Shown: piece by piece, positions 1 to 64,000 of the stretch
How the letters are laid out: every line of letters starts with the position of its first letter
How positions within the stretch are numbered: position 1 is the first letter of the stretch
DNA from: an uncultured Chloroflexia bacterium
GTDB lineage: Bacteria; Chloroflexota; Anaerolineae; CG2-30-64-16
Direction: 5' to 3'
Length of the DNA stretch: 64,000 nucleotides
NCBI GenBank assembly: GCA_963810095.1
Contig: CAWEMM010000012.1
Span: forward strand, 288,001 to 352,000
Notes under the pieces: model-generated
Database searches by the model: none
The model's input: the letters and a program-made list of their open reading frames with translations, nothing else
Told to the model about the DNA's origin: nothing
Position numbers and translations under genes: made by a program

Positions 1-1074
1 CCAGCTGCCAGGTGGGGATCTCCGTCACCCCCCATCGCATCGCGATCGTCATCAGCGACGTGGTTGGAAACAGCGTGAGCGCCACCAGGATCGGGCTGTC
101 GGGGCTCGTGAAGATCAGGATGAAGAAGAAGAACGGCAGCGCGAACAACAGGTTGAAGAAACCCGAAATCTGCTGCCCGTGCTGCAGCTCCGTCACCATG
201 CTGCCGACCGTGATCATCATGCCAGCCAACAGGACGTAGGTTGGCAGGAAGAAGAGCGTTGCGAGGGCCATGGTCGTGCCGGGAACCTGGATCGTGCGCA
301 GCCAGGGCACCTGTGAGCTGCCCCAGACGAGGGCCAGGGCCAGCGCGAACAACCACACCCCAATCTGCGTCAGCGCCACGCCGATGAGACCGATGGCCTT
401 GCCGCCGATCAGCTGGAGCGGCGAAACCGAGGTCATCATGACCTCCACCATGCGGTTTTCCTTCTCCGTCGTCACGGCCTGGAGCAGGTAGCCGCCCGAA
501 CTCATCACGACCATGATGAAGAAGAAGCCGATGACGAACGGCAGGATCGTGGAAACGATAAACCCTTCCTGCGGCATCTCGCGGGGGTCGTTCGCCGACC
601 GGTAATTCAGCGCCACCCCATCGAGCAGCACCTTCTGCGCGCCCGCAGGGGCGTCGGCCACCAGGTGCGCGGTCAGGAAAGTCTGAAAGGCCGCACGCGC
701 GCTGCGCCAGAGGGCGACGTTCCCCAGGTGAGAAGCGTGACGTGCCTCGAAGTAAGGTAGTCGGCGGGGATGAGGTAGTAGGCCTGGATCGCGCCGGACT
801 GCAGGGCCGCCCGGGCCGCCTCGTCGCTCTCGAAGGGCCGGAGATCCACCTCGGCCTCCCCCGCCGCGTACGCCTGCGTCACCGCGGCCCGGGTGACCCC
901 GGCCAGGTCCACGTAGCCCACCGGCCGGTCGTCGCCCTTGGGCATCGCCGTGAAGATCGCAATCGCGACGATCGCGCCGATAAAGAGCGGCATGCCGATG
1001 AGCGAGAGCAGGAAGGAGCGCTTGTGGACCATCCGGTTGTACTCGGCGACCGCCACCTTCCAGAGGTTACCCAT
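1..1074 (-). CDS. ABC-2 type exporter permease (NatB-like), runs off window edge, one frameshift near 700
   Basis: Starts MGNLWKVAVAEYNRMVHKRSFLLS at 1074, overlapping the ATPase stop. The downstream frame on the minus strand reads ...LLQAVTTEKENRMVEVMMTSVSPLQLIGGK, typical of ABC-2/NatB permeases. Confidence 0.85.
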
Positions 1075-2050
1075 TGGCCGCCTCCCGTGCAGGCGCCGCG
1101 GCGCCCGGCTGCTCGGAAACCCGAGCGCCGTCCGGCCCGGCTTCCATGTCCGCTTCGCCCGACACCACGTTGATAAAGATATCGTCCAGGGAGGGCTCGG
1201 CCAGCTCGAAACGCTCGATGTGCGCGCCGGGCTGCTCGGCCAGCGCCCGCAGGACGCCCTGCGGCGCGGCGCCGGCGGCCAGGGACAGCCGCCAGTGGTT
1301 GTTCTCCTGCCGAGCCTCGCGCACCCCGGGCAGGTGGGCGAAGTCTGCCTTGCCGTGGACCAGCACTGCGTTTGTCGAGAACTCACGCTTGATCTGGTCG
1401 ACCGGGCCGTAAAGCACGACCCGCCCCTTGTCGATCAGGACAATGCGGTTGCACATGGCCTCCACCTGGTACATCAGGTGCGTCGACATGATGATCGCCT
1501 TGCCCGCCTGGGCCTGTTCCGAGAGCATGTCGATGGCCATCCGGGTGTTGACGGGGTCCAGATTGGCGAAGGGCTCGTCGACGACGATCAGGTCGGGCTC
1601 GTGGACGAGGGTGGCGATCAGTTGGGCCTTCTGCTGCATGCCCCGGCTCAGGTCCTGGATCTTCTTCTGCCGCGCGTCCCACAGGTCGAGCCGCTTGAGC
1701 CACTTCTCCAGCCGCCGGGTCGCATCCTTCTCCGACAGGCCCTTGAGCGTCGCGAGATAGTGCAGGGTGGGCTCGAGCTTCTGGTCGCGGTACAGTCCGC
1801 GCTCCTCGGGCATGTAGCCGATGCGATGCTTCTTGGCCTCCGTCATCGGGCCGCCGAACAGGCTGACTTGGCCGCAGTCGGGGCGGAAAATGTCGAGCAT
1901 CATGCGGATCGTGGTGGTCTTGCCCGCGCCATTGGGTCCAAGCAAGCCGAAAATCTCACCGGGATACACGTCGAACGAAACCTCGTCGACCGCCCGCAGG
2001 CTGCCAAAGGTTTTGCATACCCCGTTTAGCGAAACTACTGGTTGAGCCAT
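1067..2050 (-). CDS. ABC transporter ATP-binding protein (NatA/YhaQ-like, C-terminal DUF4162-type tail)
   Basis: Walker A GPNGAGKTT, signature LSRGMQQK, Walker B IVVDEP, H-loop STH, and C-terminal EPSLDDIF. Confidence 0.95.
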   Translation of the reverse strand: MAQPVVSLNGVCKTFGSLRAVDEVSFDVYPGEIFGLLGPNGAGKTTTIRMMLDIFRPDCGQVSLFGGPMTEAKKHRIGYMPEERGLYRDQKLEPTLHYLATLKGLSEKDATRRLEKWLKRLDLWDARQKKIQDLSRGMQQKAQLIATLVHEPDLIVVDEPFANLDPVNTRMAIDMLSEQAQAGKAIIMSTHLMYQVEAMCNRIVLIDKGRVVLYGPVDQIKREFSTNAVLVHGKADFAHLPGVREARQENNHWRLSLAAGAAPQGVLRALAEQPGAHIERFELAEPSLDDIFINVVSGEADMEAGPDGARVSEQPGAAAPAREAANG

Positions 2051-2275
2051 GATGAACTCCCAAGTGAAAAAACCGTGTGGGTTGTACTTGACCCTTCAAT
2101 CGTGTATGGTAGCACGAAACCTGCCGGGAACCCGTATCGCCGCTCCCAGTCGGCTGACGCGGTGCGTCCGCAAACCAGACGAATCTGGTGGACAACTCGC
2201 TATAGTGGATACGCCGAACGAAGGCGCATGGTTGCGCTTTTTGGAGTAGAATGAGGCTGACTCAAGGAGGTTGCC

Positions 2276-4273
2276 ATGGCTGCGTTACCGATCGTCAAAA
2301 TGACCCTGTACAAGCACGGCGTCGGCTTCTTCACGCGGTACGGCGAGCAGCCCGGCGAAACCGCTGCCCTTTCGTTCCGGACCGGGGAGATGAACGACGT
2401 GCTCAAGAGCCTGACGGCCGTCGCCGCGGGCGGGCAGGTGTTGGGGGTGGATTACCAGACGCCGGAGGATAAGGCTGCGTTGCTCAGACGGTCGTCTATC
2501 CAGTTGTCCGACGAGGCGAGCCTGCGCGACCTCCTGCGGGATGTGCGGGGCCGCCCGATCACGATCATCACGACGACCGGCAGCCAGACAGGGGTAGTGG
2601 TCGGGGTTGACCTGCCGGGCGAGCGCGAGCCGATGAACGCCGCGCTGGTGTCGCTCCTTCTCCCCGCCACGCGTCAGGTCATCCCCGTCCGCCTCGGCGA
2701 TATCATGATGCTGACACTGGACGACGACCGGGCGGCCGCCGACCTGACCTACTTCCTCGAGACCAGCCTGACCGAGGAGGATAAGCGGGCGGTGACCGTC
2801 CGCCTTTCGCCCGGCGCGCAGGCGGTCAGCATCAGCTACATTGCCCCAAGTCCCGTCTGGCGCGTCAGTTACCGGCTTGTGGCCGACGAGGCGGAGCATC
2901 CTGAGCGGAGCGCGTCTCAAGGGGACGCCGCGCAGTCGAAGGACGCTCCCCGCGCACCATCCCAGTCCGAGTTCACGGGACTGCTCCAGGGCTGGGCGCT
3001 GTTCGACAACACCCTGGACGAAGACCTGGAGAACGTCGAGGTGACCTTCGTGGCCGGGATGCCGGTCAGCTTCGTCTACGACTTGTACACGCCGTTCACG
3101 CCCGACCGCCCGGTCGTCAAGGAAGAGGGCCGCGCCGTGGCCGCGCCGGTGGAGTTCGAGGCCGCCGAGATGGCGTTTGGCGCTGCGCCACCTGCGGCAG
3201 CCACGCGGGCTGCATGATGCGGGAGACGCTGGAGGTGCCTGCGTTCCGCAAAACGCTCAATGCCACGCAGCGCAGATGTGGCCGCGTCGACGACCGTCGC
3301 CGCTGCGGGCCAGGAACAAGGGGAGTTCTTCAGCTACGTGGTCGCCAACCCGATCACCGTGCGCCGGGGCCGGTCTGCGATGGCGCCCATTCTGCAGGGC
3401 GAAGTGAAGTTGACGAAGGAGCGGCTCTACAACGGCCAGAAGCACCCCCGCCACCCGGTCATCGCCATGCGCTTCAAGAACGAGTCGGGCCTGACCCTGG
3501 AACGGGGGCCGCTCACCGTCGTGGAGGCGGGCGAGTACGCGGGCGAGGCAATGCTGCCCTTCACCGCCAGCGACGGGGAAATCTACCTGGCCTACGCGGT
3601 CGACCTGGGCATTACGGTAAGCGAGGAGCCGGGCAGCGAGCGGCGCCTGGAGAGCATCGCCATCCGGGAGGGTCTGCTGGTGGTGCAGGAGTGGGACATC
3701 CAGTCGGTCAAATACCGCCTGCAGAACCGCGGCCGGGCGGCCGCCGCGGTGACGATCGAACACCCCGCACTCGGGGGCTACGAGCCGTTCGAAACGGCCG
3801 AGCCGGCCGAGCGCACGGCACAGTTCCTGCGCTATATCGTGGACGTGGAAGCAGGCAGAAGCGCGACCTTCACTGCCCGGCAGCGCTGCGCCCTCTCGCG
3901 GCGGGAGGAAATCCGGAACCAGAACCTCGCTCAGCTGGCCCAGTGGCTGCGCGACAAGGCGCTTGACCAGGGGACGTACGACCGGCTGGCTGCGATTCTG
4001 AGGCTCTACGAAGCCATCGGCAAGCGGGGGCAGGAAATCCAGAAGAACGCGATGACCCGCCAGAAACTCCTGGAGCAGCAGAAGGTCATCCAGGGGAACC
4101 TGGCCAGCCTCAAGGACAGCGGCGAGGAGGGGCAGCTGCGCACCCGTTACGCCCGCTCGCTGGCCGACCAAGAAGACCGGCTGGCCGCCCTCGACCGCAG
4201 CGACGAGGACCTGCGGAAGGCAAACGAGCAGACAGAGACCGAGATCGCCGCGGCCATCAAGGAACTGAGCTAA
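2276..4273 (+). CDS. DUF4139/DUF4140-type protein, interrupted by an in-frame TGA at 3215-3217
   Basis: ORFs 2276-3217 and 3260-4273 are in the same frame. Motifs LYKHGVGFF, MNDVLKSL, SYIAPSPVWRVSYRL, LQGWALFDNT and a C-terminal coiled coil. RBS AAGGAGG before 2276. Confidence 0.75.
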
Positions 4274-4348
4274 CCACAACGACACCAGGACGCGATGCGT
4301 TGCGGGCGCCCATCCGGCATGGCGGCCTGGTGTCTTTGTCGTAGCGGC

Positions 4349-5729
4349 TCAATCCGCAGCAGCGAGCACGTCTGCCGCCGACACGCGCGCCTTCGACGCG
4401 AACGCGGCGACGCCCACCCGCTGAAGCAGCCAGATGGAGACGAACAGGCCCCCGGCTTCGATGATGAAGACGGCTGCGTACGCGGCGCTGTAGCTGCCCG
4501 TGAGCGAGAGCGCGACGTCGCGCACGATGCCGCCCGCAGCAATGCCCGCCCCCCGGGAAATCAGCTGGATCACCGACCAAAGGGCCAGGTAAGTTCCGGC
4601 CTGGCTTTCCTGGTTTACCGCCATCAGCAGGCTCACCCCACCCACGGTGAAGATGCCGAACCCCAGGCCGAAAAAGATGAGCGTCGGCATGACCATCGGC
4701 AGCGCCTCGCGCAGTGCGACAGCGCCCAGCAGCAGGAGGGGCAGCCCCAGCAGCACCAGGCCCCAGGACGTGGTGCTGACCTGCTGATCCGGCCGCCTGC
4801 GCCGTGTCAGAATGAGTGTGCCCACCATGCCCACGATCACGCCCGTGCCCCAGTAGGCATTGAAACGGGTTGTCTGACCCACGGCCAGCCCAAACACGTC
4901 ACCCCCGAACGGCTCGAGGATCGCATCCTGCATGAAGGCGAAGAAGGCCGAGACTGCGAGGAAGATGGCATAGCGCCGGGCACGCGGGTTGGCCCAGATG
5001 GCCGAGACGGCCTCGCGGATCGACGGCTGCGCTGCGAGTTCATCCTGCGCGGGGCGTCCGCCGCCTTCGGGAACGTGGGGCGACAAACGCCTTGACCGCC
5101 GCTCCTCGCCAACGACGGAAATGAACCAGAAGAAGGCCGCGCCGCCGACGCCGACGAGGACCAGCCGCGTGAAGGCGGCCGGATCATAGACCGGCATCAG
5201 GCGCGGCATAGAGGGCCGGGATGAAGGCGAAGCTGACCACGAGCATCAGTTGCACGATGCCCATCGCCTGGCCGCGCTTGTCATAGGGTGCGCTGTCGTG
5301 CACCAGGGCCAGAAACGGGGCGCCGGAAATCAAGGTGCCCGCGCCGTAAACCACGAACGAAAGCACGGCCAGCGCCCAGCCCAGCGGTGAGCCGGGATCG
5401 CGCGTGATCGCTACGGTCGACAGCGGCAGCAGCGGCAGTGCGAGCAGCATGAGCAGCCGGCCCAGCCAGATGTAGGCCACCCGGCGGCTGCCCAGGATGG
5501 GCCGGGTGTCCGACCGCCGGCCGGCCCACAAAGAGAGCGGCGCCAGAAAGTAGCGCAGGGCCGACAAGAGCGCCACCGGCCAGGCTGCAATGCCGAGGTC
5601 GCTGATGAGCACCCGGTTCCAGACCGCGGACGTCAACAGATCGGCAAACGAAGAACCGATATGAAAAGAACCGAGTTTTAGCGAGCGACGGATGCTGAAC
5701 TCGGGTTCGTGTGGGTCAGTATTTGGCAT
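4349..5729 (-). CDS. PucC/BCD-family MFS transporter, frameshift near 5200
   Basis: N-half has WNRVLISDLG and LAPLSLWAGRRSDT...RRVAYIWLG; C-half has FMQDAILEPFGGDVFGLAVGQTTRFNAYWGTG. Both are characteristic of the PucC (BCD) family. Confidence 0.8.
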
Positions 5730-5800
5730 GGCGTCAATCTAGCGGAAATCGCCCTGTTCGACAGTAAGGAGGATGCCAGCACGCCCCGCAAGGCCCGGTT

Positions 5801-5866
5801 AAGCACAAAGACACGAAGGGGCACTCCGCCCTCCTTCGTGTCTTCGTGTCTTCGTGTCTTTGTGGT
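5801..5866. repeat. Intergenic palindromic repeat, family A (octamer CTTCGTGT units)
   Basis: CACAAAGACACGAAGG ... CCTTCGTGTCTTCGTGTCTTCGTGTCTTTGTGG: an inverted repeat built from 8-nt units. Confidence 0.8.
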
Positions 5867-5878
5867 CGGTTTGCGGAC

Positions 5879-6925
5879 TTACGCAAGGACCTCGCGCACC
5901 GCTTGCAGCGTCGCGGCGATGTCTTCCCGCGTCACGTGGTAATTCGTCACGGCACGAACGCGACGAGGGTCCATGTCGGCCATCCGCACGCCGTATGCTT
6001 CCAGCCGCTCGGAGAAGGTGACGGCGTCCATGTCGGGTCGGAGAATCTTGAAGAAGACGATGTCGGTGCGCACCGACACCGGCTCGACCTCGATGCCGGG
6101 CAGGTCCGCCAGGCCTGCGGCCAGCGCCTCGGCGTTCGAGTGGTCGTCGGCCAGGCGGTCGACCATTTCGTCCAGCGCCACGATGCCCGCTGCTGCGAGG
6201 ATGCCCACCTGGCGCATGCCCCCGCCTAGCACCTTGCGGTTGCGGTGAGCCTGGGTAATGAACTCCCGGCTTCCACAGATGATGGAACCGACCGGCGCAG
6301 CCAACCCCTTGCTGAGGCAGAACGTCACCGAGTCCGCATCCCTGACGAGCTCCTTAGCATCGACGCCCAACGCGACCGACGCATTGAAAAGGCGCGCACC
6401 GTCGATGTGCAGGCGCAGGCCGCGACTGTGCGCGAGGTCCGCGACCCGGCGGGTGTACTCCACCGTGAGCGGGACGCCGCCGCACCGGTTGTGCGTGTTC
6501 TCCAGGCAGATCAGCCGGGTGCGTGGCGCGTGGATGTCGTCGGGGCGGATGGCCGCCGCAAGCTCGCCCAGGTCCATCGTACCGTCAGCTTGGTTCTTAA
6601 CCAGGTGCGGCATGATGCCGCCCAGGGCCGCGCAGCCGCCCTGCTCGTAGCGGAACGTGTGCGACTGGTCGCCCATGATCGCTTCGTCGCCGCGGCCGCA
6701 ATGGGTCAGCAGGCTGACGAGGTTGCCCTGGGTTCCCGAGGCGACAAAAAGGCCGGCCTCCTTGCCCAGGCGCGCCGCCGCCTTCTCTTCGAGGCAGTGC
6801 ACTGTGGGGTCTTCGCCCCACACATCGTCGCCCACTTCGGCATCGGCCATCGCCTGGCGCATGGCCGGAGTCGGCTTCGTGAACGTGTCACTTCGCATTT
6901 CAATGATATGATCCATGCTACGCAT
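5879..6925 (-). CDS. ltaE: Low-specificity L-threonine aldolase
   Basis: Motifs RSDTFTKPT, VGDDVWGEDPTV, LENTHN, HIDGARLFNA, CLSKGLAAPVGS (PLP lysine) and GGGMRQ. Confidence 0.95.
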   Translation of the reverse strand: MRSMDHIIEMRSDTFTKPTPAMRQAMADAEVGDDVWGEDPTVHCLEEKAAARLGKEAGLFVASGTQGNLVSLLTHCGRGDEAIMGDQSHTFRYEQGGCAALGGIMPHLVKNQADGTMDLGELAAAIRPDDIHAPRTRLICLENTHNRCGGVPLTVEYTRRVADLAHSRGLRLHIDGARLFNASVALGVDAKELVRDADSVTFCLSKGLAAPVGSIICGSREFITQAHRNRKVLGGGMRQVGILAAAGIVALDEMVDRLADDHSNAEALAAGLADLPGIEVEPVSVRTDIVFFKILRPDMDAVTFSERLEAYGVRMADMDPRRVRAVTNYHVTREDIAATLQAVREVLA

Positions 6926-6957
6926 AAAAGAAAAATCCTCCCTGTGCAGGGAGGATT
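6926..6957 (-). terminator. Intrinsic terminator-like hairpin directly upstream of the ltaE start, overlapping a TATAAT box
   Basis: Minus strand reads AATCCTCCCTG-CA-CAGGGAGGATT followed by TTTCTTTT and then ATG. Confidence 0.65.
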
Positions 6958-7004
6958 ATACCATACGCGCCGCAGGCGAACCCGATTTACGACGATAACT
7001 GACC

Positions 7005-7083
7005 AACCGCAGAGACACTAAGAATCCCGGAGAACAAGAGAATGACCTTCGCCGACCTCTGTGTCTTGGTGTCTTTGTGGTGA
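7005..7083. repeat. Intergenic palindromic repeat, family A
   Basis: AACCGCAGAGACACTAAG ... CTCTGTGTCTTGGTGTCTTTGTGGTGA. Confidence 0.75.
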
Positions 7084-7102
7084 GAACTCACGCACGCATC
7101 GG

Positions 7103-7912
7103 CTAGTACTTCCGCACCAGCGCCCGATACGCTGCGGGCTGGCGGCACTGGAAAATCTGCGACTCCTCGCGCACCGTGCGAATTTCGTCCAGGTCCACCG
7201 TGGCGACGGCATACCCCTCCGCCGCGTCCAGGCACGTGTGCACCTGCCCGCGCGGGCCCACCAACATGGACTCGCCGCCGAAGGTGTAGCTCGGCTCCTT
7301 CCCGATGCGGTTCGCCGCCGCCAGGTAGACTGCATTCTCGCAGGCCCGCGCGACGGTGAAGGCCCGCCACGCCTCCATCTGGTCACTGGTCCATGCGGCG
7401 GGCGCGACGATCAGGTCTGCGCCGTCGAGCGCCAGACCGCGCGCGACCTCGGGAAACGCCATGTCCCAGCCGATCATGACGCCGAGCCCGCCAAATTCGG
7501 TGTCGAATATCGGCATGCGGTAGCCGGGGCGAAAGGCGAGTCGCTCCTCGCCCTGGAGGTGCAGCTTGCGATAGTCGCCCAGCAGCTCGCCGTCCGGCCC
7601 AATCACCACGGCCGCGTCGAACAGAATGCTCTCGACCTTTTCCTTGACGGGCATGCCGAACACGACGTACACGCTGAACTCCGCCGCCTTGCCCGCAATA
7701 TAGGACACGGCATGGCCGGTCACCCGTTCGGCCAGCCGCGTAAAATTCAAGCCGCACTCGTAGCCTGACAGCGCCAGTTCCGGAAAAACGATGAGGTTGG
7801 TCGGCTGCTCGCTGCAGATGCGTTGGATGTAGCTCCCCATCCGGCGGAGGTTCTCTTCATTATCGTTGATCGCCGGCGTCATTTGGGCCAAAGCAATCGT
7901 CACTTCTCGCAT
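7103..7912 (-). CDS. Carbon-nitrogen hydrolase (nitrilase superfamily) protein with Gly at the catalytic Cys position
   Basis: Start MREVTIALAQ with a GAGGAG RBS. Motifs IVFPELALSGY (Glu), YRKLHL (Lys) and GVMIGWDMAFPE where the family consensus is ICxD; also ARACEN. Confidence 0.9.
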   Translation of the reverse strand: MREVTIALAQMTPAINDNEENLRRMGSYIQRICSEQPTNLIVFPELALSGYECGLNFTRLAERVTGHAVSYIAGKAAEFSVYVVFGMPVKEKVESILFDAAVVIGPDGELLGDYRKLHLQGEERLAFRPGYRMPIFDTEFGGLGVMIGWDMAFPEVARGLALDGADLIVAPAAWTSDQMEAWRAFTVARACENAVYLAAANRIGKEPSYTFGGESMLVGPRGQVHTCLDAAEGYAVATVDLDEIRTVREESQIFQCRQPAAYRALVRKY

Positions 7913-7988
7913 CGTAAGGCTCCTCTCGCTAATTGTGCACCATTTTAGAACATTTGTTGGCAAATTGCAAGTGCGGCTTTGCCGCATA

Positions 7989-8047
7989 GGCACAAAGACA
8001 CCGGATGTTCGCAAAGTTTTATTGCCATCCTTGTGTCTCGGTGGTAA
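7989..8047. repeat. Intergenic palindromic repeat, family A
   Basis: GGCACAAAGACACC ... CCTTGTGTCTCGGTGGTAA. Confidence 0.65.
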
Positions 8048-8413
8048 TTATTCTCGGCCGGTCGGCAGGCCCTCCCACAGCCGCTCGACGTGGTCCATGC
8101 CCCGCCAACCGAATCGCCCGAGGTCGACGTGCCCGCTCGCATCGAACACCACGCCTTCCTCCTCGAGCAGCGCCCGCTGCAGGTCGGCCCCCAGGTCCAC
8201 CCGCGAGATACTGATACGCCCTCGGCTGTTGATGACCCGCTGCCACGGCACATCGTCGACATCGCTGCCGCGCAGCGCGTTAAGCGCCCACCCCACCGTG
8301 CGCGCGGCCTGCGGGTGGCCGAGCAGCGCCGCGATCTGGCCGTAAGAGGCAACCTGGCCGCGCGGAATCTGGCGCACGACGGCGTAAACCCGGTCGAAGA
8401 AACTGGGCTCCAC
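8048..8413 (-). CDS. Alkyltransferase-like (ATL/YbaZ-type, MGMT family) DNA-binding protein
   Basis: VRQIPRGQVASYGQIA...ARTVGWAL...VPWQRVINSRG, with Trp in place of the MGMT PCHR cysteine. GTG start preceded by GAGGAGG. Confidence 0.9.
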   Translation of the reverse strand: MEPSFFDRVYAVVRQIPRGQVASYGQIAALLGHPQAARTVGWALNALRGSDVDDVPWQRVINSRGRISISRVDLGADLQRALLEEEGVVFDASGHVDLGRFGWRGMDHVERLWEGLPTGRE

Positions 8414-8449
8414 ACGAACCTCCTCATGGCCGGCCGGCGTAAGATGGAA

Positions 8450-8518
8450 TAGGACGCTGATTGAACGGATCGGACTGATGATCATGATCTTTTACCCTAA
8501 GGACAGTTCCGATCAGTT
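8450..8518. repeat. Intergenic repeat, family B (second copy at about 56125-56180)
   Basis: TAGGAC(G/C)CTGATTGAACGGATCGGACTGAT(G/T)ATCA(T/C)GATCTTT...AAGGACAGT is present at both loci in direct orientation. Confidence 0.85.
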
Positions 8519-8676
8519 GCACGACTACTTGCGGGCATTGTACTGCGGGTGGGCGAGCGTGCCAACGCCGGGACCGCCGTTTCGGGGCCTGGGCGCATAG
8601 GCTGAATATGGTAAAATGCACGAGTACGACGTGGTTTGAGCGAATGCGAGCGATGAGGCGAAAGGCAGTGGCTTCT

Positions 8677-11340
8677 ATGACGAATCCCTTCAATCCGTTC
8701 GATAAGGTGCTGGCCCCCGCCACCTCGGGCGCCGGCGAGAAGCGGCGCACAGCGAGCGCACGGGGCAACGGGGGTTGGCTGCTCATGGGGGATGACCCGG
8801 ACCGCACTGTGCGGGCGGGCCGGCGGCGGCGCACTGAGGGCGACCCGGCGCAGCGCGAGCGTGCTGAGGCGCCCGAGCGACACGATGCACCCCCGCCCTC
8901 TTCCGGCGGCGGCGGGGGCGGTGGGGGCGGCTGGCGCCCGACCGGGGGCGGCGGTGGGGGTGGGTTCAACCTGCCGGGCGGCACCCGCGGCGCGGCTGGC
9001 GGCGGGATGGGCCTGGTGATGCTCTGCGTGTTGATCGCGTTCTTCCTGCTGACGCGCGGCGGGGGCGGCGGCGGTAGCACGGATCAGCAAAGCGGCCAGG
9101 TAGGCCAGGAGCCGCTGCCCACCCAGAGCGCGGGCGGATTGCTGGGCCAATTGGCCGGCACCGAAGCCCCGCTGCCCACCCGCGCGCCCATTGCGACCGC
9201 CCGGGCAACGCGAACCCCGTCGAACGCGGGCGGCCAAGCGGGTGGTGGCCAGGCAAGCGGCGGTCAGTCGGACGCGGCCGCGGGCGTCACGCCGGGGCAA
9301 ACCTGGACCGTGATGCTCTACCAGGACGCGGACGACAAGATCCTCGAAGAGGACATCTTCATCGACTTCAACGAGGCCGAACGAGTCGGTTCGACGGACC
9401 GGGTCAAGGTGGTCGCCCAGATGGACCGCTATAAGGGCGGATTCAGCGGCGACGGCAACTGGACGAGCACCCGGCGCTACGAGCTGAGCCGCGATAGTGA
9501 CCTCAACCGGATTAAGTCGAAGCTCGTTTCCGAAGGCGAAGTAAATATGTCGTCGGGCGACACCCTGGCCGACTTCGTCACCTGGGCCGCGCAGACCTAC
9601 CCCGCCGACAAATACGTGCTGATCCTCTCGGACCACGGGATGGGCTGGCCGGGCGGGTGGTCGGACCCCGACCCCGGCCGCCAGGGACAGCAAGTCGACC
9701 GGCGGGTACCCCTGGAAGGGGCGATCGGCGACAACCTGTTCCTCAACGAGCTTGACGCAGCCCTGGCGAAGGCGCGGCAGCAGGCGGGTATCGACAAGTT
9801 CGAGCTGATCGGCCTGGACGCGTGCCTAATGGGCCACGTCGAGGTGATGGATGCGCTCGCGCCGCACGGCCGCTACGCCGTCTTCTCGCAGGAGACCGAG
9901 CCCTCGCTTGGCTGGGCCTACACCGCCTTCCTGAACAGCCTCGTGAAAAACCCCGACGTGGACGGCGCGGCGCTGGCCAAGGCCATCGTGCAGAGCTACA
10001 TCGACCAGGACCAGCGGGTAGTCGACGACCAGGCGCGCAACGACTGGATTGGCCGCGGCAACCCCGTCAACGGCGGCGCCAGCCTCCAGCAGGTACGCGG
10101 CGAGCTGAACCGCGATATCACGCTGACTGCCGTCGACCTGAGCAAGACCGGGGCGCTGATCCAGGGCCTCAACCAGCTCGCGTTTTCGATGCAGAATGTC
10201 GATCAGAGCGCAGTCGCGAAGGCCAGGCGCTACACGCAGTCGTTCACCTCGATCTTTGGTGATCAAGTGCCGCCTTCATACATCGACCTGGGCCACTTCC
10301 TCGTGCTGCTGACGCAGGCAACGAAGGACCAGGGCGTCGGCCAGGCGGCCCGGACGCTGGCGCAAGACCTGACGCAGGCAGTCATTGCCAAGAAGAGCGG
10401 GCAGAACAAACCGGGCGCGACGGGGCTGTCGATCTACTTCCCCGTCGGCCAGCTGTACCAATCCGCGGCAGCCGGGCCGCAATCGTACACGGCCATCGCC
10501 GACCGGTTCGCGAACGACTCATTGTGGGACGAGTACCTCGCGTTCCATTACGGCGGGCGGACGTTCCAGGAGGATGCTCAAGGGGTCGCGGCGCTGGCTG
10601 GGGGTGTGACGCGCGCGCCGGGCGCAGGCAAGATCACGCTGTCGCCGGTGCAGAAGGACAAGGCCCAAGTCGCCATTCGGGACAAGGTGCTGCTCAGCAC
10701 CAACGTCAGCGGGAACAACCTCGGCTATGTCTACTTCTTCACGGGTTACCTGGACAAGCAGAGCAACTCGATGTTCGTCATCGACCAGGACTACCTCGAG
10801 GCGCCGCAGACCAAAGAGGCGGGCGGCGTGTACTACCCCGACTGGGGCCAGGGCGACTTCAAGCTCGAGTTCGAGTGGGAGCCGCTGGCCTATGCAATCA
10901 ACGACGGTCAGACGCGGGCGCAGGCCGCCCTGATGCCCGAGAGCTACGGCCAGAACTACGAGGATACCGTCTATACGGTCGACGGCCTCTACACGTACCA
11001 GGACGGCGAGCAGCGCTATGCTCGGGCCTATTTCCGTGATGGGCTGCTGCGCAAGGTCATGGGGTTCAACCAGGCGCAGGGGGATCCGGGCGCGCCGTGG
11101 GAGATCACGGTAACGCCGGGCGACAAGTTCACGGTGTACGAGACGTGGCTGGAGCCGGATGGCCAGGGCGGGCTCAAGCGGGGCCAGCAGGAAGGGAAGA
11201 CGCTGACCTTCCAGAGCGACCAGCCGTTCAAGTGGGAGGAGCTGGACGCGGCCGCCGGGGATTACGTCGTGGGCTTCATCGCCGCCGACCTGGAAGGAAA
11301 CACGACTGCCGCGTACACCACCGTCACCGTGCTGCCGTAG
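8677..11340 (+). CDS. Membrane-anchored clostripain-family cysteine peptidase (C11)
   Basis: WTVMLYQDADD, catalytic His motif ILSDHGMGW, catalytic Cys motif GLDACLM, SQETEP and GLSIYFP. A Gly/Arg-rich N-terminus is followed by one TM helix. The start could be as early as 8608. Confidence 0.9.
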   Translation: MTNPFNPFDKVLAPATSGAGEKRRTASARGNGGWLLMGDDPDRTVRAGRRRRTEGDPAQRERAEAPERHDAPPPSSGGGGGGGGGWRPTGGGGGGGFNLPGGTRGAAGGGMGLVMLCVLIAFFLLTRGGGGGGSTDQQSGQVGQEPLPTQSAGGLLGQLAGTEAPLPTRAPIATARATRTPSNAGGQAGGGQASGGQSDAAAGVTPGQTWTVMLYQDADDKILEEDIFIDFNEAERVGSTDRVKVVAQMDRYKGGFSGDGNWTSTRRYELSRDSDLNRIKSKLVSEGEVNMSSGDTLADFVTWAAQTYPADKYVLILSDHGMGWPGGWSDPDPGRQGQQVDRRVPLEGAIGDNLFLNELDAALAKARQQAGIDKFELIGLDACLMGHVEVMDALAPHGRYAVFSQETEPSLGWAYTAFLNSLVKNPDVDGAALAKAIVQSYIDQDQRVVDDQARNDWIGRGNPVNGGASLQQVRGELNRDITLTAVDLSKTGALIQGLNQLAFSMQNVDQSAVAKARRYTQSFTSIFGDQVPPSYIDLGHFLVLLTQATKDQGVGQAARTLAQDLTQAVIAKKSGQNKPGATGLSIYFPVGQLYQSAAAGPQSYTAIADRFANDSLWDEYLAFHYGGRTFQEDAQGVAALAGGVTRAPGAGKITLSPVQKDKAQVAIRDKVLLSTNVSGNNLGYVYFFTGYLDKQSNSMFVIDQDYLEAPQTKEAGGVYYPDWGQGDFKLEFEWEPLAYAINDGQTRAQAALMPESYGQNYEDTVYTVDGLYTYQDGEQRYARAYFRDGLLRKVMGFNQAQGDPGAPWEITVTPGDKFTVYETWLEPDGQGGLKRGQQEGKTLTFQSDQPFKWEELDAAAGDYVVGFIAADLEGNTTAAYTTVTVLP

Positions 11341-11363
11341 CAACTATACAGCTCCAGTATGTT

Positions 11364-11390
11364 GTAGGGGCGACCAGTGATCGCCCCTAC
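11364..11390. repeat. GTAG-type REP palindrome
   Basis: GTAGGGGCGA-CCAGTGA-TCGCCCCTAC just after the peptidase stop. Confidence 0.75.
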
Positions 11391-11603
11391 TGCCCTCACG
11401 ACCCCCCTAGCCCCGCGTTGCTTCTTGCCTCACGCCTCGCGTCCCCTGCCAAGTTAGTATATAATGAGGTCGCTGCTCCCTTGTGCTGACTCTCCATGTC
11501 TGGCGCGCCCGCCCGCGGCCGCGCTCCAGGCCCACCGACTCCGTCCATGGAGACGTCGCAAAGCAGTACAAACTCATAGGGTTCTCCGTCAGGAGGCACC
11601 ATC

Positions 11604-13616
11604 ATGAAGCTCCTCTGTTTGCGGCTCATCACCCTGGCGACCCTGCTCATCCTGATCTTCCCGGCCAGCGCCTTCGCGGCCGGTCCGCAGCCGGAGCGAC
11701 CCACGCCGGCGCGCAGTCCGGCAGATCTCCCCGGCCGCGTGTTTCTCCCTGTAGTTCAGAACGACATCCCCCTCTTGGCCCCGATCGTGCCGGCGACGAC
11801 CAAAGTCCTCGACGCAACCACCGGCGAGCATCTCGCGGCCGTCTCACCCGATGGCGCGACCTTCACCTTCGATCAGAACACGCCCATATTGCAGGCCCTC
11901 GCTCCCGGCAACATCCTCGTCAGCGCGCCCGTGGCTGCTGCGCCAGACGGTTTTCTGCGCCGCGTGACGAGCATCGAGACGACGGGCGGCGCTGTGGTCG
12001 TACAGACCGAGCCCGCAACGCTGGAGGACGCCGTCGAGCAAGGCGAAGTGCGTCTGACCGAGGATTTGTCTGCTGCCGGGATGGCCCCCCGCGAGTTGGC
12101 GCCGGGGGTTGTGCTGCGGCCTTCCTCGACCACCGCTCCGCAGGCCGACTTCGTCGTCGATCTAAAGGATGTCGTTGTCGTCGACCTCGATGGCCTCCAA
12201 AGCACGACGGACGACCAGGTGCGGGCGAATGGCAGCATCCGCCTGAAGCCCAGTCTGAAGTTCAATCTGCGCATCCGGCGCTGGACGGTGGAAACACTGG
12301 AGTTGACGGCCGCGGCACGGGAGACCACCGACCTGAAGTTCGAAAGCAGGATGTCGGCAAGCTTCCTCAATACGGAGAAGCAGCTCGGCAACCCCATCCA
12401 TTTACACACAGACACGTTATGGATCGGCCCTGTGCCGGTCGTGTTGACGCTCGTGCTCACGTTCCAGGTGGGCAGCGAGGGGAGCGTGCACGTGGGCGTG
12501 TCCGCGGGCGTGCAGCAGGAACTGAACGCAACGTACGGCCTCAAGTACGCCAACCAGGCATGGAGCCCGGTGACCGACTTTTCGAACACCTATACCTACA
12601 CGCCGCCGACCATCGACGCGGGGCTGGATCTGAAAGGGTATGCGAGCGCCCGCCTGAGTGTGCTGGCCTACGGTCTGGCCGGCATGGACGCCGCGCTGGA
12701 GGCCTACCTGAAGCTGGAGGCGGACCCATGCGCCAACCCGTGGTGGCAGCTCTACGGCGGCTTGCGGGCGCCGGTCGGGGTGCGCGTCGACCTGTTCGGT
12801 TACAAAACCATCGTCAACAAAGAGCTGATTGCTATCGACAAGCGCATCTGGCTCGCAGCCGCAAGCGGCGGCCTGCTGAACTGCAATGCCGGGCTGGTGC
12901 CGGCCGGTCCCTTCAAAATGGGGTGCGACGCATCGCGCGATCCCTGGTGCTATCCTGAGTCAGATCAACTCCCCCTGCACACGGCGTACCTCGGCGCGTA
13001 CCGGATCGACGTGACGGAGGTAACAAATGCCCAGTTCGCGCTCTGCGTTGCGATGGGCAAATGTACGCCACCCTCCTCCACCTGGTCCGAGACGCACTCG
13101 TCGTATTACGGCAACCCCGCCTTCGCCGACTACCCGGTCATCTACGTGAACTGGCACCAGGCGGACGCGTACTGCCGCTGGGTCGGCAAGCGGCTGCCGA
13201 CCGAAGCCGAATGGGAGAAGGCGGCGCGCGGCTCTCGCGACACCCGCACCTACCCGTGGGGAGACGCCGCGCCGGACTGTTCTTACGCGGGCCACGCAAC
13301 GTACCCCAGTGGGCACTGCACCCCAGACACCAGCCCGGTGGGCAGCTTTCCGAAGGATGTCAGCCCGTACGGCGTGCAGGACATGGCGAGCAACGTGGTT
13401 GAATGGGTCAGCGACTGGTACAGTCCGACCTACTACAGCGTCTCACCGGGCGCGAACCCGGCCGGACCGGCAAGCGGCTACGAGAAGGTGCAGCGCGGCG
13501 GCGCCTGGAACACGCACGAGGTGTCGCTCCGGGTCGCCTATCGGGGACACGTGCTCCCCACCACGCTCGGCGCAAACGATCTCGGCTTCCGCTGCGCAGT
13601 CAGCGTCGCACCGTAG
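11604..13616 (+). CDS. Secreted protein with beta-rich N-terminal region and C-terminal FGE-sulfatase (SUMF1/CLec-fold) domain
   Basis: Signal peptide ending ASAFA. Motifs [56 protein letters not shown] and GFRC. Confidence 0.9.
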
Positions 13617-13743
13617 GCGAAACCCCGGACGGCGGATGGGAGAGCGAGCGGTCTTCACGGCAGGACGGCTCGGGTCTGCGCTCCAAGACGCTGGCGTATC
13701 TTCGAAGCGGGTGTCGCTGCTGAGGCCCTGCGCATCTTTGGCG

Positions 13744-13749
13744 TATAAT
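13744..13749 (+). promoter_or_regulatory. Sigma70-type -10 box upstream of the mttB operon
   Basis: TATAAT in a GC-rich intergenic region, 70 nt before the ATG at 13820. Confidence 0.5.
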
Positions 13750-13819
13750 GAGGGTCGGTTTCTCCTTCCGCCGCTGGCGCTGCCCGGCGAACGCCTAACT
13801 TGCCGGAGGTCCCCGCCCC

Positions 13820-15310
13820 ATGCACACCGCTCGCTTCGAAGTACTCAGCGCGGACGAACTCGCGCGCATCCATGCTGCTTCGCTCGCCATTCTCGCGGAG
13901 GTCGGCATCAAGGTCGACTATCCGACTGCCCGGGCGATCTTTCGTGACGCGGGTGCGCACGTCGACGACGAAAAGCAGGTAGTGCGCCTGCCGGAAGCCC
14001 TGGTCATGCGAGCCGTCGCGTCCGCGCCCAAAAGCTTCGCGCTCCACGGCATTGATCCTGCAGTCCGCTATCTCGTCGGGCCCGAGCAAGGGGGGCCCCT
14101 CTTCGCCGGCCTCGGCACGCCGACCCGTATCGCAGACCTGGACACCGGCGTGGTACGGGAGGTGACCTCGCAGGACGTGCTCGAGCACATCGTCTTGATC
14201 GACGGGCTCGACCACATCCACAACTCACAGATGGACGTGTGGCCGGCCGACATTCCGATGACCACCATCCACGCCGAGGCCATCTGGACCTGGGCGCATC
14301 ACAGCCGCAAGTCGTTCGGCATGGGCTGCTACGGCTACCTGCCCACCTGGGACATGATGCGGCTTATGGCGATTGCGGTGGGCGGCAAGGCGGAGCTGCG
14401 CCAGAGGCCGCGCTTCCTCGCCATCTGCTCGGTCGTTAGCCCGCTTCAGATGGCCCAGCAGCAGGCCGAAGGGCTCCTGATCTGTGCCGAGTACGGGCAG
14501 CCGCTCGCGATGTCGCCGGAAGCGATCGCGGGTGCCACTGCACCTGCGACGCTGGCGGGGCTACTCGTCCAGGAGAATGCAGGCATCCTGGCCCATATCG
14601 TCCTTGCGCAGATCTACCGCCCCGGCACGCCTGTGCTTTACGGCACGGTGTCCACCATCGCCAACATGCGGCATGGGACCGTGGCCCTGGGCGCGGCCGA
14701 AACGGGCTTGATTACGGCCGCGTCGGCGCAACTGGCGCGCTTCTACGGCCTGCCCTGCCGCTCGGTCGGCGGGGTGACCGAGAGCAAGCTGCCCGACGTG
14801 CAGGCGGGCCTCGAGCGCATGCAGACCCTGTTGCCGGCAGTCCTGGCGGGCGTGAACCTGATCACGTGCGGCGGCACGCTCGACAGCACACTGCTGGAGC
14901 ACCACGCGCTGCTCGTGCTCGACGACGAGGCGGCGGGGTCCGCGCTGCGGCTGGCGCGGGGGATCGAGGTGAGCGACGAGACGCTGGCGTTGGACCTGAT
15001 CCGGCAGATTAACCACACGGGGAATTACCTGGCCGAGCCGCACACCGTGGCGCACTTCCGCCGCGAGCACTACCAGCCGAAGCTGTTCGTGCGCGATCCC
15101 TGGGACACTTGGGAGAAGAGCGGCTGCCGGACCGCCATCGACAACGCCCGTGCACGGGCAAAAGAGATCCTCGGAAAGCACACGCCCAGGTCCCTCGACC
15201 CGGCAGTGGAGGCGGAGTTGCTGAGGCTGCGCGAGGCCATTGCCGCCCGGTCGCTGGAGGAGTTCTACAGCTACGAACTGCCCGAGCTGCAGAACCTGGA
15301 GGCTATATGA
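13820..15310 (+). CDS. Trimethylamine methyltransferase (MttB) family protein, non-pyrrolysine type
   Basis: IHAASLAILAEVGI, SPLQ, GATAPATLAG, PGTPVLYG, FYGLPCRSVGGVTESKLPDVQAGLE and G-NYL-EPHT motifs. No in-frame TAG. Confidence 0.92.
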   Translation: MHTARFEVLSADELARIHAASLAILAEVGIKVDYPTARAIFRDAGAHVDDEKQVVRLPEALVMRAVASAPKSFALHGIDPAVRYLVGPEQGGPLFAGLGTPTRIADLDTGVVREVTSQDVLEHIVLIDGLDHIHNSQMDVWPADIPMTTIHAEAIWTWAHHSRKSFGMGCYGYLPTWDMMRLMAIAVGGKAELRQRPRFLAICSVVSPLQMAQQQAEGLLICAEYGQPLAMSPEAIAGATAPATLAGLLVQENAGILAHIVLAQIYRPGTPVLYGTVSTIANMRHGTVALGAAETGLITAASAQLARFYGLPCRSVGGVTESKLPDVQAGLERMQTLLPAVLAGVNLITCGGTLDSTLLEHHALLVLDDEAAGSALRLARGIEVSDETLALDLIRQINHTGNYLAEPHTVAHFRREHYQPKLFVRDPWDTWEKSGCRTAIDNARARAKEILGKHTPRSLDPAVEAELLRLREAIAARSLEEFYSYELPELQNLEAI

Positions 15311-16704
15311 CGCAGGCGACCCTGACGCCCGGGCAGCCCGTTCAGCGGAAAGCGGCTCCTTCCGCAGCCCTGCCGCGGCGACTGAAGCTGCTCTTCTCCA
15401 CGGGCGACCTCTCGACGAGCATCCCGCTCGCGATCCTGATGTTCTTCCAGCTCTTCTTCCTCACGGACGTCGCCCGGCTGCAGCCCGCGCTGGCCGCCTG
15501 GGCGATCGGCCTGCCGCGCATCTGGGATGCTATCAACGACCCCCTGATCGGCCTCATTTCCGACCGCATCCGCTCGCGCTGGGGCCGCCGGAGGGTGATG
15601 CTGTTGTTCGGCGCGGTCCCGCTCGGGCTGACCTTCATGGCGATGTGGTTCGTGCCGCCGTTCTCGCAGGCGGGCCTGGCCGTCTACTATGCGATCGTCT
15701 TCCTCCTCTTCGACACGGCATTCACGGTCGTCCACGTCGGATACAACGCTTTGACGCCCGAACTCACCAGCGACTATGACGAGCGTTCCTCGCTCAACGG
15801 CTACCGCATGGTCTTCTCCATCGCAGGCACCCTCGGCACGATCATTCTCGCAACCGTGCTTGGCTGGGTTATCGCCGACAAGCGGACCCTATTCGCCATC
15901 CTGGGCGTGACGCTGGGGTTCTTCTCCATGATCCCACCCCTGGTCGTGTTCCGAGTGACGCACGAGAAGCCGGCCGAGGAACTGCCGCCCCCGCTGCCGT
16001 GGGGCCAGGCGATCAAGGCGACGCTTGCCAATCGCCCGTTCCGGCTCGTGATGGGCCTGTATCTGCTCAGTTGGACGACCGCGAGCATCCTGGCCGCGGT
16101 CCTGATCTACTACGCATCCTACCGGCTTCGAGTGCCCGAGCAGGCCAACTACTTCGTCCTCGTGGCGCAGGGCATGGCGATCGTGTTCATCCCGCTCACC
16201 GTGTGGCTGGCGCGGCGGCTGGACAAACGCCGGGCGTTCATCATTGGATGCATCTCGTGGGTATTTGCGCTGCTGGGGATTGCGGCGCTCGGACCCGACC
16301 AGGTCAGCCTGGCCTACGCGCTGGCCGCGCTGTCGGGCTTCGGCATTGCGACGGCTTACGTGATCCCCTGGGCGATGGTGCCAGACGTGGTGGAGGTCGA
16401 CGAAGCGGAGACGGGCCAGCGCCGAGAAGGTTCGTACTACTCGTTTGCCTCCTTCTTTCAGAAGCTCGCCACGGCCGCCGCGCTGTGGGGACTAGGGCAA
16501 GGGCTCGCACTGTCGGGCTACATCACGCCTTCGGCCGGCAATGCGACGCCCATCCAGCCCCCGGTTGCGATCGCGGCGATCCGCCTCTTCACCGGCCCGA
16601 TTCCGGTCGTGCTGCTGCTGCTCGCAATCGTCTTCGCCTGGCGCTACCCGATCACCCGCGAGAGCCACGCCGCGCTCGTCGAGAAACTCGCATCCCGTGA
16701 CTGA
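15307..16704 (+). CDS. MFS transporter, glycoside-pentoside-hexuronide (MelB-like) family
   Basis: RIWDAINDPLIGLISDR, YNALTPELTSDYDERSSL and WAMVPDVVE...RREGSY. ATGA overlap with the mttB stop. Confidence 0.92.
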   Translation: MTQATLTPGQPVQRKAAPSAALPRRLKLLFSTGDLSTSIPLAILMFFQLFFLTDVARLQPALAAWAIGLPRIWDAINDPLIGLISDRIRSRWGRRRVMLLFGAVPLGLTFMAMWFVPPFSQAGLAVYYAIVFLLFDTAFTVVHVGYNALTPELTSDYDERSSLNGYRMVFSIAGTLGTIILATVLGWVIADKRTLFAILGVTLGFFSMIPPLVVFRVTHEKPAEELPPPLPWGQAIKATLANRPFRLVMGLYLLSWTTASILAAVLIYYASYRLRVPEQANYFVLVAQGMAIVFIPLTVWLARRLDKRRAFIIGCISWVFALLGIAALGPDQVSLAYALAALSGFGIATAYVIPWAMVPDVVEVDEAETGQRREGSYYSFASFFQKLATAAALWGLGQGLALSGYITPSAGNATPIQPPVAIAAIRLFTGPIPVVLLLLAIVFAWRYPITRESHAALVEKLASRD

Positions 16705-17953
16705 CTTCGAGACCCTGGCCGTCCACGCGGGCGAGGAAGCCGACCCATCGACCGGCGCCCTCCGCCTGCCGCTCCACATGGCGACCACGTTCAAGCTGCC
16801 GCCGTTCGGCGGGCGGCTGTTCGAGGCACTGACGCTGTCCTCGCCAGGCGCGCCCCACGCCTACACCCGCTGGAGCAACCCGACGGTGCGCGGCCTGGAG
16901 GAACGGCTCGCGGCGCTCGAAGGGACGGAGGGGGCGCTCGTCACCGCGACGGGCATGGCGGCAATCTCGGCGCTGGCCTTCACCCTTCTGTCGGCTGGCG
17001 ATCACCTGGTCGCATCGGAAGTCTGCTACGCGGGCGCGGTCGAGCTGTTCGGCCTGCACCTGCCGCGCTTCGGCATCGAGGTCAGCCTGGTTGACACGTC
17101 TGATGTGGAGCAAGTGGCGGCCGCGCTGCGCCCGAACACCAAACTGGTCTACGTGGAGACGCCCGCCAATCCGATCCTGCGGATCGCGGACATCGCGGCG
17201 CTCGCACAGGTCAGCCATGCACGGGGCATTCCCTTGGCCGTCGACTCGACGTGGGCCGGCCCAGTCCTGCAGCACCCTGCCGGACTCGGCGCCGATTATG
17301 TCATCCACTCCCTCACCAAGTACCTGAACGGGCACGGCGACGCGCTGGGCGGCGCGATCTGCGGCCGCAGTGCGGCCCTCCACAAGATCCGGCAGGACGC
17401 GTTGGTGCACCTGGGCGGTGCGGCGAGCCCGTTCAACGCGTGGCTGATCCTGCGCGGGCTGGCGACGCTGCCCTTGCGAATGGCGCAGCACTCGGCCGGC
17501 GCGCTGCAAGTCGCCGAGTTTTTGACGGCGCACCCTGCGGTCAAGCGGGTGTGCTACCCCGGCCTCACCTCGCATCCACACCACGAGCTGGCTGCACGCC
17601 AGATGAGCGCGGGCGGTGGTATGATTACGTTCGAGCTGAGCGGCGGGCTGGGCGCGGCGATCACCTTGGCCGAGCGGATCAAGCTCTGGTCCTATGCCAC
17701 GTCGCTGGGCCACGCACACAGCCTGCTCTTCTATTATCCCACCGACCTGTACGTCGACGCGGCGCCCTATCTGTCGACCGCTCAAAAGGCGCGCATCCGC
17801 GAATGGACCGGCGACGGGATCGTGCGGGCCAGCGTCGGGCTGGAGTCGCCGCGCGACCTGATTGCCGACCTGGACCAGGCGCTGCGCGGCCGGTCGTTCA
17901 AAGGTTGGGTCGGACCGCTCGCCTACCGGCTTGCGGCCCGGCGGTCAAAATAA
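16697..17953 (+). CDS. Cys/Met metabolism PLP-dependent lyase/synthase (methionine gamma-lyase/cystathionine gamma-synthase family)
   Basis: FETLAVHAG, YTRWSNPT, TGMAAIS, ETPANP, HSLTKYLNGHGD (PLP Lys), TSLG and RASVGLE. GTG start overlaps the MFS end. Confidence 0.92.
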   Translation: MTDFETLAVHAGEEADPSTGALRLPLHMATTFKLPPFGGRLFEALTLSSPGAPHAYTRWSNPTVRGLEERLAALEGTEGALVTATGMAAISALAFTLLSAGDHLVASEVCYAGAVELFGLHLPRFGIEVSLVDTSDVEQVAAALRPNTKLVYVETPANPILRIADIAALAQVSHARGIPLAVDSTWAGPVLQHPAGLGADYVIHSLTKYLNGHGDALGGAICGRSAALHKIRQDALVHLGGAASPFNAWLILRGLATLPLRMAQHSAGALQVAEFLTAHPAVKRVCYPGLTSHPHHELAARQMSAGGGMITFELSGGLGAAITLAERIKLWSYATSLGHAHSLLFYYPTDLYVDAAPYLSTAQKARIREWTGDGIVRASVGLESPRDLIADLDQALRGRSFKGWVGPLAYRLAARRSK

Positions 17954-17976
17954 CGCGGACGCCCAAAGGAGGTCTG

Positions 17977-18692
17977 ATGAGCGTACGGTACGCATTCCTG
18001 CTGCTGGAAGAGCACCCGTGGGGCGCGAGCTGCTGCGCGCACTGCTCGAACGCGGGTACGAGCCTGACCTGATCCTCCAGGAAGTCTCGGAGGTGGCGGG
18101 CATCGAGCGCGAGAAGTTCCTGGCGCGCATGGCAGGCCAGTGCCTCGCTCCCCGCGTCGCCGAGCAGGTCCGCGAGCGGGTCATCCCGGTCTGGTACGTG
18201 AGCAACCACAACAACGACTTCTGCGGCGAGCTGCTGGCGGCCGACCCGCCCGACCTGCTCGTGCTGGGCGGCACGCGCATTCTGCGCGAGACAATCCTCG
18301 ACGTGCCGCTCATCGCCACCGTCAACGCACATCCCGGCCTGCTGCCAACCCTGCGCGGCTCATCCTCGGTGGGCTGGGCGCTGTACAAGGACCTCCCTCA
18401 GGGTGCGACCACGCACTTCGTCGACACCCATATCGACGAGGGCGATGTCATCCTGCGGCAAGCGCTGCCCGTGCAGCGCGGCGACACCTATGAAAGCATC
18501 AACGGGCGCATTGCGCGGCTGGCCGGTGAGCTGATGGCCGACACCCTGGCCTACTTCGAGCGCGGCGCAGTGCCGCGCACACCCCAGGACCGGACGGAAG
18601 GCGAGACGTTCACCGTCATTCCGGAAGACCTGCTGGCTGAAGGGAAGCGGCGCCTGGCGGATGGAACCTACTCGCACTTTGCCGAGCAGTAG
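17977..18692 (+). CDS. N10-formyl-THF-dependent formyltransferase domain protein (Formyl_trans_N), frameshift near 18020
   Basis: AAGGAGG RBS, then MSVRYAFLLLEEHPWG continuing in another frame as RELLRALLE. Motifs VNAHPGLLP-LRG and TTHFVDTHIDEGDVI. Confidence 0.85.
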
Positions 18693-19587
18693 CGACGCGG
18701 GGCTACTCGACCGGCGGGCTGCGCGGCGGGCGCCCTGGTTCCTGGTGCTCTGCGCAGTCCTGTGGAGCACCAGCGGGCTGTTTATCAAGCTGGTCGGGTG
18801 GCAGCCGCTCTCGATCATCTGCCTGCGCAGTGCGGTCGCGGCGGTCGTGCTGCTCGCGTTCCTGGCGCTCAGCCGCCGCGCGGGCGACCCGTCGGCCCCA
18901 CGGCTGTTCACCCGCCTGACCGCGCTCGAACTGCTGGGCGCTGCGTGCTACGTCACGACCCAGCTCACCTTCGTCACCGCGACGAAGCTCACTACCGCGG
19001 CAAACGCAATCTTCCTCCAGTACACGGCCCCGCTCTACGTCCTGCTGTTCGGCTGGTTCTTTCTCCACGAACGGCCGCGGCGCGCGGACTGGCTGACCAT
19101 GCCCCTGATCTTCCTCGGCCTCCTGCTCTTCCTGGGCCAAGGCCTCACGCTCCAGGGCCTCACGCAGCCGGGCATGGCGGGGAACCTCTTGGGCGTCATC
19201 AGCGGTGTGACGTTAGCCGGCATGATGATCTGCACGCGTGGGCAGGGCGGGCTGGCCGTCCGGACCTTTCTGATCGGCATGCTGGCCGGTGCGGTGATTG
19301 GGCTGCCGTCGCTGCTCGCAGAGACCATCACCCTGCCCGACGTAGCCATGGTGACCTATCTCGGGGTGTTTCAAATGGGGCTGGCGCTGGTCTTCTACAC
19401 GGTTGGCATCCGGTCCGTCCCGGCCCTGGAGGCGACGCTGATCCTCACGCTCGAGCCGGTGCTGAACCCCGTGTGGGTGTTTCTGGCAATCGGGGAGGCG
19501 CCCGGTGCGCTGGCGCTGCTCGGCGGCGCACTTGTGCTGGCAGCGGTGATCGTGCGAGCCGTTCTGGGGGCGCGGGCTGCCCGCTGA
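18679..19587 (+). CDS. DMT/EamA-family transporter
   Basis: LWSTSGLFIK, TTAANAIFLQYTAP and LEPVLNPVWVFL, with about 10 hydrophobic segments. Start uncertain (18661 or TTG 18679). Confidence 0.9.
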   Translation: MPSSSDAGLLDRRAARRAPWFLVLCAVLWSTSGLFIKLVGWQPLSIICLRSAVAAVVLLAFLALSRRAGDPSAPRLFTRLTALELLGAACYVTTQLTFVTATKLTTAANAIFLQYTAPLYVLLFGWFFLHERPRRADWLTMPLIFLGLLLFLGQGLTLQGLTQPGMAGNLLGVISGVTLAGMMICTRGQGGLAVRTFLIGMLAGAVIGLPSLLAETITLPDVAMVTYLGVFQMGLALVFYTVGIRSVPALEATLILTLEPVLNPVWVFLAIGEAPGALALLGGALVLAAVIVRAVLGARAAR

Positions 19588-19605
19588 CAGCCGTCCGCCG
19601 AGGTG

Positions 19606-20052
19606 CTATAGCGTCCGGGCCGGCTTCAAGCGCTCCCACGGCTCAACCTCTCCCTGGACGACGTTAAACAGCGGGTGCGGCTCGGGCAGCACCAGCCCTT
19701 CCAGCTTTGCGTGCCATTGCGGCCCGCGCTGCTCCAGCTTCGCCCTCAGGTGCGCCAACTCATGGACCAGCTGCCCCTCGGTCACAGGCAGGCACTCGAC
19801 CGGCAGCCGGTCGCCGAGCTTGTCTACGTCAAAGTGGTACCCGCGCCGCGTTCCCTCTTCCCACAGCTCCCACAGGTACGCTTCCAGCGCCGCCAGCGGG
19901 TTCTCGGCCTTGCGAAAGCGGTCGAGCTGCGGGTGGTTTCGGTAGCCCTTGGTCTGGTTGCGCAGGACGGCGCGCGCCAACAGCGCTTCCCGCCAGCAGG
20001 CGACCAGCCCTTGTGGGTCCAGGTACTTCGGGTGAATCGACCAGAGCCGCAT
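19606..20052 (-). CDS. Pyrimidine dimer DNA glycosylase / T4 endonuclease V-like protein
   Basis: MRLWSIHPKYLD.QGLVACWREALLA...GYRNHPQLDRF and RRGYHFD. Confidence 0.85.
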   Translation of the reverse strand: MRLWSIHPKYLDPQGLVACWREALLARAVLRNQTKGYRNHPQLDRFRKAENPLAALEAYLWELWEEGTRRGYHFDVDKLGDRLPVECLPVTEGQLVHELAHLRAKLEQRGPQWHAKLEGLVLPEPHPLFNVVQGEVEPWERLKPARTL

Positions 20053-20070
20053 CGTCCGTATTCCTTACAC

Positions 20071-20115
20071 AAAAAGACCCCCGGGGCAGCCCTGCGACGA
20101 GCAACCCCGGAGGTC
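20071..20115 (-). terminator. Intrinsic terminator after the LysM gene
   Basis: Minus strand GACCTCCGGGGT...GCCCCGGGGGTC followed by TTTTT. Confidence 0.65.
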
Positions 20116-20134
20116 GAGTCTTCCGTCTATACCG

Positions 20135-21382
20135 CTACCACCAACAAGCCGGCGTCAGCGAGCCGACGCTCGAGAGCGGCACCCACACATTGGGATTGGC
20201 GCCGGGCACAGGGCCGATGAAGAACCAAAGCATGTTGTTCTGACTGCCGTCTTTTGCGCCGCGGGTGGCCACAAAGGTGCCCGGATTGGCGAAGGTGCCC
20301 AACTGCGTCCCGCCAACCTGGGCGTAGAATGGCTGTCCTACGAGGATTGCGACCCGGCACTGCTGTCCCTGGTAATCCTTATATACGACGGTACCGCTAC
20401 CGCCCCCCGGGCTGAACGTGACAGGGACGCTGACCGCCTGTGCATTCGGCGTCTGGGGCGCGTACGCCACGACGAAGCCGGCAGTTGGCTGGGGCACGCT
20501 GACGGTTAGCTGCACGGAGAACGTGCCCGGACCGCCTGCGCCCACATTCGTACCCTGCAGCGTCGTCGGCACTTCGGCAAGAACCACGCCCAGGTTGGTA
20601 ACCGCACGGACGACCAGCGAGCCCTCAAACAACCCCTGCCCACTGCCCGTTACCGTAAAGGTCGGCGGCAGCGTCGCGTTCGGCGCCGGGAGGGTAATCT
20701 GGATGCGGGATTGGACCGGCGTGGGAACGGTTGGAATGGGCGTGATCGGGATCACGGTCGGCACGACGACGGGCGGACAGTTGTTGCCGGGGTACGACGG
20801 CTGGCACGGCTGGATAGGCGGCAGCGGCTGGCAGTTGTTCCAACCGCCGCAGCTGGGGATCACCAGGCGCTGGCCCGCCCAGATGAACCAGGGGTTAATG
20901 CCGTTCGCCTGGCAGAGCGTGTTCACAGTGATGCCGAATCGCTGGGCAATGGACCACGACGTGTCGCCCAGCGCGACGGTGTAAATGTTGCCGTTAAGCC
21001 AACCGCGGGCGTGCAGGGTCGGGCCCCTGTCGCAGCCTCCACTCGGGCACCCCCCGCAGTTCGGGCCGGTGCACCCGCCGCAGTTCCATCCGGTGCATCC
21101 GCCGCAGTTCGGGCCGGTGCACCCGCCGCCACCGCCGCACTGGTTGACCACCCGCAGCTGCATGCCGGGATAGAGCATGTTCGGATTCGAGATCACCGCG
21201 CCGTTGAGGTTAGTCAACTCCTGCACGCTCATGCAGTAACGGGTCGCGATGCTGTACGCCGTGTCGCCGGGCTGCACGACATAGATCGTGATCTGGCCGG
21301 CCTGCGCGCTCGCCGCAAGCGGCGTGACGCTCAACAGGAGCACCGTGAGCAAAACGACCGAGATGGGAACCAGGCGCTTCAT
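20135..21382 (-). CDS. Secreted protein with two LysM domains, Cys/Gly-rich repeats and a Gmad2-like Ig domain
   Basis: Signal peptide MKRLVPIS...ASA. LysM domains YVVQPGDTAYSIATRY and YTVALGDTSWSIAQRFG. Gmad2-like segment VTGSGQGLFEGSLVVRAV. Confidence 0.88.
   Translation of the reverse strand: MKRLVPISVVLLTVLLLSVTPLAASAQAGQITIYVVQPGDTAYSIATRYCMSVQELTNLNGAVISNPNMLYPGMQLRVVNQCGGGGGCTGPNCGGCTGWNCGGCTGPNCGGCPSGGCDRGPTLHARGWLNGNIYTVALGDTSWSIAQRFGITVNTLCQANGINPWFIWAGQRLVIPSCGGWNNCQPLPPIQPCQPSYPGNNCPPVVVPTVIPITPIPTVPTPVQSRIQITLPAPNATLPPTFTVTGSGQGLFEGSLVVRAVTNLGVVLAEVPTTLQGTNVGAGGPGTFSVQLTVSVPQPTAGFVVAYAPQTPNAQAVSVPVTFSPGGGSGTVVYKDYQGQQCRVAILVGQPFYAQVGGTQLGTFANPGTFVATRGAKDGSQNNMLWFFIGPVPGANPNVWVPLSSVGSLTPACWW
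21047..21127. repeat. 24-bp tandem repeat (3 copies plus a partial) encoding CTG(P/W)NCGG
   Basis: GCA(C/T)CC(C/G)CCGCAGTTC(GGG/CAT)CCGGT is repeated at 21047, 21071 and 21095. Confidence 0.9.
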
Positions 21383-21471
21383 GCGGCCCTCCTCGCAATG
21401 CAGGTTGCTCGCTGATAGGTTCGATGACACTATAGCAGAAAAGCACCGCAATTGCAAGAAGTAAATATTAT

Positions 21472-22767
21472 TTAGTTGGCACGAACCACCGGCACTTTTC
21501 CGGTGTGGGCGGCAATGGTCACCGACGCAGCCACCCAGGCCTGCTTGTCCTTGAGCTGCACTTGCCACCAGGCCCGGTCCGACGTGACGCCCACCACCGG
21601 GAGGCTGTCGCCGGGCTTCATCTTCCCAACCACGAGCGCACCGGTGCGGGGCCCTGCCCGCAGGTTCACTTCGCTGCCGCCCGCGTAGACCCGAGGACCG
21701 CTTTTCGGCGACAGATCAACCGGCGCACGCAGCCAGCGGTCGAAGAATGCGACGGTGGACTTCATCGCCTCGGCAAAGTGGCGGCTGATGTTATGGTCGT
21801 CTCCGCGGTATTCCCGCAGCGAGATGGGCATTCCCGCGGCCGCCCCCTGATCGTAAAGCAGTTCGGAGAACTCGACCGGCACGACCGGATCGCCTTGCGC
21901 ATGGTGCAGTTGGATCGGTCCGGCCAGATCGTCGAGAAAGTAATTGGCGGAAAGGTCCTGCCAGAGGGCCGGATTGGCCGGTGGGAGCGGGTGCGCGGTG
22001 TAGAGACTCATGCCGTTGCTGCGCGCGGCGTAGAGCGAATCTGCGGACAGTTTGTCGCCGGGCCGGCCCGCCCACACCAATTCCTCGTAGCCGGCGACCA
22101 CGCCACCCCAGATCACCCCGGCCTTGATGTCGGGCGAGGACACCATCGCTCGCAGCGTGATCCAACCGCCCATCGAATGCCCCCACATGCCGATGCGTCC
22201 GGGATCGACCTCGCTAAAACGCTTGAGGGAGGAAACTGCGTTCAGCACGTCGATGGTGTAGGCCGGCGACTGGTAGGGACCGGGCGCCTGGCCTGCGGAG
22301 TGGCCGTGGCCGCGGTAATCCGGCTTGAAGACCACGTAGCCGGCCCGGGCAAGGGCATCGACGTAGGCCACGTAGCGCTCGGTGGTCACGTACTCCTTTG
22401 GGGGGATGTAACCATGATTGAACACGATCGTCGGCCAGCCGGAAGCAGGCCGCTTGCCGGCCGGCACGGTCAGGAGCCCGTATTGTTTCAGACCTTCGGA
22501 AGTGTAGGAGGCAATGTAGCGGTAATAGTTCACTCCGGACGCAAGCTTCTGCTCAATTTTCAGATCGCTGCCCGGATACTTCTGCTGCTTCAAGTACGTG
22601 ATAGACAGCTCGTCTGAGCGGTCGTGGGAGACAACACTGTCGGCTGAGGGGCTTCGGACCGCGCCTGGGGACGGACGCGCCTCGCTCACACCCGTGGTGG
22701 CACACACGAGGACGAGGCAGATCAGAAGCACCGGCAGCCGCACGCGGGGGAAGTGCAAGCCGGTCAT
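21472..22767 (-). CDS. Secreted alpha/beta hydrolase (peptidase S9-like) with C-terminal bacterial SH3 domain
   Basis: FNHGYIPP, PDYRGHG, nucleophile elbow GHSMGG, GDPVVP and GDDHN. C-terminus VNLRAGP...WWQV...WVAAS. Confidence 0.9.
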   Translation of the reverse strand: MTGLHFPRVRLPVLLICLVLVCATTGVSEARPSPGAVRSPSADSVVSHDRSDELSITYLKQQKYPGSDLKIEQKLASGVNYYRYIASYTSEGLKQYGLLTVPAGKRPASGWPTIVFNHGYIPPKEYVTTERYVAYVDALARAGYVVFKPDYRGHGHSAGQAPGPYQSPAYTIDVLNAVSSLKRFSEVDPGRIGMWGHSMGGWITLRAMVSSPDIKAGVIWGGVVAGYEELVWAGRPGDKLSADSLYAARSNGMSLYTAHPLPPANPALWQDLSANYFLDDLAGPIQLHHAQGDPVVPVEFSELLYDQGAAAGMPISLREYRGDDHNISRHFAEAMKSTVAFFDRWLRAPVDLSPKSGPRVYAGGSEVNLRAGPRTGALVVGKMKPGDSLPVVGVTSDRAWWQVQLKDKQAWVAASVTIAAHTGKVPVVRAN

Positions 22768-23288
22768 GGGTGTTTTCCTCTGTGGGATGATTGGGACGCG
22801 GCTGTACGCTCACCCTGCTGCCTGCACCGATCGAGCCGTCGCATCAGGTGCCGAGCGACGCGGTGGCTCCCTGTGAGGAGGTTCCCGATTGGAGCAAAGC
22901 CGGCCAGGTTGGTGGCCCGGATAACGCCCCGCCACTCGGTGCAGCTTGTGAGCCAATGCTCCCAAGCGGAACGCCGCAACTGGACGAGATCCCGGCTCGA
23001 CTGCCGAAGATTAAGGGCAGCCATGACAGAGGATGAATGTAAGGTCAGTTTAGCATAGGGGGGCAGAATTACAAAACTATCAGATGACCGCTCGGGCGTT
23101 TGACAACATGCACATGCAGAGATCGACCCGGGACGGCGGAAATGTGTTGGCCGAAACAGTCGGCGCGGCCCGCGCCTGATAGAGTCTCTGTGAAAACTCG
23201 ATCAACGGGCGATCTTCGCATAGAATGACGCGGGCACCCCTTCTGACTGGGGCTTGGTATCCGTTAGCATCAAAGTAAGCGAGGCATC

Positions 23289-26069
23289 ATGGCAGACGAG
23301 AGCGGTATGTTGTCCCCGGAGTGGCACACGCTGGGCGCCGAGGACGTGCTCCGCCGGCTGGACGTGGACCCGCAGCGCGGGTTGGATGACGGGGAAGTAC
23401 AGGCCCGGCAGGCGCAGTATGGCCGCAACGAGTTGGAGGAATCGCGGGGCCGTCCGCCCCTCGCCATCCTTCTCGACCAGTTCAAGGAGACAATGGTGAT
23501 CGTGCTCATCGTTGCCGCGATCATCTCCGTCGTTCTGGGCGAGGGCAAAGACGCGGCGGTGATCCTCGTCATCGTGGTCCTCAACGCGATCCTCGGCTTC
23601 ACGCAGGAATACCGCGCCGAGCAGGCGATGGCCGCGCTCAAGAAGATGTCAAACCCGGTGGTTAAGGTGCGACGCAACGGCGCGCTCCAGAAAATCGGAT
23701 CCGATCAACTGGTGCCGGGCGACATCATCGCGATCGAGGCGGGCGATTCCATCCCCGCGGACGCCCGGCTCGTCGAGGCGGTCAACCTGCGCGTGCAGGA
23801 GGCTGCCCTCACGGGCGAGTCGACGCCGGTCGACAAGGACCTGATCGGCACGTTTGCCCCGGACGCGGCCCTGGGCGACCGCCACAACATGATCTTCATG
23901 GGCACGGCCGTGACCCTGGGGAGAGGCGTGGGCGCCATCGTGGAAACCGGGATGCGGACGCAGCTCGGGCATATTGCGCACATGATCCAGAGCGCGGAGG
24001 ACGTCAAGACGCCGCTGCAGAAGAGAATGGCCCGCCTGGGCACTTCGCTTGCGATCGTGGCTCTGGTCATCGTCGCAGTAGTATTCGCGCTGGGCCTGCT
24101 GCGCGGTGAAGAGATCGGCCCGCTGTTCCTCACCTCAGTTGCGATGGCCGTGGCCGTGATCCCCGAAGGGCTGCCCGCGGTCGTGACGATCGCGCTGGCG
24201 CTCGGCGCACAGCGCATGCTCCGCCGCAAGGCATTGATCCGCAACCTGCCCGCAGTCGAGACGCTCGGCTCGGTGACGACCATCTGCTCGGACAAGACGG
24301 GCACGCTGACCGAGAACCGGATGACCGTCGTGCTGCTCGACGTGGCGGGCCAGAGCCAGACCCTTGCCGAGGTCTTGCGCCACGACATGCCCGTACTCCA
24401 GGCAAACGAGGCCAAGCGCCGGGATGGCGCGGACCCCAGTCAGGCCGCCCACGCCATGCTGCTCGCCGCGGCTGCCCTCGCAAACGATGCGGTGCTGCAG
24501 GCCGACCCGCAGAGCGAAGGTGACTTCACCACGATCGGCGACCCGACCGAGGGCGCGCTGGTGGTCGCCGCGGCCCGGCGCGGGCTGTGGAAAAACGACC
24601 TGGACGCGATCTTCCCGCGGGTGGGCGAAGCGCCGTTCACTTCCGAGCGCAAGCTGATGACGACGGTGCACCGGCTGCCGCCCAACGAACCCGCGTCTGT
24701 CATCAATCCGTACCTCCGTAGCATGCTGGAAGCCGAGGGGACGCCGTACGTCGCGCTGACCAAGGGCGCGCCCGACCAACTGCTCAATGTATGCAACCGG
24801 GTCTGGGTCAATGACGCGTTCCAGCCGCTGGACGACGGTTGGCGGCAGCGTATTCGCGACGCAAACGCCAAGCTCGCAGCGGACGGGCTGCGGGTGTTGG
24901 GCGTGGCGATCCGGCCGTTGCCCGAGGCGCCACAGCCCGGCAAGGCCGAAGCCGTGGAGCGCGACCTGGCGATGGTGGGGCTGATCGGGATGATCGACCC
25001 GCCGCGGGCTGAAGTGCGCGACGCAGTGGCCACTTGCCGCAGGGCAGGCATTCGCCCCGTCATGATCACCGGCGATCACCCCCTCACCGCGACCCGCATC
25101 GCGGCGGACCTGGGTATCAGCGAGAACGAGCGCGTGCTGACCGGGCAGGAACTGGCCGTCATGTCTGACTCAGATCTCGACCGGCTGGTGGGCGAAGTTA
25201 ATGTGTACGCCCGTGTCTCGCCAGAACACAAGCTGCGCATCGTCAATGCGCTGCAGCGGCAGGGGCAGGTGTCCGCGATGACGGGCGATGGGGTGAACGA
25301 CGCGCCCGCGCTGCGCCAGGCAGACATCGGCGTGGCAATGGGGATCACGGGCACGGACGTCTCGAAGGAAGCATCAGACATGGTGCTGCTGGACGACAAC
25401 TTCGCGACCATCGTCAATGCGGTGGCCGAGGGCCGGGTCATCTACGACAACGTCCGGAAGTTCATCCGCTACACGCTCACCTCAAATGCGGGCGAGATCG
25501 TCGCGCTGCTCGTCGCGCCGTTCTTCGGCATGCCCATTCCGCTGACCGCCATCCAAATCCTGTGGGTCAACCTCGTGACGGACGGCCTGCCGGGGCTGGC
25601 GCTGGGCGTCGAGCCCCCCGAGCGGAACACGATGAACCGGCCGCCCTACCCCGCCAACGAGAACGTCTTTGCACGCGGCATGGCCCTGCAGATCCTCGTC
25701 ATCGGCTTCGTCATGGGCGCGGTCTCGCTCCTGATGGGCTACCTGGAGTGGCGGGCAGGCAATCCGGCGTGGGTCACGATGGTATTCATGACCCTGACGC
25801 TATCACAGATGGGCAACGCGCTGGCCATCCGGTCGGACCGGGACTCGCTGTTCCGCATCGGGCTGCTGTCGAACAAGCCGATGCTCGGCGCGGTCCTCCT
25901 GACCTTCCTGCTTCAACTCGTGGTGACGTACGTCCCGTTCTTCCAGGATATCTTCGGAACGCAAGCACTGACGGCTGGCGAGCTCGCGATCAGCCTGGCG
26001 GCGAGCACCGTCGTCTTCATCGTGAGCGAAATCTGGAAAGCGATCCTGCGCCGGCAATCGGGGGAATGA
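23289..26069 (+). CDS. P-type ATPase, P2A (Ca2+-transporting) type
   Basis: LTGES, IPEGLP, CSDKTGTLT, KGAP, MITGDH, TGDGVNDAPAL and WVNLVTDGLP. Confidence 0.97.
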   Translation: MADESGMLSPEWHTLGAEDVLRRLDVDPQRGLDDGEVQARQAQYGRNELEESRGRPPLAILLDQFKETMVIVLIVAAIISVVLGEGKDAAVILVIVVLNAILGFTQEYRAEQAMAALKKMSNPVVKVRRNGALQKIGSDQLVPGDIIAIEAGDSIPADARLVEAVNLRVQEAALTGESTPVDKDLIGTFAPDAALGDRHNMIFMGTAVTLGRGVGAIVETGMRTQLGHIAHMIQSAEDVKTPLQKRMARLGTSLAIVALVIVAVVFALGLLRGEEIGPLFLTSVAMAVAVIPEGLPAVVTIALALGAQRMLRRKALIRNLPAVETLGSVTTICSDKTGTLTENRMTVVLLDVAGQSQTLAEVLRHDMPVLQANEAKRRDGADPSQAAHAMLLAAAALANDAVLQADPQSEGDFTTIGDPTEGALVVAAARRGLWKNDLDAIFPRVGEAPFTSERKLMTTVHRLPPNEPASVINPYLRSMLEAEGTPYVALTKGAPDQLLNVCNRVWVNDAFQPLDDGWRQRIRDANAKLAADGLRVLGVAIRPLPEAPQPGKAEAVERDLAMVGLIGMIDPPRAEVRDAVATCRRAGIRPVMITGDHPLTATRIAADLGISENERVLTGQELAVMSDSDLDRLVGEVNVYARVSPEHKLRIVNALQRQGQVSAMTGDGVNDAPALRQADIGVAMGITGTDVSKEASDMVLLDDNFATIVNAVAEGRVIYDNVRKFIRYTLTSNAGEIVALLVAPFFGMPIPLTAIQILWVNLVTDGLPGLALGVEPPERNTMNRPPYPANENVFARGMALQILVIGFVMGAVSLLMGYLEWRAGNPAWVTMVFMTLTLSQMGNALAIRSDRDSLFRIGLLSNKPMLGAVLLTFLLQLVVTYVPFFQDIFGTQALTAGELAISLAASTVVFIVSEIWKAILRRQSGE

Positions 26070-26080
26070 AACGGGAGATC

Positions 26081-26199
26081 AACCACAAAGGCACGAAGTC
26101 ACTAAGGTTCACGAAGTTTCTTCTGACTTCAGCACAGTGAGGTCATAGATATCAAGAAATGGTCTTCGGGGGGCTTTGTGACTTCGTGTCTTTGTGGTT
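26081..26199. repeat. Intergenic palindromic repeat, family A (best-preserved copy)
   Basis: AACCACAAAGGCACGAAGTCACTAAG ... CTTTGTGACTTCGTGTCTTTGTGGTT: 26-bp near-perfect inverted arms. Confidence 0.85.
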
Positions 26200-26281
26200 A
26201 TAAAAGATTCGCGTGCCACATCTCCGCCCGCTTGCGTTTGTGCTCCTCATCACATAGAATGGCCCTAAAAGGAGGATCCCC

Positions 26282-27260
26282 ATGATCCCCAACCAATGGT
26301 ACGCGGTCCTGGAATCCCACGAGGTCAAGCGAGGCAAGCCGGTCGGCGTCACCCGCATGGGTGAGAAGATGGTTTTCTGGCGCGATCCGGCAGGGAAGGT
26401 GGTGGCTCAGGCCGACCTGTGCCCGCACCGTGGCGTCGCACTGAGCGCGGGCCAGATTGAAGGGCGACTGCATCATGTGCCCCTTCCATGGCTTCCTCTT
26501 CGACAGCTCGGGCCGGTGCACGTTAATTCCCGCAAACGGCGCCAACACCCCCATCCCCAAAGCCTTCAACGTCAGAACCTATCCCACCTACGAGGCGAAC
26601 GACTTCATTTTCCTCTATTGGGGTGAACCCAAAGGGGACATCGGTAAGCCCCCCTGGTTCGCCGATATCGACGCGAGCTTCTCGTACGCCTCGGGTTCGG
26701 ATCACTGGCCAACGCACTACTCGCGCTGCATCGAAAACCAGCTCGACGTCCCGCACGTGCCGTTCGTCCACAAGACCACTATCGGGCGCGGCTCGGGCAC
26801 CATCATCGACGGTCCGTGGGTGACATGGACTGCTGACGACCGGTTCAATATCGTCCCGCTCTACCGCACGGAGGACGGCAGTACCGCGATTCGGGCGGAC
26901 CAGGCTCCTGTGCCCCAGAAAGAATTCCACCTCGAATTCATCTTCCCGAACCTGTGGCAGAACTACCTTTCGGAGAAGCTCCGGGCAATGCTGGCCTTTG
27001 TCCCCGTCGACGACGAGAACACGGTCATCTATCTGCGGCAATACCAGAAGTTCGTGGGGACGCCTGGGGTGCGCACTGTGGTCAACAAGCTGTCCATGCC
27101 GTTCAACAAATTGATTCTGCGGCAGGACAAGCGCCCTGTCATCACCGAGCGGCCGAAGGCCACCAGCTTGCGCATGGGCGAAAAGCTCATCCCCGCCGAC
27201 GGGCCGATCATCGAGTATCGCCGCCACCGGCAGAAGCTGATCGACGCGGCGAACTGCTAG
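26282..27260 (+). CDS. Rieske non-heme iron oxygenase alpha subunit (VanA-like), frameshift near 26460
   Basis: Rieske ligands CPHRG and CPFHG fall on either side of the frameshift. Mononuclear iron motif ENQLDVPHVPFVH and a C-terminal QD. Confidence 0.9.
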
Positions 27261-27288
27261 GCCAGCCGTTCGGAGCCCCGAAGAGCCC

Positions 27289-27690
27289 TCACGGCTTCTT
27301 GCTCTTCGGGGCCTTCTTTGCCTTGGGCGGCAGCGTCGCGGCGTAGGTTAGCGCCTTGTCCAGCCAGGCAGTCCATTCCTGAGGCGCTGCGGACATCGCC
27401 TCCGAAGTCTGCACGTACTCTCGCATCGGCCGTTGTCCCATCGGGGTGAAGACCGCCGCGCCCGGCAAGGTCAGGAACGCTGCCCGGTCATCCGGCGCCA
27501 GCCGGAAGAAGATCCGTTCTCCGAAAACTCCGGCAAACATGTTCCCGCTGTAGAATGCGCACGGGCAGCCGAACATCTTTCGCGCCTCTACGGCCGGCAG
27601 CGGACGTATTGCTTCTCCAAACGCCTCAACCAGCTCCAATGGCGGCTTGGGCCACCGGCCCATGCTGCCGCCAGCAGTCTCTGCTGTCAT
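27289..27690 (-). CDS. TfoX/Sxy N-terminal domain protein
   Basis: RKMFGCPCAFYSGNMFAGVF, F.PMG.RPMREYV and W..KALTYAATLPPK. Confidence 0.85.
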   Translation of the reverse strand: MTAETAGGSMGRWPKPPLELVEAFGEAIRPLPAVEARKMFGCPCAFYSGNMFAGVFGERIFFRLAPDDRAAFLTLPGAAVFTPMGQRPMREYVQTSEAMSAAPQEWTAWLDKALTYAATLPPKAKKAPKSKKP

Positions 27691-27765
27691 CTGCCCCTCC
27701 CATAGACGCGACGAATCCCCACGGATTATAACACCGTGGGGATTCGCGCTGGACGCGGCAGCCTG

Positions 27766-28575
27766 CTAGAGTTCTTGCCGGCGGAAGACGATGATCGCAA
27801 TGGCGACGAACAGCGCCGAGGCAAACACGGCAAAGTAGACGGCGGTCAGCGGCGTGGGCTGGCCTGCCAGCAGCGCCATCGACACACTCTTTGCGTCGGC
27901 CGAGCTGCCGTTTATCGGCATGGCCAGGGTCCACGGCAGCAGGTTCGCCAACGCCGGATTGAGCTCCGCCAGCTTGGGCGCGAGGAACTGCTGTGCAAAC
28001 AGGAACGCCATCGGCAGGCCAATGACCGGGGCCGGGTGATCGAGAAGCACGCCCAACATCAGGGTGAGCGTCAGGTAGAAGAGGATGTTGGCGAAGAGCG
28101 CGCCCAGGGCTGCCAGCCAGTCGAGTGGCGGCACCCACGTGCCGAGCACGAGCCCGGTGATCAGGTAAGCAATGAGCCCCTGCGCCAGCACCATCGTGAC
28201 GAGAATGCCGAGCGTGTTGGCAACGAACTTCGAGAGGATGAACGCCGGACGCGAGAGCGGCTTGGACAGCACCCACGCCGCCGTGCCCGCGCGCTTCTCG
28301 CCGATCACCGCGTTCTGCATGATGATTGTCACACCGATCGGGCCCGCGATCCCCATGAAGATGCAAAAGATCATGCTCAGGTCGAACCCCGCATTTTGGG
28401 CGTTGAGCGCAGTGATCAGGTAGATCAGGTTGATCGAAGCAGCCCAGATCAGGATTTGGTTGAGCCATGTGCGGGTGGCGAACCACGCGCCCAACTCGCC
28501 GCGCAGCATATTCCGCAGACCGCGCGTCCACCCCCCGCCCGTCTCCATAATCATCGCACTGTTACCGCTGGCCAT
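27766..28575 (-). CDS. ABC-2 type transporter permease
   Basis: AVIGEKRAGTAAWVLSKPLSR...ILSKF, six TM segments, and C-terminal FRRQEL. Confidence 0.9.
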   Translation of the reverse strand: MASGNSAMIMETGGGWTRGLRNMLRGELGAWFATRTWLNQILIWAASINLIYLITALNAQNAGFDLSMIFCIFMGIAGPIGVTIIMQNAVIGEKRAGTAAWVLSKPLSRPAFILSKFVANTLGILVTMVLAQGLIAYLITGLVLGTWVPPLDWLAALGALFANILFYLTLTLMLGVLLDHPAPVIGLPMAFLFAQQFLAPKLAELNPALANLLPWTLAMPINGSSADAKSVSMALLAGQPTPLTAVYFAVFASALFVAIAIIVFRRQEL

Positions 28576-29533
28576 GTTGCTCACCTCCCTCGACGAGGCG
28601 GAGGAAGACATCCTCCAACTTGTTCTCCTTCAGATGATAGTCGGTCACGATCACGCCCTCGGCCTGCGCCAGGAGGCGGAAGAGGGACGCTTCGGCGGCG
28701 CCCGGGTCACACACGCTCACGGTCCACTTGGTCGAACCGTTGGCCGGCCCCTGCCGAATCCCCGTGACCCACGGCTGCCCGGCGACGACGGGATAGATCG
28801 CTTCCGTGTTACCTTTCAGCCCCACCTCGTACGCCACGCCGCCCTGATCGGCCGATAAGAGCTCGGCAATCGAACCCGATGCGATCAGTTGACCGTGATT
28901 GAGGATGGCCACGGTGTCGCTGACACGCTGGACGTCGTCGAGGATGTGGGTGCAGTAGAAGATCGTCGTGTGCTCGCGCAACCGCTCCATCACCTCGAGC
29001 ACGTCGTGCCGGCCCATCGGATCGAGCGAGGCTGCCGGCTCGTCGAGGATCAGCAGGTCAGGATAGTTCACCTGCGCCTGCGCGATCCCCACACGCTGGC
29101 GCTCGCCGCCCGAGAAGCCCTTGATCGGCCGGTCGGCCTTGTCCGACAACCCCACCAACTCCAGCGTCTCGGCCACCCGTGCGTCGATTTCCGCCTGGGG
29201 ACCCCGGAAGAAGAAGTGCGCCGTGTAGTCGAGGATCTGTCGTGCGGTCATGTGCTCGTAGAAGCGCGGGTCCTGGGGCAGGTAACCGATCCGGGCGCGG
29301 ATGGCTACAGAATCCCGGACGGAGTCGAGCCCGAAGACACTTGCCGACCCGTCCGTCGGACGGATAAGACCCAGCAACAGCTTGATCGTGGTGGTCTTGC
29401 CCGCACCGTTTGGACCGAGAAAGCCGAAAATCGAATGCTGCGGCACACGCAGGTTAAGGTCCTTGAGCGCGTGGATTTCCTTAAATGACTTGCTCAAGCC
29501 GTGCGTATCGATAACCCAATCGGTTCCGTTCAT
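28562..29533 (-). CDS. ABC transporter ATP-binding protein
   Basis: GPNGAGKTT, FSGGERQR and LILDEP. AAGGAGG RBS before 29533. Confidence 0.95.
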   Translation of the reverse strand: MNGTDWVIDTHGLSKSFKEIHALKDLNLRVPQHSIFGFLGPNGAGKTTTIKLLLGLIRPTDGSASVFGLDSVRDSVAIRARIGYLPQDPRFYEHMTARQILDYTAHFFFRGPQAEIDARVAETLELVGLSDKADRPIKGFSGGERQRVGIAQAQVNYPDLLILDEPAASLDPMGRHDVLEVMERLREHTTIFYCTHILDDVQRVSDTVAILNHGQLIASGSIAELLSADQGGVAYEVGLKGNTEAIYPVVAGQPWVTGIRQGPANGSTKWTVSVCDPGAAEASLFRLLAQAEGVIVTDYHLKENKLEDVFLRLVEGGEQHGQR

Positions 29534-29648
29534 GGTCGCCTCCTTGCGGCCGTCATGGCAAGCCGCCTGTGTGTACTTACGCAAGATCCCTTCGGAGGTC
29601 GCGCGCCGGGAGCCCGCCCGATGAAATAGCCGATATCTTTTTGGGGGC

Positions 29649-29704
29649 TTGACAAAAGCAGTCATTGGGTGTAAATAGTAGTTGTCTTAGCAACTACTAT
29701 TTAC
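29649..29704 (+). promoter_or_regulatory. Promoter with a perfect 14-bp inverted-repeat operator upstream of the TrmB gene
   Basis: TTGACA at 29649-29654, then GTAAATAGTAGTTG-N6-CAACTACTATTTAC at 29671-29704 covering the expected -10/+1 region. Confidence 0.75.
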
Positions 29705-29713
29705 GGAGGAAGC

Positions 29714-30640
29714 ATGGGCGACGCGCAGGGGCTGCTGACAGAATTGGGATTTGGCGAGTACGAAGCGAGGGCATACCTGGCGCTGCTGGGCCGCGAGTCG
29801 CTCAACGGCTATGAATTGGCGAAACTGTCGGGGGTTCCCCGTGCCAATATCTACGGGGTCCTGCAGAAGCTGGAGGACCGGGGCGCGGTCGTCCACATGG
29901 ACACGGCGGCCGGCAGCCGTTACGCCGCGCTCCCCGTCTCCGAGCTGCTCACGAACCTCGAGCGGCGCTACCAGGCGACTCTGGCGGCCACCGCCGACGA
30001 ACTCAGCCAGATTACCGCCCCAGCCGAGGACGGTCACGCGTGGAACATCGAAGGGTACGAACACCTGCTGGAGCATGCCCGCGCACTCCTCGGCCAGGCC
30101 GAAGGGCGCATTCTCGTGGCCACCTGGCCGCAGGAAGCCCGAGTCCTGGCGGCAGACCTGAACGGCGCACAGGAGCGGGGGGTCGAGATTACCACGCTCT
30201 GCCTCGCGGGCTGCCAGCAGGAATGCGGCGCTTGCCGGGGCAGCATCCACCGCTACCGTCTGTCGGACGACGAGGCCGAGCGCACGCTGGTCGTCGTCAC
30301 GGACCATCCGAGTACGACCGCGGAGACGGAAAGCGACGGCGACGTTCTCGCCGCCGAGATCTTCCCCGGCGGGCCAGATGCGCTCGTCGTCTACGCCGCC
30401 CGCGGCATCCGCACCCGCCAGCGACAGCTCGTCGACCTGACGGCTTCGTACATCCGCCACAGCGTCGCGCTCGCCGCGGTGCTGGCCGACCTGGGGCCGC
30501 ATCTCGCCAAGCTGCTTCATCCTGAGACGCGGCGGGCCCTGGCCCAACTGTTTGCACCCGGCCCCCACGCGGAGTGGCTCGCCGGGCTGCTCGACCGCCC
30601 GGCTGCAAACCCAGCCGGGGATGATCCTGCCAGCACATAG
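29714..30640 (+). CDS. TrmB-family transcriptional regulator with a CxxxCxxxCxxC motif
   Basis: LGFGEYEARAYLALL...GYELAKLSGVPRANIYGVLQKL winged HTH, and CLAGCQQECGAC in the effector domain. Confidence 0.9.
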   Translation: MGDAQGLLTELGFGEYEARAYLALLGRESLNGYELAKLSGVPRANIYGVLQKLEDRGAVVHMDTAAGSRYAALPVSELLTNLERRYQATLAATADELSQITAPAEDGHAWNIEGYEHLLEHARALLGQAEGRILVATWPQEARVLAADLNGAQERGVEITTLCLAGCQQECGACRGSIHRYRLSDDEAERTLVVVTDHPSTTAETESDGDVLAAEIFPGGPDALVVYAARGIRTRQRQLVDLTASYIRHSVALAAVLADLGPHLAKLLHPETRRALAQLFAPGPHAEWLAGLLDRPAANPAGDDPAST

Positions 30641-30684
30641 CCCCGGACGCGAGGCCGTACCGGAAAGAGTATCGGAGTGGAGAG

Positions 30685-31350
30685 ATGAACGTGTTAGGGA
30701 AGCGAAGGATTGTGTGGTTGGTTGTCGTCGTGGCGATGTTGGCAGCACTCTTGGGGGTGCCTATCGGCGCCGCGGCCCATGGGGCCGTTCCGAGCCGGCC
30801 GGAGTCTCGGGCACAAGCGCTTGCTTTTGACCGGCAGATGCACAAGCTGTGGGAGGATCATGTCACCTGGACCCGGCTGGTCATCGTCAGCTTTGCGGCC
30901 GGCCTGCCCGACTTCAACACGGCCGTAACGCGCCTGCTGCAGAACCAGGTCGACATCGGCAACGCCGTCAAGCCATTCTACGGGGACGCAGCGGGCAATC
31001 AGTTGACCGGGCTGCTGAAGGAGCATATCCTGATCGCGGCCGACCTGCTTCAGGCGGCCAAGGCCGGCGACACCGCGGCGTTCAACAGCGCTAAGGCCCG
31101 CTGGTACGCCAACGCCGATCAGATAGCGGCGTTTCTGAGTGCAGCCAATCCGCAGAACTGGCCGCTGGCCGACATGCAGCAGATGATGCACCAGCATCTC
31201 GACCTGACCCTTCAAGAGGCCTCGGCGAGGCTGAGCGGCAACTGGAGCGGTGATGCGGCCGCCTACGATGCCGTGCATAACGAGATTCTTGCGATGGCCG
31301 ACATGCTGAGCGAGGGGATCATCAGGCAGTTCCCCAACCAGTTCCGCTAA
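30685..31350 (+). CDS. Secreted all-helical His/Glu-rich conserved hypothetical protein
   Basis: N-terminal signal or TM segment, then repeated helices LWEDHVTWTR, LLKEHILIA, MMHQHLDLT and AVHNEILAMAD. No kinase or glycosyltransferase motifs seen. Confidence 0.8.
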   Translation: MNVLGKRRIVWLVVVVAMLAALLGVPIGAAAHGAVPSRPESRAQALAFDRQMHKLWEDHVTWTRLVIVSFAAGLPDFNTAVTRLLQNQVDIGNAVKPFYGDAAGNQLTGLLKEHILIAADLLQAAKAGDTAAFNSAKARWYANADQIAAFLSAANPQNWPLADMQQMMHQHLDLTLQEASARLSGNWSGDAAAYDAVHNEILAMADMLSEGIIRQFPNQFR

Positions 31351-31363
31351 GCGGCCGGGCACC

Positions 31364-31407
31364 AAAAAGCTCAGCCGTCGAGTGTTACGCTCGACGGCTG
31401 AGCTTTT
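31364..31407. terminator. Bidirectional intrinsic terminator
   Basis: AAAAA-GCTCAGCCGTCGAG-N7-CTCGACGGCTGAGC-TTTT between convergent genes. Confidence 0.9.
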
Positions 31408-31476
31408 GTGTTCGGAAGGTCGCGCGGTGAATGCCTGCGCAGTGTCACGCCGGACCGCGCGCTGTCAGGAGAATTG

Positions 31477-32683
31477 CTAGGTGATCAAGGGGCGTATTCG
31501 CGCGGCGAATGCTTCGCTTGCGGGGTCATCCGTGACAATACGCACGTCCTCAGGTCGCCGCGCACCCAGCTCCAGCTCGACGGCCCGGGCAATCTGCGCC
31601 TGCTCGAAGACCCGGCCCGCGCTCACCTGCGGCGTCGTGCCGAACAGGCGCAAGATGGCCACGCCGACTGCGTCGAGCGCGACCCGATCCCGTCCCGCCA
31701 AAACTACTTCGGGACGCACCACGTTCCCCCGATCCGGTCCGCCGTTCGTGAATGCCTCCACCCCGTCGAGCACCACCAGGCTCGGCGTGTAGCTGCGGTT
31801 GATCTCTGCGATCATCGGCGCGCTGGTTCGGGCTGCCGTGCAGTTCAGTCATGTAGTTGTGGCCGGCCCCGGCGACCTGCTTGGCTGCGAACCCCACTGA
31901 GTTCTTCAGCGAGAGGGTGAAGTGGCCGCCAAAGCGGTGTGTTTTGAGATTGCAGGTCTGGACCACCGCATCCGCGTCGAGGAGCCGTTTCGGCACTGCG
32001 AACCCGCGGGCCCAGCGGTTGTCCTTTGACTGGATCAGGGCCCATTCCTTCTCACCGAGGTCGTCAAACACCACCGTTTCGAATCCGAGCTGCTTGGCCA
32101 GGTCCAGCGCACCCACCTGCTGCATCACTCGACGGGTGTTGCCCATGCCACTGCGGTCACCCACGGTGATCTTGGTCGCACCCATGCCTTGCAGCTCGGT
32201 CACGAGGGTTCGCAACACGTCGGGGTGCGTCGAGCCAGGGGCCGGGTCGGCGCTGTTGAAATTGGGCTTCAGCAGGACGCTGCCACCCTTTACCGGGTTC
32301 ACGCCGAGCAGTTGCAGCGCACGGCGCACCCCCTCGGCCCGGTCCGCAGTTTTCACCAGCACGACCATGCCCAGCCACTCGGTGCCCCGGGGTGCAGGCG
32401 CGTGCGCCACCCCGGTCGGGGGCGCGCTTGTCGGGACAGGCGACATGTCCGTGGCCGCAGAAGTGGGCTCGCTCGTGGGAGGCTCGGCACGGGGTGCTGG
32501 GAACGCAGTTGGAGGGATTGCAGTAGCCGCGGCAGCCGGCGACGAGCCCACTGCGCCCGGCGTCGATGTCGCCGGGGTAGTGGGCACCGGCCCGTTGGGC
32601 CGCTGGCGGGGCCCGGCGCAAGCCGAAACAGCAGCTGCGCCGCCCAGCAAAGCCGCGCGGCGCAGGAATTCCCGACGATTCAT
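31477..32683 (-). CDS. DUF362-domain protein with Tat/lipoprotein signal, frameshift near 31820
   Basis: MNRREFLRR...VSAC signal and Pro/Thr linker. Motifs VLLKPNFNS...STHPD, LKTH...TLSLKN.VG, LVVLDG...GGP..G and DRVALDA. Confidence 0.85.
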
Positions 32684-32790
32684 GCATTCCTCCGGAACGA
32701 CAGGTCTCCGAACGAAAGCTGCTTCAGAATGAGTGCCAACGCCGGGCGCCCGGCGCCGGTTCCTGCCGTGTTCCGGTAGCTTACAGCAGC

Positions 32791-34491
32791 CTACTCGCTG
32801 CTGCCGTAGGCCGACACACTGTTGGGCGGCGGCCAAGGTCCGGGCACAGGTGTGGGGGTGTTCTTTCCGTCGCGCAGCCCAGGGGTGAGTGCCGGAACGA
32901 CGCGCGTCGGCGTGGGGACAAGCCCTGGCCCCTCCCCGCCGCCGGGCGGGAGCGGCCGCTCGTCGCCCTGCACCAGCACAAGGTGCACGATCTCGTCGCC
33001 GTCCCCCAGGCTGTCGATGCGCAGGTCGCTGCCGGGATGCCCCTTGCCACCGGGCAGCCTGTCGGCGAGCGCGGCATCCTGAAGCATAAAGCTTGCGGTG
33101 CGCCACTCGCCGCTGTCCGTCTTGGTCACGGGGGTTGTTGCGGTGATGCCCCCGCGCCCATCGTACGCGAGCGCCCACGCGTCGAGCCCTTGGTCGAGAT
33201 ACGTCACCGTGATCGTCACCGGCTGTCGCTGCACGTCGAACAGGTAGCGGTTGTCGACGTCAAACGCCATGTAGCGGTTGCCGCTCGCCTCGTCCGTCCG
33301 CCGGGTGTAGCGCCCCTCGGGCGCCTGCCCCACATTCCAGAGTGGCACGGTCTGGCCCTCGGGTGCATCGTAGACCTGTCGGAGCCAGAACTCGTAGTTG
33401 CCGCGCTGCGAAAACCACTCGTACTCGGTCTCGCGCAACGCGGCCCAGACCCCCGGCGTGTTTTGGACGGTGCGCCCCAGGTAGAGGTTGGCGAACTCGA
33501 TGGCCGAACGGCGGGCAGGATCCGTTACCTGGGGCGCGTCGAGCAAGATGAAATCGGCGTGCTTATCCAGGCCATTGTAGATCCGCCACAGGGTTTCCGC
33601 CGGCCCGGTATGTTGGGCCCATTCGGTGCCTTCCCAGCCCAGAACCGTCCGGCCGGCCCACGCCAGCATCGGATCGTACTGGCCACAGCCGGCCGTCGCC
33701 CAGCCGTCATCATCGATGACCGTCTCGGCGCCGCCGTCGGGCACCAGGCCGCTGTGCTGCAGGCCCACGCCGTGCGCTGCAGCATAGTCTGCCAGCGCTC
33801 GGCGTTCACAGGTGTAGATGTATCGCGGCGCGTACTCGAGGACCAGCGGCGTTTTGGGGAAGGCAGCTGCGTAGCTGTCGATCGCCCACTTCACATATTC
33901 GACCCACTTCGCGGAGCTCAGGCCGGCTGCCTCCAGGCATGCATCGTGCTCGTCACGGCCGGGCTGCGACTCGCCGAACATGCCGACGCCGATCTCGAGG
34001 AACGCAATGCGCGGGTCCCCGTCGAAGCGACGGCCGAAGTCCGCGATGAAGCGGCCATAGGCGGCCTGGTATGCGGGATCCCAGTAGCGCGGAATGACCT
34101 CAGTGCCGCACGTGATCTCCACGCTCGGCGTGGTTTGCACAAGATAGGGGGGCACGCCGCTGCCCCCGCAGCAAGGGCCGTCATACGGGTCGAGCCCGAC
34201 GCCGTCGATCTTGCCCAGATGGGCTTCGGCGTCAAGGTACCGGTCGAGCCAGGCCCAATCGTAACGGCCGGGCCCCGTCTCGAGCGTCTTCCACTGCGCG
34301 ACCATGTGACCCCCGACGATCGGGGAGGTTGCCGGATCGATGTGCTGCCAGTCATAGAAGACGTAGACCCCGGGCGGGACGGCCGGCCCGTTTGGGGCCG
34401 CGGCAACATGCGGGGGGCCGAGCAAGGTGAGAACCACGGACGTGCAGGCCAGCACGAGAACGACTAAGAGCAAAGCAGTCGCTCGTCGCAA
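32791..34491 (-). CDS. Secreted glycoside hydrolase, GH42-like/GH-A TIM barrel with C-terminal beta domain
   Basis: TTG start after AAGGAG, signal peptide, WKTLETGPGRYDWAWLD, IPRYWDPAYQ, RFDGDPRIAF.EIG.GMFGE and a Pro/Thr tail. Confidence 0.7.
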   Translation of the reverse strand: MRRATALLLVVLVLACTSVVLTLLGPPHVAAAPNGPAVPPGVYVFYDWQHIDPATSPIVGGHMVAQWKTLETGPGRYDWAWLDRYLDAEAHLGKIDGVGLDPYDGPCCGGSGVPPYLVQTTPSVEITCGTEVIPRYWDPAYQAAYGRFIADFGRRFDGDPRIAFLEIGVGMFGESQPGRDEHDACLEAAGLSSAKWVEYVKWAIDSYAAAFPKTPLVLEYAPRYIYTCERRALADYAAAHGVGLQHSGLVPDGGAETVIDDDGWATAGCGQYDPMLAWAGRTVLGWEGTEWAQHTGPAETLWRIYNGLDKHADFILLDAPQVTDPARRSAIEFANLYLGRTVQNTPGVWAALRETEYEWFSQRGNYEFWLRQVYDAPEGQTVPLWNVGQAPEGRYTRRTDEASGNRYMAFDVDNRYLFDVQRQPVTITVTYLDQGLDAWALAYDGRGGITATTPVTKTDSGEWRTASFMLQDAALADRLPGGKGHPGSDLRIDSLGDGDEIVHLVLVQGDERPLPPGGGEGPGLVPTPTRVVPALTPGLRDGKNTPTPVPGPWPPPNSVSAYGSSE

Positions 34492-34793
34492 GTACAGCTC
34501 CTTCTGTGGGAAAAGGCGGACGTCTTCATGATAGCACAACCAGGGTACAGGTGTCATCCTACTTTAGACGGATACCCGTACACGCGCCGGTCAGCATTAG
34601 TACGCATTCGATTCCAGGCACCTGCCTGGTGTCTGCGTCGCCCGCGGCTCGCCAAGGCAGGGGGCGACAGATACGTGACGAAAATGGTTTATTGTTGCTC
34701 CATACAGATTTATGGTCTTAGAATCATATTGTCACATTCTGTATTGATGCTCACGGCACAACTGCCGGCGGCGGACGTAATCTGGTGCTTGGC

Positions 34794-34973
34794 GAAACGT
34801 TTAAGCAACGCGTTGCTGCAGCGGGCCGGCGAGGAGCACATTGATCGTGCAGCTTTGGAGGATCGCCCGATTGGCGATGGCACCCTGTCTTGTTACGCCA
34901 GGGCCATCCAGACGTTTAGATGCCGCGCTGAATTTCGTGCGGCATTTTAGTTGCTGGAGAGGTTAAACGTTTC
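34794..34973. promoter_or_regulatory. Three LacI-type operator-like sites
   Basis: GAAACGTTTA (34794), CAGACGTTTA (34909) and TAAACGTTTC (34964, between RBS and ATG): CG-centred palindromes typical of LacI operators. Confidence 0.65.
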
Positions 34974-34976
34974 AAA

Positions 34977-36037
34977 ATGGCTGGGACGAAGACGATCCGG
35001 GATGTCGCCCGGGAGGCGGGTGTTTCGATTGCCACGGTCTCATACGTCCTCAACAACTCGCGTACCGTGAGCCCGGAAACCCGCGACCGAGTCCTGCGGG
35101 CCGCGCACGCGCATGGCGTACCGTCCGAACATCACGGCTCGCAACCTGCAGGCGAGTGAAACGCGCCTCTTCGCCTACACCTGGCGGCCCGGCCATGCCC
35201 GACCACTTCAACCCCATCCTCGACCAGCTTTCTGCAATCCGCCGTCTCTGCCGCCGTCCGACCGTGGTTACCGCTTCCTGGTTTTCCCGGCCAGCACCGT
35301 GGAGGAGGAGCTCGGTATCTGTGACACGCTAATGCTCGAAGGCCAGGTGGACGGCTTCGTGCTCTCTAACACCGATCTCGACGACATCCGTGTGCGCCGG
35401 TTGCACGAGGCCGGCTTTCCGTTCGTAGCGTTCGGACGCTCCAATCCCGAGTGGGACTTCCCCTGCGTGGATGTAGATGGAACGATTCGGCGTGCGTCGC
35501 GCCGTTGAACACCTTATCCGATCGGGGACACCGGCGGATCGGCATGCTGGGCTGGCCAGAGGCGTCGTTGACCGGGCGTTTCAGCATGCAGGGCTATATC
35601 GATGGGATGGCCGGGGCCGGGCTGCCCGGTGCATGACGGCTGGATCGCAGCGGACCGAGAACCGCTACGGCGACGCGTACTGCGCGGCCGAAGCGCTGCT
35701 GAGCGGCGCCGGCCAGGGAGAGGCGTCACGGCGCTCGTGGCGATGTCTGACCTGATGGCTGCAGCCGCAGTCAATGCGGCATGGGAGGCTGGGGCTGAAC
35801 CCGGGGCTGATTTCGCAGTCGTCGGCTTCGACGACTCGCCCGTGACGCGCCTGATGCGGCCCGCGCTGAGCAGCCTGCGCCAGCCCATCGCCGAGGTGGC
35901 CCGCCGGCTGGTGGACATGTTGGTGGCGCTGTGTCAGCGGCGAACCCATTGCTGAGCGCACCGTCGTTTTGCGCCCGAACTGATCGTACGGGCGTCGAGC
36001 GAGACGCCCATATCGCGATTCCGAGCAGGATCAGTGA
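34977..36037 (+). CDS. LacI-family regulator, multiply frameshifted; 3' end approximate
   Basis: [37 protein letters not shown] and VVGFDDSP...PALSSLRQP recovered from successive frames. Confidence 0.85.
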
Positions 36038-36045
36038 GCGACGCT

Positions 36046-38943
36046 ATGGAATCTGAAGGCCGTGATCTTCGATCTTGACGGGGTGATTACGGACACCGCC
36101 GAGTATCCACTACCGGGCCTGGCAGCGGCTGGCCGACGAGGAGGGCCTGGCCTTCGACCGGCAGGTGAACGAGGACCTGCGCGGCGTGTCTCGCCGCGCG
36201 TCTCTGGACATCATCCTCGAGGCATGCCGGCGCTGACGCGCGACCGAGGCCGAGATCGCAGAGTACATGGAGCGCAAGAACCGCTACTACGTGGACATGC
36301 TCGACGGAGATCACGCCCGCCGACGTGCTCCCGGGGGCGCTCGCTCTGATCGAGGAGCTGCGGTCGGCAGGCGTCAAGGTCGCCATCGGCTCGGCCAGCA
36401 AGAACACGCCCACCGTCCTCGAACGGCTTGGCATTCGAGGGCTGATGGACGCCGTGGCGGACGGGAACAACGTCCACGCGCCCAAACCCGCGCCTGACGT
36501 ATTCCTCAAGGCCGCGGCACTGCTCGGCGTCCCGCCGGCCTTCTGTGCGGTGGTCGAGGACGCGGGGGCGGGCATCGACGCAGCGCTGGCCGCGGGGATG
36601 TGGGCGGTGGGCGTCGGGCCGGCGGCGCGCGTCGGGCCACGCAGACGCCCGTTTCGACAGCCTCGAAGGCGTCACCCTCGCCGCACTCCGTTCTGCGTTC
36701 GAGGCGGCGGCCTGGACGGTCGTCGACAGCCAGCTTCGACCCGGCGAGCCAGCACCACATGGAGACGGTCTTCACCAGCGGCAACGGCGCCATGTGCGTG
36801 CGTGGCGCGTTCGAGGAAGGCTATCCCGGCGATCGCCCGCGTGCTTCATGCACCGCGTCTGGGACGACATGCCCGTCAACTTCACCGAGCTCGCCAATCT
36901 GCCGGAATGGTGGGGCGTCGAGCTGGTGGTGGACGGCGCGCGATTCCGGCTGGACCGCGGGCGAGGTGCTCGCGCTACCGCCGCAGCCTGGACCTGCGCA
37001 CCGGCGTTCTCTCGCGCACCGTGCGCTGGCAGGCCGGAGCGGCGACGGGCCCGTGCTGGACTTCGCTTCGAGCGCTTCATCAGCCTGGCGGACCCGCACC
37101 TCGCGGCCGTGCAGCTGGAGGTCGCCGTGGTCTCAGGGCGCGGCCGACATCTGCTGATACGAGCGGGCTTGAACGCGGCACGTGGAGAACACCGGGCTGT
37201 TGCACTGGGACTCGGTCGATCAGGACGGTAGACGGCGGAGAGCGTTGGCTGCTGCACGTGCGCACGCGGCGACCGGCACGAGGTGGCCGTTGCCGCCGCG
37301 GTCAGCCTGCTGACTGCCCGACGAGCAGGGCGATGCGCCCGCACCGGCCGAGGCGAAGGCAGTAACGTGCTCTGCGACTCGACGGCCAGCCGACGATCGA
37401 GCGCCGCGCTGCGGCTGGAGCAGGGCGAACGGTGCGTCGTTCTGACCAAGTATGTCGCGCGTCGTGCCCGGGTCTGATGCGAGCCGAGCCTGCGCACGCT
37501 TGCCCGGGCGAAGGCGTTGAGCGGACCGCGTCGAAGGCTACGCGGCCTGGCGCGAAGGCGAACGACGCGGCTGGCACGAGGCGTGGAAGACCGCCGACGT
37601 GCTGGTCGAGGGCGACAACGAGGCCCAGCTTGCGCTGCGCTTCAACATCTTCCAGCTGCTCATCGCCGCCCCGCGCTTCACCGATCGCGCCTCCATCGGC
37701 GCCAAGACCCTGAGCGGCTTCGGCTACCGCCACCACGTCTTCTGGGACACCGAAATCTTCATGCTGCCGCTCTTCACCTTTACCGAGCCCGAACTGGCGC
37801 GGCAACATGCTGATGTACCGCTGGCACAACCTGCCGGGCGCCCGAGAGAAGGCGCGCAGCGCAACGGCTACGAGGGCGCGCAGTTCCCCTGGGAGAGCGC
37901 GCGGCGACGGCCGCGAGGTCACGCCTACCTGGGTGCCCCACTTCGCCGACCCGACCACGCTGGTGCGCATCTGGACCGGCGATATCGAAATCCACATCAC
38001 CGCCGACATCGCCTACGCCGTCATGCAGTACTGGCATGCGACGGGCGACGACGCGTGGATGGCGCAGCTACGGCGCCGAGATCGTGCTCGATGGCGCCGT
38101 CCTTCTGGGCCAGCGCGGCGCAGGCTGGAGGCAGACGGCCAGCTACCACTACCGCAACGTGATCGGCCCGGACGAGTACCACGACCGCATCGACGACAAC
38201 TGCTACACCAACTACATGGCGCGCTGGCACCTGCAGACCGCGCTGCGAGGTGCTGGACTGGCTGCGCCGCGCGGCATCCGAGCGCAGGCCGAGCGTCTGA
38301 CGCAGTAACTCTGGACCTGACGGCGAGGCCGGCTCGAGCAGTGGCACGACGTGATCGAAGCGCATGTATCTGCCCGTCGATCCAGAAGACCGGCCTGATC
38401 GAGCAGTTCGCCGGCTACTTCGAGCTGGAGAGATGTCGACTTCGCGATCCTGCGCGATCCGAAGCGCGCGAAGTCGATGCAGGCGCTGCTGGGCATCGAA
38501 GGCTGCGCGGAGACCCAGAACCTCAAGCAGCCCGACGTACTGATGCTGCAGTACCTGCTGCCCGAGCGCTTCACGCCCGAGCAGGTGCGCGACGAACTGG
38601 GACTACTACGATCCGCGCACCGACCACGAGCACGGCTCGTCGCTCGGCCCTAGCATCAGCGCGGTGATGGCGTGCCGGGTCGGCGAATGCGACTACGGCT
38701 ACCAGCACTTCCTGCGCGCCGCACGCGCCGACCTGCTCGACGTGCGCCATAACGCAGGCGACGGCATCCACGGCGCCAGCGCCGGCGGATTGTGGCAAGC
38801 AGTGGCGTTTTCGGCTTTGCCGGGCTCAAGGTGACGGAAGACGGCTGGACGATTGATCCCGTCGCTGCCCGCGGACTGGAGCCGGCTCGCTTTCAAGTTC
38901 TTCTATCGCGGCAAGTTGGAGAGCAGTAGATGTGAGGCGTTAG
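36046..38943 (+). CDS. Apparent beta-phosphoglucomutase (HAD)-GH65 glycoside phosphorylase fusion, multiply frameshifted
   Basis: HAD motifs [24 protein letters not shown] and EDAGAG, followed by GH65 motifs [57 protein letters not shown] and HGSSL. Confidence 0.8.
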
Positions 38944-39173
38944 CGGCAGGGTCGGGCGATGGACCGCCCTCGTCCATCGAATCAGTCGTCCCGGGCTGCC
39001 CCCAGCGTCCTGGCAGACAAGCAGGCAGCCCGGTTGGAGCATCCGGCCACGCGCAGTCGCGTAGCCGAATCACCGGCACATTCTACCAGTGAAGCGGCGA
39101 GCGGCAAAGGCCGGTGCTGATCAACGTGTCTCGATGACGTGTTCGTTGAACAAATTCAATGGGAGGAGATGTC

Positions 39174-40666
39174 ATGAAGGCTTTCCGCTATACGGCATTG
39201 CTGGCCCTGGTGGTCCTGGCCCTGATCGTGGCCGCGTGTGGACCGTCGGCGGGGCTCGAGCCATCAGGCAACCACTGCCCCGCAGGCGACCACTGCGCCC
39301 GCAGCGACGACTGCGCCAGCAGGCGACGACCGCACCGGCCGCCACGCACCGCGCCCGCGGCGACCGAGGCCATGACCGGCGCGACCACTGCCGTCGGCGC
39401 AGCACCGAGGTCATGACCGGCACGACCACCGCCGGCCGACCGGAACGCGTGATGACGGGCACGACCGGCACCGGCGGGCACGATGAAGACGATCCAGGTC
39501 GAAGACGGCGCCCAGCATCGTGTTCTCGGGATGGGGCGACGAGACCGAGCAGAAGGTCTACCGCGACAGCATCGCCCGCTTCAACGAGGCCTACCCGAAC
39601 GTGACGGTCGACTTCCAGCCGATCCCCGCCGACTTCCAGACCAAGGTTAAGGCGCAGATGGCCGGCGGCACCGCGCCCGACGTGATGTATATCGACGATC
39701 AGCTGATGACCGCGTTTGCGCCGAACAACCAGCTCCTGCGCTCTGGATCCCTACATGCAGGAAGCGCGGCGTCACCGCGAAGGACTTCATTCCGCAGTTG
39801 ATGACCATCTTCGTGCAGGACGGCAAGACCTACGCGCTGCCCAAGGACTGGGGCACGCTGGGGCTGGTTTACCTGCCCGAGGCGCTTCCAGGCAGCCGGC
39901 ATTCCTGAGCCGACGGCCGACTGGACGTGGCAGGACCTGCAGAAGGCGGCCGAGGCCATCCAGAAGACGGGCAAGTACGGCGGCTTCTGCATGGGCGCCG
40001 ACTGGGCCCGCTTTGCACCGTTCGTCTTCGGCAACGGCGGCTCGTTCGCATCCGACGACTTCAAGACCGCCAACGATCAACACGCCTGAGGTCAAGCAGG
40101 CGGCGGAGTTCATCGCGGGCATGAAGAAGAGCGGCGCGCTGGTCAACCGCCGTCCGATCTCAGCGCAAGCTGGTGCGGTGAGGCAATCGGCAAGAAGCTC
40201 GGCGGCGATGACGTATGAAGGCGGCTGGATGGTCAACTTCATGCGCACGAGCTACCCGGACGTGAAGTGGAAGGCCGTGCCGCTGCCCACCGGGCCGAAG
40301 GGCCAGGCCGACATCATCTTCACGAACGGCATCGGCGTCAATGCGGCTACCAAGTTCCCGAAGGCGGCCGCGGCCCTGGCGATGTTCATCACCGGCACCG
40401 AGAACCAGGGCGAAATCGTCAAGACCGGCTTCGCCTACAGCACGCACCCGGATCAGCAGAACCTGATCCAGGACCCGAACGACAAGGCGATCGCGGCGGG
40501 CGGCACGTGGCCAATGACCAAGGTCGCCTACTGGGGTCCCAATACCGGCAAGGTCAACGATGCCGTCTCCAAGATGCTGGAGCGCGTCTTCCTGGGCGAC
40601 CAGACGGTCGACGAGTCGCTGAAGCAGGCCGAGACCGACGTCAACGCGGCCCTCAGCGGCAAGTAA
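39174..40666 (+). CDS. Sugar ABC transporter substrate-binding lipoprotein, multiply frameshifted
   Basis: Lipobox VAAC, Thr/Ala-rich linker, FNEAYPNVTV, MAGGTAPDV, YALPKDW and AMTYEGGW. Confidence 0.85.
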
Positions 40667-40749
40667 CTACGGTAGAGTCGGGCGGGTTCCTAGCGGGCCG
40701 GCCAGAGGCTGCCCAGGGGCGTAGGAACCGCCACGCTGAGGAAAGCATC

Positions 40750-41994
40750 ATGGCAGTCGCCCAACGAACCATGCCGGAACGAGCGTCGAGCGGCAGCCGC
40801 GTGCTGGCGGCTGCCGTGGCCTTCCTGCTGGTCACGCTGGTGATCTTCGCGGCGGCGCTCATCTCGGCGCCGACCCGCGGGATCCGCATCTTTCCGCTCC
40901 AGAACTACATGCCCGAGGCGTTGAAGTCGGGCATCTGGTTCGTGGTTGCGGGGCTGGTTCTGGGCGGACTGCTCGGCGCCGTGGCGGCAGCCATGGTCTA
41001 CCGCATCTGGCCCAACCGCTCGGCCCGCAGCGAGATGATCGCCGGCTACGCATTCCTCGCGCCCTACCTGATCATCACCCTGGTCTTCACGGTCGGCGTG
41101 ATCCTGTTTGCGCTCTACATCGCGTTTCACGAATACAACATCTTCACCGCGCCCAAGTTCGTCGGGATCGACAATTTCGCGCGCGCATTCCGGACGCAAA
41201 GATTTCGGGCAGTCGCTGGTTAACGTGGCCTGGTATGCGCTCGTCGTGACGGTCATGCAGACCATCCTGGCGCTGCTGCTGGCAGTCTTGCTGAACGCCA
41301 AGATTCGCGGCAAGGAAGCATTCCGCACGATATTCTACACGCCGAGCGTCACGTCGTCGGTCGTGATCTCGATGATCTTCTGGTGGTTCTTCCTGAAGGC
41401 AGGGTTCCTGAACTATTTCCTGATCAGTTTCCTGGGCATCTTCGGCATCGCGTTCCAGACGCGTCGACTGGCTGAACGACCCGCGCGGCCTGTTTCAGAT
41501 GATTGCGCAACGGCGTTCGGCGGCAATATCCCGTCGAGCCAGTGGTTCCTGCGCGGGCCCAGCGTCACGCTGATGGCCATCATGTTCCAGAACATCTTCA
41601 CGACGATCCCGACCTTCATGCTCATGTTCCTGGCCGCGCTGCAGGACGTGCCGGGAAGCGTGTACGAGGCGGCCGACATCGACGGTGCGACCGCGGCCGC
41701 AGAAGTTCTTCCGGCATTACCGTCCCGCTCCTGCGCCCGGTGATCCTCCTGGTCGTCGTGCTCGGCACCATCGGCACGCTGCAGATCTTCGACCAGGTCA
41801 AGATCCTGACCGCGGGCGGCCCGTTGGGCACAACCCTGACGCCGGTCTTCCTGATCTACCGGGAGGCGATCGGCACGCAGGGCGGCATCCAGATGGGCTA
41901 CGCGTCGGCCATGGCGTTCATCCTGGCCGTCATCATCTTCGCGTTCACCTTCATTCAGCGGCGCTTCATCGAGCGCGGCACCGAAAGCTACTGA
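40750..41994 (+). CDS. Sugar ABC transporter permease (MalF-like), frameshifted
   Basis: [22 protein letters not shown] loop [15 protein letters not shown] and MGYASAMA. Confidence 0.88.
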
Positions 41995-42007
41995 TAGGAG
42001 GCGCGGC

Positions 42008-42900
42008 ATGGCTGTTGTTGCACCATCGAGGAGCCAGCAGACGACTGGCGGGGACAGAACGAGCCGTCGCATCCGCAGCGCGCTCAAGTACATCTTGCTC
42101 GTGCTTCTGGCGCTGGTTGCGCTGACGCCGTTCATCCTCGCGTTCCTGGGGACCTTCAAGACCGATGCCGAGATCATCGCCTATCCGCCCGAAAATCCTG
42201 CCCCAGAACTGGCTCGTCGAGAACTGGGCCAAGACGTGGAACACCGACTTCGGCCAGGGCGCGACGTTCCCGCGCTGGCTGCTCAACACGGCGATCGTGG
42301 CTGTCGGCGTGCGGCCGTGCTGGCAGCCGATCTTCTGCTCGATGGCCGGCTATGCATTCGCCCGGCTCCATTTCCCCGGCCGCGACGCGGTTTTCGCCTT
42401 CATGCTGGCGAGCATGATGATACCCGGTGCGATCACCTTGATTCCCGCCTATGTCGTCATGACGAAGATCGGTTTCATCAACACCTACTGGTCACTGCTG
42501 GTGCCGGGCGCGATTTCTGCGGCCAGCATCTTCCTGCTGACCCAGTTCTTCAAGGCGATCCCGCGCGAGTTGGAGGAGGCGGCCTACATCGACGGCGCCT
42601 CCCGGTTCCTAATCTACAAGGATGTGGTGCTGCCGTTGGCGCGGCCCGGCGCTGCTGACCGTGCTGATCTTGCAGTTCCAGGGCATGTGGAACGCGTTCC
42701 TGCCGCCGCTGCTCTACCTGAACACGCCCAATATGTGGGTGCTCAACGTTGCCATCTCGTCGTTCCAGCAGCAGTACAAGGCGGCGTGGAACCTGACGCT
42801 GGTCGCGGCCATGTTCAACGCGATCCCGGTGCTGATCCTGTTCGCGTTGTTCAGCCGCTACTACATCGAGGGCATCAGCTACTCGGGGCTAAAGGGGTAA
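42008..42900 (+). CDS. Sugar ABC transporter permease (MalG-like), frameshifted
   Basis: MAGYAFARLHFPGR, IPRELEEAAYIDGAS and WNAFLPPL. Confidence 0.9.
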
Positions 42901-42953
42901 GAGAAATCAGGTTTCGCCTCGGCCGAGCCGATGGTGCAGACACCTGGTATCTT
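42901..42953. repeat. Short palindromic repeat, family C (AGAAAyCAGGTTTC-like)
   Basis: GAGAAATCAGGTTTC ... GACACCTGGTATCTT, related to AAAACCAGGT...ACCTGGTTTCTT at about 56068-56103. Confidence 0.5.
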
Positions 42954-42972
42954 AATCGACTGAAAGGTTAGC

Positions 42973-43620
42973 GTGTTCACACCTTTGCGCCTGCTCCCGC
43001 GCGCCATCGGGCTCTGGTGGCGCGAGTTTCTGATCCTGGTCCTGCTGAATTTCATCTGGCTTCTCTGCCAGGTCACGATCGTGCTGGGCGGACCGGCGAC
43101 CGCCGCGCTCGTCTATGTTGCGCGGCGGGTGGCCGATCATGAGTTGGTCGGGCTGGACGATTTCTGGCAAGGGCTGCGCGAGAATTTCACGGCTGGGCTC
43201 AAGTGGCAGTTGGCCCAGCTTCTTGTGTACGGCATCCTGGCGTTCAACCTGGTGTTCTATGCGGGCCAGACGGGGCTAGCCATCCTGACCCTGCGCTACG
43301 CGTGGACGATCATGGCGCTGATCTGGTTCGCCATCAACCTGTACTACTGGCCGCTCCACTTCGAGCAAATCGACGGCCGCTTTCGCACGACCTTGTCGAA
43401 CGCGACCAAGATGGCGTTCCTGAACCCGAACGAAACCATCGTCTATACGTTGGCGGCGCTGGTGCTCATCGTATTCTGCGTGGGCACGGCCGCGCTGCTG
43501 GGGTTCGTGCTCGGCGCATGGTTGAGCCTGTGGGGCGTGCTGGTCGTGCGCGCCAACCTGGGGCTGGTTCCGAAACAGGAAGAACCGAAGAACCCGAGTT
43601 CCACGAAGAGCAGAAGCTGA
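42973..43620 (+). CDS. YesL/DUF624-like membrane protein
   Basis: [20 protein letters not shown] and FWQGLRENF, several TM helices, located in a sugar ABC operon. Confidence 0.75.
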
Positions 43621-43640
43621 ATCGGGAAGGGAGGGACTCA

Positions 43641-44561
43641 TTGAAGCTGACCCGTTACGGCGCAGAGCCGCTCATGCTGCCCGACCCGGCATCGCCGTGG
43701 TCCTGTTACAACGTCTTCAACCCGTCGGTCATCTATCATGACGGCCTTTTCCACATGCATTACCGCGGCCAAGGGCTGGACTGGATCTCGCGCATTGGCT
43801 ACGCGGTGAGCAGCGACGGCATTCGCTGGAACCGCCTCGCCGAACCCGTCCTGGCGCCTCACGACGGGACAGATTCGCGCGGCCTCGAAGACCCCCGGGT
43901 GACGGAGATCGAAGGGGCATTCTACATGGCCTACACGGCCTACGGGCGCGAGTTCCGCGGCCAGGGCGACCCCACCCACGCCGGGGGCGGCATCTTGCCG
44001 ATGATCGCCCGCAGCACCAACCTGATCACCTGGGAACGGCTCGGCCCGCTCGTCGTGGGGGAAGACAACAAGGACCATGTCCTCTTCCCTCGCAAGATCA
44101 AGAGTCGTTATGTCGCCTTCCATCGCCGCCGGCCCCACCTGTGGCTGGCGTACTCGGAGGACCTGCGCGCGTGGCCCGAAGCATGGATGGCCCCCATCTA
44201 CGGGCCGCGGGAAGAGAATTGGTGGGACTGCAAGAGCATCGGCGCGAATGGCGTGCCCATCGAGACGCGCGAGGGCTGGCTGTGCATCAACCACGGTTAC
44301 GACTTCGAGCACGTATACCGCTTCGGCGTGGTGCTGCTCGACCTGGACGATCCGACACGGGTCATTCGCCGCCCGAAAGAGCCCATCTTTTGGCCAGAGG
44401 AGCTGTGGGAGATCCGGGGCGACGTGCCGAACGTGGTCTTTTCGAACGCCAACCCCGTGGTCGACGGCACCGTGTACGTCTACTACGGCGGCGGCGACCA
44501 CGTCATTGGCCTCGCCACCTGCCCGCTCGACGAATTGATGGAGTATGCGCTGAGGGGGTAG
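43641..44561 (+). CDS. GH130-family glycosidase/phosphorylase
   Basis: [41 protein letters not shown] and YYGGGD. TTG start. Confidence 0.9.
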
Positions 44562-44567
44562 AGGATT

Positions 44568-44646
44568 TTCACCGCCAGGGCACAAAGCCTCCACAAAGAT
44601 CACGAAGCGACTTACAGGAGTCCTTGTGCTCTTTGTGGCTAGTGAA
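44568..44646. repeat. Intergenic palindromic repeat, family A (degenerate)
   Basis: TTCACC...GCACAAAG...CCACAAAGATCACGAAG ... CCTTGTGCTCTTTGTGGCTAGTGAA. Confidence 0.65.
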
Positions 44647-44649
44647 GAC

Positions 44650-45567
44650 CTACCCTACCAGCTTATCCAGCTTTTTGCGCGGCTCCTTGAGCGAGCGCGC
44701 GTTCCGCATCATGCCTTGCCAGGGATCGCCCACCTTATCCAGCCGGTCCCAGATGTTGCGCAGGTTGTACGTGTTCGACCGCAAGTCCGGGTCCTGTAGC
44801 TCATCCCAGGCCAACGGCGTCGCAACGGGCGCGCCAGGTCGCGGCCGCAGCGAATAGGGCGCGACGGCGGTTGCCCCGTACCCGTTGCGCACGTAGTCGA
44901 GGAACAGCCGGCCCTCGCGCTCGGCCTTGCGCATCTCGGTCGTGAGCGTGTCTGGATGCCGGTCGGCCAACAGTTGGGCGAGGTCCTTCGCAAAGTCGCG
45001 CGTCTCATCGAAGTGCGCCGAGCGGTCGAGCGGTGTAACGACGTGCAGCCCCCGCGAGCCGGTGGTCATCACGAACGGCTCGAGCCCTACCTCCTCAAGG
45101 AGTTCCCTGACCAGGAACGCGGTCGAACGCGCGACCTCGAACTCCGTCGGCGGGTCGAGGTCGAAGATCATCCGGTCCGGATAATAGAGGTTGTCGCCCC
45201 GGCTCAGCCAGATGTGCAGGGTGATCGTGTACTGGTTCGCCAGGTAGACCAGGGTCGCGGCATCGTTGGCCAGCACCTGGTCCTGGATCTCCCCGCTCTC
45301 CAGCACCTCCACCTTGGCGCTCGCGATCCAATCGGGAAAGTACTCGGGCATCTCCTTGTGGTAGAAGCCCTTGGCGCCCACGCCGTCGGTGAAACGCTGC
45401 ATCGTGACGGGATGGTCCTTCACATGCGGCAGCATGACGCGGGCAATGCGCCGGTAGTATTCGATCACTTCGCCCTTCGTGATGCCGTCCTCGGGAAACA
45501 GCACCTTGCCCAGGCTGGACAACTCCAACTCGTGTCCGTCCACCTTCTCCACCCGTTCGACGGCCAT
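44650..45567 (-). CDS. Stand-alone LigD polymerase (primase-polymerase) domain protein
   Basis: KVLFP..GITK, RFTDG, FYHK, IFDLDP, TTGSRGLHV, FLDYVRN, APYSLR..PGAPVATPL.WDEL. Confidence 0.93.
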   Translation of the reverse strand: MAVERVEKVDGHELELSSLGKVLFPEDGITKGEVIEYYRRIARVMLPHVKDHPVTMQRFTDGVGAKGFYHKEMPEYFPDWIASAKVEVLESGEIQDQVLANDAATLVYLANQYTITLHIWLSRGDNLYYPDRMIFDLDPPTEFEVARSTAFLVRELLEEVGLEPFVMTTGSRGLHVVTPLDRSAHFDETRDFAKDLAQLLADRHPDTLTTEMRKAEREGRLFLDYVRNGYGATAVAPYSLRPRPGAPVATPLAWDELQDPDLRSNTYNLRNIWDRLDKVGDPWQGMMRNARSLKEPRKKLDKLVG

Positions 45568-45600
45568 CAGCCCTCCTTATAAAGTTCCGCACGTAACGCT

Positions 45601-45684
45601 TCACCACAGAGACACCAAGACCCGAAGAGCCACGAAGCGCTACACGGACTTGGTGAGCCTTGTGTCTTGGTGTCTTCGTGGTGA
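45601..45684. repeat. Intergenic palindromic repeat, family A
   Basis: TCACCACAGAGACACCAAGAC ... GTCTTGGTGTCTTCGTGGTGA. Confidence 0.85.
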
Positions 45685-45698
45685 GCGGAGTACACGGC

Positions 45699-46349
45699 TC
45701 AGGCGTCGGGCCGGCGGCCGCCGTACAGGTTTCCTTCGTCGCCCCGATCGCCCAGTGCCCGGGTGCTCTGCGGGTCGAAGCCGGTTAGGTCTTCGATCCG
45801 CTGCCCGCTCAGCACAGACTCGGGCCGGCGGCTGGGCAGATTCGCGTCCGGGTCCGCGTGCTCGTCGTGCATCTTCTCGAGCACCCACGCACTGTCGCCG
45901 CCCGAGCGCATCAGGCTCCAGCCCCCGCGCAGCTTCTGGCCGTCGAGCCACACCTGCAGCCTTCCCTTGTCGGTTGCCTGCAGCATCGCCTGCGGATCAT
46001 GGGGGTCGTCGGCCTCGAGCAGCCGAAACGGGCCCGCATCCCACACGAGCATGGCGCCCCCGCCGTACTCACCGGCCGGATTGGCGCCCTCGAAGGTGGC
46101 CCGCTCGAGCGGATAGTCCGCGACCGGTATCGCCGCGCGCTTCGCTTCTGGGTTGGGCCAGGGAGCGTCGGGTAGGCGCCAGGAAAGAAAACTCTGGGCC
46201 ACCTCGAACCGCAGGTTGAAATGCATGTCGCCGGCCTGGTGCTGGTGCAGCACGAACATGGGCGGCTCGTTCGGATCGGCCTCGCCGCGGGCGTGGCGCT
46301 CCAGATAATCACGCAGGCCAGCGCCTGACATTGGTTCGGTCATCATCAT
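45699..46349 (-). CDS. LigD 3'-phosphoesterase (PE) domain protein, divergent active site
   Basis: FVLHQH...HFNLRFE, SW, FEG...GEYGGG.MLVWDAG, L.GQKLRG.W.L and PESVLSG. Confidence 0.85.
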   Translation of the reverse strand: MMMTEPMSGAGLRDYLERHARGEADPNEPPMFVLHQHQAGDMHFNLRFEVAQSFLSWRLPDAPWPNPEAKRAAIPVADYPLERATFEGANPAGEYGGGAMLVWDAGPFRLLEADDPHDPQAMLQATDKGRLQVWLDGQKLRGGWSLMRSGGDSAWVLEKMHDEHADPDANLPSRRPESVLSGQRIEDLTGFDPQSTRALGDRGDEGNLYGGRRPDA

Positions 46350-46700
46350 CCTCGCAATACGTTGTCGCCAGATTGCGTCTTGCTCGCCGCGGTCCCGGCA
46401 GCGGACGGCCGGCCGAAACCTGTAGCGTAGCCAAGCTGCGATGGATTAAGACGACAAGAAGGGGGGAAGTGTTCGGGGTCGTGCGAAAGATCGCTTCTCA
46501 CACCAAGGCGGATAAGTACACGCAGGGTTCCTGATGCCCCTGCGTCATCCCCCGTACCGTGGCTTATCCGGGCGAACGGGTACCAGAGCGTTGCCTTTGG
46601 GGTTCCAAGGGGCGCGGCCCGTGGTCGGGGGCGGCGGGGGCAAGAGGGCCCCCGCCAACCAGCCATTGGGCTTCAACTGGTAATTTCCCGGTGGTTGTAC

Positions 46701-47882
46701 CTAAAAGTCGAGGACGCCTGCGCCGGGCGCAGCACACACATCATAGACGTTCGTGCGGATGCCTGTTGCGGCTTCGTACCGCTCGCGCACCGCCTCGCCG
46801 AACGCCGCAACTTGCCCCTGCTCGACCAGCGCCACCATGCAGCCTCCAAACCCCCCGCCTGCCTGCCGGGCGGCAATGACACCGGGGGCGTGGCGCATGG
46901 CGCCCATCATTGCGTCCATCGCCGGCGCGCCGATCTCGTACAGGTCCCGCGCGCCCACGTACGAGTCTGCGAAGAGGCGCGCCAGGCGCACGCGGTCGCC
47001 CGCAGCCAGCGCAGGGGCCAGCGCCAGCACGCGCTCGTCCTCTTCGACGATGAACCGGCAGCGCCGCTCGACCACCGGCGACATCTCGTCGCGATGCCGG
47101 TCGAGCATCTCGCACGTCGCGTCGCGCAACGCCGTGACATGGGGGTAGTGCCGAGCGAGCACTGCTGCGCCCGCCTCGCATTGGCTGCGGCGTTCGCCGT
47201 ACTCCGTGCCGGCGAGGTTGCGGGGTGCGCACGTGTCGCAAATGACGAGAGCGATGCCGGCCGCGATCGGCGTGACGGTGTGAAAGAGGTCCCGGCAGTC
47301 GAGCAGTACCGCGCTGCCGGCCTGGCCGAGCGCCGAACTGTACTGGTCGAGAATCCCGCAGTTGACGCCCACGAAGCGGTTCTCCGCCCGCTGACCCAAG
47401 ATCGCGAGCTGCACCGGGTCCAACTCCAGATCCGAGGTGGCCTGCATTGCCACGCCGGCTGCCATTTCGAGCGCGGCCGACGAACTGAGTCCACTGCCGA
47501 ACGGGATCGTACTGTGGACCAGCGCGTCGAACCCCCGCAGATGGTAGCCCGCCTCCTGCAGCGCCCACGCCATTCCGCGCACGTAGTTGCTCCACGGCGC
47601 TCCCGGGTCGTGCTGGATCGCGTCAAGGCTGAACTCGGCGCGGCCCGGCAGGTTCAGCGACTGAACGGCAATGATCCGGTCACGTCGCGGCCGCACGGCC
47701 AACCAGGTGTCCCGATCCACGGTCGAGGTCATCACATAACCCAGGTTGTAGTCCGTGTGGCTGCCCATCAGGTCGACACGGCCGGGCGCGCGCACCCACA
47801 GCATGGGCTCGGCGCCGTAACGCCGCTCAAACTCGCAGGAAATGAACTCTCTCCGGGCCCCGTCCGTTAGTCGTCCGTCCAA
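46701..47882 (-). CDS. Galactokinase-family (GHMP) sugar kinase with a variant substrate motif
   Basis: APGRVDLMGSHTDYN (canonical GalK is GRVNLIGEHTDYN), PFGSGLSSSAA, CGILDQ and GGGFGGC. TTG start after GGAGG. Confidence 0.9.
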   Translation of the reverse strand: MDGRLTDGARREFISCEFERRYGAEPMLWVRAPGRVDLMGSHTDYNLGYVMTSTVDRDTWLAVRPRRDRIIAVQSLNLPGRAEFSLDAIQHDPGAPWSNYVRGMAWALQEAGYHLRGFDALVHSTIPFGSGLSSSAALEMAAGVAMQATSDLELDPVQLAILGQRAENRFVGVNCGILDQYSSALGQAGSAVLLDCRDLFHTVTPIAAGIALVICDTCAPRNLAGTEYGERRSQCEAGAAVLARHYPHVTALRDATCEMLDRHRDEMSPVVERRCRFIVEEDERVLALAPALAAGDRVRLARLFADSYVGARDLYEIGAPAMDAMMGAMRHAPGVIAARQAGGGFGGCMVALVEQGQVAAFGEAVRERYEAATGIRTNVYDVCAAPGAGVLDF

Positions 47883-47917
47883 CTGGATATCCTCCGCCTG
47901 AAACTACGCTCGACCGT

Positions 47918-47981
47918 AACCACCAAAAGACGAAGACCCGAGGAGGATCCGCACGGGATAAGTGATCCCTTGTGTCTTCAC
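47918..47981. repeat. Intergenic repeat, family A (degenerate)
   Basis: AACCACCAAAAGACGAAGAC ... CCTTGTGTCTTC. Confidence 0.45.
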
Positions 47982-48002
47982 GCCTGCAAGCCCACGAACC
48001 CG

Positions 48003-49036
48003 TCAAGATCCCGTCGCCCGGAAGGCATCCAGCAAAGCATCGACGTTGGCCAACGGGATATCGGCCATCATCCGGTGCGAAGGCGCGAGCACGAAGCCGG
48101 TTCCGGCCGGCGCCAGGTCGGCAATCGCGGCGGCCACAGCCCGGCGCACGTCTGCCGGCGAGCCATGGGGCAGGACCGTCTGGGTGGAGATCCCACCGTA
48201 ATACGCCAACTGGTTGTCGAAGTCGCGGCGCAACGCGGCATGGCTTAGCACTTCGGGCTGCACGGGGTTCAGGACGGTCAGCCCGATTTCGACCAGGTCG
48301 GGCAAGATGGGCTGGATTTGGCCGTCCGAGTGCATGATGACGGGCAGCCCACGCTCGCGGAACGGCGCAAAGAGTCGTGCGAGCCGGGGCTTGATGAAGC
48401 GCCGCCAGGCCGCCGGCGAGAACAAGAGCCCTTCTGCGCGCCGTAGTCGTCGCCGAAGTAGCCGCCGTCGACGCCGGCCCGCAGAAAACGCTCGATCAGC
48501 ACGAGTTGGATTTCGGTGATCCGATCGAGCAAGGCCGCGGCATATGCCGGATCTTGCGCCATGTCGATGAGGAACTGCTCAAAGCCGCGGAGCGACCAGG
48601 CGCGCTCGAAGAGCGCGAAGCCGAGGTTCGGGACGACGAAGTACTCACTCCCTTGCGCGGCCAGGGTCTGCTGCGCAGCCGCCAGCAGCCCGGGGGCGTT
48701 CGGATCAGGCCATGCGTAGGCGTCGAGGTCCCTGTCGTCGGCGAGCGGGCTGTGCCGGATGAAATAGCCCTCTTCGACGGTGTCGTGCCCGGCGCCCCAC
48801 CAGTCGTACCGGACGAGGCGGTCAGCGCTGTAACGAGGGGCGTGATTGACGTCGACCCGGACGAGATGGTTGTCGAGGAACGCAGGGAGCGCGGGTACTG
48901 ACACACGGTAATGCGCAGCCAGCACCTGGGCCATGGCCGCTGTGGCATTGATTTGCGTTGGAAGGCGATCCACGGGCGCATGTTCGAATGCAGCCTTCAT
49001 CCGCGCCTTGTGGGTCATGGCGGTCACCCCTGGCAT
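48003..49036 (-). CDS. Uroporphyrinogen decarboxylase (URO-D)/MtaA-CmuA-like TIM-barrel protein, frameshift near 48435
   Basis: LFERAWSLRGFEQFLIDM, GDDYGAQKG, FSP..WRRFIKP, MHSDG, LNPVQPE, GGISTQ..LP.GSP and FVLAPSH. Confidence 0.85.
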
Positions 49037-49063
49037 GGTGGGCTCCTTGTTCTCGAGGAAAGC

Positions 49064-50067
49064 TCAGCGACGGCCGGTGGACTTGCGCGTCACCAGGCTG
49101 GTCGAGACGACGCGTCGTTCGGGTTCGCGGCCCGCAAGCAGGCTGAGCAGCATATCCATTGCAAGCACGCCGATTTCGTAACGCGGCAGCGCGACGGTGG
49201 TGAGGGGTGGATCGAACTGCGATGCGAGCCAGATGTCGTCGAGCCCGACAATCGAGAGATCTCCGGGACGCGCAGCCCGTCTGAGCGGGCACCCGAGAGG
49301 ACGCCCAGCGCCATCAAGTCGTTTGCGCAGAACACCGCCGTCGGCGCACGGCGCTGCTCAGCGAGGAGTTCCCAGGCCTTGCGGCCGCCCTCGATGGTGA
49401 GGTCAGCAGTCGCAATCAGGACGTCTTCAGGGCAAATGCCCCCGCTCGCGAGCCCTTTGAGGAATGCGTCGCGGCGGTCACGGCTCGTCTTCAGGTTCAG
49501 CGGCCCGGCGACGTGCGCAAACCTCCGGTGCCCGAAGCTTAGCAGGAGTCCCGCGGCCTCTTCGATCCCCGGCGCAAAGTCGACTTCGATCGTGCTGACG
49601 CCGGGCATGCGGCGGCCGGCCCAGTCAAGTACGATGGCAGCCGTGTTGCTGGCGACAAGCTCGTCGAGCCAATCGTCGGCCACGCCGCTCGACATCACCA
49701 GCACCCCGTCGGCCCGGCGGTCGACCAGCGAGCGAATCAGCCCCAACCCGCGAGCCGGGTCATAATTGGTGTTCGCCAGGAGGACATTGTAGCCCGCGGC
49801 AATCGCCCGGTCTTCCACGCCGTGGATGACGTCCCCATAGAACGGGTTGGCGACATCCGAGACCAGCATGCCGACCGTGAACGTGTGATGCGAGCTGAGA
49901 CTCCGCGCGACGGCGCTCGGGCGAAAGCCGAGGTCTCGGATCGCGTCCTCTACCCGCTGGCGTGTTCCGGGCCGAATGTGGGTAAACCGTCCACTCAGCA
50001 CCCGGCTGACGGTTGCCTTGGACACGCCCGCCGCGGCTGCGACGTCGTCAATAGTTGGTACAGGCAT
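49064..50067 (-). CDS. LacI-family regulator, frameshift near 49255
   Basis: TIDDVAAAAGVSKATVSRVL, ANPFY, PTAVFCANDLMALG, with the C-terminus SIVGLDD...PPLTTV in the shifted frame. Confidence 0.92.
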
Positions 50068-50070
50068 TTG

Positions 50071-50084
50071 TGAAACCGGTTTCA
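50071..50084. promoter_or_regulatory. LacI operator
   Basis: Perfect palindrome TGAAACCGGTTTCA, 3 nt upstream of the LacI start codon. Confidence 0.8.
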
Positions 50085-50144
50085 AGATTTAGGGTGAGGA
50101 TACCAGTGAGACAGCTGAATGTCAAATCGGCTATAATAGATGTC

Positions 50145-50426
50145 ATGTCAGAGCCTAATTCGACCGAGAGTGACGTGGCCCGCTGGCACAGGCTGAGCGG
50201 GCTGCCCGACAACGTGACCGACGACGGCGACGTGGTAGCGCCAGACCCGGGCCGCCGAACGCAATCCGAGAAGGCGCAGCTGCGTGCAGCTATCGCGCGC
50301 GTGCGTGACGAGCACCCTTCTGTCGAGGCGCGAAACCTGGCCCGCCTCGCCGCGTCGTACCTGCTGGCGGGCGATATCGAGACGGCTCGGCGCTACCTTG
50401 ATCGCGCCCTGATGCTGCGAGAATAG
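50145..50426 (+). CDS. Small hypothetical protein with a C-terminal TPR-like helix pair, probably leaderless
   Basis: TATAAT at 50132-50137, 7 nt before ATG. LAASYLLAGDIETARRYLDRAL resembles a TPR motif. Confidence 0.6.
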   Translation: MSEPNSTESDVARWHRLSGLPDNVTDDGDVVAPDPGRRTQSEKAQLRAAIARVRDEHPSVEARNLARLAASYLLAGDIETARRYLDRALMLRE

Positions 50427-50551
50427 CACTCGCCCTTCGCGCCGCTAGGACAAAAGGAGTACGACACCTCGCAGGTCCTTGCCGTTTTGCCCTCCCCAGA
50501 CGCGTCCTCTGTCCGATGACCGCCCCGGCCCATCGTGCTACCATATCCGAT

Positions 50552-51172
50552 ATGGCACTGTACGAAGAAAAGGCCCTGATTGATGCTGCCCAGGCGGGCG
50601 ATCTGACAGCCTTTAATGAGCTGGTCACGAACTATCAAGACCAGGCTTTCAGCGTTGCCTACCGGCTGTTGAGCGACTCTGAAGCGGCTGCCGATGCCGT
50701 GCAAGAGAGCTTCCTCAAGGTCTACCGGCGTATTGACCAGTACCGGGGCGGCTCGTTCCGGGCATGGGTGCTGCGCATTGTGACGAACAGCTGCTATGAC
50801 ACGTTGCGCGTGAGCAAGCGCCACTATGCCAGCCGGCTCGACAGCGAGACCGTGCCGCCCGACCGCGACCGGCGCTTGAGCGACCCGCGTTCCTCGCCGC
50901 ACGATCACGCGGTCCGCGGCGAACTCAACTTGCTCCTTAGGCGCGCAATCATGCAGTTGCCCCCCGGCCAACGGATCGTGCTGGTGATGTGCGATATCGA
51001 GGGGTTCGAATACCACGAGGTCGCCGACATGACCGGGCTCGCGCTGGGCACAGTCAAGTCGCGGTTGAGCCGCGCTCGGACGAAAGTCCGCGGGGTGCTC
51101 GTGCAAAAGGGTTTTTCCCCAAGCGTTCCCCCTCACAGGGATCACGTCGTCGCATACTCGACGTCTGTCTGA
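50552..51172 (+). CDS. ECF RNA polymerase sigma factor
   Basis: Region 2 GDLTAFNELV...AADAVQESFLK...FRAWVLRI.TN and region 4 LPPGQR...EG.EY.EVA...GTVKSRLSRAR. Confidence 0.95.
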   Translation: MALYEEKALIDAAQAGDLTAFNELVTNYQDQAFSVAYRLLSDSEAAADAVQESFLKVYRRIDQYRGGSFRAWVLRIVTNSCYDTLRVSKRHYASRLDSETVPPDRDRRLSDPRSSPHDHAVRGELNLLLRRAIMQLPPGQRIVLVMCDIEGFEYHEVADMTGLALGTVKSRLSRARTKVRGVLVQKGFSPSVPPHRDHVVAYSTSV

Positions 51173-51192
51173 GACCGTTAACTTAGCCCCTC

Positions 51193-51221
51193 TTGCCCCA
51201 ACGCCGGTGCATGCGTATAAT
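51193..51221 (+). promoter_or_regulatory. Sigma70-type promoter for the SBP-sensor operon
   Basis: TTGCCC-N17-TATAAT. Confidence 0.65.
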
Positions 51222-51307
51222 GGTGCGTATTGAACCACAAAAGGCGGGTAAGACTTGCACAAGCCTGGCGCAAAGCAGTCCCTCCGCTGACAGGTAGGTA
51301 GAGGCCA

Positions 51308-52678
51308 ATGGCATCACGAATGTCACGACGTGTCTTCTTGCGAGTAGCTGGCAGCCTCGCAGGCGCTGCAGCGTTGGCTGCTTGTGCACCGGCAGCAAAA
51401 CAGGGTGCGGGACCCCATGGCAGCCCGGTCGTCCAGCTGGTGTACCAGGACTGGCGGACGGACTACTTCGCGGCGATGGCACAACGGATGTTGGAAGAGT
51501 TTCACGCCAAGCACCCGAATATCCACGTCTTCTACACGCCCGACCCTCCGGACCTCACGGACAAGATGATGACGGACTTTCAGGCTGAAAGTGCGCCGGA
51601 CGTGTTCGCGGGGTGCTGTGACTTCTTTCCGATCTGGGCGCAAAACGGTTACCTGCTCGACCTGCGGCCATACGTCCAGGCCGAGCTCAAGCCAGAGGAT
51701 CTCAACGATTGGGACGGCGCGCAGTACCGGTCGCTCCAGCTGCGAGACGGGACTCAATACGGACTGCCCAAGTACCACGGCGCGCTCGCGCTTTACTACA
51801 ACAAGGACTTGTTCGACCAGTTCAAGGTGCCCTATCCCGAGTCATCCTGGACGCACTTCGACTATCAGACGGCCGTAACCAAATTCGTGCAGCCGCGGAG
51901 CGATGGGGCGCAAAGCCAAATATGGGGCAGCATGTTCGACGTGAGCTGGGACCGCATCCAGGCTCATGTCAACGGTTGGGGCGGCCATTTCGTCGATCCG
52001 AACGACCCGAAGAAGAGCTTCATCGGCCGGGCCCCCGCGCTTGACGCGATGCAGTGGCTGCGAAACCGGATGTGGGAAGACCATGCTATGGCCAGCCGCC
52101 TGGACGTGCAGAACCTCAGCGTGACGGAGGCGTTCCAGCGCGGCCGCCTCGCCATGGTCGAAGACGGATCATGGTCGCTCAAGACTATCCTGGATAACGC
52201 GAAGTTCCGGGTGGGGGTGGCCGTCTTCCCGGCCGGCCCCGCGGGCCGGGTTACGATCGGCACGACGGATGGCTTTGGCATTTACAAGGGCACTCGCTAC
52301 CCGGAGGCAGCCTGGGAATTCATGAAGTTCCTGGTCAGCTCGCGTTACGGCCGCGCGATGTCACAGGCCCACCTGCTCCAGCCGGCGCGCGCCAGCCTTG
52401 TCGATAGCTGGATTGCGGACGTTCGGGAACAGTATCCCGAAAAGGCGAAGGAGATGGACCTGGGCGCGTTCGCGCAAGGGCATCTGCAGGGCTTCAGCGT
52501 GACCCCCGAGATATTCGAGAAGCAGGAGGAAGCGCGGCAGCTGGCCTCAAGCGCGTGGGAACAGATTTTCACCCTGGGACGCAAGCCGGTTTCCTACATG
52601 CGCGAGATATCCGACCAGATCGAGGCGGCCCAGGCGGCCCCACAGAAGGCCAAGGAGGGGGGCGGCAGTGGGAGCTAA
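51308..52678 (+). CDS. Family-1 extracellular solute-binding lipoprotein with Tat signal; no cognate permease nearby
   Basis: SRRVFL...LAAC signal, F..KHPNI.V, APDV, YGLP, LYYNKDLF, F..GRLAM..DGSW and AAWEFMKFL. Confidence 0.92.
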   Translation: MASRMSRRVFLRVAGSLAGAAALAACAPAAKQGAGPHGSPVVQLVYQDWRTDYFAAMAQRMLEEFHAKHPNIHVFYTPDPPDLTDKMMTDFQAESAPDVFAGCCDFFPIWAQNGYLLDLRPYVQAELKPEDLNDWDGAQYRSLQLRDGTQYGLPKYHGALALYYNKDLFDQFKVPYPESSWTHFDYQTAVTKFVQPRSDGAQSQIWGSMFDVSWDRIQAHVNGWGGHFVDPNDPKKSFIGRAPALDAMQWLRNRMWEDHAMASRLDVQNLSVTEAFQRGRLAMVEDGSWSLKTILDNAKFRVGVAVFPAGPAGRVTIGTTDGFGIYKGTRYPEAAWEFMKFLVSSRYGRAMSQAHLLQPARASLVDSWIADVREQYPEKAKEMDLGAFAQGHLQGFSVTPEIFEKQEEARQLASSAWEQIFTLGRKPVSYMREISDQIEAAQAAPQKAKEGGGSGS

Positions 52679-54441
52679 GGGCGTCTGGCGCCGTTGGCGG
52701 GCTGTGATTATTGCCAGCGCAGTCCTGCTGACGCTGGTCGGTCTGCTGGCCGGCGCGCTGTTCGCTCAGTCATCCTACCGGGCCGCCGCGGCCCAGTCCA
52801 TCATGCAGCGAGACCGCCAGGTCGCCCTGCTGACTGCCGTTCGCCTGAGCGACGAGTTGGAGAAGCTGGCCGGCGAGCTGGAACCCACCGCGCGGGCCCA
52901 GAGCCTGGTTCTTGGGCTGACCGACAGGCAGCGCCTGGCCCTGCGGGGTCAGAGCGAGCGCCTAAGCGTATTCGACGGCGGGGTTATCTTAATGGACAGC
53001 ACCGGGCGGGTGCGCGCGACTGTGCCCGAACGCTGGGACATCATGAGCTCGGACTGGTCGAATCAGGAGTTCTTCAGGAACATGCTGGTCGGCCAGCCGC
53101 CCGCACAGTACTTCTCGTCGATTCTTAACGTCGGGCCGGATAACTCGCCGGTGGTGGTGGTCAGCGTTCCCGTGTTGGGTGACAACGGGGAGCTGGCCGG
53201 CGTGCTCGCAGGGCTCTTCCGCCTGGGCGAGTCGCGCATTCAGCGCGTTTTATGCCAGCATCGTCCGGCTGCGGCTGCTGGGAAGCGGGAACACCTTCAT
53301 CGTCGACAAGGCCGGCCACATCATCTACGACTCGGGCTATCAGCGCACCGGACAGACGATCGACTTATCAGCCGTGAAGGCGGCGGCATCTGCGGCGGAC
53401 CCCCGGCCCAGCCTCGACGCAGAAGGGAATGAGGTCGTCTATTCCATTGCACCGGTGCCCGGCACAGACTGGTCATTGGTCACCGAGACCGATTGGGTCG
53501 AAGCGATGGCCCCGGTCCAGCGGTTCGGCACGGGCATCATCGTCCTGCTGGCGCTCGGCATGGTTGTTCCCACCGTGGGCGTGGCCTTGCTCGCCCGCGG
53601 CCAGCGATCGGCTGTAGGCGACGCGGACCAGGCGGCGGTCGAGGCGCGGGTGGGAAAGGCTATGCGTGACCGGCTCCTGCCGCATTTCACCCCTATGGTG
53701 GGCGGATGGGAAGTGGCCGCGCACCACCAACCCGCAGCAAATGGGGCAACGGCCCGCGACTTGTACGATTTCATGCTGCTGCCCGACGGCCGCCTGATGA
53801 TTTCGCTCGCCACAGTGGCCGACCAGGGCCTCTCGGCCGTGCACTTGATGACCACCGCCCGCGCGGCATTCCGGACCGCCGCCTGCCGCACGCAGTCGGC
53901 CGGCCAGGCGATGTCGCTGTGTAACAACCTGCTGTGTCCCGATGTCGGGCCCAGCGCGGCGATCACGTCGCTCTTTGCGCTGCTCGATCCCATGTCAGGG
54001 CGCCTGCAAGTTGCGAACGCGGGCTTCTGTGCGCCGTTCCGCTGGGTCGAGGGCGAGCTGATCGAGATGCGCGAGGGACCCGACTTTCTGGGCCAGTCGC
54101 TCGACGTGGAATTCGATCACGATGATGTGCTGGTGGGGCCGGGAGATACGGTCATCTTCTACAGCCCGGGCGCGCTGGGCGTGCGGCCTGAGACCGGCGA
54201 CCCGTTCGGTCCCGAGCGCGTGCGGCGGGTGTTGAATACGACGGGTGCCATGACAGCGCAGGCCATCGTGGAAGCGCTGCGGATGGACCTGGTCGAGTTC
54301 GCCGATGCGCGCTCTCGGCGGCAACTGGACATTACGTTCCTGGCGCTTTCGCGGCCGGCGGGCGCCGCACCGTCGCAGAAGCCTAAGCGCTCGCTGCGCG
54401 ACGAGTTGCGGGCACTGGGCGAAACAGACACGGACCTGTAG
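52668..54441 (+). CDS. Membrane sensor with extracytoplasmic Cache domain and SpoIIE/PP2C-like domain with degenerate metal ligands; frameshift near 53245
   Basis: TM1, then Cache motifs DWSNQEFF, VVVVSVPV, FIVDKAGHIIY and VPGTDWSLV, then TM2. Cytoplasmic part has RLLP, DLYDF, LDP..G.L.VANAG, L.PGD...FYS.G, GDPFG.ER and DIT. Confidence 0.85.
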
Positions 54442-54443
54442 CC

Positions 54444-56063
54444 ATGCGCACGCGTGCCCAAGTTCTCGAGCGCATCAGCCGGATCCTGACCCTGGCGGCC
54501 TTTGGGGTTGCGACGCTGAGCGTGATCGTCGCGCCCATGCTGGCGCTGTCCTGGTCCAACCGCCCCTTTCCCGGCTTCCTGATGGATCAGAACCTGGTTG
54601 CGACAGATCAGGGGGGCCAGGGCTGGCCCGGGCGCGCTGCCGGGATCAGTTTCCCTCAAAGGGTTACGCGCATCGGCGGGAGTGGCGTCGCCAACGACGC
54701 CGAGTATGTCGCCGCGCTCAAGGCGCTGGAGGTGGGCGACGTCGCGTCCATCTCGACGACCTCCCGCGACGGCAACAGCCGCTACTTCCCCTCGGTCGGC
54801 CTGATCGCCTTCCCGCGCACCGACCTCCTGCGGCTTTTTTGGATGCCCTACCTGATGGGCATCGCTTATCTGAGCATTGGGGCATGGATCTACCGCGCCC
54901 GCGGCGCCACGCCGCCGGGCCGCGCCCTCGCCTTTTTCTGCTTTGCCGCGGCTGTGGCCCAAGCCCTGTTTTTCGACATTTCTTCGACGCATGTCGGAAC
55001 CCCTATTTGGGCAATTGCGATCGCAGCGCTCGGCGGCTCGCTGCTGAGCCTCGCCATGCGGTTCCCGCAGGAGGCGCGCATCGTGCAACGCTTCCCCGGC
55101 CTACTCGGCGTGCCCTACCTGGTGTCGATCGTCATTGGGGTTTGGGCGGCCGTCTCCCTGTACGACACGGCTCACCCGTGGGAGTACCTCGTCGCGCGCG
55201 ACGTATCCTACCGGTACACGGGGATTGGCGGCATCCTGTTCCTGGGCACCATGTTCTTCCGCGCATTCCAGGGTCGCGAAGCGACGGTCCGAAGGCAGGC
55301 CCGCATCGTCCTCCTCGGCAGTGCGATCGCCTTCCTTCCGATCATCATCTGGATCATGACACCGGTTTTTGGCTTGCGACTGCACTTCGAGCCCGCACTG
55401 TACATGCCGTGGCTGGTCATCTTCCCGTTTAGCGTGGCTATTGCCATCTTCCGCTACCGCTTGCTCGAGATGGACGCCATCGTCAACCGGACCATCATGT
55501 GGGGCATGCTGACCGCGGTGCTCGCCGGACTGATCAGCGTCAGCATCACGGTGCTGCAGAAGATCTTCCAGGCCGCGACAGGCGAGAAGAGCGATGTGGC
55601 GGTGGTCCTGACTTCATTGATCCTGGTATCTGTGTTTACGCCCGTCAAGACACGCCTCCAGGCATTCCTCGACCGCACCTTCAAGGACTCGCCCGAGCAC
55701 ATCAAGACGCTGCGCGAGTTCGGCGGCGAGGTCCGGTCCTACGTCCAGATGAGCGATCGCATGCTGATGACCAAGCGGCTGCTCGACGAAGCCGCGACGG
55801 GCATGGGGGCTCAGTGCGGCGCGATCACGATGACCGAGAACGGCAACGGCCGGCTGGAGACGCTGCATACGTTCGGTAAGTGGCGCGGCGAGGCGTGGGT
55901 GGCGGCGCCGCTGGAGTATGACGGGAAACGCTTCGGTCTCCTGCTCCTTGGCCCTCGGGAAGGGCTGCGTCCGTACACTCGCGAGGAGTTCGCGGCCCTC
56001 CAGGGCGCCGCCAGCGAGGTCGCACACGCACTCGCGGTGGACAAGACCGAGCGAGGCCACTAG
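54444..56063 (+). CDS. Polytopic membrane sensor-like protein (PDZ-like loop, multiple TM helices, GAF-like domain) without transmitter domain
   Basis: RPFPGFL and a PDZ-like segment, TM bundle ending AIFRYRLLEMD.IVNRT, and GAF-like PLEYDGKRFGLLLLGPR...Y..EE. The stop follows immediately. Confidence 0.8.
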   Translation: MRTRAQVLERISRILTLAAFGVATLSVIVAPMLALSWSNRPFPGFLMDQNLVATDQGGQGWPGRAAGISFPQRVTRIGGSGVANDAEYVAALKALEVGDVASISTTSRDGNSRYFPSVGLIAFPRTDLLRLFWMPYLMGIAYLSIGAWIYRARGATPPGRALAFFCFAAAVAQALFFDISSTHVGTPIWAIAIAALGGSLLSLAMRFPQEARIVQRFPGLLGVPYLVSIVIGVWAAVSLYDTAHPWEYLVARDVSYRYTGIGGILFLGTMFFRAFQGREATVRRQARIVLLGSAIAFLPIIIWIMTPVFGLRLHFEPALYMPWLVIFPFSVAIAIFRYRLLEMDAIVNRTIMWGMLTAVLAGLISVSITVLQKIFQAATGEKSDVAVVLTSLILVSVFTPVKTRLQAFLDRTFKDSPEHIKTLREFGGEVRSYVQMSDRMLMTKRLLDEAATGMGAQCGAITMTENGNGRLETLHTFGKWRGEAWVAAPLEYDGKRFGLLLLGPREGLRPYTREEFAALQGAASEVAHALAVDKTERGH

Positions 56064-56310
56064 AAACAAAAACCAGGTCTCCTCCGGGATACCTGGTTTC
56101 TTTGTGGTCAGCGACCCGACTAATTAGGACCCTGATTGAACGGATCGGACTGATTATCACGATCTTTGCCAAAGGACAGTGCAGATTAGTTCAATCAGTT
56201 GTATCGGCGTCCCATTTTAGATCAGTCTAAGTACAAACAAAGTGAAACTGCTGGATGCCGGCGCTCCTTCGACTTCGCTCCGTCAGGGGCCGCAGTCGAA
56301 GGACGCCGGG
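56064..56310. repeat. Mosaic of palindromic repeats between convergent genes
   Basis: AAACCAGGT...ACCTGGTTT hairpin, family-B copy at about 56125-56212 with its own inverted arm, and CCTTCGACT...AGTCGAAGG hairpin at about 56266-56302. Confidence 0.7.
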
Positions 56311-56338
56311 ACATCGCGCACTTTCTCCTTGGTTGTCC

Positions 56339-58701
56339 TTAGCGCAGCACCACGGTGACCTCAACCTGTGACTCGGCGAAGGGCACGACGTCGCCCGCGA
56401 TGGGTTGGCCGTTAACCTCAAGCGACACCGCGTTCCCCGGACCCTCCCGAACCACCCGGATTACGTAAAGCACGCCTCGGAAGACGCGGCGGGCGGTGAA
56501 GCCAGGCCAAGCGGAGGGAATGACCGGCGCGACACGCAGCCCGCGGTAGGTGGGGCGGATGCCGAGGATCCACTGGGTCGCGGCGACGTAGGTCCAGGCC
56601 GCCGTGCCGGTAAGCCACGAGTTGCGCCCCCTACCCGCATGCTGGTGTTCAGGGGCCGCGATATTCTGGCAGTAGACGTACGGCTCGGTGAGCAGCGTAT
56701 CCGCATCCGTCCGGGCGAGGGGCAGAATCTGGCGGTAATACTGATAGGCCAGCTCGCCCTTGCCAAGCTGGGCCGCAGCAACGACGGCCCAGGAGTTCGC
56801 GTGGCAGAAAATACCGCCGTTCTCCTTCACTCCCGGCGGATAGGTGGTCGTGCCGCGCACCCGCTCATCATAGCCGGCGTAGGCCGGCGCCATGAGGCGC
56901 AGCCCGTACTGGCAGTTGAGCTGGTCATGGGCGGCGGCCATGCCCTGCTCGGCGCGCACGCGGTCCAGCTCGCCGATGACGGCCCAGGTCTGCGGGTTGA
57001 GGCTGATACGGTGCTGTTCCGCCGCGGCCACGCCGACCGGAGCGCCCGCATCGTCGTAGGCCCGCAGATAATACCCGCCATCCCAACCGTGCTGCTCCAC
57101 AGCGGCGGCCATCTCCCGGTAGGCGCCGGCAAGCCGCTCGGCATCTGCCGTCCGGCCGAGGTGCGCGGCGAGCTCGGAGAAATCGAGCGCCGCCCGGCAG
57201 AACTGCTGCCCCGTCCACACGCTCTCGGCCCGCCCACTGCCGTGGTCGAGGTTCATCGTGTCGTCCCAGTCGGCGAACCCGAGGCGGGGCAGCCCGTGCG
57301 GCCCAAGGTGCTCGAGCGTGAACGCCACCGCCCGCTCCATGTGCGCCCACACCGGCTCTTCACCCGCGTCCTGGTAAGGCAGCCCCTCGTCAAGGAATCC
57401 GAAGTCGCCGGTCTCCTTCAGATAGCTGCACGTCGCAATCACCAGCCATAGGTGGTCGTCGCTAAACCACTGCGGCCACTGGGGGAACTCGCCTGCAAGG
57501 CCCGGCCCGCCTTCGCCCGTCAGCGGGAACACCTGGTGCCAGGCATGACCGCCGGCGAACTGGAGCTGCCACAGCATCCGCAGCACCCCCTTGGCATGCT
57601 CGGGCGCGTTATGGACCGTGCCCAGCGTGTCCTGCGCCGAGTCGCGCGTGCCCATGCCTCGGCCCAGTCCCGTGTCATAGCCGGAGGCGAAACGAGACCA
57701 GAACAGGTTGGCTCGGCACTGGATGGGGTTCCAGACGTTCACCATCGCCTGCATCTCGGCATCGGGCAACTCGACGGTGAACGCGTCGAGGTAGCGGTCC
57801 CAATCCGTGCCAAGCGCAGCATAGGCGTCGCCAACAGCTTGCTTTTCGCTGTAGCGCCCTACTGCCACCGGGATCGCCGCCGGCTCGTCGGTCACGCCGA
57901 GGATGTAGATGATTTCTCGCTCCTCGCCCGGGTCCAACTCCCACCTGTGCACCAGGCACCCGATATTGTTGCCGCGGGCGCGAGGGAATTGCCCGCCCTG
58001 CCGGCCTCGACGACCTGGGGGTTCGCTAGGCTGCGGCCGCGGCCAACGAACGCCTCCCGGTCGGTCTCAAACCCGCTGTACGGCTCGGAGGCGCCCAGGA
58101 AGCTGCGGGTGGGCCGGAAGATTGCGCCCGCCGCCAGATGGCACGGCCCGGCCTCAGAGAACATGATCTGCTGGGCCCAATCGAGGTTTTGCTGGTCCGT
58201 GATGGCGTCCCAGTACCCGAACTCGGCATACGAGAAGGCCGCCAGCCGCCGGGTCCGGTCTGAGAGGTTGCGTAAGCGCAGCACCCACAGCTCGCACGCC
58301 GCGCCGGCGGGCTGGTCGGGCGGGACGAAGTACAGGAGATCCGCACGGATGCCCCCGTACTCGCTGCCGATGCGGGTATAGCCCGCGCCGTGGCGGGACT
58401 CGTACGCGTCAAGCCGCACCTGCGGCATCGGCTGCCACGTGGGGCTCCAGTAGGCGCCAGAGTCGCGGTCGCGGAGGTAAATGTAGCGGCCGGGTTGGTC
58501 GGCGGGGATCGAGTTGTAACGGTAGCGGGTCACCCGGCGGTTGCGCGGGTCGCGATCGAACGAGTAGCCACCCGCGGTGTTGGAGATGATCCCGCCGTAG
58601 CCGCCCTGCCCCAGATAGTTCAGCCACGGCGTAGGGGTGTCGGGCCGGGTAATCACATATTCGCGGCGCGCCGCGTCATAGTAGCCGTAGGGATTTGACA
58701 T
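56339..58701 (-). CDS. GH94 glycoside phosphorylase (chitobiose-phosphorylase-like), frameshift near 57960
   Basis: REYVIT.PDTPTPWLNYLG, GRGMGTRDSAQD, FSDDHLWL, ADWDD, GVKENGGIFCH, EPYVYCQ and WLTGTAAW. Confidence 0.9.
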
Positions 58702-58778
58702 CGGAGTCCTCGGAGGGCGCTACGGCTTGCGCGATGCAGTCTTCAGACTCGTCTGACATCGCGCAAGTCGCGGTCGGG

Positions 58779-61255
58779 CTATTTTAGGACGACGCGAACG
58801 CTCACTTCGCTGCCCGGTGTGGCGAACGGGACGATATCCCCGGCAAGGGGCCGGCCGTCGACGGTGAGCAGCGCATGGTTGCCCGGCCCTTCACGCTCCA
58901 CGGTAATGTGGTACGCTGCGCCCCGGCAGACCCGCTCGGCCGTGAAGCCCGACCATCAGGCGGGATGACCGGCGCGACACGGAGGCCCGCATGCTCGGGC
59001 CGGATACCCAGAATCCACTGCGTGATCGCCACGTAGTTCCACGCTGCGGTGCCGCTGAGCCACGAGTTCTTGGCCTCGCCGTGCACGCCCGCTCCTTGCG
59101 CGGGTACTGCATCGCGACCCGCAATCATCTGCGCGTACACGTAAGGCTCGCAGCGGTGCAGATCGCTGATCCCTTCCCGGGCGGAGGGGTTGATGCGCAG
59201 GTAATAGTCGAACGCGGCCGCGCCGTTGCCCAGCTTCGCCTCGCCAATCATGATCCACGGGTTCGTGTGGCAGAAGATACCAGCGTTTTCCTTGTATCCG
59301 GGGGGATACGTCGAGATTTCGCCAAGGTGCAGGTAATACTGCGAATAGGCCGGCTGCTGCAGGACGATGCCGTGAGGGGTGGCCAGGCGCTCGGCCACCG
59401 AGTCGAGGGCCTGCCGCGCTCGGCCGTCCGCCATGCCGATGCCGGCCATGACGCACATGCCCTGCGGCTCGATGAAGATCTGGCCTTCCTCGTTCCAGTG
59501 GGACCCGATGGGCCGGCTGAAGTTGTCGTAGGCCCGGCGGAACCAGGCGCCGTCCCAACCGGCCTGCTCCACAACCGCCGTCATGGTCCTCCCCGCTGCC
59601 CGATAGCCGGCGGCCTCGTCCGCCTTGCCACAAACCTCGGCCACCTGCGCCATTTCGTCGCTGGCCAGGACGAACAAGCCGGCGATGAACACGGACTCGG
59701 CAGTGATCCCGTCCTGGTTCGTGGTGGTTTGGAAGGACTCGCCCGGCGTGGTGGAAAAGCAGTTGAGGTTAAGGCAGTCGTTCCAGTCTGCCCGGCCAAT
59801 CAGGGGCAGGCGGTGCGGGCCAAGCCGTTCGAGCGTGTAGCCCATGCTGCGCTGCAAATGCTCGTAAAGCGGCATTTCGGTGCCGGGCTCGTTGTCGTAC
59901 GGGACCAGCTCGTCGAGGATCGTGAGGTCGCCGGTTTCCTTCAAGTAGGCGGCCACCCCGAGCACGAGCCAAAGCGGGTCGTCGTTGAAATTCGTGCCCA
60001 CCAGGTCGTTCCCGCGCTTGGTCAGCGGCTGGTACTGGTGATAAGCGCCGCCCGAGGGCAGCTGCGTCGCCGCCAGGTCGATGATGCGCTCGCGCGCCCG
60101 CTCGGGGATCATGTGCACGAACCCGAGTAGGTCCTGGTTCGAGTCGCGGAAGCCCATGCCGCGGCCGACGCCCGACTCATAGAAAGAGGCCGAACGCGAC
60201 ATGTTGAACGTGATCATGCATTGGTATGCGTTCCAGATGTCGACCGACCGGTTGGTGTGTTCGTCCGGTGTATGCACCTGGAACTTGCCGAGGAGTTCGT
60301 CCCAGTAGCCGCGCAGCGCCTCAAACGCAGTGCGTACGGCTTGCGGGTCAAGAAACTGCTGCAGCAGCGGCTTTACGCGGCGCTTGTTGATCGTCTGGCT
60401 GCCCGGCGGATCAAACTTATCCTCCTGCGGGTTCTCCATGTAGCCGAGCACGAAGATGACGACGCGGCTCTCGCCCGGCGCCAGCGTCAGGCGAACCCGG
60501 TGCGAGCCCACGGGCGCCCACCCGTACGCAACGGAGTTCCCGGCCGCACCCCTCTCCACAGCTTGCGGGTTATCCCAACCCCGGTACGGTCCCAGGAAGG
60601 CCTCGCGCTGCGTGTCAAACCCGGCCACGGGCTCGGAGCAGGCAAAATAGGCGAAATGATCGCGGCGCTCACGGTACTCGGTCTTGTGGTAGATGACGCC
60701 GTCATCCACCTCGACCTGGCCGGTGGAGAAGTTGCGCTGGAAGTTCGTCCCGTCGTCCCATGCGTCCCACAGGCAGAACTCGATGGCGGAAAACACGGAG
60801 AGTTCCGCGGGAGTCGCGCGCTCGTTGCTCAGCGTGAGCTGCCAGACCTCCAGGTTCTGATTCAGCGGCACAAAGTAGAGCGTCTCGGCTCGAATCCCGC
60901 CCGACTTGGAGCCAATGACCGTGTACCCCATGCCGTGGCGGCAAGTATAGTCCTCGACCGGGGTCCGCGTCGGCTGCCAGGATGGCGACCAGGCCGCGCT
61001 CTGGGTGCCGTTTGCGTCGGGCGCATCGTCGCGGATGTACAGGTAGCGTCCGCCGGTATCGAATGGGACGTTATTGTAGCGATAGCGCGTCAGCCGGCGC
61101 AGCCGGGCATCGCGATAGAAAGAATAACCGCCGGCCGTGTTAGAGATGAGACCGAAATATGCCTGGCTGCCGAGGTAGTTGATCCAGGGCAAGGGGGTGT
61201 CGGGCTGCGTGATGACGTATTCACGGCGAGCATCGTCGAAGTATCCGTAGCGCAT
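58779..61255 (-). CDS. GH94 cellobiose phosphorylase-like protein, frameshift near 58955
   Basis: MRYGYFDD, SRSASFYESGVGRGMGFRDSNQD, FNDDPLWL, GRADWNDCLNLNCFS, GYKENAGIFCH and EAKNSWLSGTAAW. Confidence 0.93.
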
Positions 61256-61392
61256 ATCTACCTCGTTTCGGTTCCTTTACGACAGACCCCAGCGCGTACC
61301 GCGATCACGAGGCGAGAAAAGCCGCGTTTCGCGCCGTGCGGCGCGTAGGTCGCATCCTCGTGCCCGGGCAAGTTCGCACTGAGCCGTCTATG

Positions 61393-62445
61393 TCATGCTG
61401 TGTAGGGTGCGAACCGTCTGGCCTGACCGCACGACTCGCGGACGACCAGTTCCGTGCCCAGCACCGTGCGCTGCCCCTGGGCCAGCGGCGGCTCGCCTTC
61501 GGGTGCGCGCAGCAAGTCGTCGATCAATACGCTCGCGGCGGTGTACCCCAGGCGGTAGATTGGCTGGCGAACGGTCGTCAGCGGCGTCTCGAGCGCCGAC
61601 GCAAGCGGGATGTCGTCGAAGCCGACCAGCGCGATGTCGTCGGGCACCCGGAGTCCCGCGGCCCGGATTGCCTTCAAGGCGCCGATCGCCATGTTGTCGC
61701 TCGCGGCAAACACAGCCTCGGGCCGGCGCGGCAAGCGCAGGAGCGCATCCATCGCCCGGCTCCCGCTCCACTCAGACCAGTCGCCCTCCTGGACAAAACT
61801 GTCGGGCGGTTCGATGTGGGCGGCGCGCAGGGCTGCCAGATAACCATCGCGGCGATCGAGCGCAGCGGTCATGCCCAGCGGTCCGGTGATGGTCGCGACG
61901 CCGGTGCAGCCAAGGCGCAGCAGGTGCTGTACGGCCACCGCGGCGCCACGCACGTTATCCACGTCCACGCTGGTCAATGCACCCGGATAGTCGGACCGCC
62001 CGACGAGCACGAACGGCATGCCCTCCTGCGTGAGTTGGGCGACGTACTTGTTATCGGTGAGCGAAGCGGCCACCACCAGGCCATCGAGATGGCCGCCGCG
62101 CACGATGCGCGTAAGGGTTTCGGATACGGTCATGACCGGAAACGAAAGGAGCATGAAGTAGCCACGCTCTTCGCAGGCGGCCGACACACCCTGGATCAGC
62201 ATGGGGAAATAGGGATCGGCGAAGACCGCACTCATGCTCTGGGGCACGACCAGGCCAATCAGCTGGCTTCGCCGGCTTGCCAGGGCGCGCGCCGCGGCAT
62301 TGGGGTGATAGTTCTGCTCGTGGATTACCTGCTGCACGCGCGCACGCGTTCCAGGATCGACGCTAGGGTGATCGTTTACGACGCGCGACACGGTGGAGCG
62401 GGACACTCCGGCCAGTTCGGCAATTTGTTCCAGGGTGGGTGACAT
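61393..62445 (-). CDS. LacI-family regulator
   Basis: TLEQIAELAGVSRSTVSRVVN, YHPNAAARAL, AVFAASDNMAIGA and VPDDIALVGFDD. Confidence 0.96.
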   Translation of the reverse strand: MSPTLEQIAELAGVSRSTVSRVVNDHPSVDPGTRARVQQVIHEQNYHPNAAARALASRRSQLIGLVVPQSMSAVFADPYFPMLIQGVSAACEERGYFMLLSFPVMTVSETLTRIVRGGHLDGLVVAASLTDNKYVAQLTQEGMPFVLVGRSDYPGALTSVDVDNVRGAAVAVQHLLRLGCTGVATITGPLGMTAALDRRDGYLAALRAAHIEPPDSFVQEGDWSEWSGSRAMDALLRLPRRPEAVFAASDNMAIGALKAIRAAGLRVPDDIALVGFDDIPLASALETPLTTVRQPIYRLGYTAASVLIDDLLRAPEGEPPLAQGQRTVLGTELVVRESCGQARRFAPYTA

Positions 62446-62546
62446 CAGATTTCACACGGTAGATAACAGCGCTCTCAGAAACAGGCACATATGAAACACA
62501 GCCGCGGCGCCAACGGCCGGCATTCTTGGCAAGCTACCAGGCAACC

Positions 62547-64000
62547 TCAGTGCGTGTACGTCTCGTAAACGGAGTGCACGCGCAGCGCCGCCCGCGCCTC
62601 TGCCAGGTCCCACCCGTCGGGCAGCGGGGCTGTGACACGGCGTGGCATTGCGGCGGGCAGATCGAAGTAATTGTCGCTCAAGACCACGTCCGCACCGGCA
62701 AAGCTGATTTCGACGAGGCGGGCGAGCGACGATGCCGCAACTTCGACGACCAGCTGCCCGTCCGCCAATGTCACTTCGCACTTGATCTGCGGGTCGACCA
62801 GCGACAGGTGTTTGGTCGGGACAAAGAACGCGGTCTGCACCGCCAACCGCCGGTCGCCCTCCCACAACTCGGCCACGAAGACCAGTTCCCGGCGGCTGTC
62901 GACGTCGAGGAAGCGGGAGAAGTCGAGCTTCGCCACCTCGGTCACGCCCTGCGGTTCCACGCTTGCAGCCTGCTCGCCCGCATCCAGCACCTTGCCGTCG
63001 AGCGTCGTCAGCGTCCAGCGCACGCGACCGCGCCACGCCTCGCGCAGGTCGCTGCTGAGAAAGACCGACTGGAACGGGGACGCGTCCTCAATCGACAGCA
63101 TGAGCGGCGCATAGAAGCGCCGGGCGGCGTAATGCAGGGCTTTCCAGCGGCCGAAGTAGTCGACGCTGGACCACGAAGCGACCGGCCAGCAGTCGTTCAA
63201 CTGCCAATAGAGCGTGCCAGCGACACGATCCGTGTGCCGGCGCCAGTGTTCCACGCCGTAGCGGATGCCCTCGGCCTGCAGCACCATGCTCAGGTACACC
63301 AGTGACTCGAAGTCCTTTGGCATCCGGAACGTGTCGAGCATCTGGCCCACCATCAGCGAGTTACCGCTGTCGTTCTTCTGGTGCTGGTCCATCACGTAGG
63401 ACGTCATGTTCCAGTCGGCCTCGGCCGCGTAGGTGCGAATGGTCTCCAGAGGCGGCAGCGCCTGGAAGCCGAACTCGCTCATGAAGCGGGGGTACTGCTT
63501 GCGGTACGCCGTGAACGGCTTGCGGCCGTGCCACACGTCCCAGTAGTGGGCGTCACCCTGCACCTGGCCGTTGGGATTCTGCGAAGGGGGTATCGGACGA
63601 AGGTGAGCTGGGCCAATACGCACGGTCGGGGTCATCCGCGGCCACCCACTCGGGCAGCGTGTGGTGGAAGAAGCGATCGTAAGCTGCCTTCAGGCCCTCG
63701 AGCTCGCGCCCGTGCCAGCCCCACTCGACCCACCCTTGCTCCATCTCGTTGTTGCCACACCACAGCGCCAGGCTCGCCCGGTGCCGCAGCCGCCGCACGT
63801 TCTCGACCACTTCGACACGCACGTTCTCGACGAACTCGGGCCTATCCAGCGGGTAGATGCTGCACGAAAAGATAAAGTCCTGCCAGACCAGAATGCCGTA
63901 GCGGTCGCACAGGTCGTAGAAGGTCTCGTCCTCGTAGAAGCCGCCGCCCCACACCCGCAGCATGTTCTGGTGCGTGTCTGCCGCGGCCCGAATCAGCCCT
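62547..64000 (-). CDS. GH2 beta-mannosidase, 5' part outside the window, frameshift near 63590
   Basis: NMLRVWGGGFYE, WQDFIF, WCGNNE (acid/base), GDAHYWDVWH, RFMSEFGFQ (nucleophile) and YWQLNDCWP. Confidence 0.93.

Follow-up and report, generated by a model that had tools for sequence, protein, structure and literature searches.

A solute-binding protein encoded without a transporter, a membrane receptor whose phosphatase-like domain reads unusually at its metal-binding motifs, and a membrane GAF protein that ends without a kinase: by what means could such a set of proteins pass on a signal? The three genes lie in a cassette region at positions 50552–56063 of a 64,000-nt stretch (the window) of contig CAWEMM010000012.1, assembly GCA_963810095.1. 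Their order, solute-binding protein (SBP), dCache-TM-SpoIIE (PP2C), PDZ-multiTM-GAF, is real and conserved in Anaerolineae. The first-pass annotation described the genes, motifs and promoter correctly, apart from presenting gene 2 as a single intact frame. Of its interpretation, the conserved unit, the lost metal ligands and a gene 3 that is not truncated stand, while control of a neighbouring ECF sigma factor does not.

The three-gene unit

Gene 1 (51308–52678, forward strand) encodes a carbohydrate-type (CUT1/MalE-like) lipoprotein, matching SBP_bac_1 at 118 bits and SBP_bac_8 at 92 bits, with weak MalE and GanS matches in NCBIfam. Its amino-terminus contains one hydrophobic segment ending in a lipobox-like LAAC, a lipoprotein-type signal. 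Orthologues are 55–81% identical, and in all assessable genome loci gene 2 follows them immediately. No permease or ATPase is found beside the SBP gene in the window cassette or in related loci, except for an unrelated PstS-type system in L015; the orphan status first noted for the window extends to its relatives. Sugar-related genes (GH94, GH130, galactokinase, LacI) occur near the cassette at the genus level only.

The order SBP, gene 2, gene 3 is present in all ten assessable genome loci, from four genera (G000, G001, G002, G004, G005, G007, G012, G442, G444 and G445), bearing out the supposed co-occurrence of these three genes in relatives. Of the metagenome loci, 43 have a nearly full-length gene 3. 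Wherever the position immediately before it could be assessed (41 of 41 loci), gene 2 occupies that position, and gene 2 is in turn preceded by the SBP gene in 24 of 26 assessable loci. The tight coupling seen at first pass is present: the GTG start of gene 2 (52668) overlaps the TAA stop of the SBP gene (52676–52678), and the TAG stop of gene 2 (54439–54441) is followed by a 2-nt gap to the ATG of gene 3 (54444). The three genes are a conserved, tightly linked unit; the genes beyond them differ between genera.

Upstream lies a small conserved ORF of 93 amino acids (50145–50426, forward strand), overlooked in the first-pass annotation. It contains a single weak TPR-like motif, all TPR matches being under the Pfam cut-offs, and has 260 homologues, with 70–77% identity in L011, L012, L013, L014, L016 and L035 (tblastn). 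This ORF precedes the cassette in all genus-level loci, in some of which a sigma factor gene sits between it and the SBP gene. A promoter scan places a promoter-like GAGACA-18-TATAAT at 50108–50137, just 5' of the ORF.

Domain structure of the two membrane proteins

In the window, gene 2 consists of two frames, A (52668–53432) and B (53179–54441), with the switch at base 53241. The first part (frame A, 52668–53240, forward strand) encodes an amino-terminal transmembrane (TM) helix and the amino-terminal half of a dCache domain, matching dCache_1 profile positions 65–153; residues 15–211 of the intact G007 orthologue fall on 52665–53240, frame 3 (tblastn). The second part (frame B, 53242–54441, forward strand) encodes the carboxy-terminal half of the dCache domain (profile positions 162–239), a second TM helix, a linker helix, a SpoIIE-like domain (82.8 bits) and a conserved carboxy-terminal tail with TDL as its last residues. 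Comparison with orthologues assigns the single base at 53241 to neither part. An assembly error is the most probable cause of the break, because this base is missing from both public-run contigs that cover it (runs X1 and X4) and similar shifts occur nearby, about four to five genes within 15 kb being frameshifted against their orthologues by our counts.

An AF2 model of frame B (pLDDT 86.7) contains a long helix at residues 85–145 and a PP2C-like domain modelled at pLDDT >90. Foldseek matches include Rv1364c (E 2.3e-12), SiaA (TMt 0.77) and SpoIIE (0.70), and the degenerate domain is confidently predicted to have the PP2C fold. In SpoIIE, the Mn1 ligands are given as D628, D746 and D795, and those of Mn2 as D628, G629 and D610, in the available text of PMC3517971 and PMC5468089. 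At the D610, D628, D746 and D795 columns, gene 2 of the window reads D, T, P and L, so the suspected loss of metal-binding Asp residues survives proper alignment. Its ATVADQG, FYSPG and QLDIT align with GDVVGHG, YTDG and DDVT of Rv1364c, and with the corresponding motifs in P. aeruginosa RssB, SiaA and Sthe_0969.

The metal site is degenerate in 39 of 53 representatives of the Cache-TM-SpoIIE architecture and canonical in 4, with 10 incomplete; the 41 operon-linked metagenome copies of gene 2 divide, in the same order, into 32, 3 and 6, as against 9 degenerate, 82 canonical and 6 incomplete among 97 SpoIIE relatives of other architectures. The motif-state profile was built from only 11 sequences, and misalignment to it may account for part of the degenerate calls among highly divergent sequences. 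At the sequence level, metal-ligand loss is confirmed across the gene 2 family, although metal binding might survive certain substitutions, for example D to E. Since a minority of orthologues (G012, L039, L040, L072, P0128 and P0136) have retained all four Asp residues, the ancestral, and perhaps still common, activity of gene 2 could be dephosphorylation. The original description of a cassette with no catalytic output fits most family members as far as sequence tells, but not G012, L039, L040 and L072. The PP2C-like domain is under purifying selection, with dN/dS values of 0.10 (G444–G445, dS 0.38) and 0.16 (G007–G004); those of the Cache part, 0.07 and 0.18 for the same pairs, are similar.

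Gene 3 (54444–56063, forward strand) encodes 539 amino acids, with no output domain. The protein starts with a TM helix, followed by an extracytoplasmic PDZ-like domain (residues ~40–121), about 9–10 TM helices (125–412) and a cytoplasmic GAF domain (411–539), right after which it ends, as first described. In the AF2 model (pLDDT 82.8), residues 411–539 adopt a GAF fold (Z 13.5 to 3cit), the PDZ-like part resembles HtrA/DegS PDZ domains (TMt up to 0.61) and the TM bundle has 7TM-like matches (Z 11–12). The PDZ-like domain had gone unrecognized in the first-pass annotation. There are 225 homologues at E ≤ 0.001. Among the 120 listed, most have 531–596 amino acids, a few shorter fragments and P0015 and P0093 being the outliers; these two longer forms are the only ones with an extra output-type domain, and none of the 120 has a kinase domain. 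Judged from these homologues, gene 3 is not a truncated kinase, private to this genome or otherwise, and the stand-alone form of ~540 amino acids is the norm.

Proposed signalling by protein contact and its alternatives

We somewhat favour the view that the cassette is a conserved three-gene extracytoplasmic sensing unit, in which a pseudophosphatase receptor and a co-receptor signal by protein binding. Signalling through protein contact, first proposed from the window alone, is the most economical reading of a conserved unit with lost metal ligands and a non-truncated, kinase-less gene 3, and is backed by PDZ-TM-GAF-SpoIIE fusions in distant relatives (816 and 822 amino acids). The signal of the complex is probably passed on through binding to other proteins, not through chemistry.

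The membrane-anchored carbohydrate-type SBP would capture an extracellular ligand, probably an oligosaccharide. By analogy, and given the strict gene adjacency, the loaded SBP may then dock on the dCache domain of gene 2. The signal would run via the long continuous TM-linker helix into the PP2C-fold domain, for which we infer a pseudophosphatase role, because Asp residues holding the catalytic Mn ions are lost in most family members, the window's included; the domain, folded and under selection, would act as a conformational or binding module rather than an enzyme. The co-occurring gene 3 protein would be an obligate co-receptor. Contact in trans between its GAF domain and the PP2C-like domain or linker of gene 2 is most likely, because the PDZ-TM-GAF module is fused to SpoIIE, histidine kinase or cyclase outputs in distant relatives, the latter two exemplified by a PDZ-TM-4xGAF-HisKA-HATPase protein of 1326 amino acids and a TM-GAF-PAS-cyclase of 924.

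The output would be the binding or sequestering of a target encoded elsewhere. STAS/RsbW-type partner-switching proteins may be the best candidate class, a hint that comes from a single locus, L047, with the order canonical SpoIIE, RsbW-like kinase, STAS, STAS, REC-like ORF (assigned by eye, with no Pfam match), gene 2, gene 3, REC. In L048, which is nearly identical to L047, gene 2 and gene 3 are arranged in the same way, without an SBP gene; elsewhere in its genome, G000 encodes a canonical SpoIIE-RsbW fusion along with a STAS gene. More than one target class has to be considered, because a soluble PAS/GAF-HisKA_3 kinase takes the place of nearest neighbour in 4 of 16 other loci.

In those four loci (L037, L038, L042 and L046), a convergent, TM-less PAS/GAF-HisKA_3-HATPase kinase lies right after gene 3, and in G277 a distant relative of gene 3 likewise has a HisKA_3 kinase as neighbour. 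The complex could recruit and control such a soluble catalytic partner, encoded nearby or elsewhere, with its pseudophosphatase and GAF domains as docking platform, comparable to GlnH-GlnX acting over the soluble kinase PknG, a tripartite system with a non-catalytic membrane transducer (PMC8050422, in the part available). This arrangement is credible but unlikely: neither the window nor the genome loci from four genera have such a kinase close to the cassette, the four loci may represent one sub-lineage, and convergent orientation provides no operon link.

It is also rather unlikely that gene 2 is an active PP2C enzyme with a non-canonical metal site, i.e., an SBP-stimulated Ser/Thr phosphatase of a STAS-type or other phosphoprotein. 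Such a site might draw, for instance, on the first Asp, which is retained, together with the VADQG Asp and the second Asp in LDIT. The D610 equivalent and the second Asp of the DD pair are each kept in 29 of the 43 complete family members, some orthologues are fully canonical, the modelled fold is intact and the L047 pair adjoins STAS and RsbW-like genes. However, the three Mn1-ligand columns, with Thr, Pro and Leu in the window and Arg, Pro, His, Gln and others elsewhere, have no conserved pattern, unlike a working alternative site. The Asp of VADQG, named at first pass as a possible substitute, is not compensatory, because an acidic residue is also common there in canonical relatives. The Pfam SpoIIE score, moreover, drops from 118–135 bits in more canonical orthologues to 83–85 in the window's genus.

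An ECF-type sigma factor is encoded at 50516–51172 (forward strand; Sigma70_r2, r4_2 and ECF models, with superfamily-level matches only in NCBIfam). Direct binding of this sigma factor by the tripartite receptor would follow the RssB precedent, in which a PP2C pseudophosphatase binds sigma S. The gene adjoins the cassette, directly upstream, in four of seven genus-level loci (G000, G001, G004 and G007), and in the window there is indeed no anti-sigma gene beside it, as first noted. Nevertheless, such control is improbable. Three members of the same genus-level group, G002, G005 and L035, have no sigma gene at this locus; the best matches in G002 and G005 lie elsewhere in the genome and are just 52–55% identical. 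It is adjacent in no locus from other genera, nor in other metagenome loci; the sole one of the 43 with a sigma gene nearby, L036, has it on the opposite strand, 32% identical and with its own zf-HC2 anti-sigma. The cassette also retains its own sigma-70-type promoter-like element, the TTGCCC-N17-TATAAT first reported, at 51193–51221 (forward strand) before the SBP gene; the promoter scan gave 3 promoter-like sites in 6.6 kb versus 0.8 expected, and TTGCnn-N17-TATAAT is found in the same place in six of the seven genus-level loci, with or without the sigma gene. The ECF sigma factor is a genus-level neighbour, not a fourth conserved member of the cassette.

That the genes are decaying pseudogene remnants of a phosphatase system, as the split gene 2 and lost catalytic residues might suggest, is very improbable and already contradicted by the absence of the extra base from both covering contigs, comparable shifts in four other genes within 15 kb, intact orthologues of 566–629 amino acids, dN/dS of 0.10–0.16 and an operon kept across dozens of loci.

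Comparison with known systems

Taken as a receptor that signals by binding, the cassette resembles the SBP-stimulated dCache receptors LuxP/LuxQ, ChvE/VirA, HptA/HptS and NspS/MbaA (Matilla et al. 2021, PMC8050422) in that the SBP is encoded beside a dCache-type membrane receptor, not a transporter. SBP_bac_1 and SBP_bac_8 are among the carbohydrate-type SBP families known to signal (PMC8050422). The known receptors covered in the available part of this review terminate in a histidine kinase, chemoreceptor or GGDEF/EAL domain, whereas the cassette has a cytoplasmic domain of PP2C fold that in most cases lacks the metal ligands, and always includes a third membrane protein. In that part of the text, SpoIIE and PP2C do not appear, and phosphatase is mentioned once, in general terms. 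The actinobacterial GlnH/GlnX/PknG system is likewise tripartite, its SBP signalling via a membrane protein without a catalytic domain, but GlnX has four-helix-bundle sensor domains and the catalytic PknG is encoded in the same operon (PMC8050422, same part). The cassette encodes no catalytic partner, and its dCache, PP2C-like, PDZ and GAF domains are unrelated to those of GlnX.

E. coli RssB serves as adaptor for sigma S; its PP2C-like pseudophosphatase domain lacks the catalytic Asp and retains the switch-helix region, as described in the available text of PMC6546054. The PPM/PP2C fold, the loss of the catalytic Asp and action by protein binding, which we infer for the cassette, are shared features. 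RssB is, however, soluble and receiver-driven and delivers sigma S to ClpXP, whereas gene 2 encodes a transmembrane dCache receptor of Chloroflexota. E. coli RssB was absent from the sequence and fold search results, in which the active P. aeruginosa homologue was present. With the RsbU, SpoIIE and SiaA phosphatases, gene 2 shares the SpoIIE family (PF07228), the fold and the long helix between sensor and PP2C domains, and locus L047 adjoins RsbW-like and STAS genes. In these enzymes the equivalents of D610, D628, D746 and D795 are all present, and their genes usually neighbour those of STAS and kinase partners; the cassette lineage reads D, T, P and L, with no STAS or kinase neighbour in the window.

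Gene 3 has the polytopic membrane domain and following cytoplasmic GAF of LytS/BtsS-type kinases, but contains an extra extracytoplasmic PDZ-like domain, lacks the kinase and has no 5TMR-LYT Pfam match. An orphan SBP serves as ligand-delivery subunit in XylFII-LytS, as far as described in the available source; in the cassette, the SBP gene is instead coupled, by gene overlap, to that of the Cache protein. What differs from the described SBP receptors is an SBP-dependent receptor that would carry a pseudophosphatase in the output position.

Organization and conservation of the cassette

The SBP gene of the cassette (gene 1, 51308-52678, forward strand) matches the Pfam family SBP_bac_1 with 118 bits, while gene 3 (54444-56063, same strand) encodes a membrane protein of 539 amino acids. 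Between them are two overlapping forward-strand open reading frames. The first (52668-53432) matches positions 65-153 of the Pfam dCache_1 profile (PF02743); the second (53179-54441) matches dCache_1 positions 162-239 and SpoIIE (82.8 bits). As complementary dCache_1 halves are found in overlapping reading frames, they are parts of one dCache-TM-SpoIIE gene (gene 2) split over two frames. The halves, separated by the frameshift, score 30.7 and 26.2 bits, for a gathering score of 45; the intact orthologues in relatives, unbroken and 566-629 amino acids long, score 52.4-81.3 bits over profile positions 12-240. Using tblastn, residues 15-211 of the orthologue from G007, a genome of the same genus, are placed at 52665-53240 in frame 3 and residues 212-610 at 53242-54438 in frame 1, which makes 53241 a single surplus base.

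Logan contigs from four public runs of one study were mapped onto the region. Base 53241 is absent from both contigs that cover it, from runs X1 (one of the runs with at least 99% likeness) and X4, at depths of 3.6 and 2.7, respectively; the remaining two runs have no coverage there. Because these runs possibly stem from the source sample itself, the contigs are not independent biology, yet they speak directly against the extra base. When it is removed, the first frame joins the second where the orthologues are continuous. Four more genes within 15 kb change frame with respect to their orthologues (tblastn): a URO-D-like gene at about 48430, a LacI gene at about 49265 and two GH94 genes at about 57960 and 58964. 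The assembly of the source genome (6.1 Mb in 16 contigs) seems to contain many uncorrected single-base indels. From the intact orthologues, the X1 and X4 contigs and the shifts in the four nearby genes, gene 2 is most probably whole in nature and its frameshift an assembly artefact. The first-pass annotation described the genes largely correctly, though it missed this frameshift; single-base indels in long-read MAGs can make one real receptor resemble two genes. Including gene 2, five genes change frame between 46700 and 61300, and in other parts of the window the PUCC, ABC-2 and GH65 genes appear as split open reading frames, too.

Five proteins from the window were compared with related loci by tblastn. 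The order SBP gene, gene 2, gene 3 is kept in five genomes of the same genus (G001, G002, G004, G005 and G007) and in four from three further genera of the same family (G012, G442, G444 and G445), with the SBP gene directly upstream of gene 2 in 10/10 genome loci. A single-protein search of genome contigs with gene 3 retrieved just three close relatives. Scanning metagenomes with a gene 3 alignment yielded 80 loci, 43 of them with a near full-length gene 3; gene 2 is located directly upstream, on the same strand, in all 41 that are assessable, the other two having just 6 and 361 nucleotides of upstream sequence. Of the 26 metagenome loci that are sufficiently long, 24 have the SBP gene upstream of gene 2; the two exceptions, L047 and L048, look like one lineage. 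The association of the three genes, initially noticed in a single sequence, is thereby borne out in genomes and metagenomes. None of the genome and metagenome loci examined has a permease or ATPase gene within the cassette; as in SBP-dependent receptor systems, the SBP gene accompanies a signalling gene rather than a transporter.

The flanks of the three genes vary by genus, with GH94 phosphorylases in this genus and an M28 peptidase, an ABC exporter, a sulfotransferase, a radical-SAM enzyme or a PstS system in others. In the window, the cassette is surrounded by a glycan-utilisation region (36300-47900 and 56300-63700) with GH65 fragments, an ABC sugar permease, DUF624, a galactokinase, two LacI regulators, a GH130 mannooligosaccharide phosphorylase, two GH94 phosphorylases and a beta-mannosidase-like gene. 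Genes for a LigD primase-polymerase and a phosphoesterase are present at 44650-46349.

An ECF sigma factor gene (50516-51172, forward strand; Pfam Sigma70_r2/r4) adjoins the cassette in the window and in G001, G004 and G007, and it had been proposed that the receptor might control this factor. The gene is missing from G002, G005 and the locus L035, where a small open reading frame abuts the SBP gene instead, and from every other-genus locus examined, which argues against the sigma factor as a partner of the cassette. The best sigma matches in G002 and G005 are 52-55% identical and located elsewhere in the genome. No zf-HC2 or other anti-sigma Pfam model matches the neighbours of the sigma gene in the window. 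The promoter-like element TTGCCC-N17-TATAAT reported ahead of the SBP gene is real, as verified by a promoter scan, and TTGCnn-N17-TATAAT precedes the SBP gene in six of the seven genus-level loci, with or without the sigma gene; its retention suggests that the cassette is its own sigma-70-type transcription unit.

The small open reading frame (50145-50426, forward strand) encodes 93 amino acids with a single weak TPR-like motif below threshold, has 260 homologues of 51-163 amino acids and is found ahead of the cassette at each of the genus-level loci, the sigma-less ones included. A promoter-like GAGACA-18-TATAAT ends 8 nucleotides ahead of its ATG. Another ECF sigma factor, 32% identical to that of the window and with its own zf-HC2 anti-sigma, is encoded about 660 nucleotides downstream of gene 3 on the opposite strand in one locus (L036:8249-9836, minus strand); this is likely coincidental.

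The PP2C domain of gene 2 and its metal site

The SpoIIE match (PF07228) of gene 2 covers profile positions 1-191, with a cut-off of 25 bits, and its orthologues score 84-135 bits. An AlphaFold2 model of the residues encoded from 53242 on, calculated with a 44-row alignment, has a mean pLDDT of 86.7, with values above 90 throughout the PP2C part. A single continuous helix (85-145) crosses the membrane and connects the end of the Cache domain with the PP2C domain. Foldseek matches the model with Rv1364c (E 2.3e-12), SiaA (TMt 0.77), RsbX (0.77) and SpoIIE (5mqh, 0.70), and also with P. aeruginosa RssB and Sthe_0969. The C-terminal domain is thus predicted to have the PP2C beta-sandwich fold.

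In SpoIIE, Mn1 is described as liganded by D628, D746 and D795, and Mn2 by D628, the carbonyl of G629 and D610 (PMC3517971, PMC5468089). The motifs of the window were placed by pairwise and profile alignment to solved relatives. ARDLYD corresponds to GGDxYD; ATVADQG to GDVVGHG of Rv1364c, ADVSGHG of P. aeruginosa RssB and VDCAGHG of SiaA; FYSPG to YTDG, FSDG and STDG; and QLDIT to DDVT, DDIT and DDMT. The columns equivalent to D610, D628, D746 and D795 consequently read D, T, P and L, the D795 equivalent within the DD pair being assigned from DDVT/DDIT of the solved relatives and not from SpoIIE. The loss of metal-binding aspartates noted at first therefore stands after alignment to solved structures. 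Nor does the aspartate of VADQG act as a substitute ligand, since an acidic residue at this position is also usual among relatives that keep all four aspartates (hereafter canonical; degenerate sequences have lost at least one). Within this genus the columns are D, T, P and L or Q, with the following aspartate also lost in G005. In other genera they are N, D, E, D (G444 and G445), D, E, N, D (G442) and D, D, D, D (G012).

Ratios of dN/dS (Nei-Gojobori) were calculated for the linker, PP2C domain and tail and for the Cache region. The former gives 0.10 between G444 and G445 (dS 0.38) and 0.16 between G007 and G004 (dS 1.0); the corresponding values for the Cache region are 0.07 and 0.18. The model and these ratios suggest that the degenerate PP2C domain remains a working part of the protein.

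Searched exhaustively with phmmer, a set of 1.84 billion representatives yielded 34,681 matches, the best 150 of which were analysed, with the ligand columns read via an 11-sequence profile, so that very divergent sequences may be misaligned in places. Among these 150, the 53 with the same architecture as gene 2 (those in which the match begins within the Cache half, mostly 545-600 amino acids long) comprise 39 degenerate, 4 canonical and 10 incomplete sequences. The other 97, which match through SpoIIE only and have other architectures, comprise 82 canonical, 9 degenerate and 6 incomplete ones. Operon-linked gene 2 copies from metagenomes (n = 41) are degenerate in 32 cases, canonical in three and incomplete in six. 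The replacements at the ligand columns are highly varied (T, E, R, S, Q or H; P, R, A or S; P, L, E, R or others). In a quick-mode tree of 64 PP2C domains the canonical sequences cluster, with three label changes, and long branches are found in the degenerate lineages; with 30 of the 60 inner branches unresolved and several long-branch warnings, the number of independent losses cannot be counted. Metal-site loss appears to hold across the gene 2 family.

Gene 3 and its relatives

The AlphaFold2 model of the gene 3 protein (pLDDT 82.8) contains an N-terminal transmembrane helix, a beta-rich domain (residues 40-121), helices (125-412) and an alpha/beta domain (415-539). As a whole it has no Foldseek match at E ≤ 0.001; the domain assignments rest on VIA-align and on weaker Foldseek rows. 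Residues 411-539 superimpose on 3cit with a Z-score of 13.5 (124 residues, rmsd 2.9) and on DevS GAF-B with a Z-score of 13.1. The Pfam GAF model matches with 17.5 bits (cut-off 22.4) through the C-terminal third of the profile only, and several homologues have precomputed GAF matches. A GAF fold is thus predicted for the C-terminal domain. Residues 129-341 align with 7TM bundles at Z-scores of 11-12, which may reflect just a common helix-bundle arrangement. About 90 residues align weakly to the HtrA/DegS PDZ domain (7l71, TMt 0.61, E about 0.02; Foldseek). No Pfam PDZ match is present in the protein of the window; in the distant relatives L021 and L022, PDZ_2 and PDZ_6 matches are slightly under their cut-offs, and PDZ matches in 10-61% of the members of Atlas clusters are a lead only.

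Among 8,000 scored candidates, 225 homologues have E ≤ 0.001. The 120 matches listed are 45-88% identical and mostly 531-596 amino acids long; two are longer, and a few are shorter fragments. No HisKA or HATPase domain is found in the gene 3 protein of the window, and no precomputed kinase Pfam match occurs among the 120. That gene 3 could be a sensor kinase truncated in this genome alone is contradicted by these lengths and by the lack of kinase domains among the listed homologues; kinases appear among its relatives only at 27-32% identity. Of the longer forms, P0093 (732 amino acids) has gene 3 fused to a receiver domain, matching the REC gene that follows gene 3 in L047. P0015 (883 amino acids) runs from a SpoIIE domain into gene 3; since genes 2 and 3 occupy different frames, it is probably a read-through created by an indel, and it was left out of the fusion argument.

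More distant relatives (27-32% identity over residues 10-435; a match with E ≤ 1e-20 in 39 of 401 genomes of the phylum) carry the N-terminal module of gene 3 in front of other outputs. They include PDZ-TM-GAF-SpoIIE proteins of 816 and 822 amino acids with a canonical active site, a PDZ-TM-4xGAF-HisKA-HATPase protein of 1326 amino acids and a TM-GAF-PAS-cyclase of 924 amino acids. The SpoIIE fusions are the main argument that gene 3 may act on the PP2C-like domain of gene 2.

The conserved C-terminal tail of gene 2 (54397-54441), compared in the window and in L011, L012, L013, L014, L027 and L028, resembles a C-terminal peptide ligand, ending in …LRDELRALGETDTDL in this genus and in …ADTEIDL in G444 and G445. 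Binding of this tail (T-D-L in the genus, I-D-L in G444 and G445) by the PDZ-like domain of gene 3 was considered and set aside, because that domain, between the first and second transmembrane helices, would be separated from the tail by the membrane with the N-terminus inside, and because the tail is missing in G012, G442 and most representatives. Binding of the SBP C-terminus by the same domain was also set aside, as the SBP C-termini are not conserved.

Possible targets and relation to known receptors

No STAS, RsbW-like or anti-sigma genes are present within the 64-kb window. On another contig of the source genome (C7; L032:3643-5807), the closest SpoIIE paralogue is a canonical SpoIIE-HATPase_c_2 (RsbU-RsbW-like) fusion of the Rv1364c type of architecture (SpoIIE, 155 bits), followed by a STAS gene; partner-switching parts therefore exist in this organism. 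L047 (2-6578), which has no SBP gene, is the only locus that joins the pair of genes 2 and 3 to a classical partner-switching module: a canonical SpoIIE (164 bits), an RsbW-like HATPase_c_2 protein, two STAS proteins and a REC-like open reading frame (assigned by eye, with no Pfam match) are followed by a degenerate gene 2 (columns D, Q, R, Q), gene 3 and REC. In 4 of 16 other metagenome loci, a convergent gene for a PAS/GAF-HisKA_3-HATPase kinase without transmembrane segments directly follows gene 3 (L037:7732-9540, L038:2872-5295, L042:4324-6276 and L046:4942-6939, all on the minus strand). A NarL-type response regulator is also encoded upstream in L037. As pointers to a target, L047, the fusion in the source genome and the HisKA_3 neighbours are hints only.

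The best reading of the cassette, from its sequences, is a non-catalytic, contact-based tripartite receptor, as the first-pass annotation had suggested, without the role it gave to the sigma factor. It would be a new version of the SBP-dependent receptors, in which a putative pseudophosphatase takes the output position and a second sensor protein is obligate. A 2021 review lists chemoreceptors, sensor kinases, GGDEF/EAL proteins and GlnH/GlnX/PknG as SBP-stimulated receptors, and the available part of its text contains no occurrence of SpoIIE or PP2C (PMC8050422); the PP2C fold of gene 2 is an output class missing from that part. E. coli RssB is a PP2C-like pseudophosphatase without the catalytic aspartates that serves as an adaptor for sigma S (PMC6546054), and our literature search found no further bacterial PP2C pseudophosphatases. 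In the available parts of domain censuses, dCache-SpoIIE appears as an architecture only, with one mention per paper. Searching the literature outside subscription journals, we found no account of a degenerate dCache-PP2C receptor family, nor of an operon that combines such a receptor with genes for an SBP and a PDZ-TM-GAF protein.

We tentatively propose, as a reading that is plausible yet short of probable, that the cassette represents a large undescribed Chloroflexota clade of transmembrane dCache-PP2C pseudophosphatase receptors, whose operons invariably also encode an orphan SBP of the sugar type and a PDZ-7TM-GAF co-receptor. The three proteins together would form a receptor complex that lacks enzymatic output and signals by capturing or releasing, under ligand control, a protein of the cytoplasm, for instance a soluble kinase or a phospho-STAS anti-anti-sigma factor. 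If true, the clade would provide the first example of a pseudoenzyme receptor driven by an SBP, and RssB would have a membrane-bound counterpart.

Bacterial signalling pseudoenzymes are barely charted. Here, in dozens of lineages, a PP2C fold appears to be kept under selection with its metal site scrambled and always the same two partners. The family lends itself naturally to studying the role of a dead phosphatase domain within a receptor and the integration of separately encoded SBP-dCache and PDZ-7TM-GAF sensor modules, with the few canonical-site orthologues as built-in active controls for experiments. It also raises the question of whether SBP-dependent signalling reaches into the world of PP2C phosphatases and partner switching.
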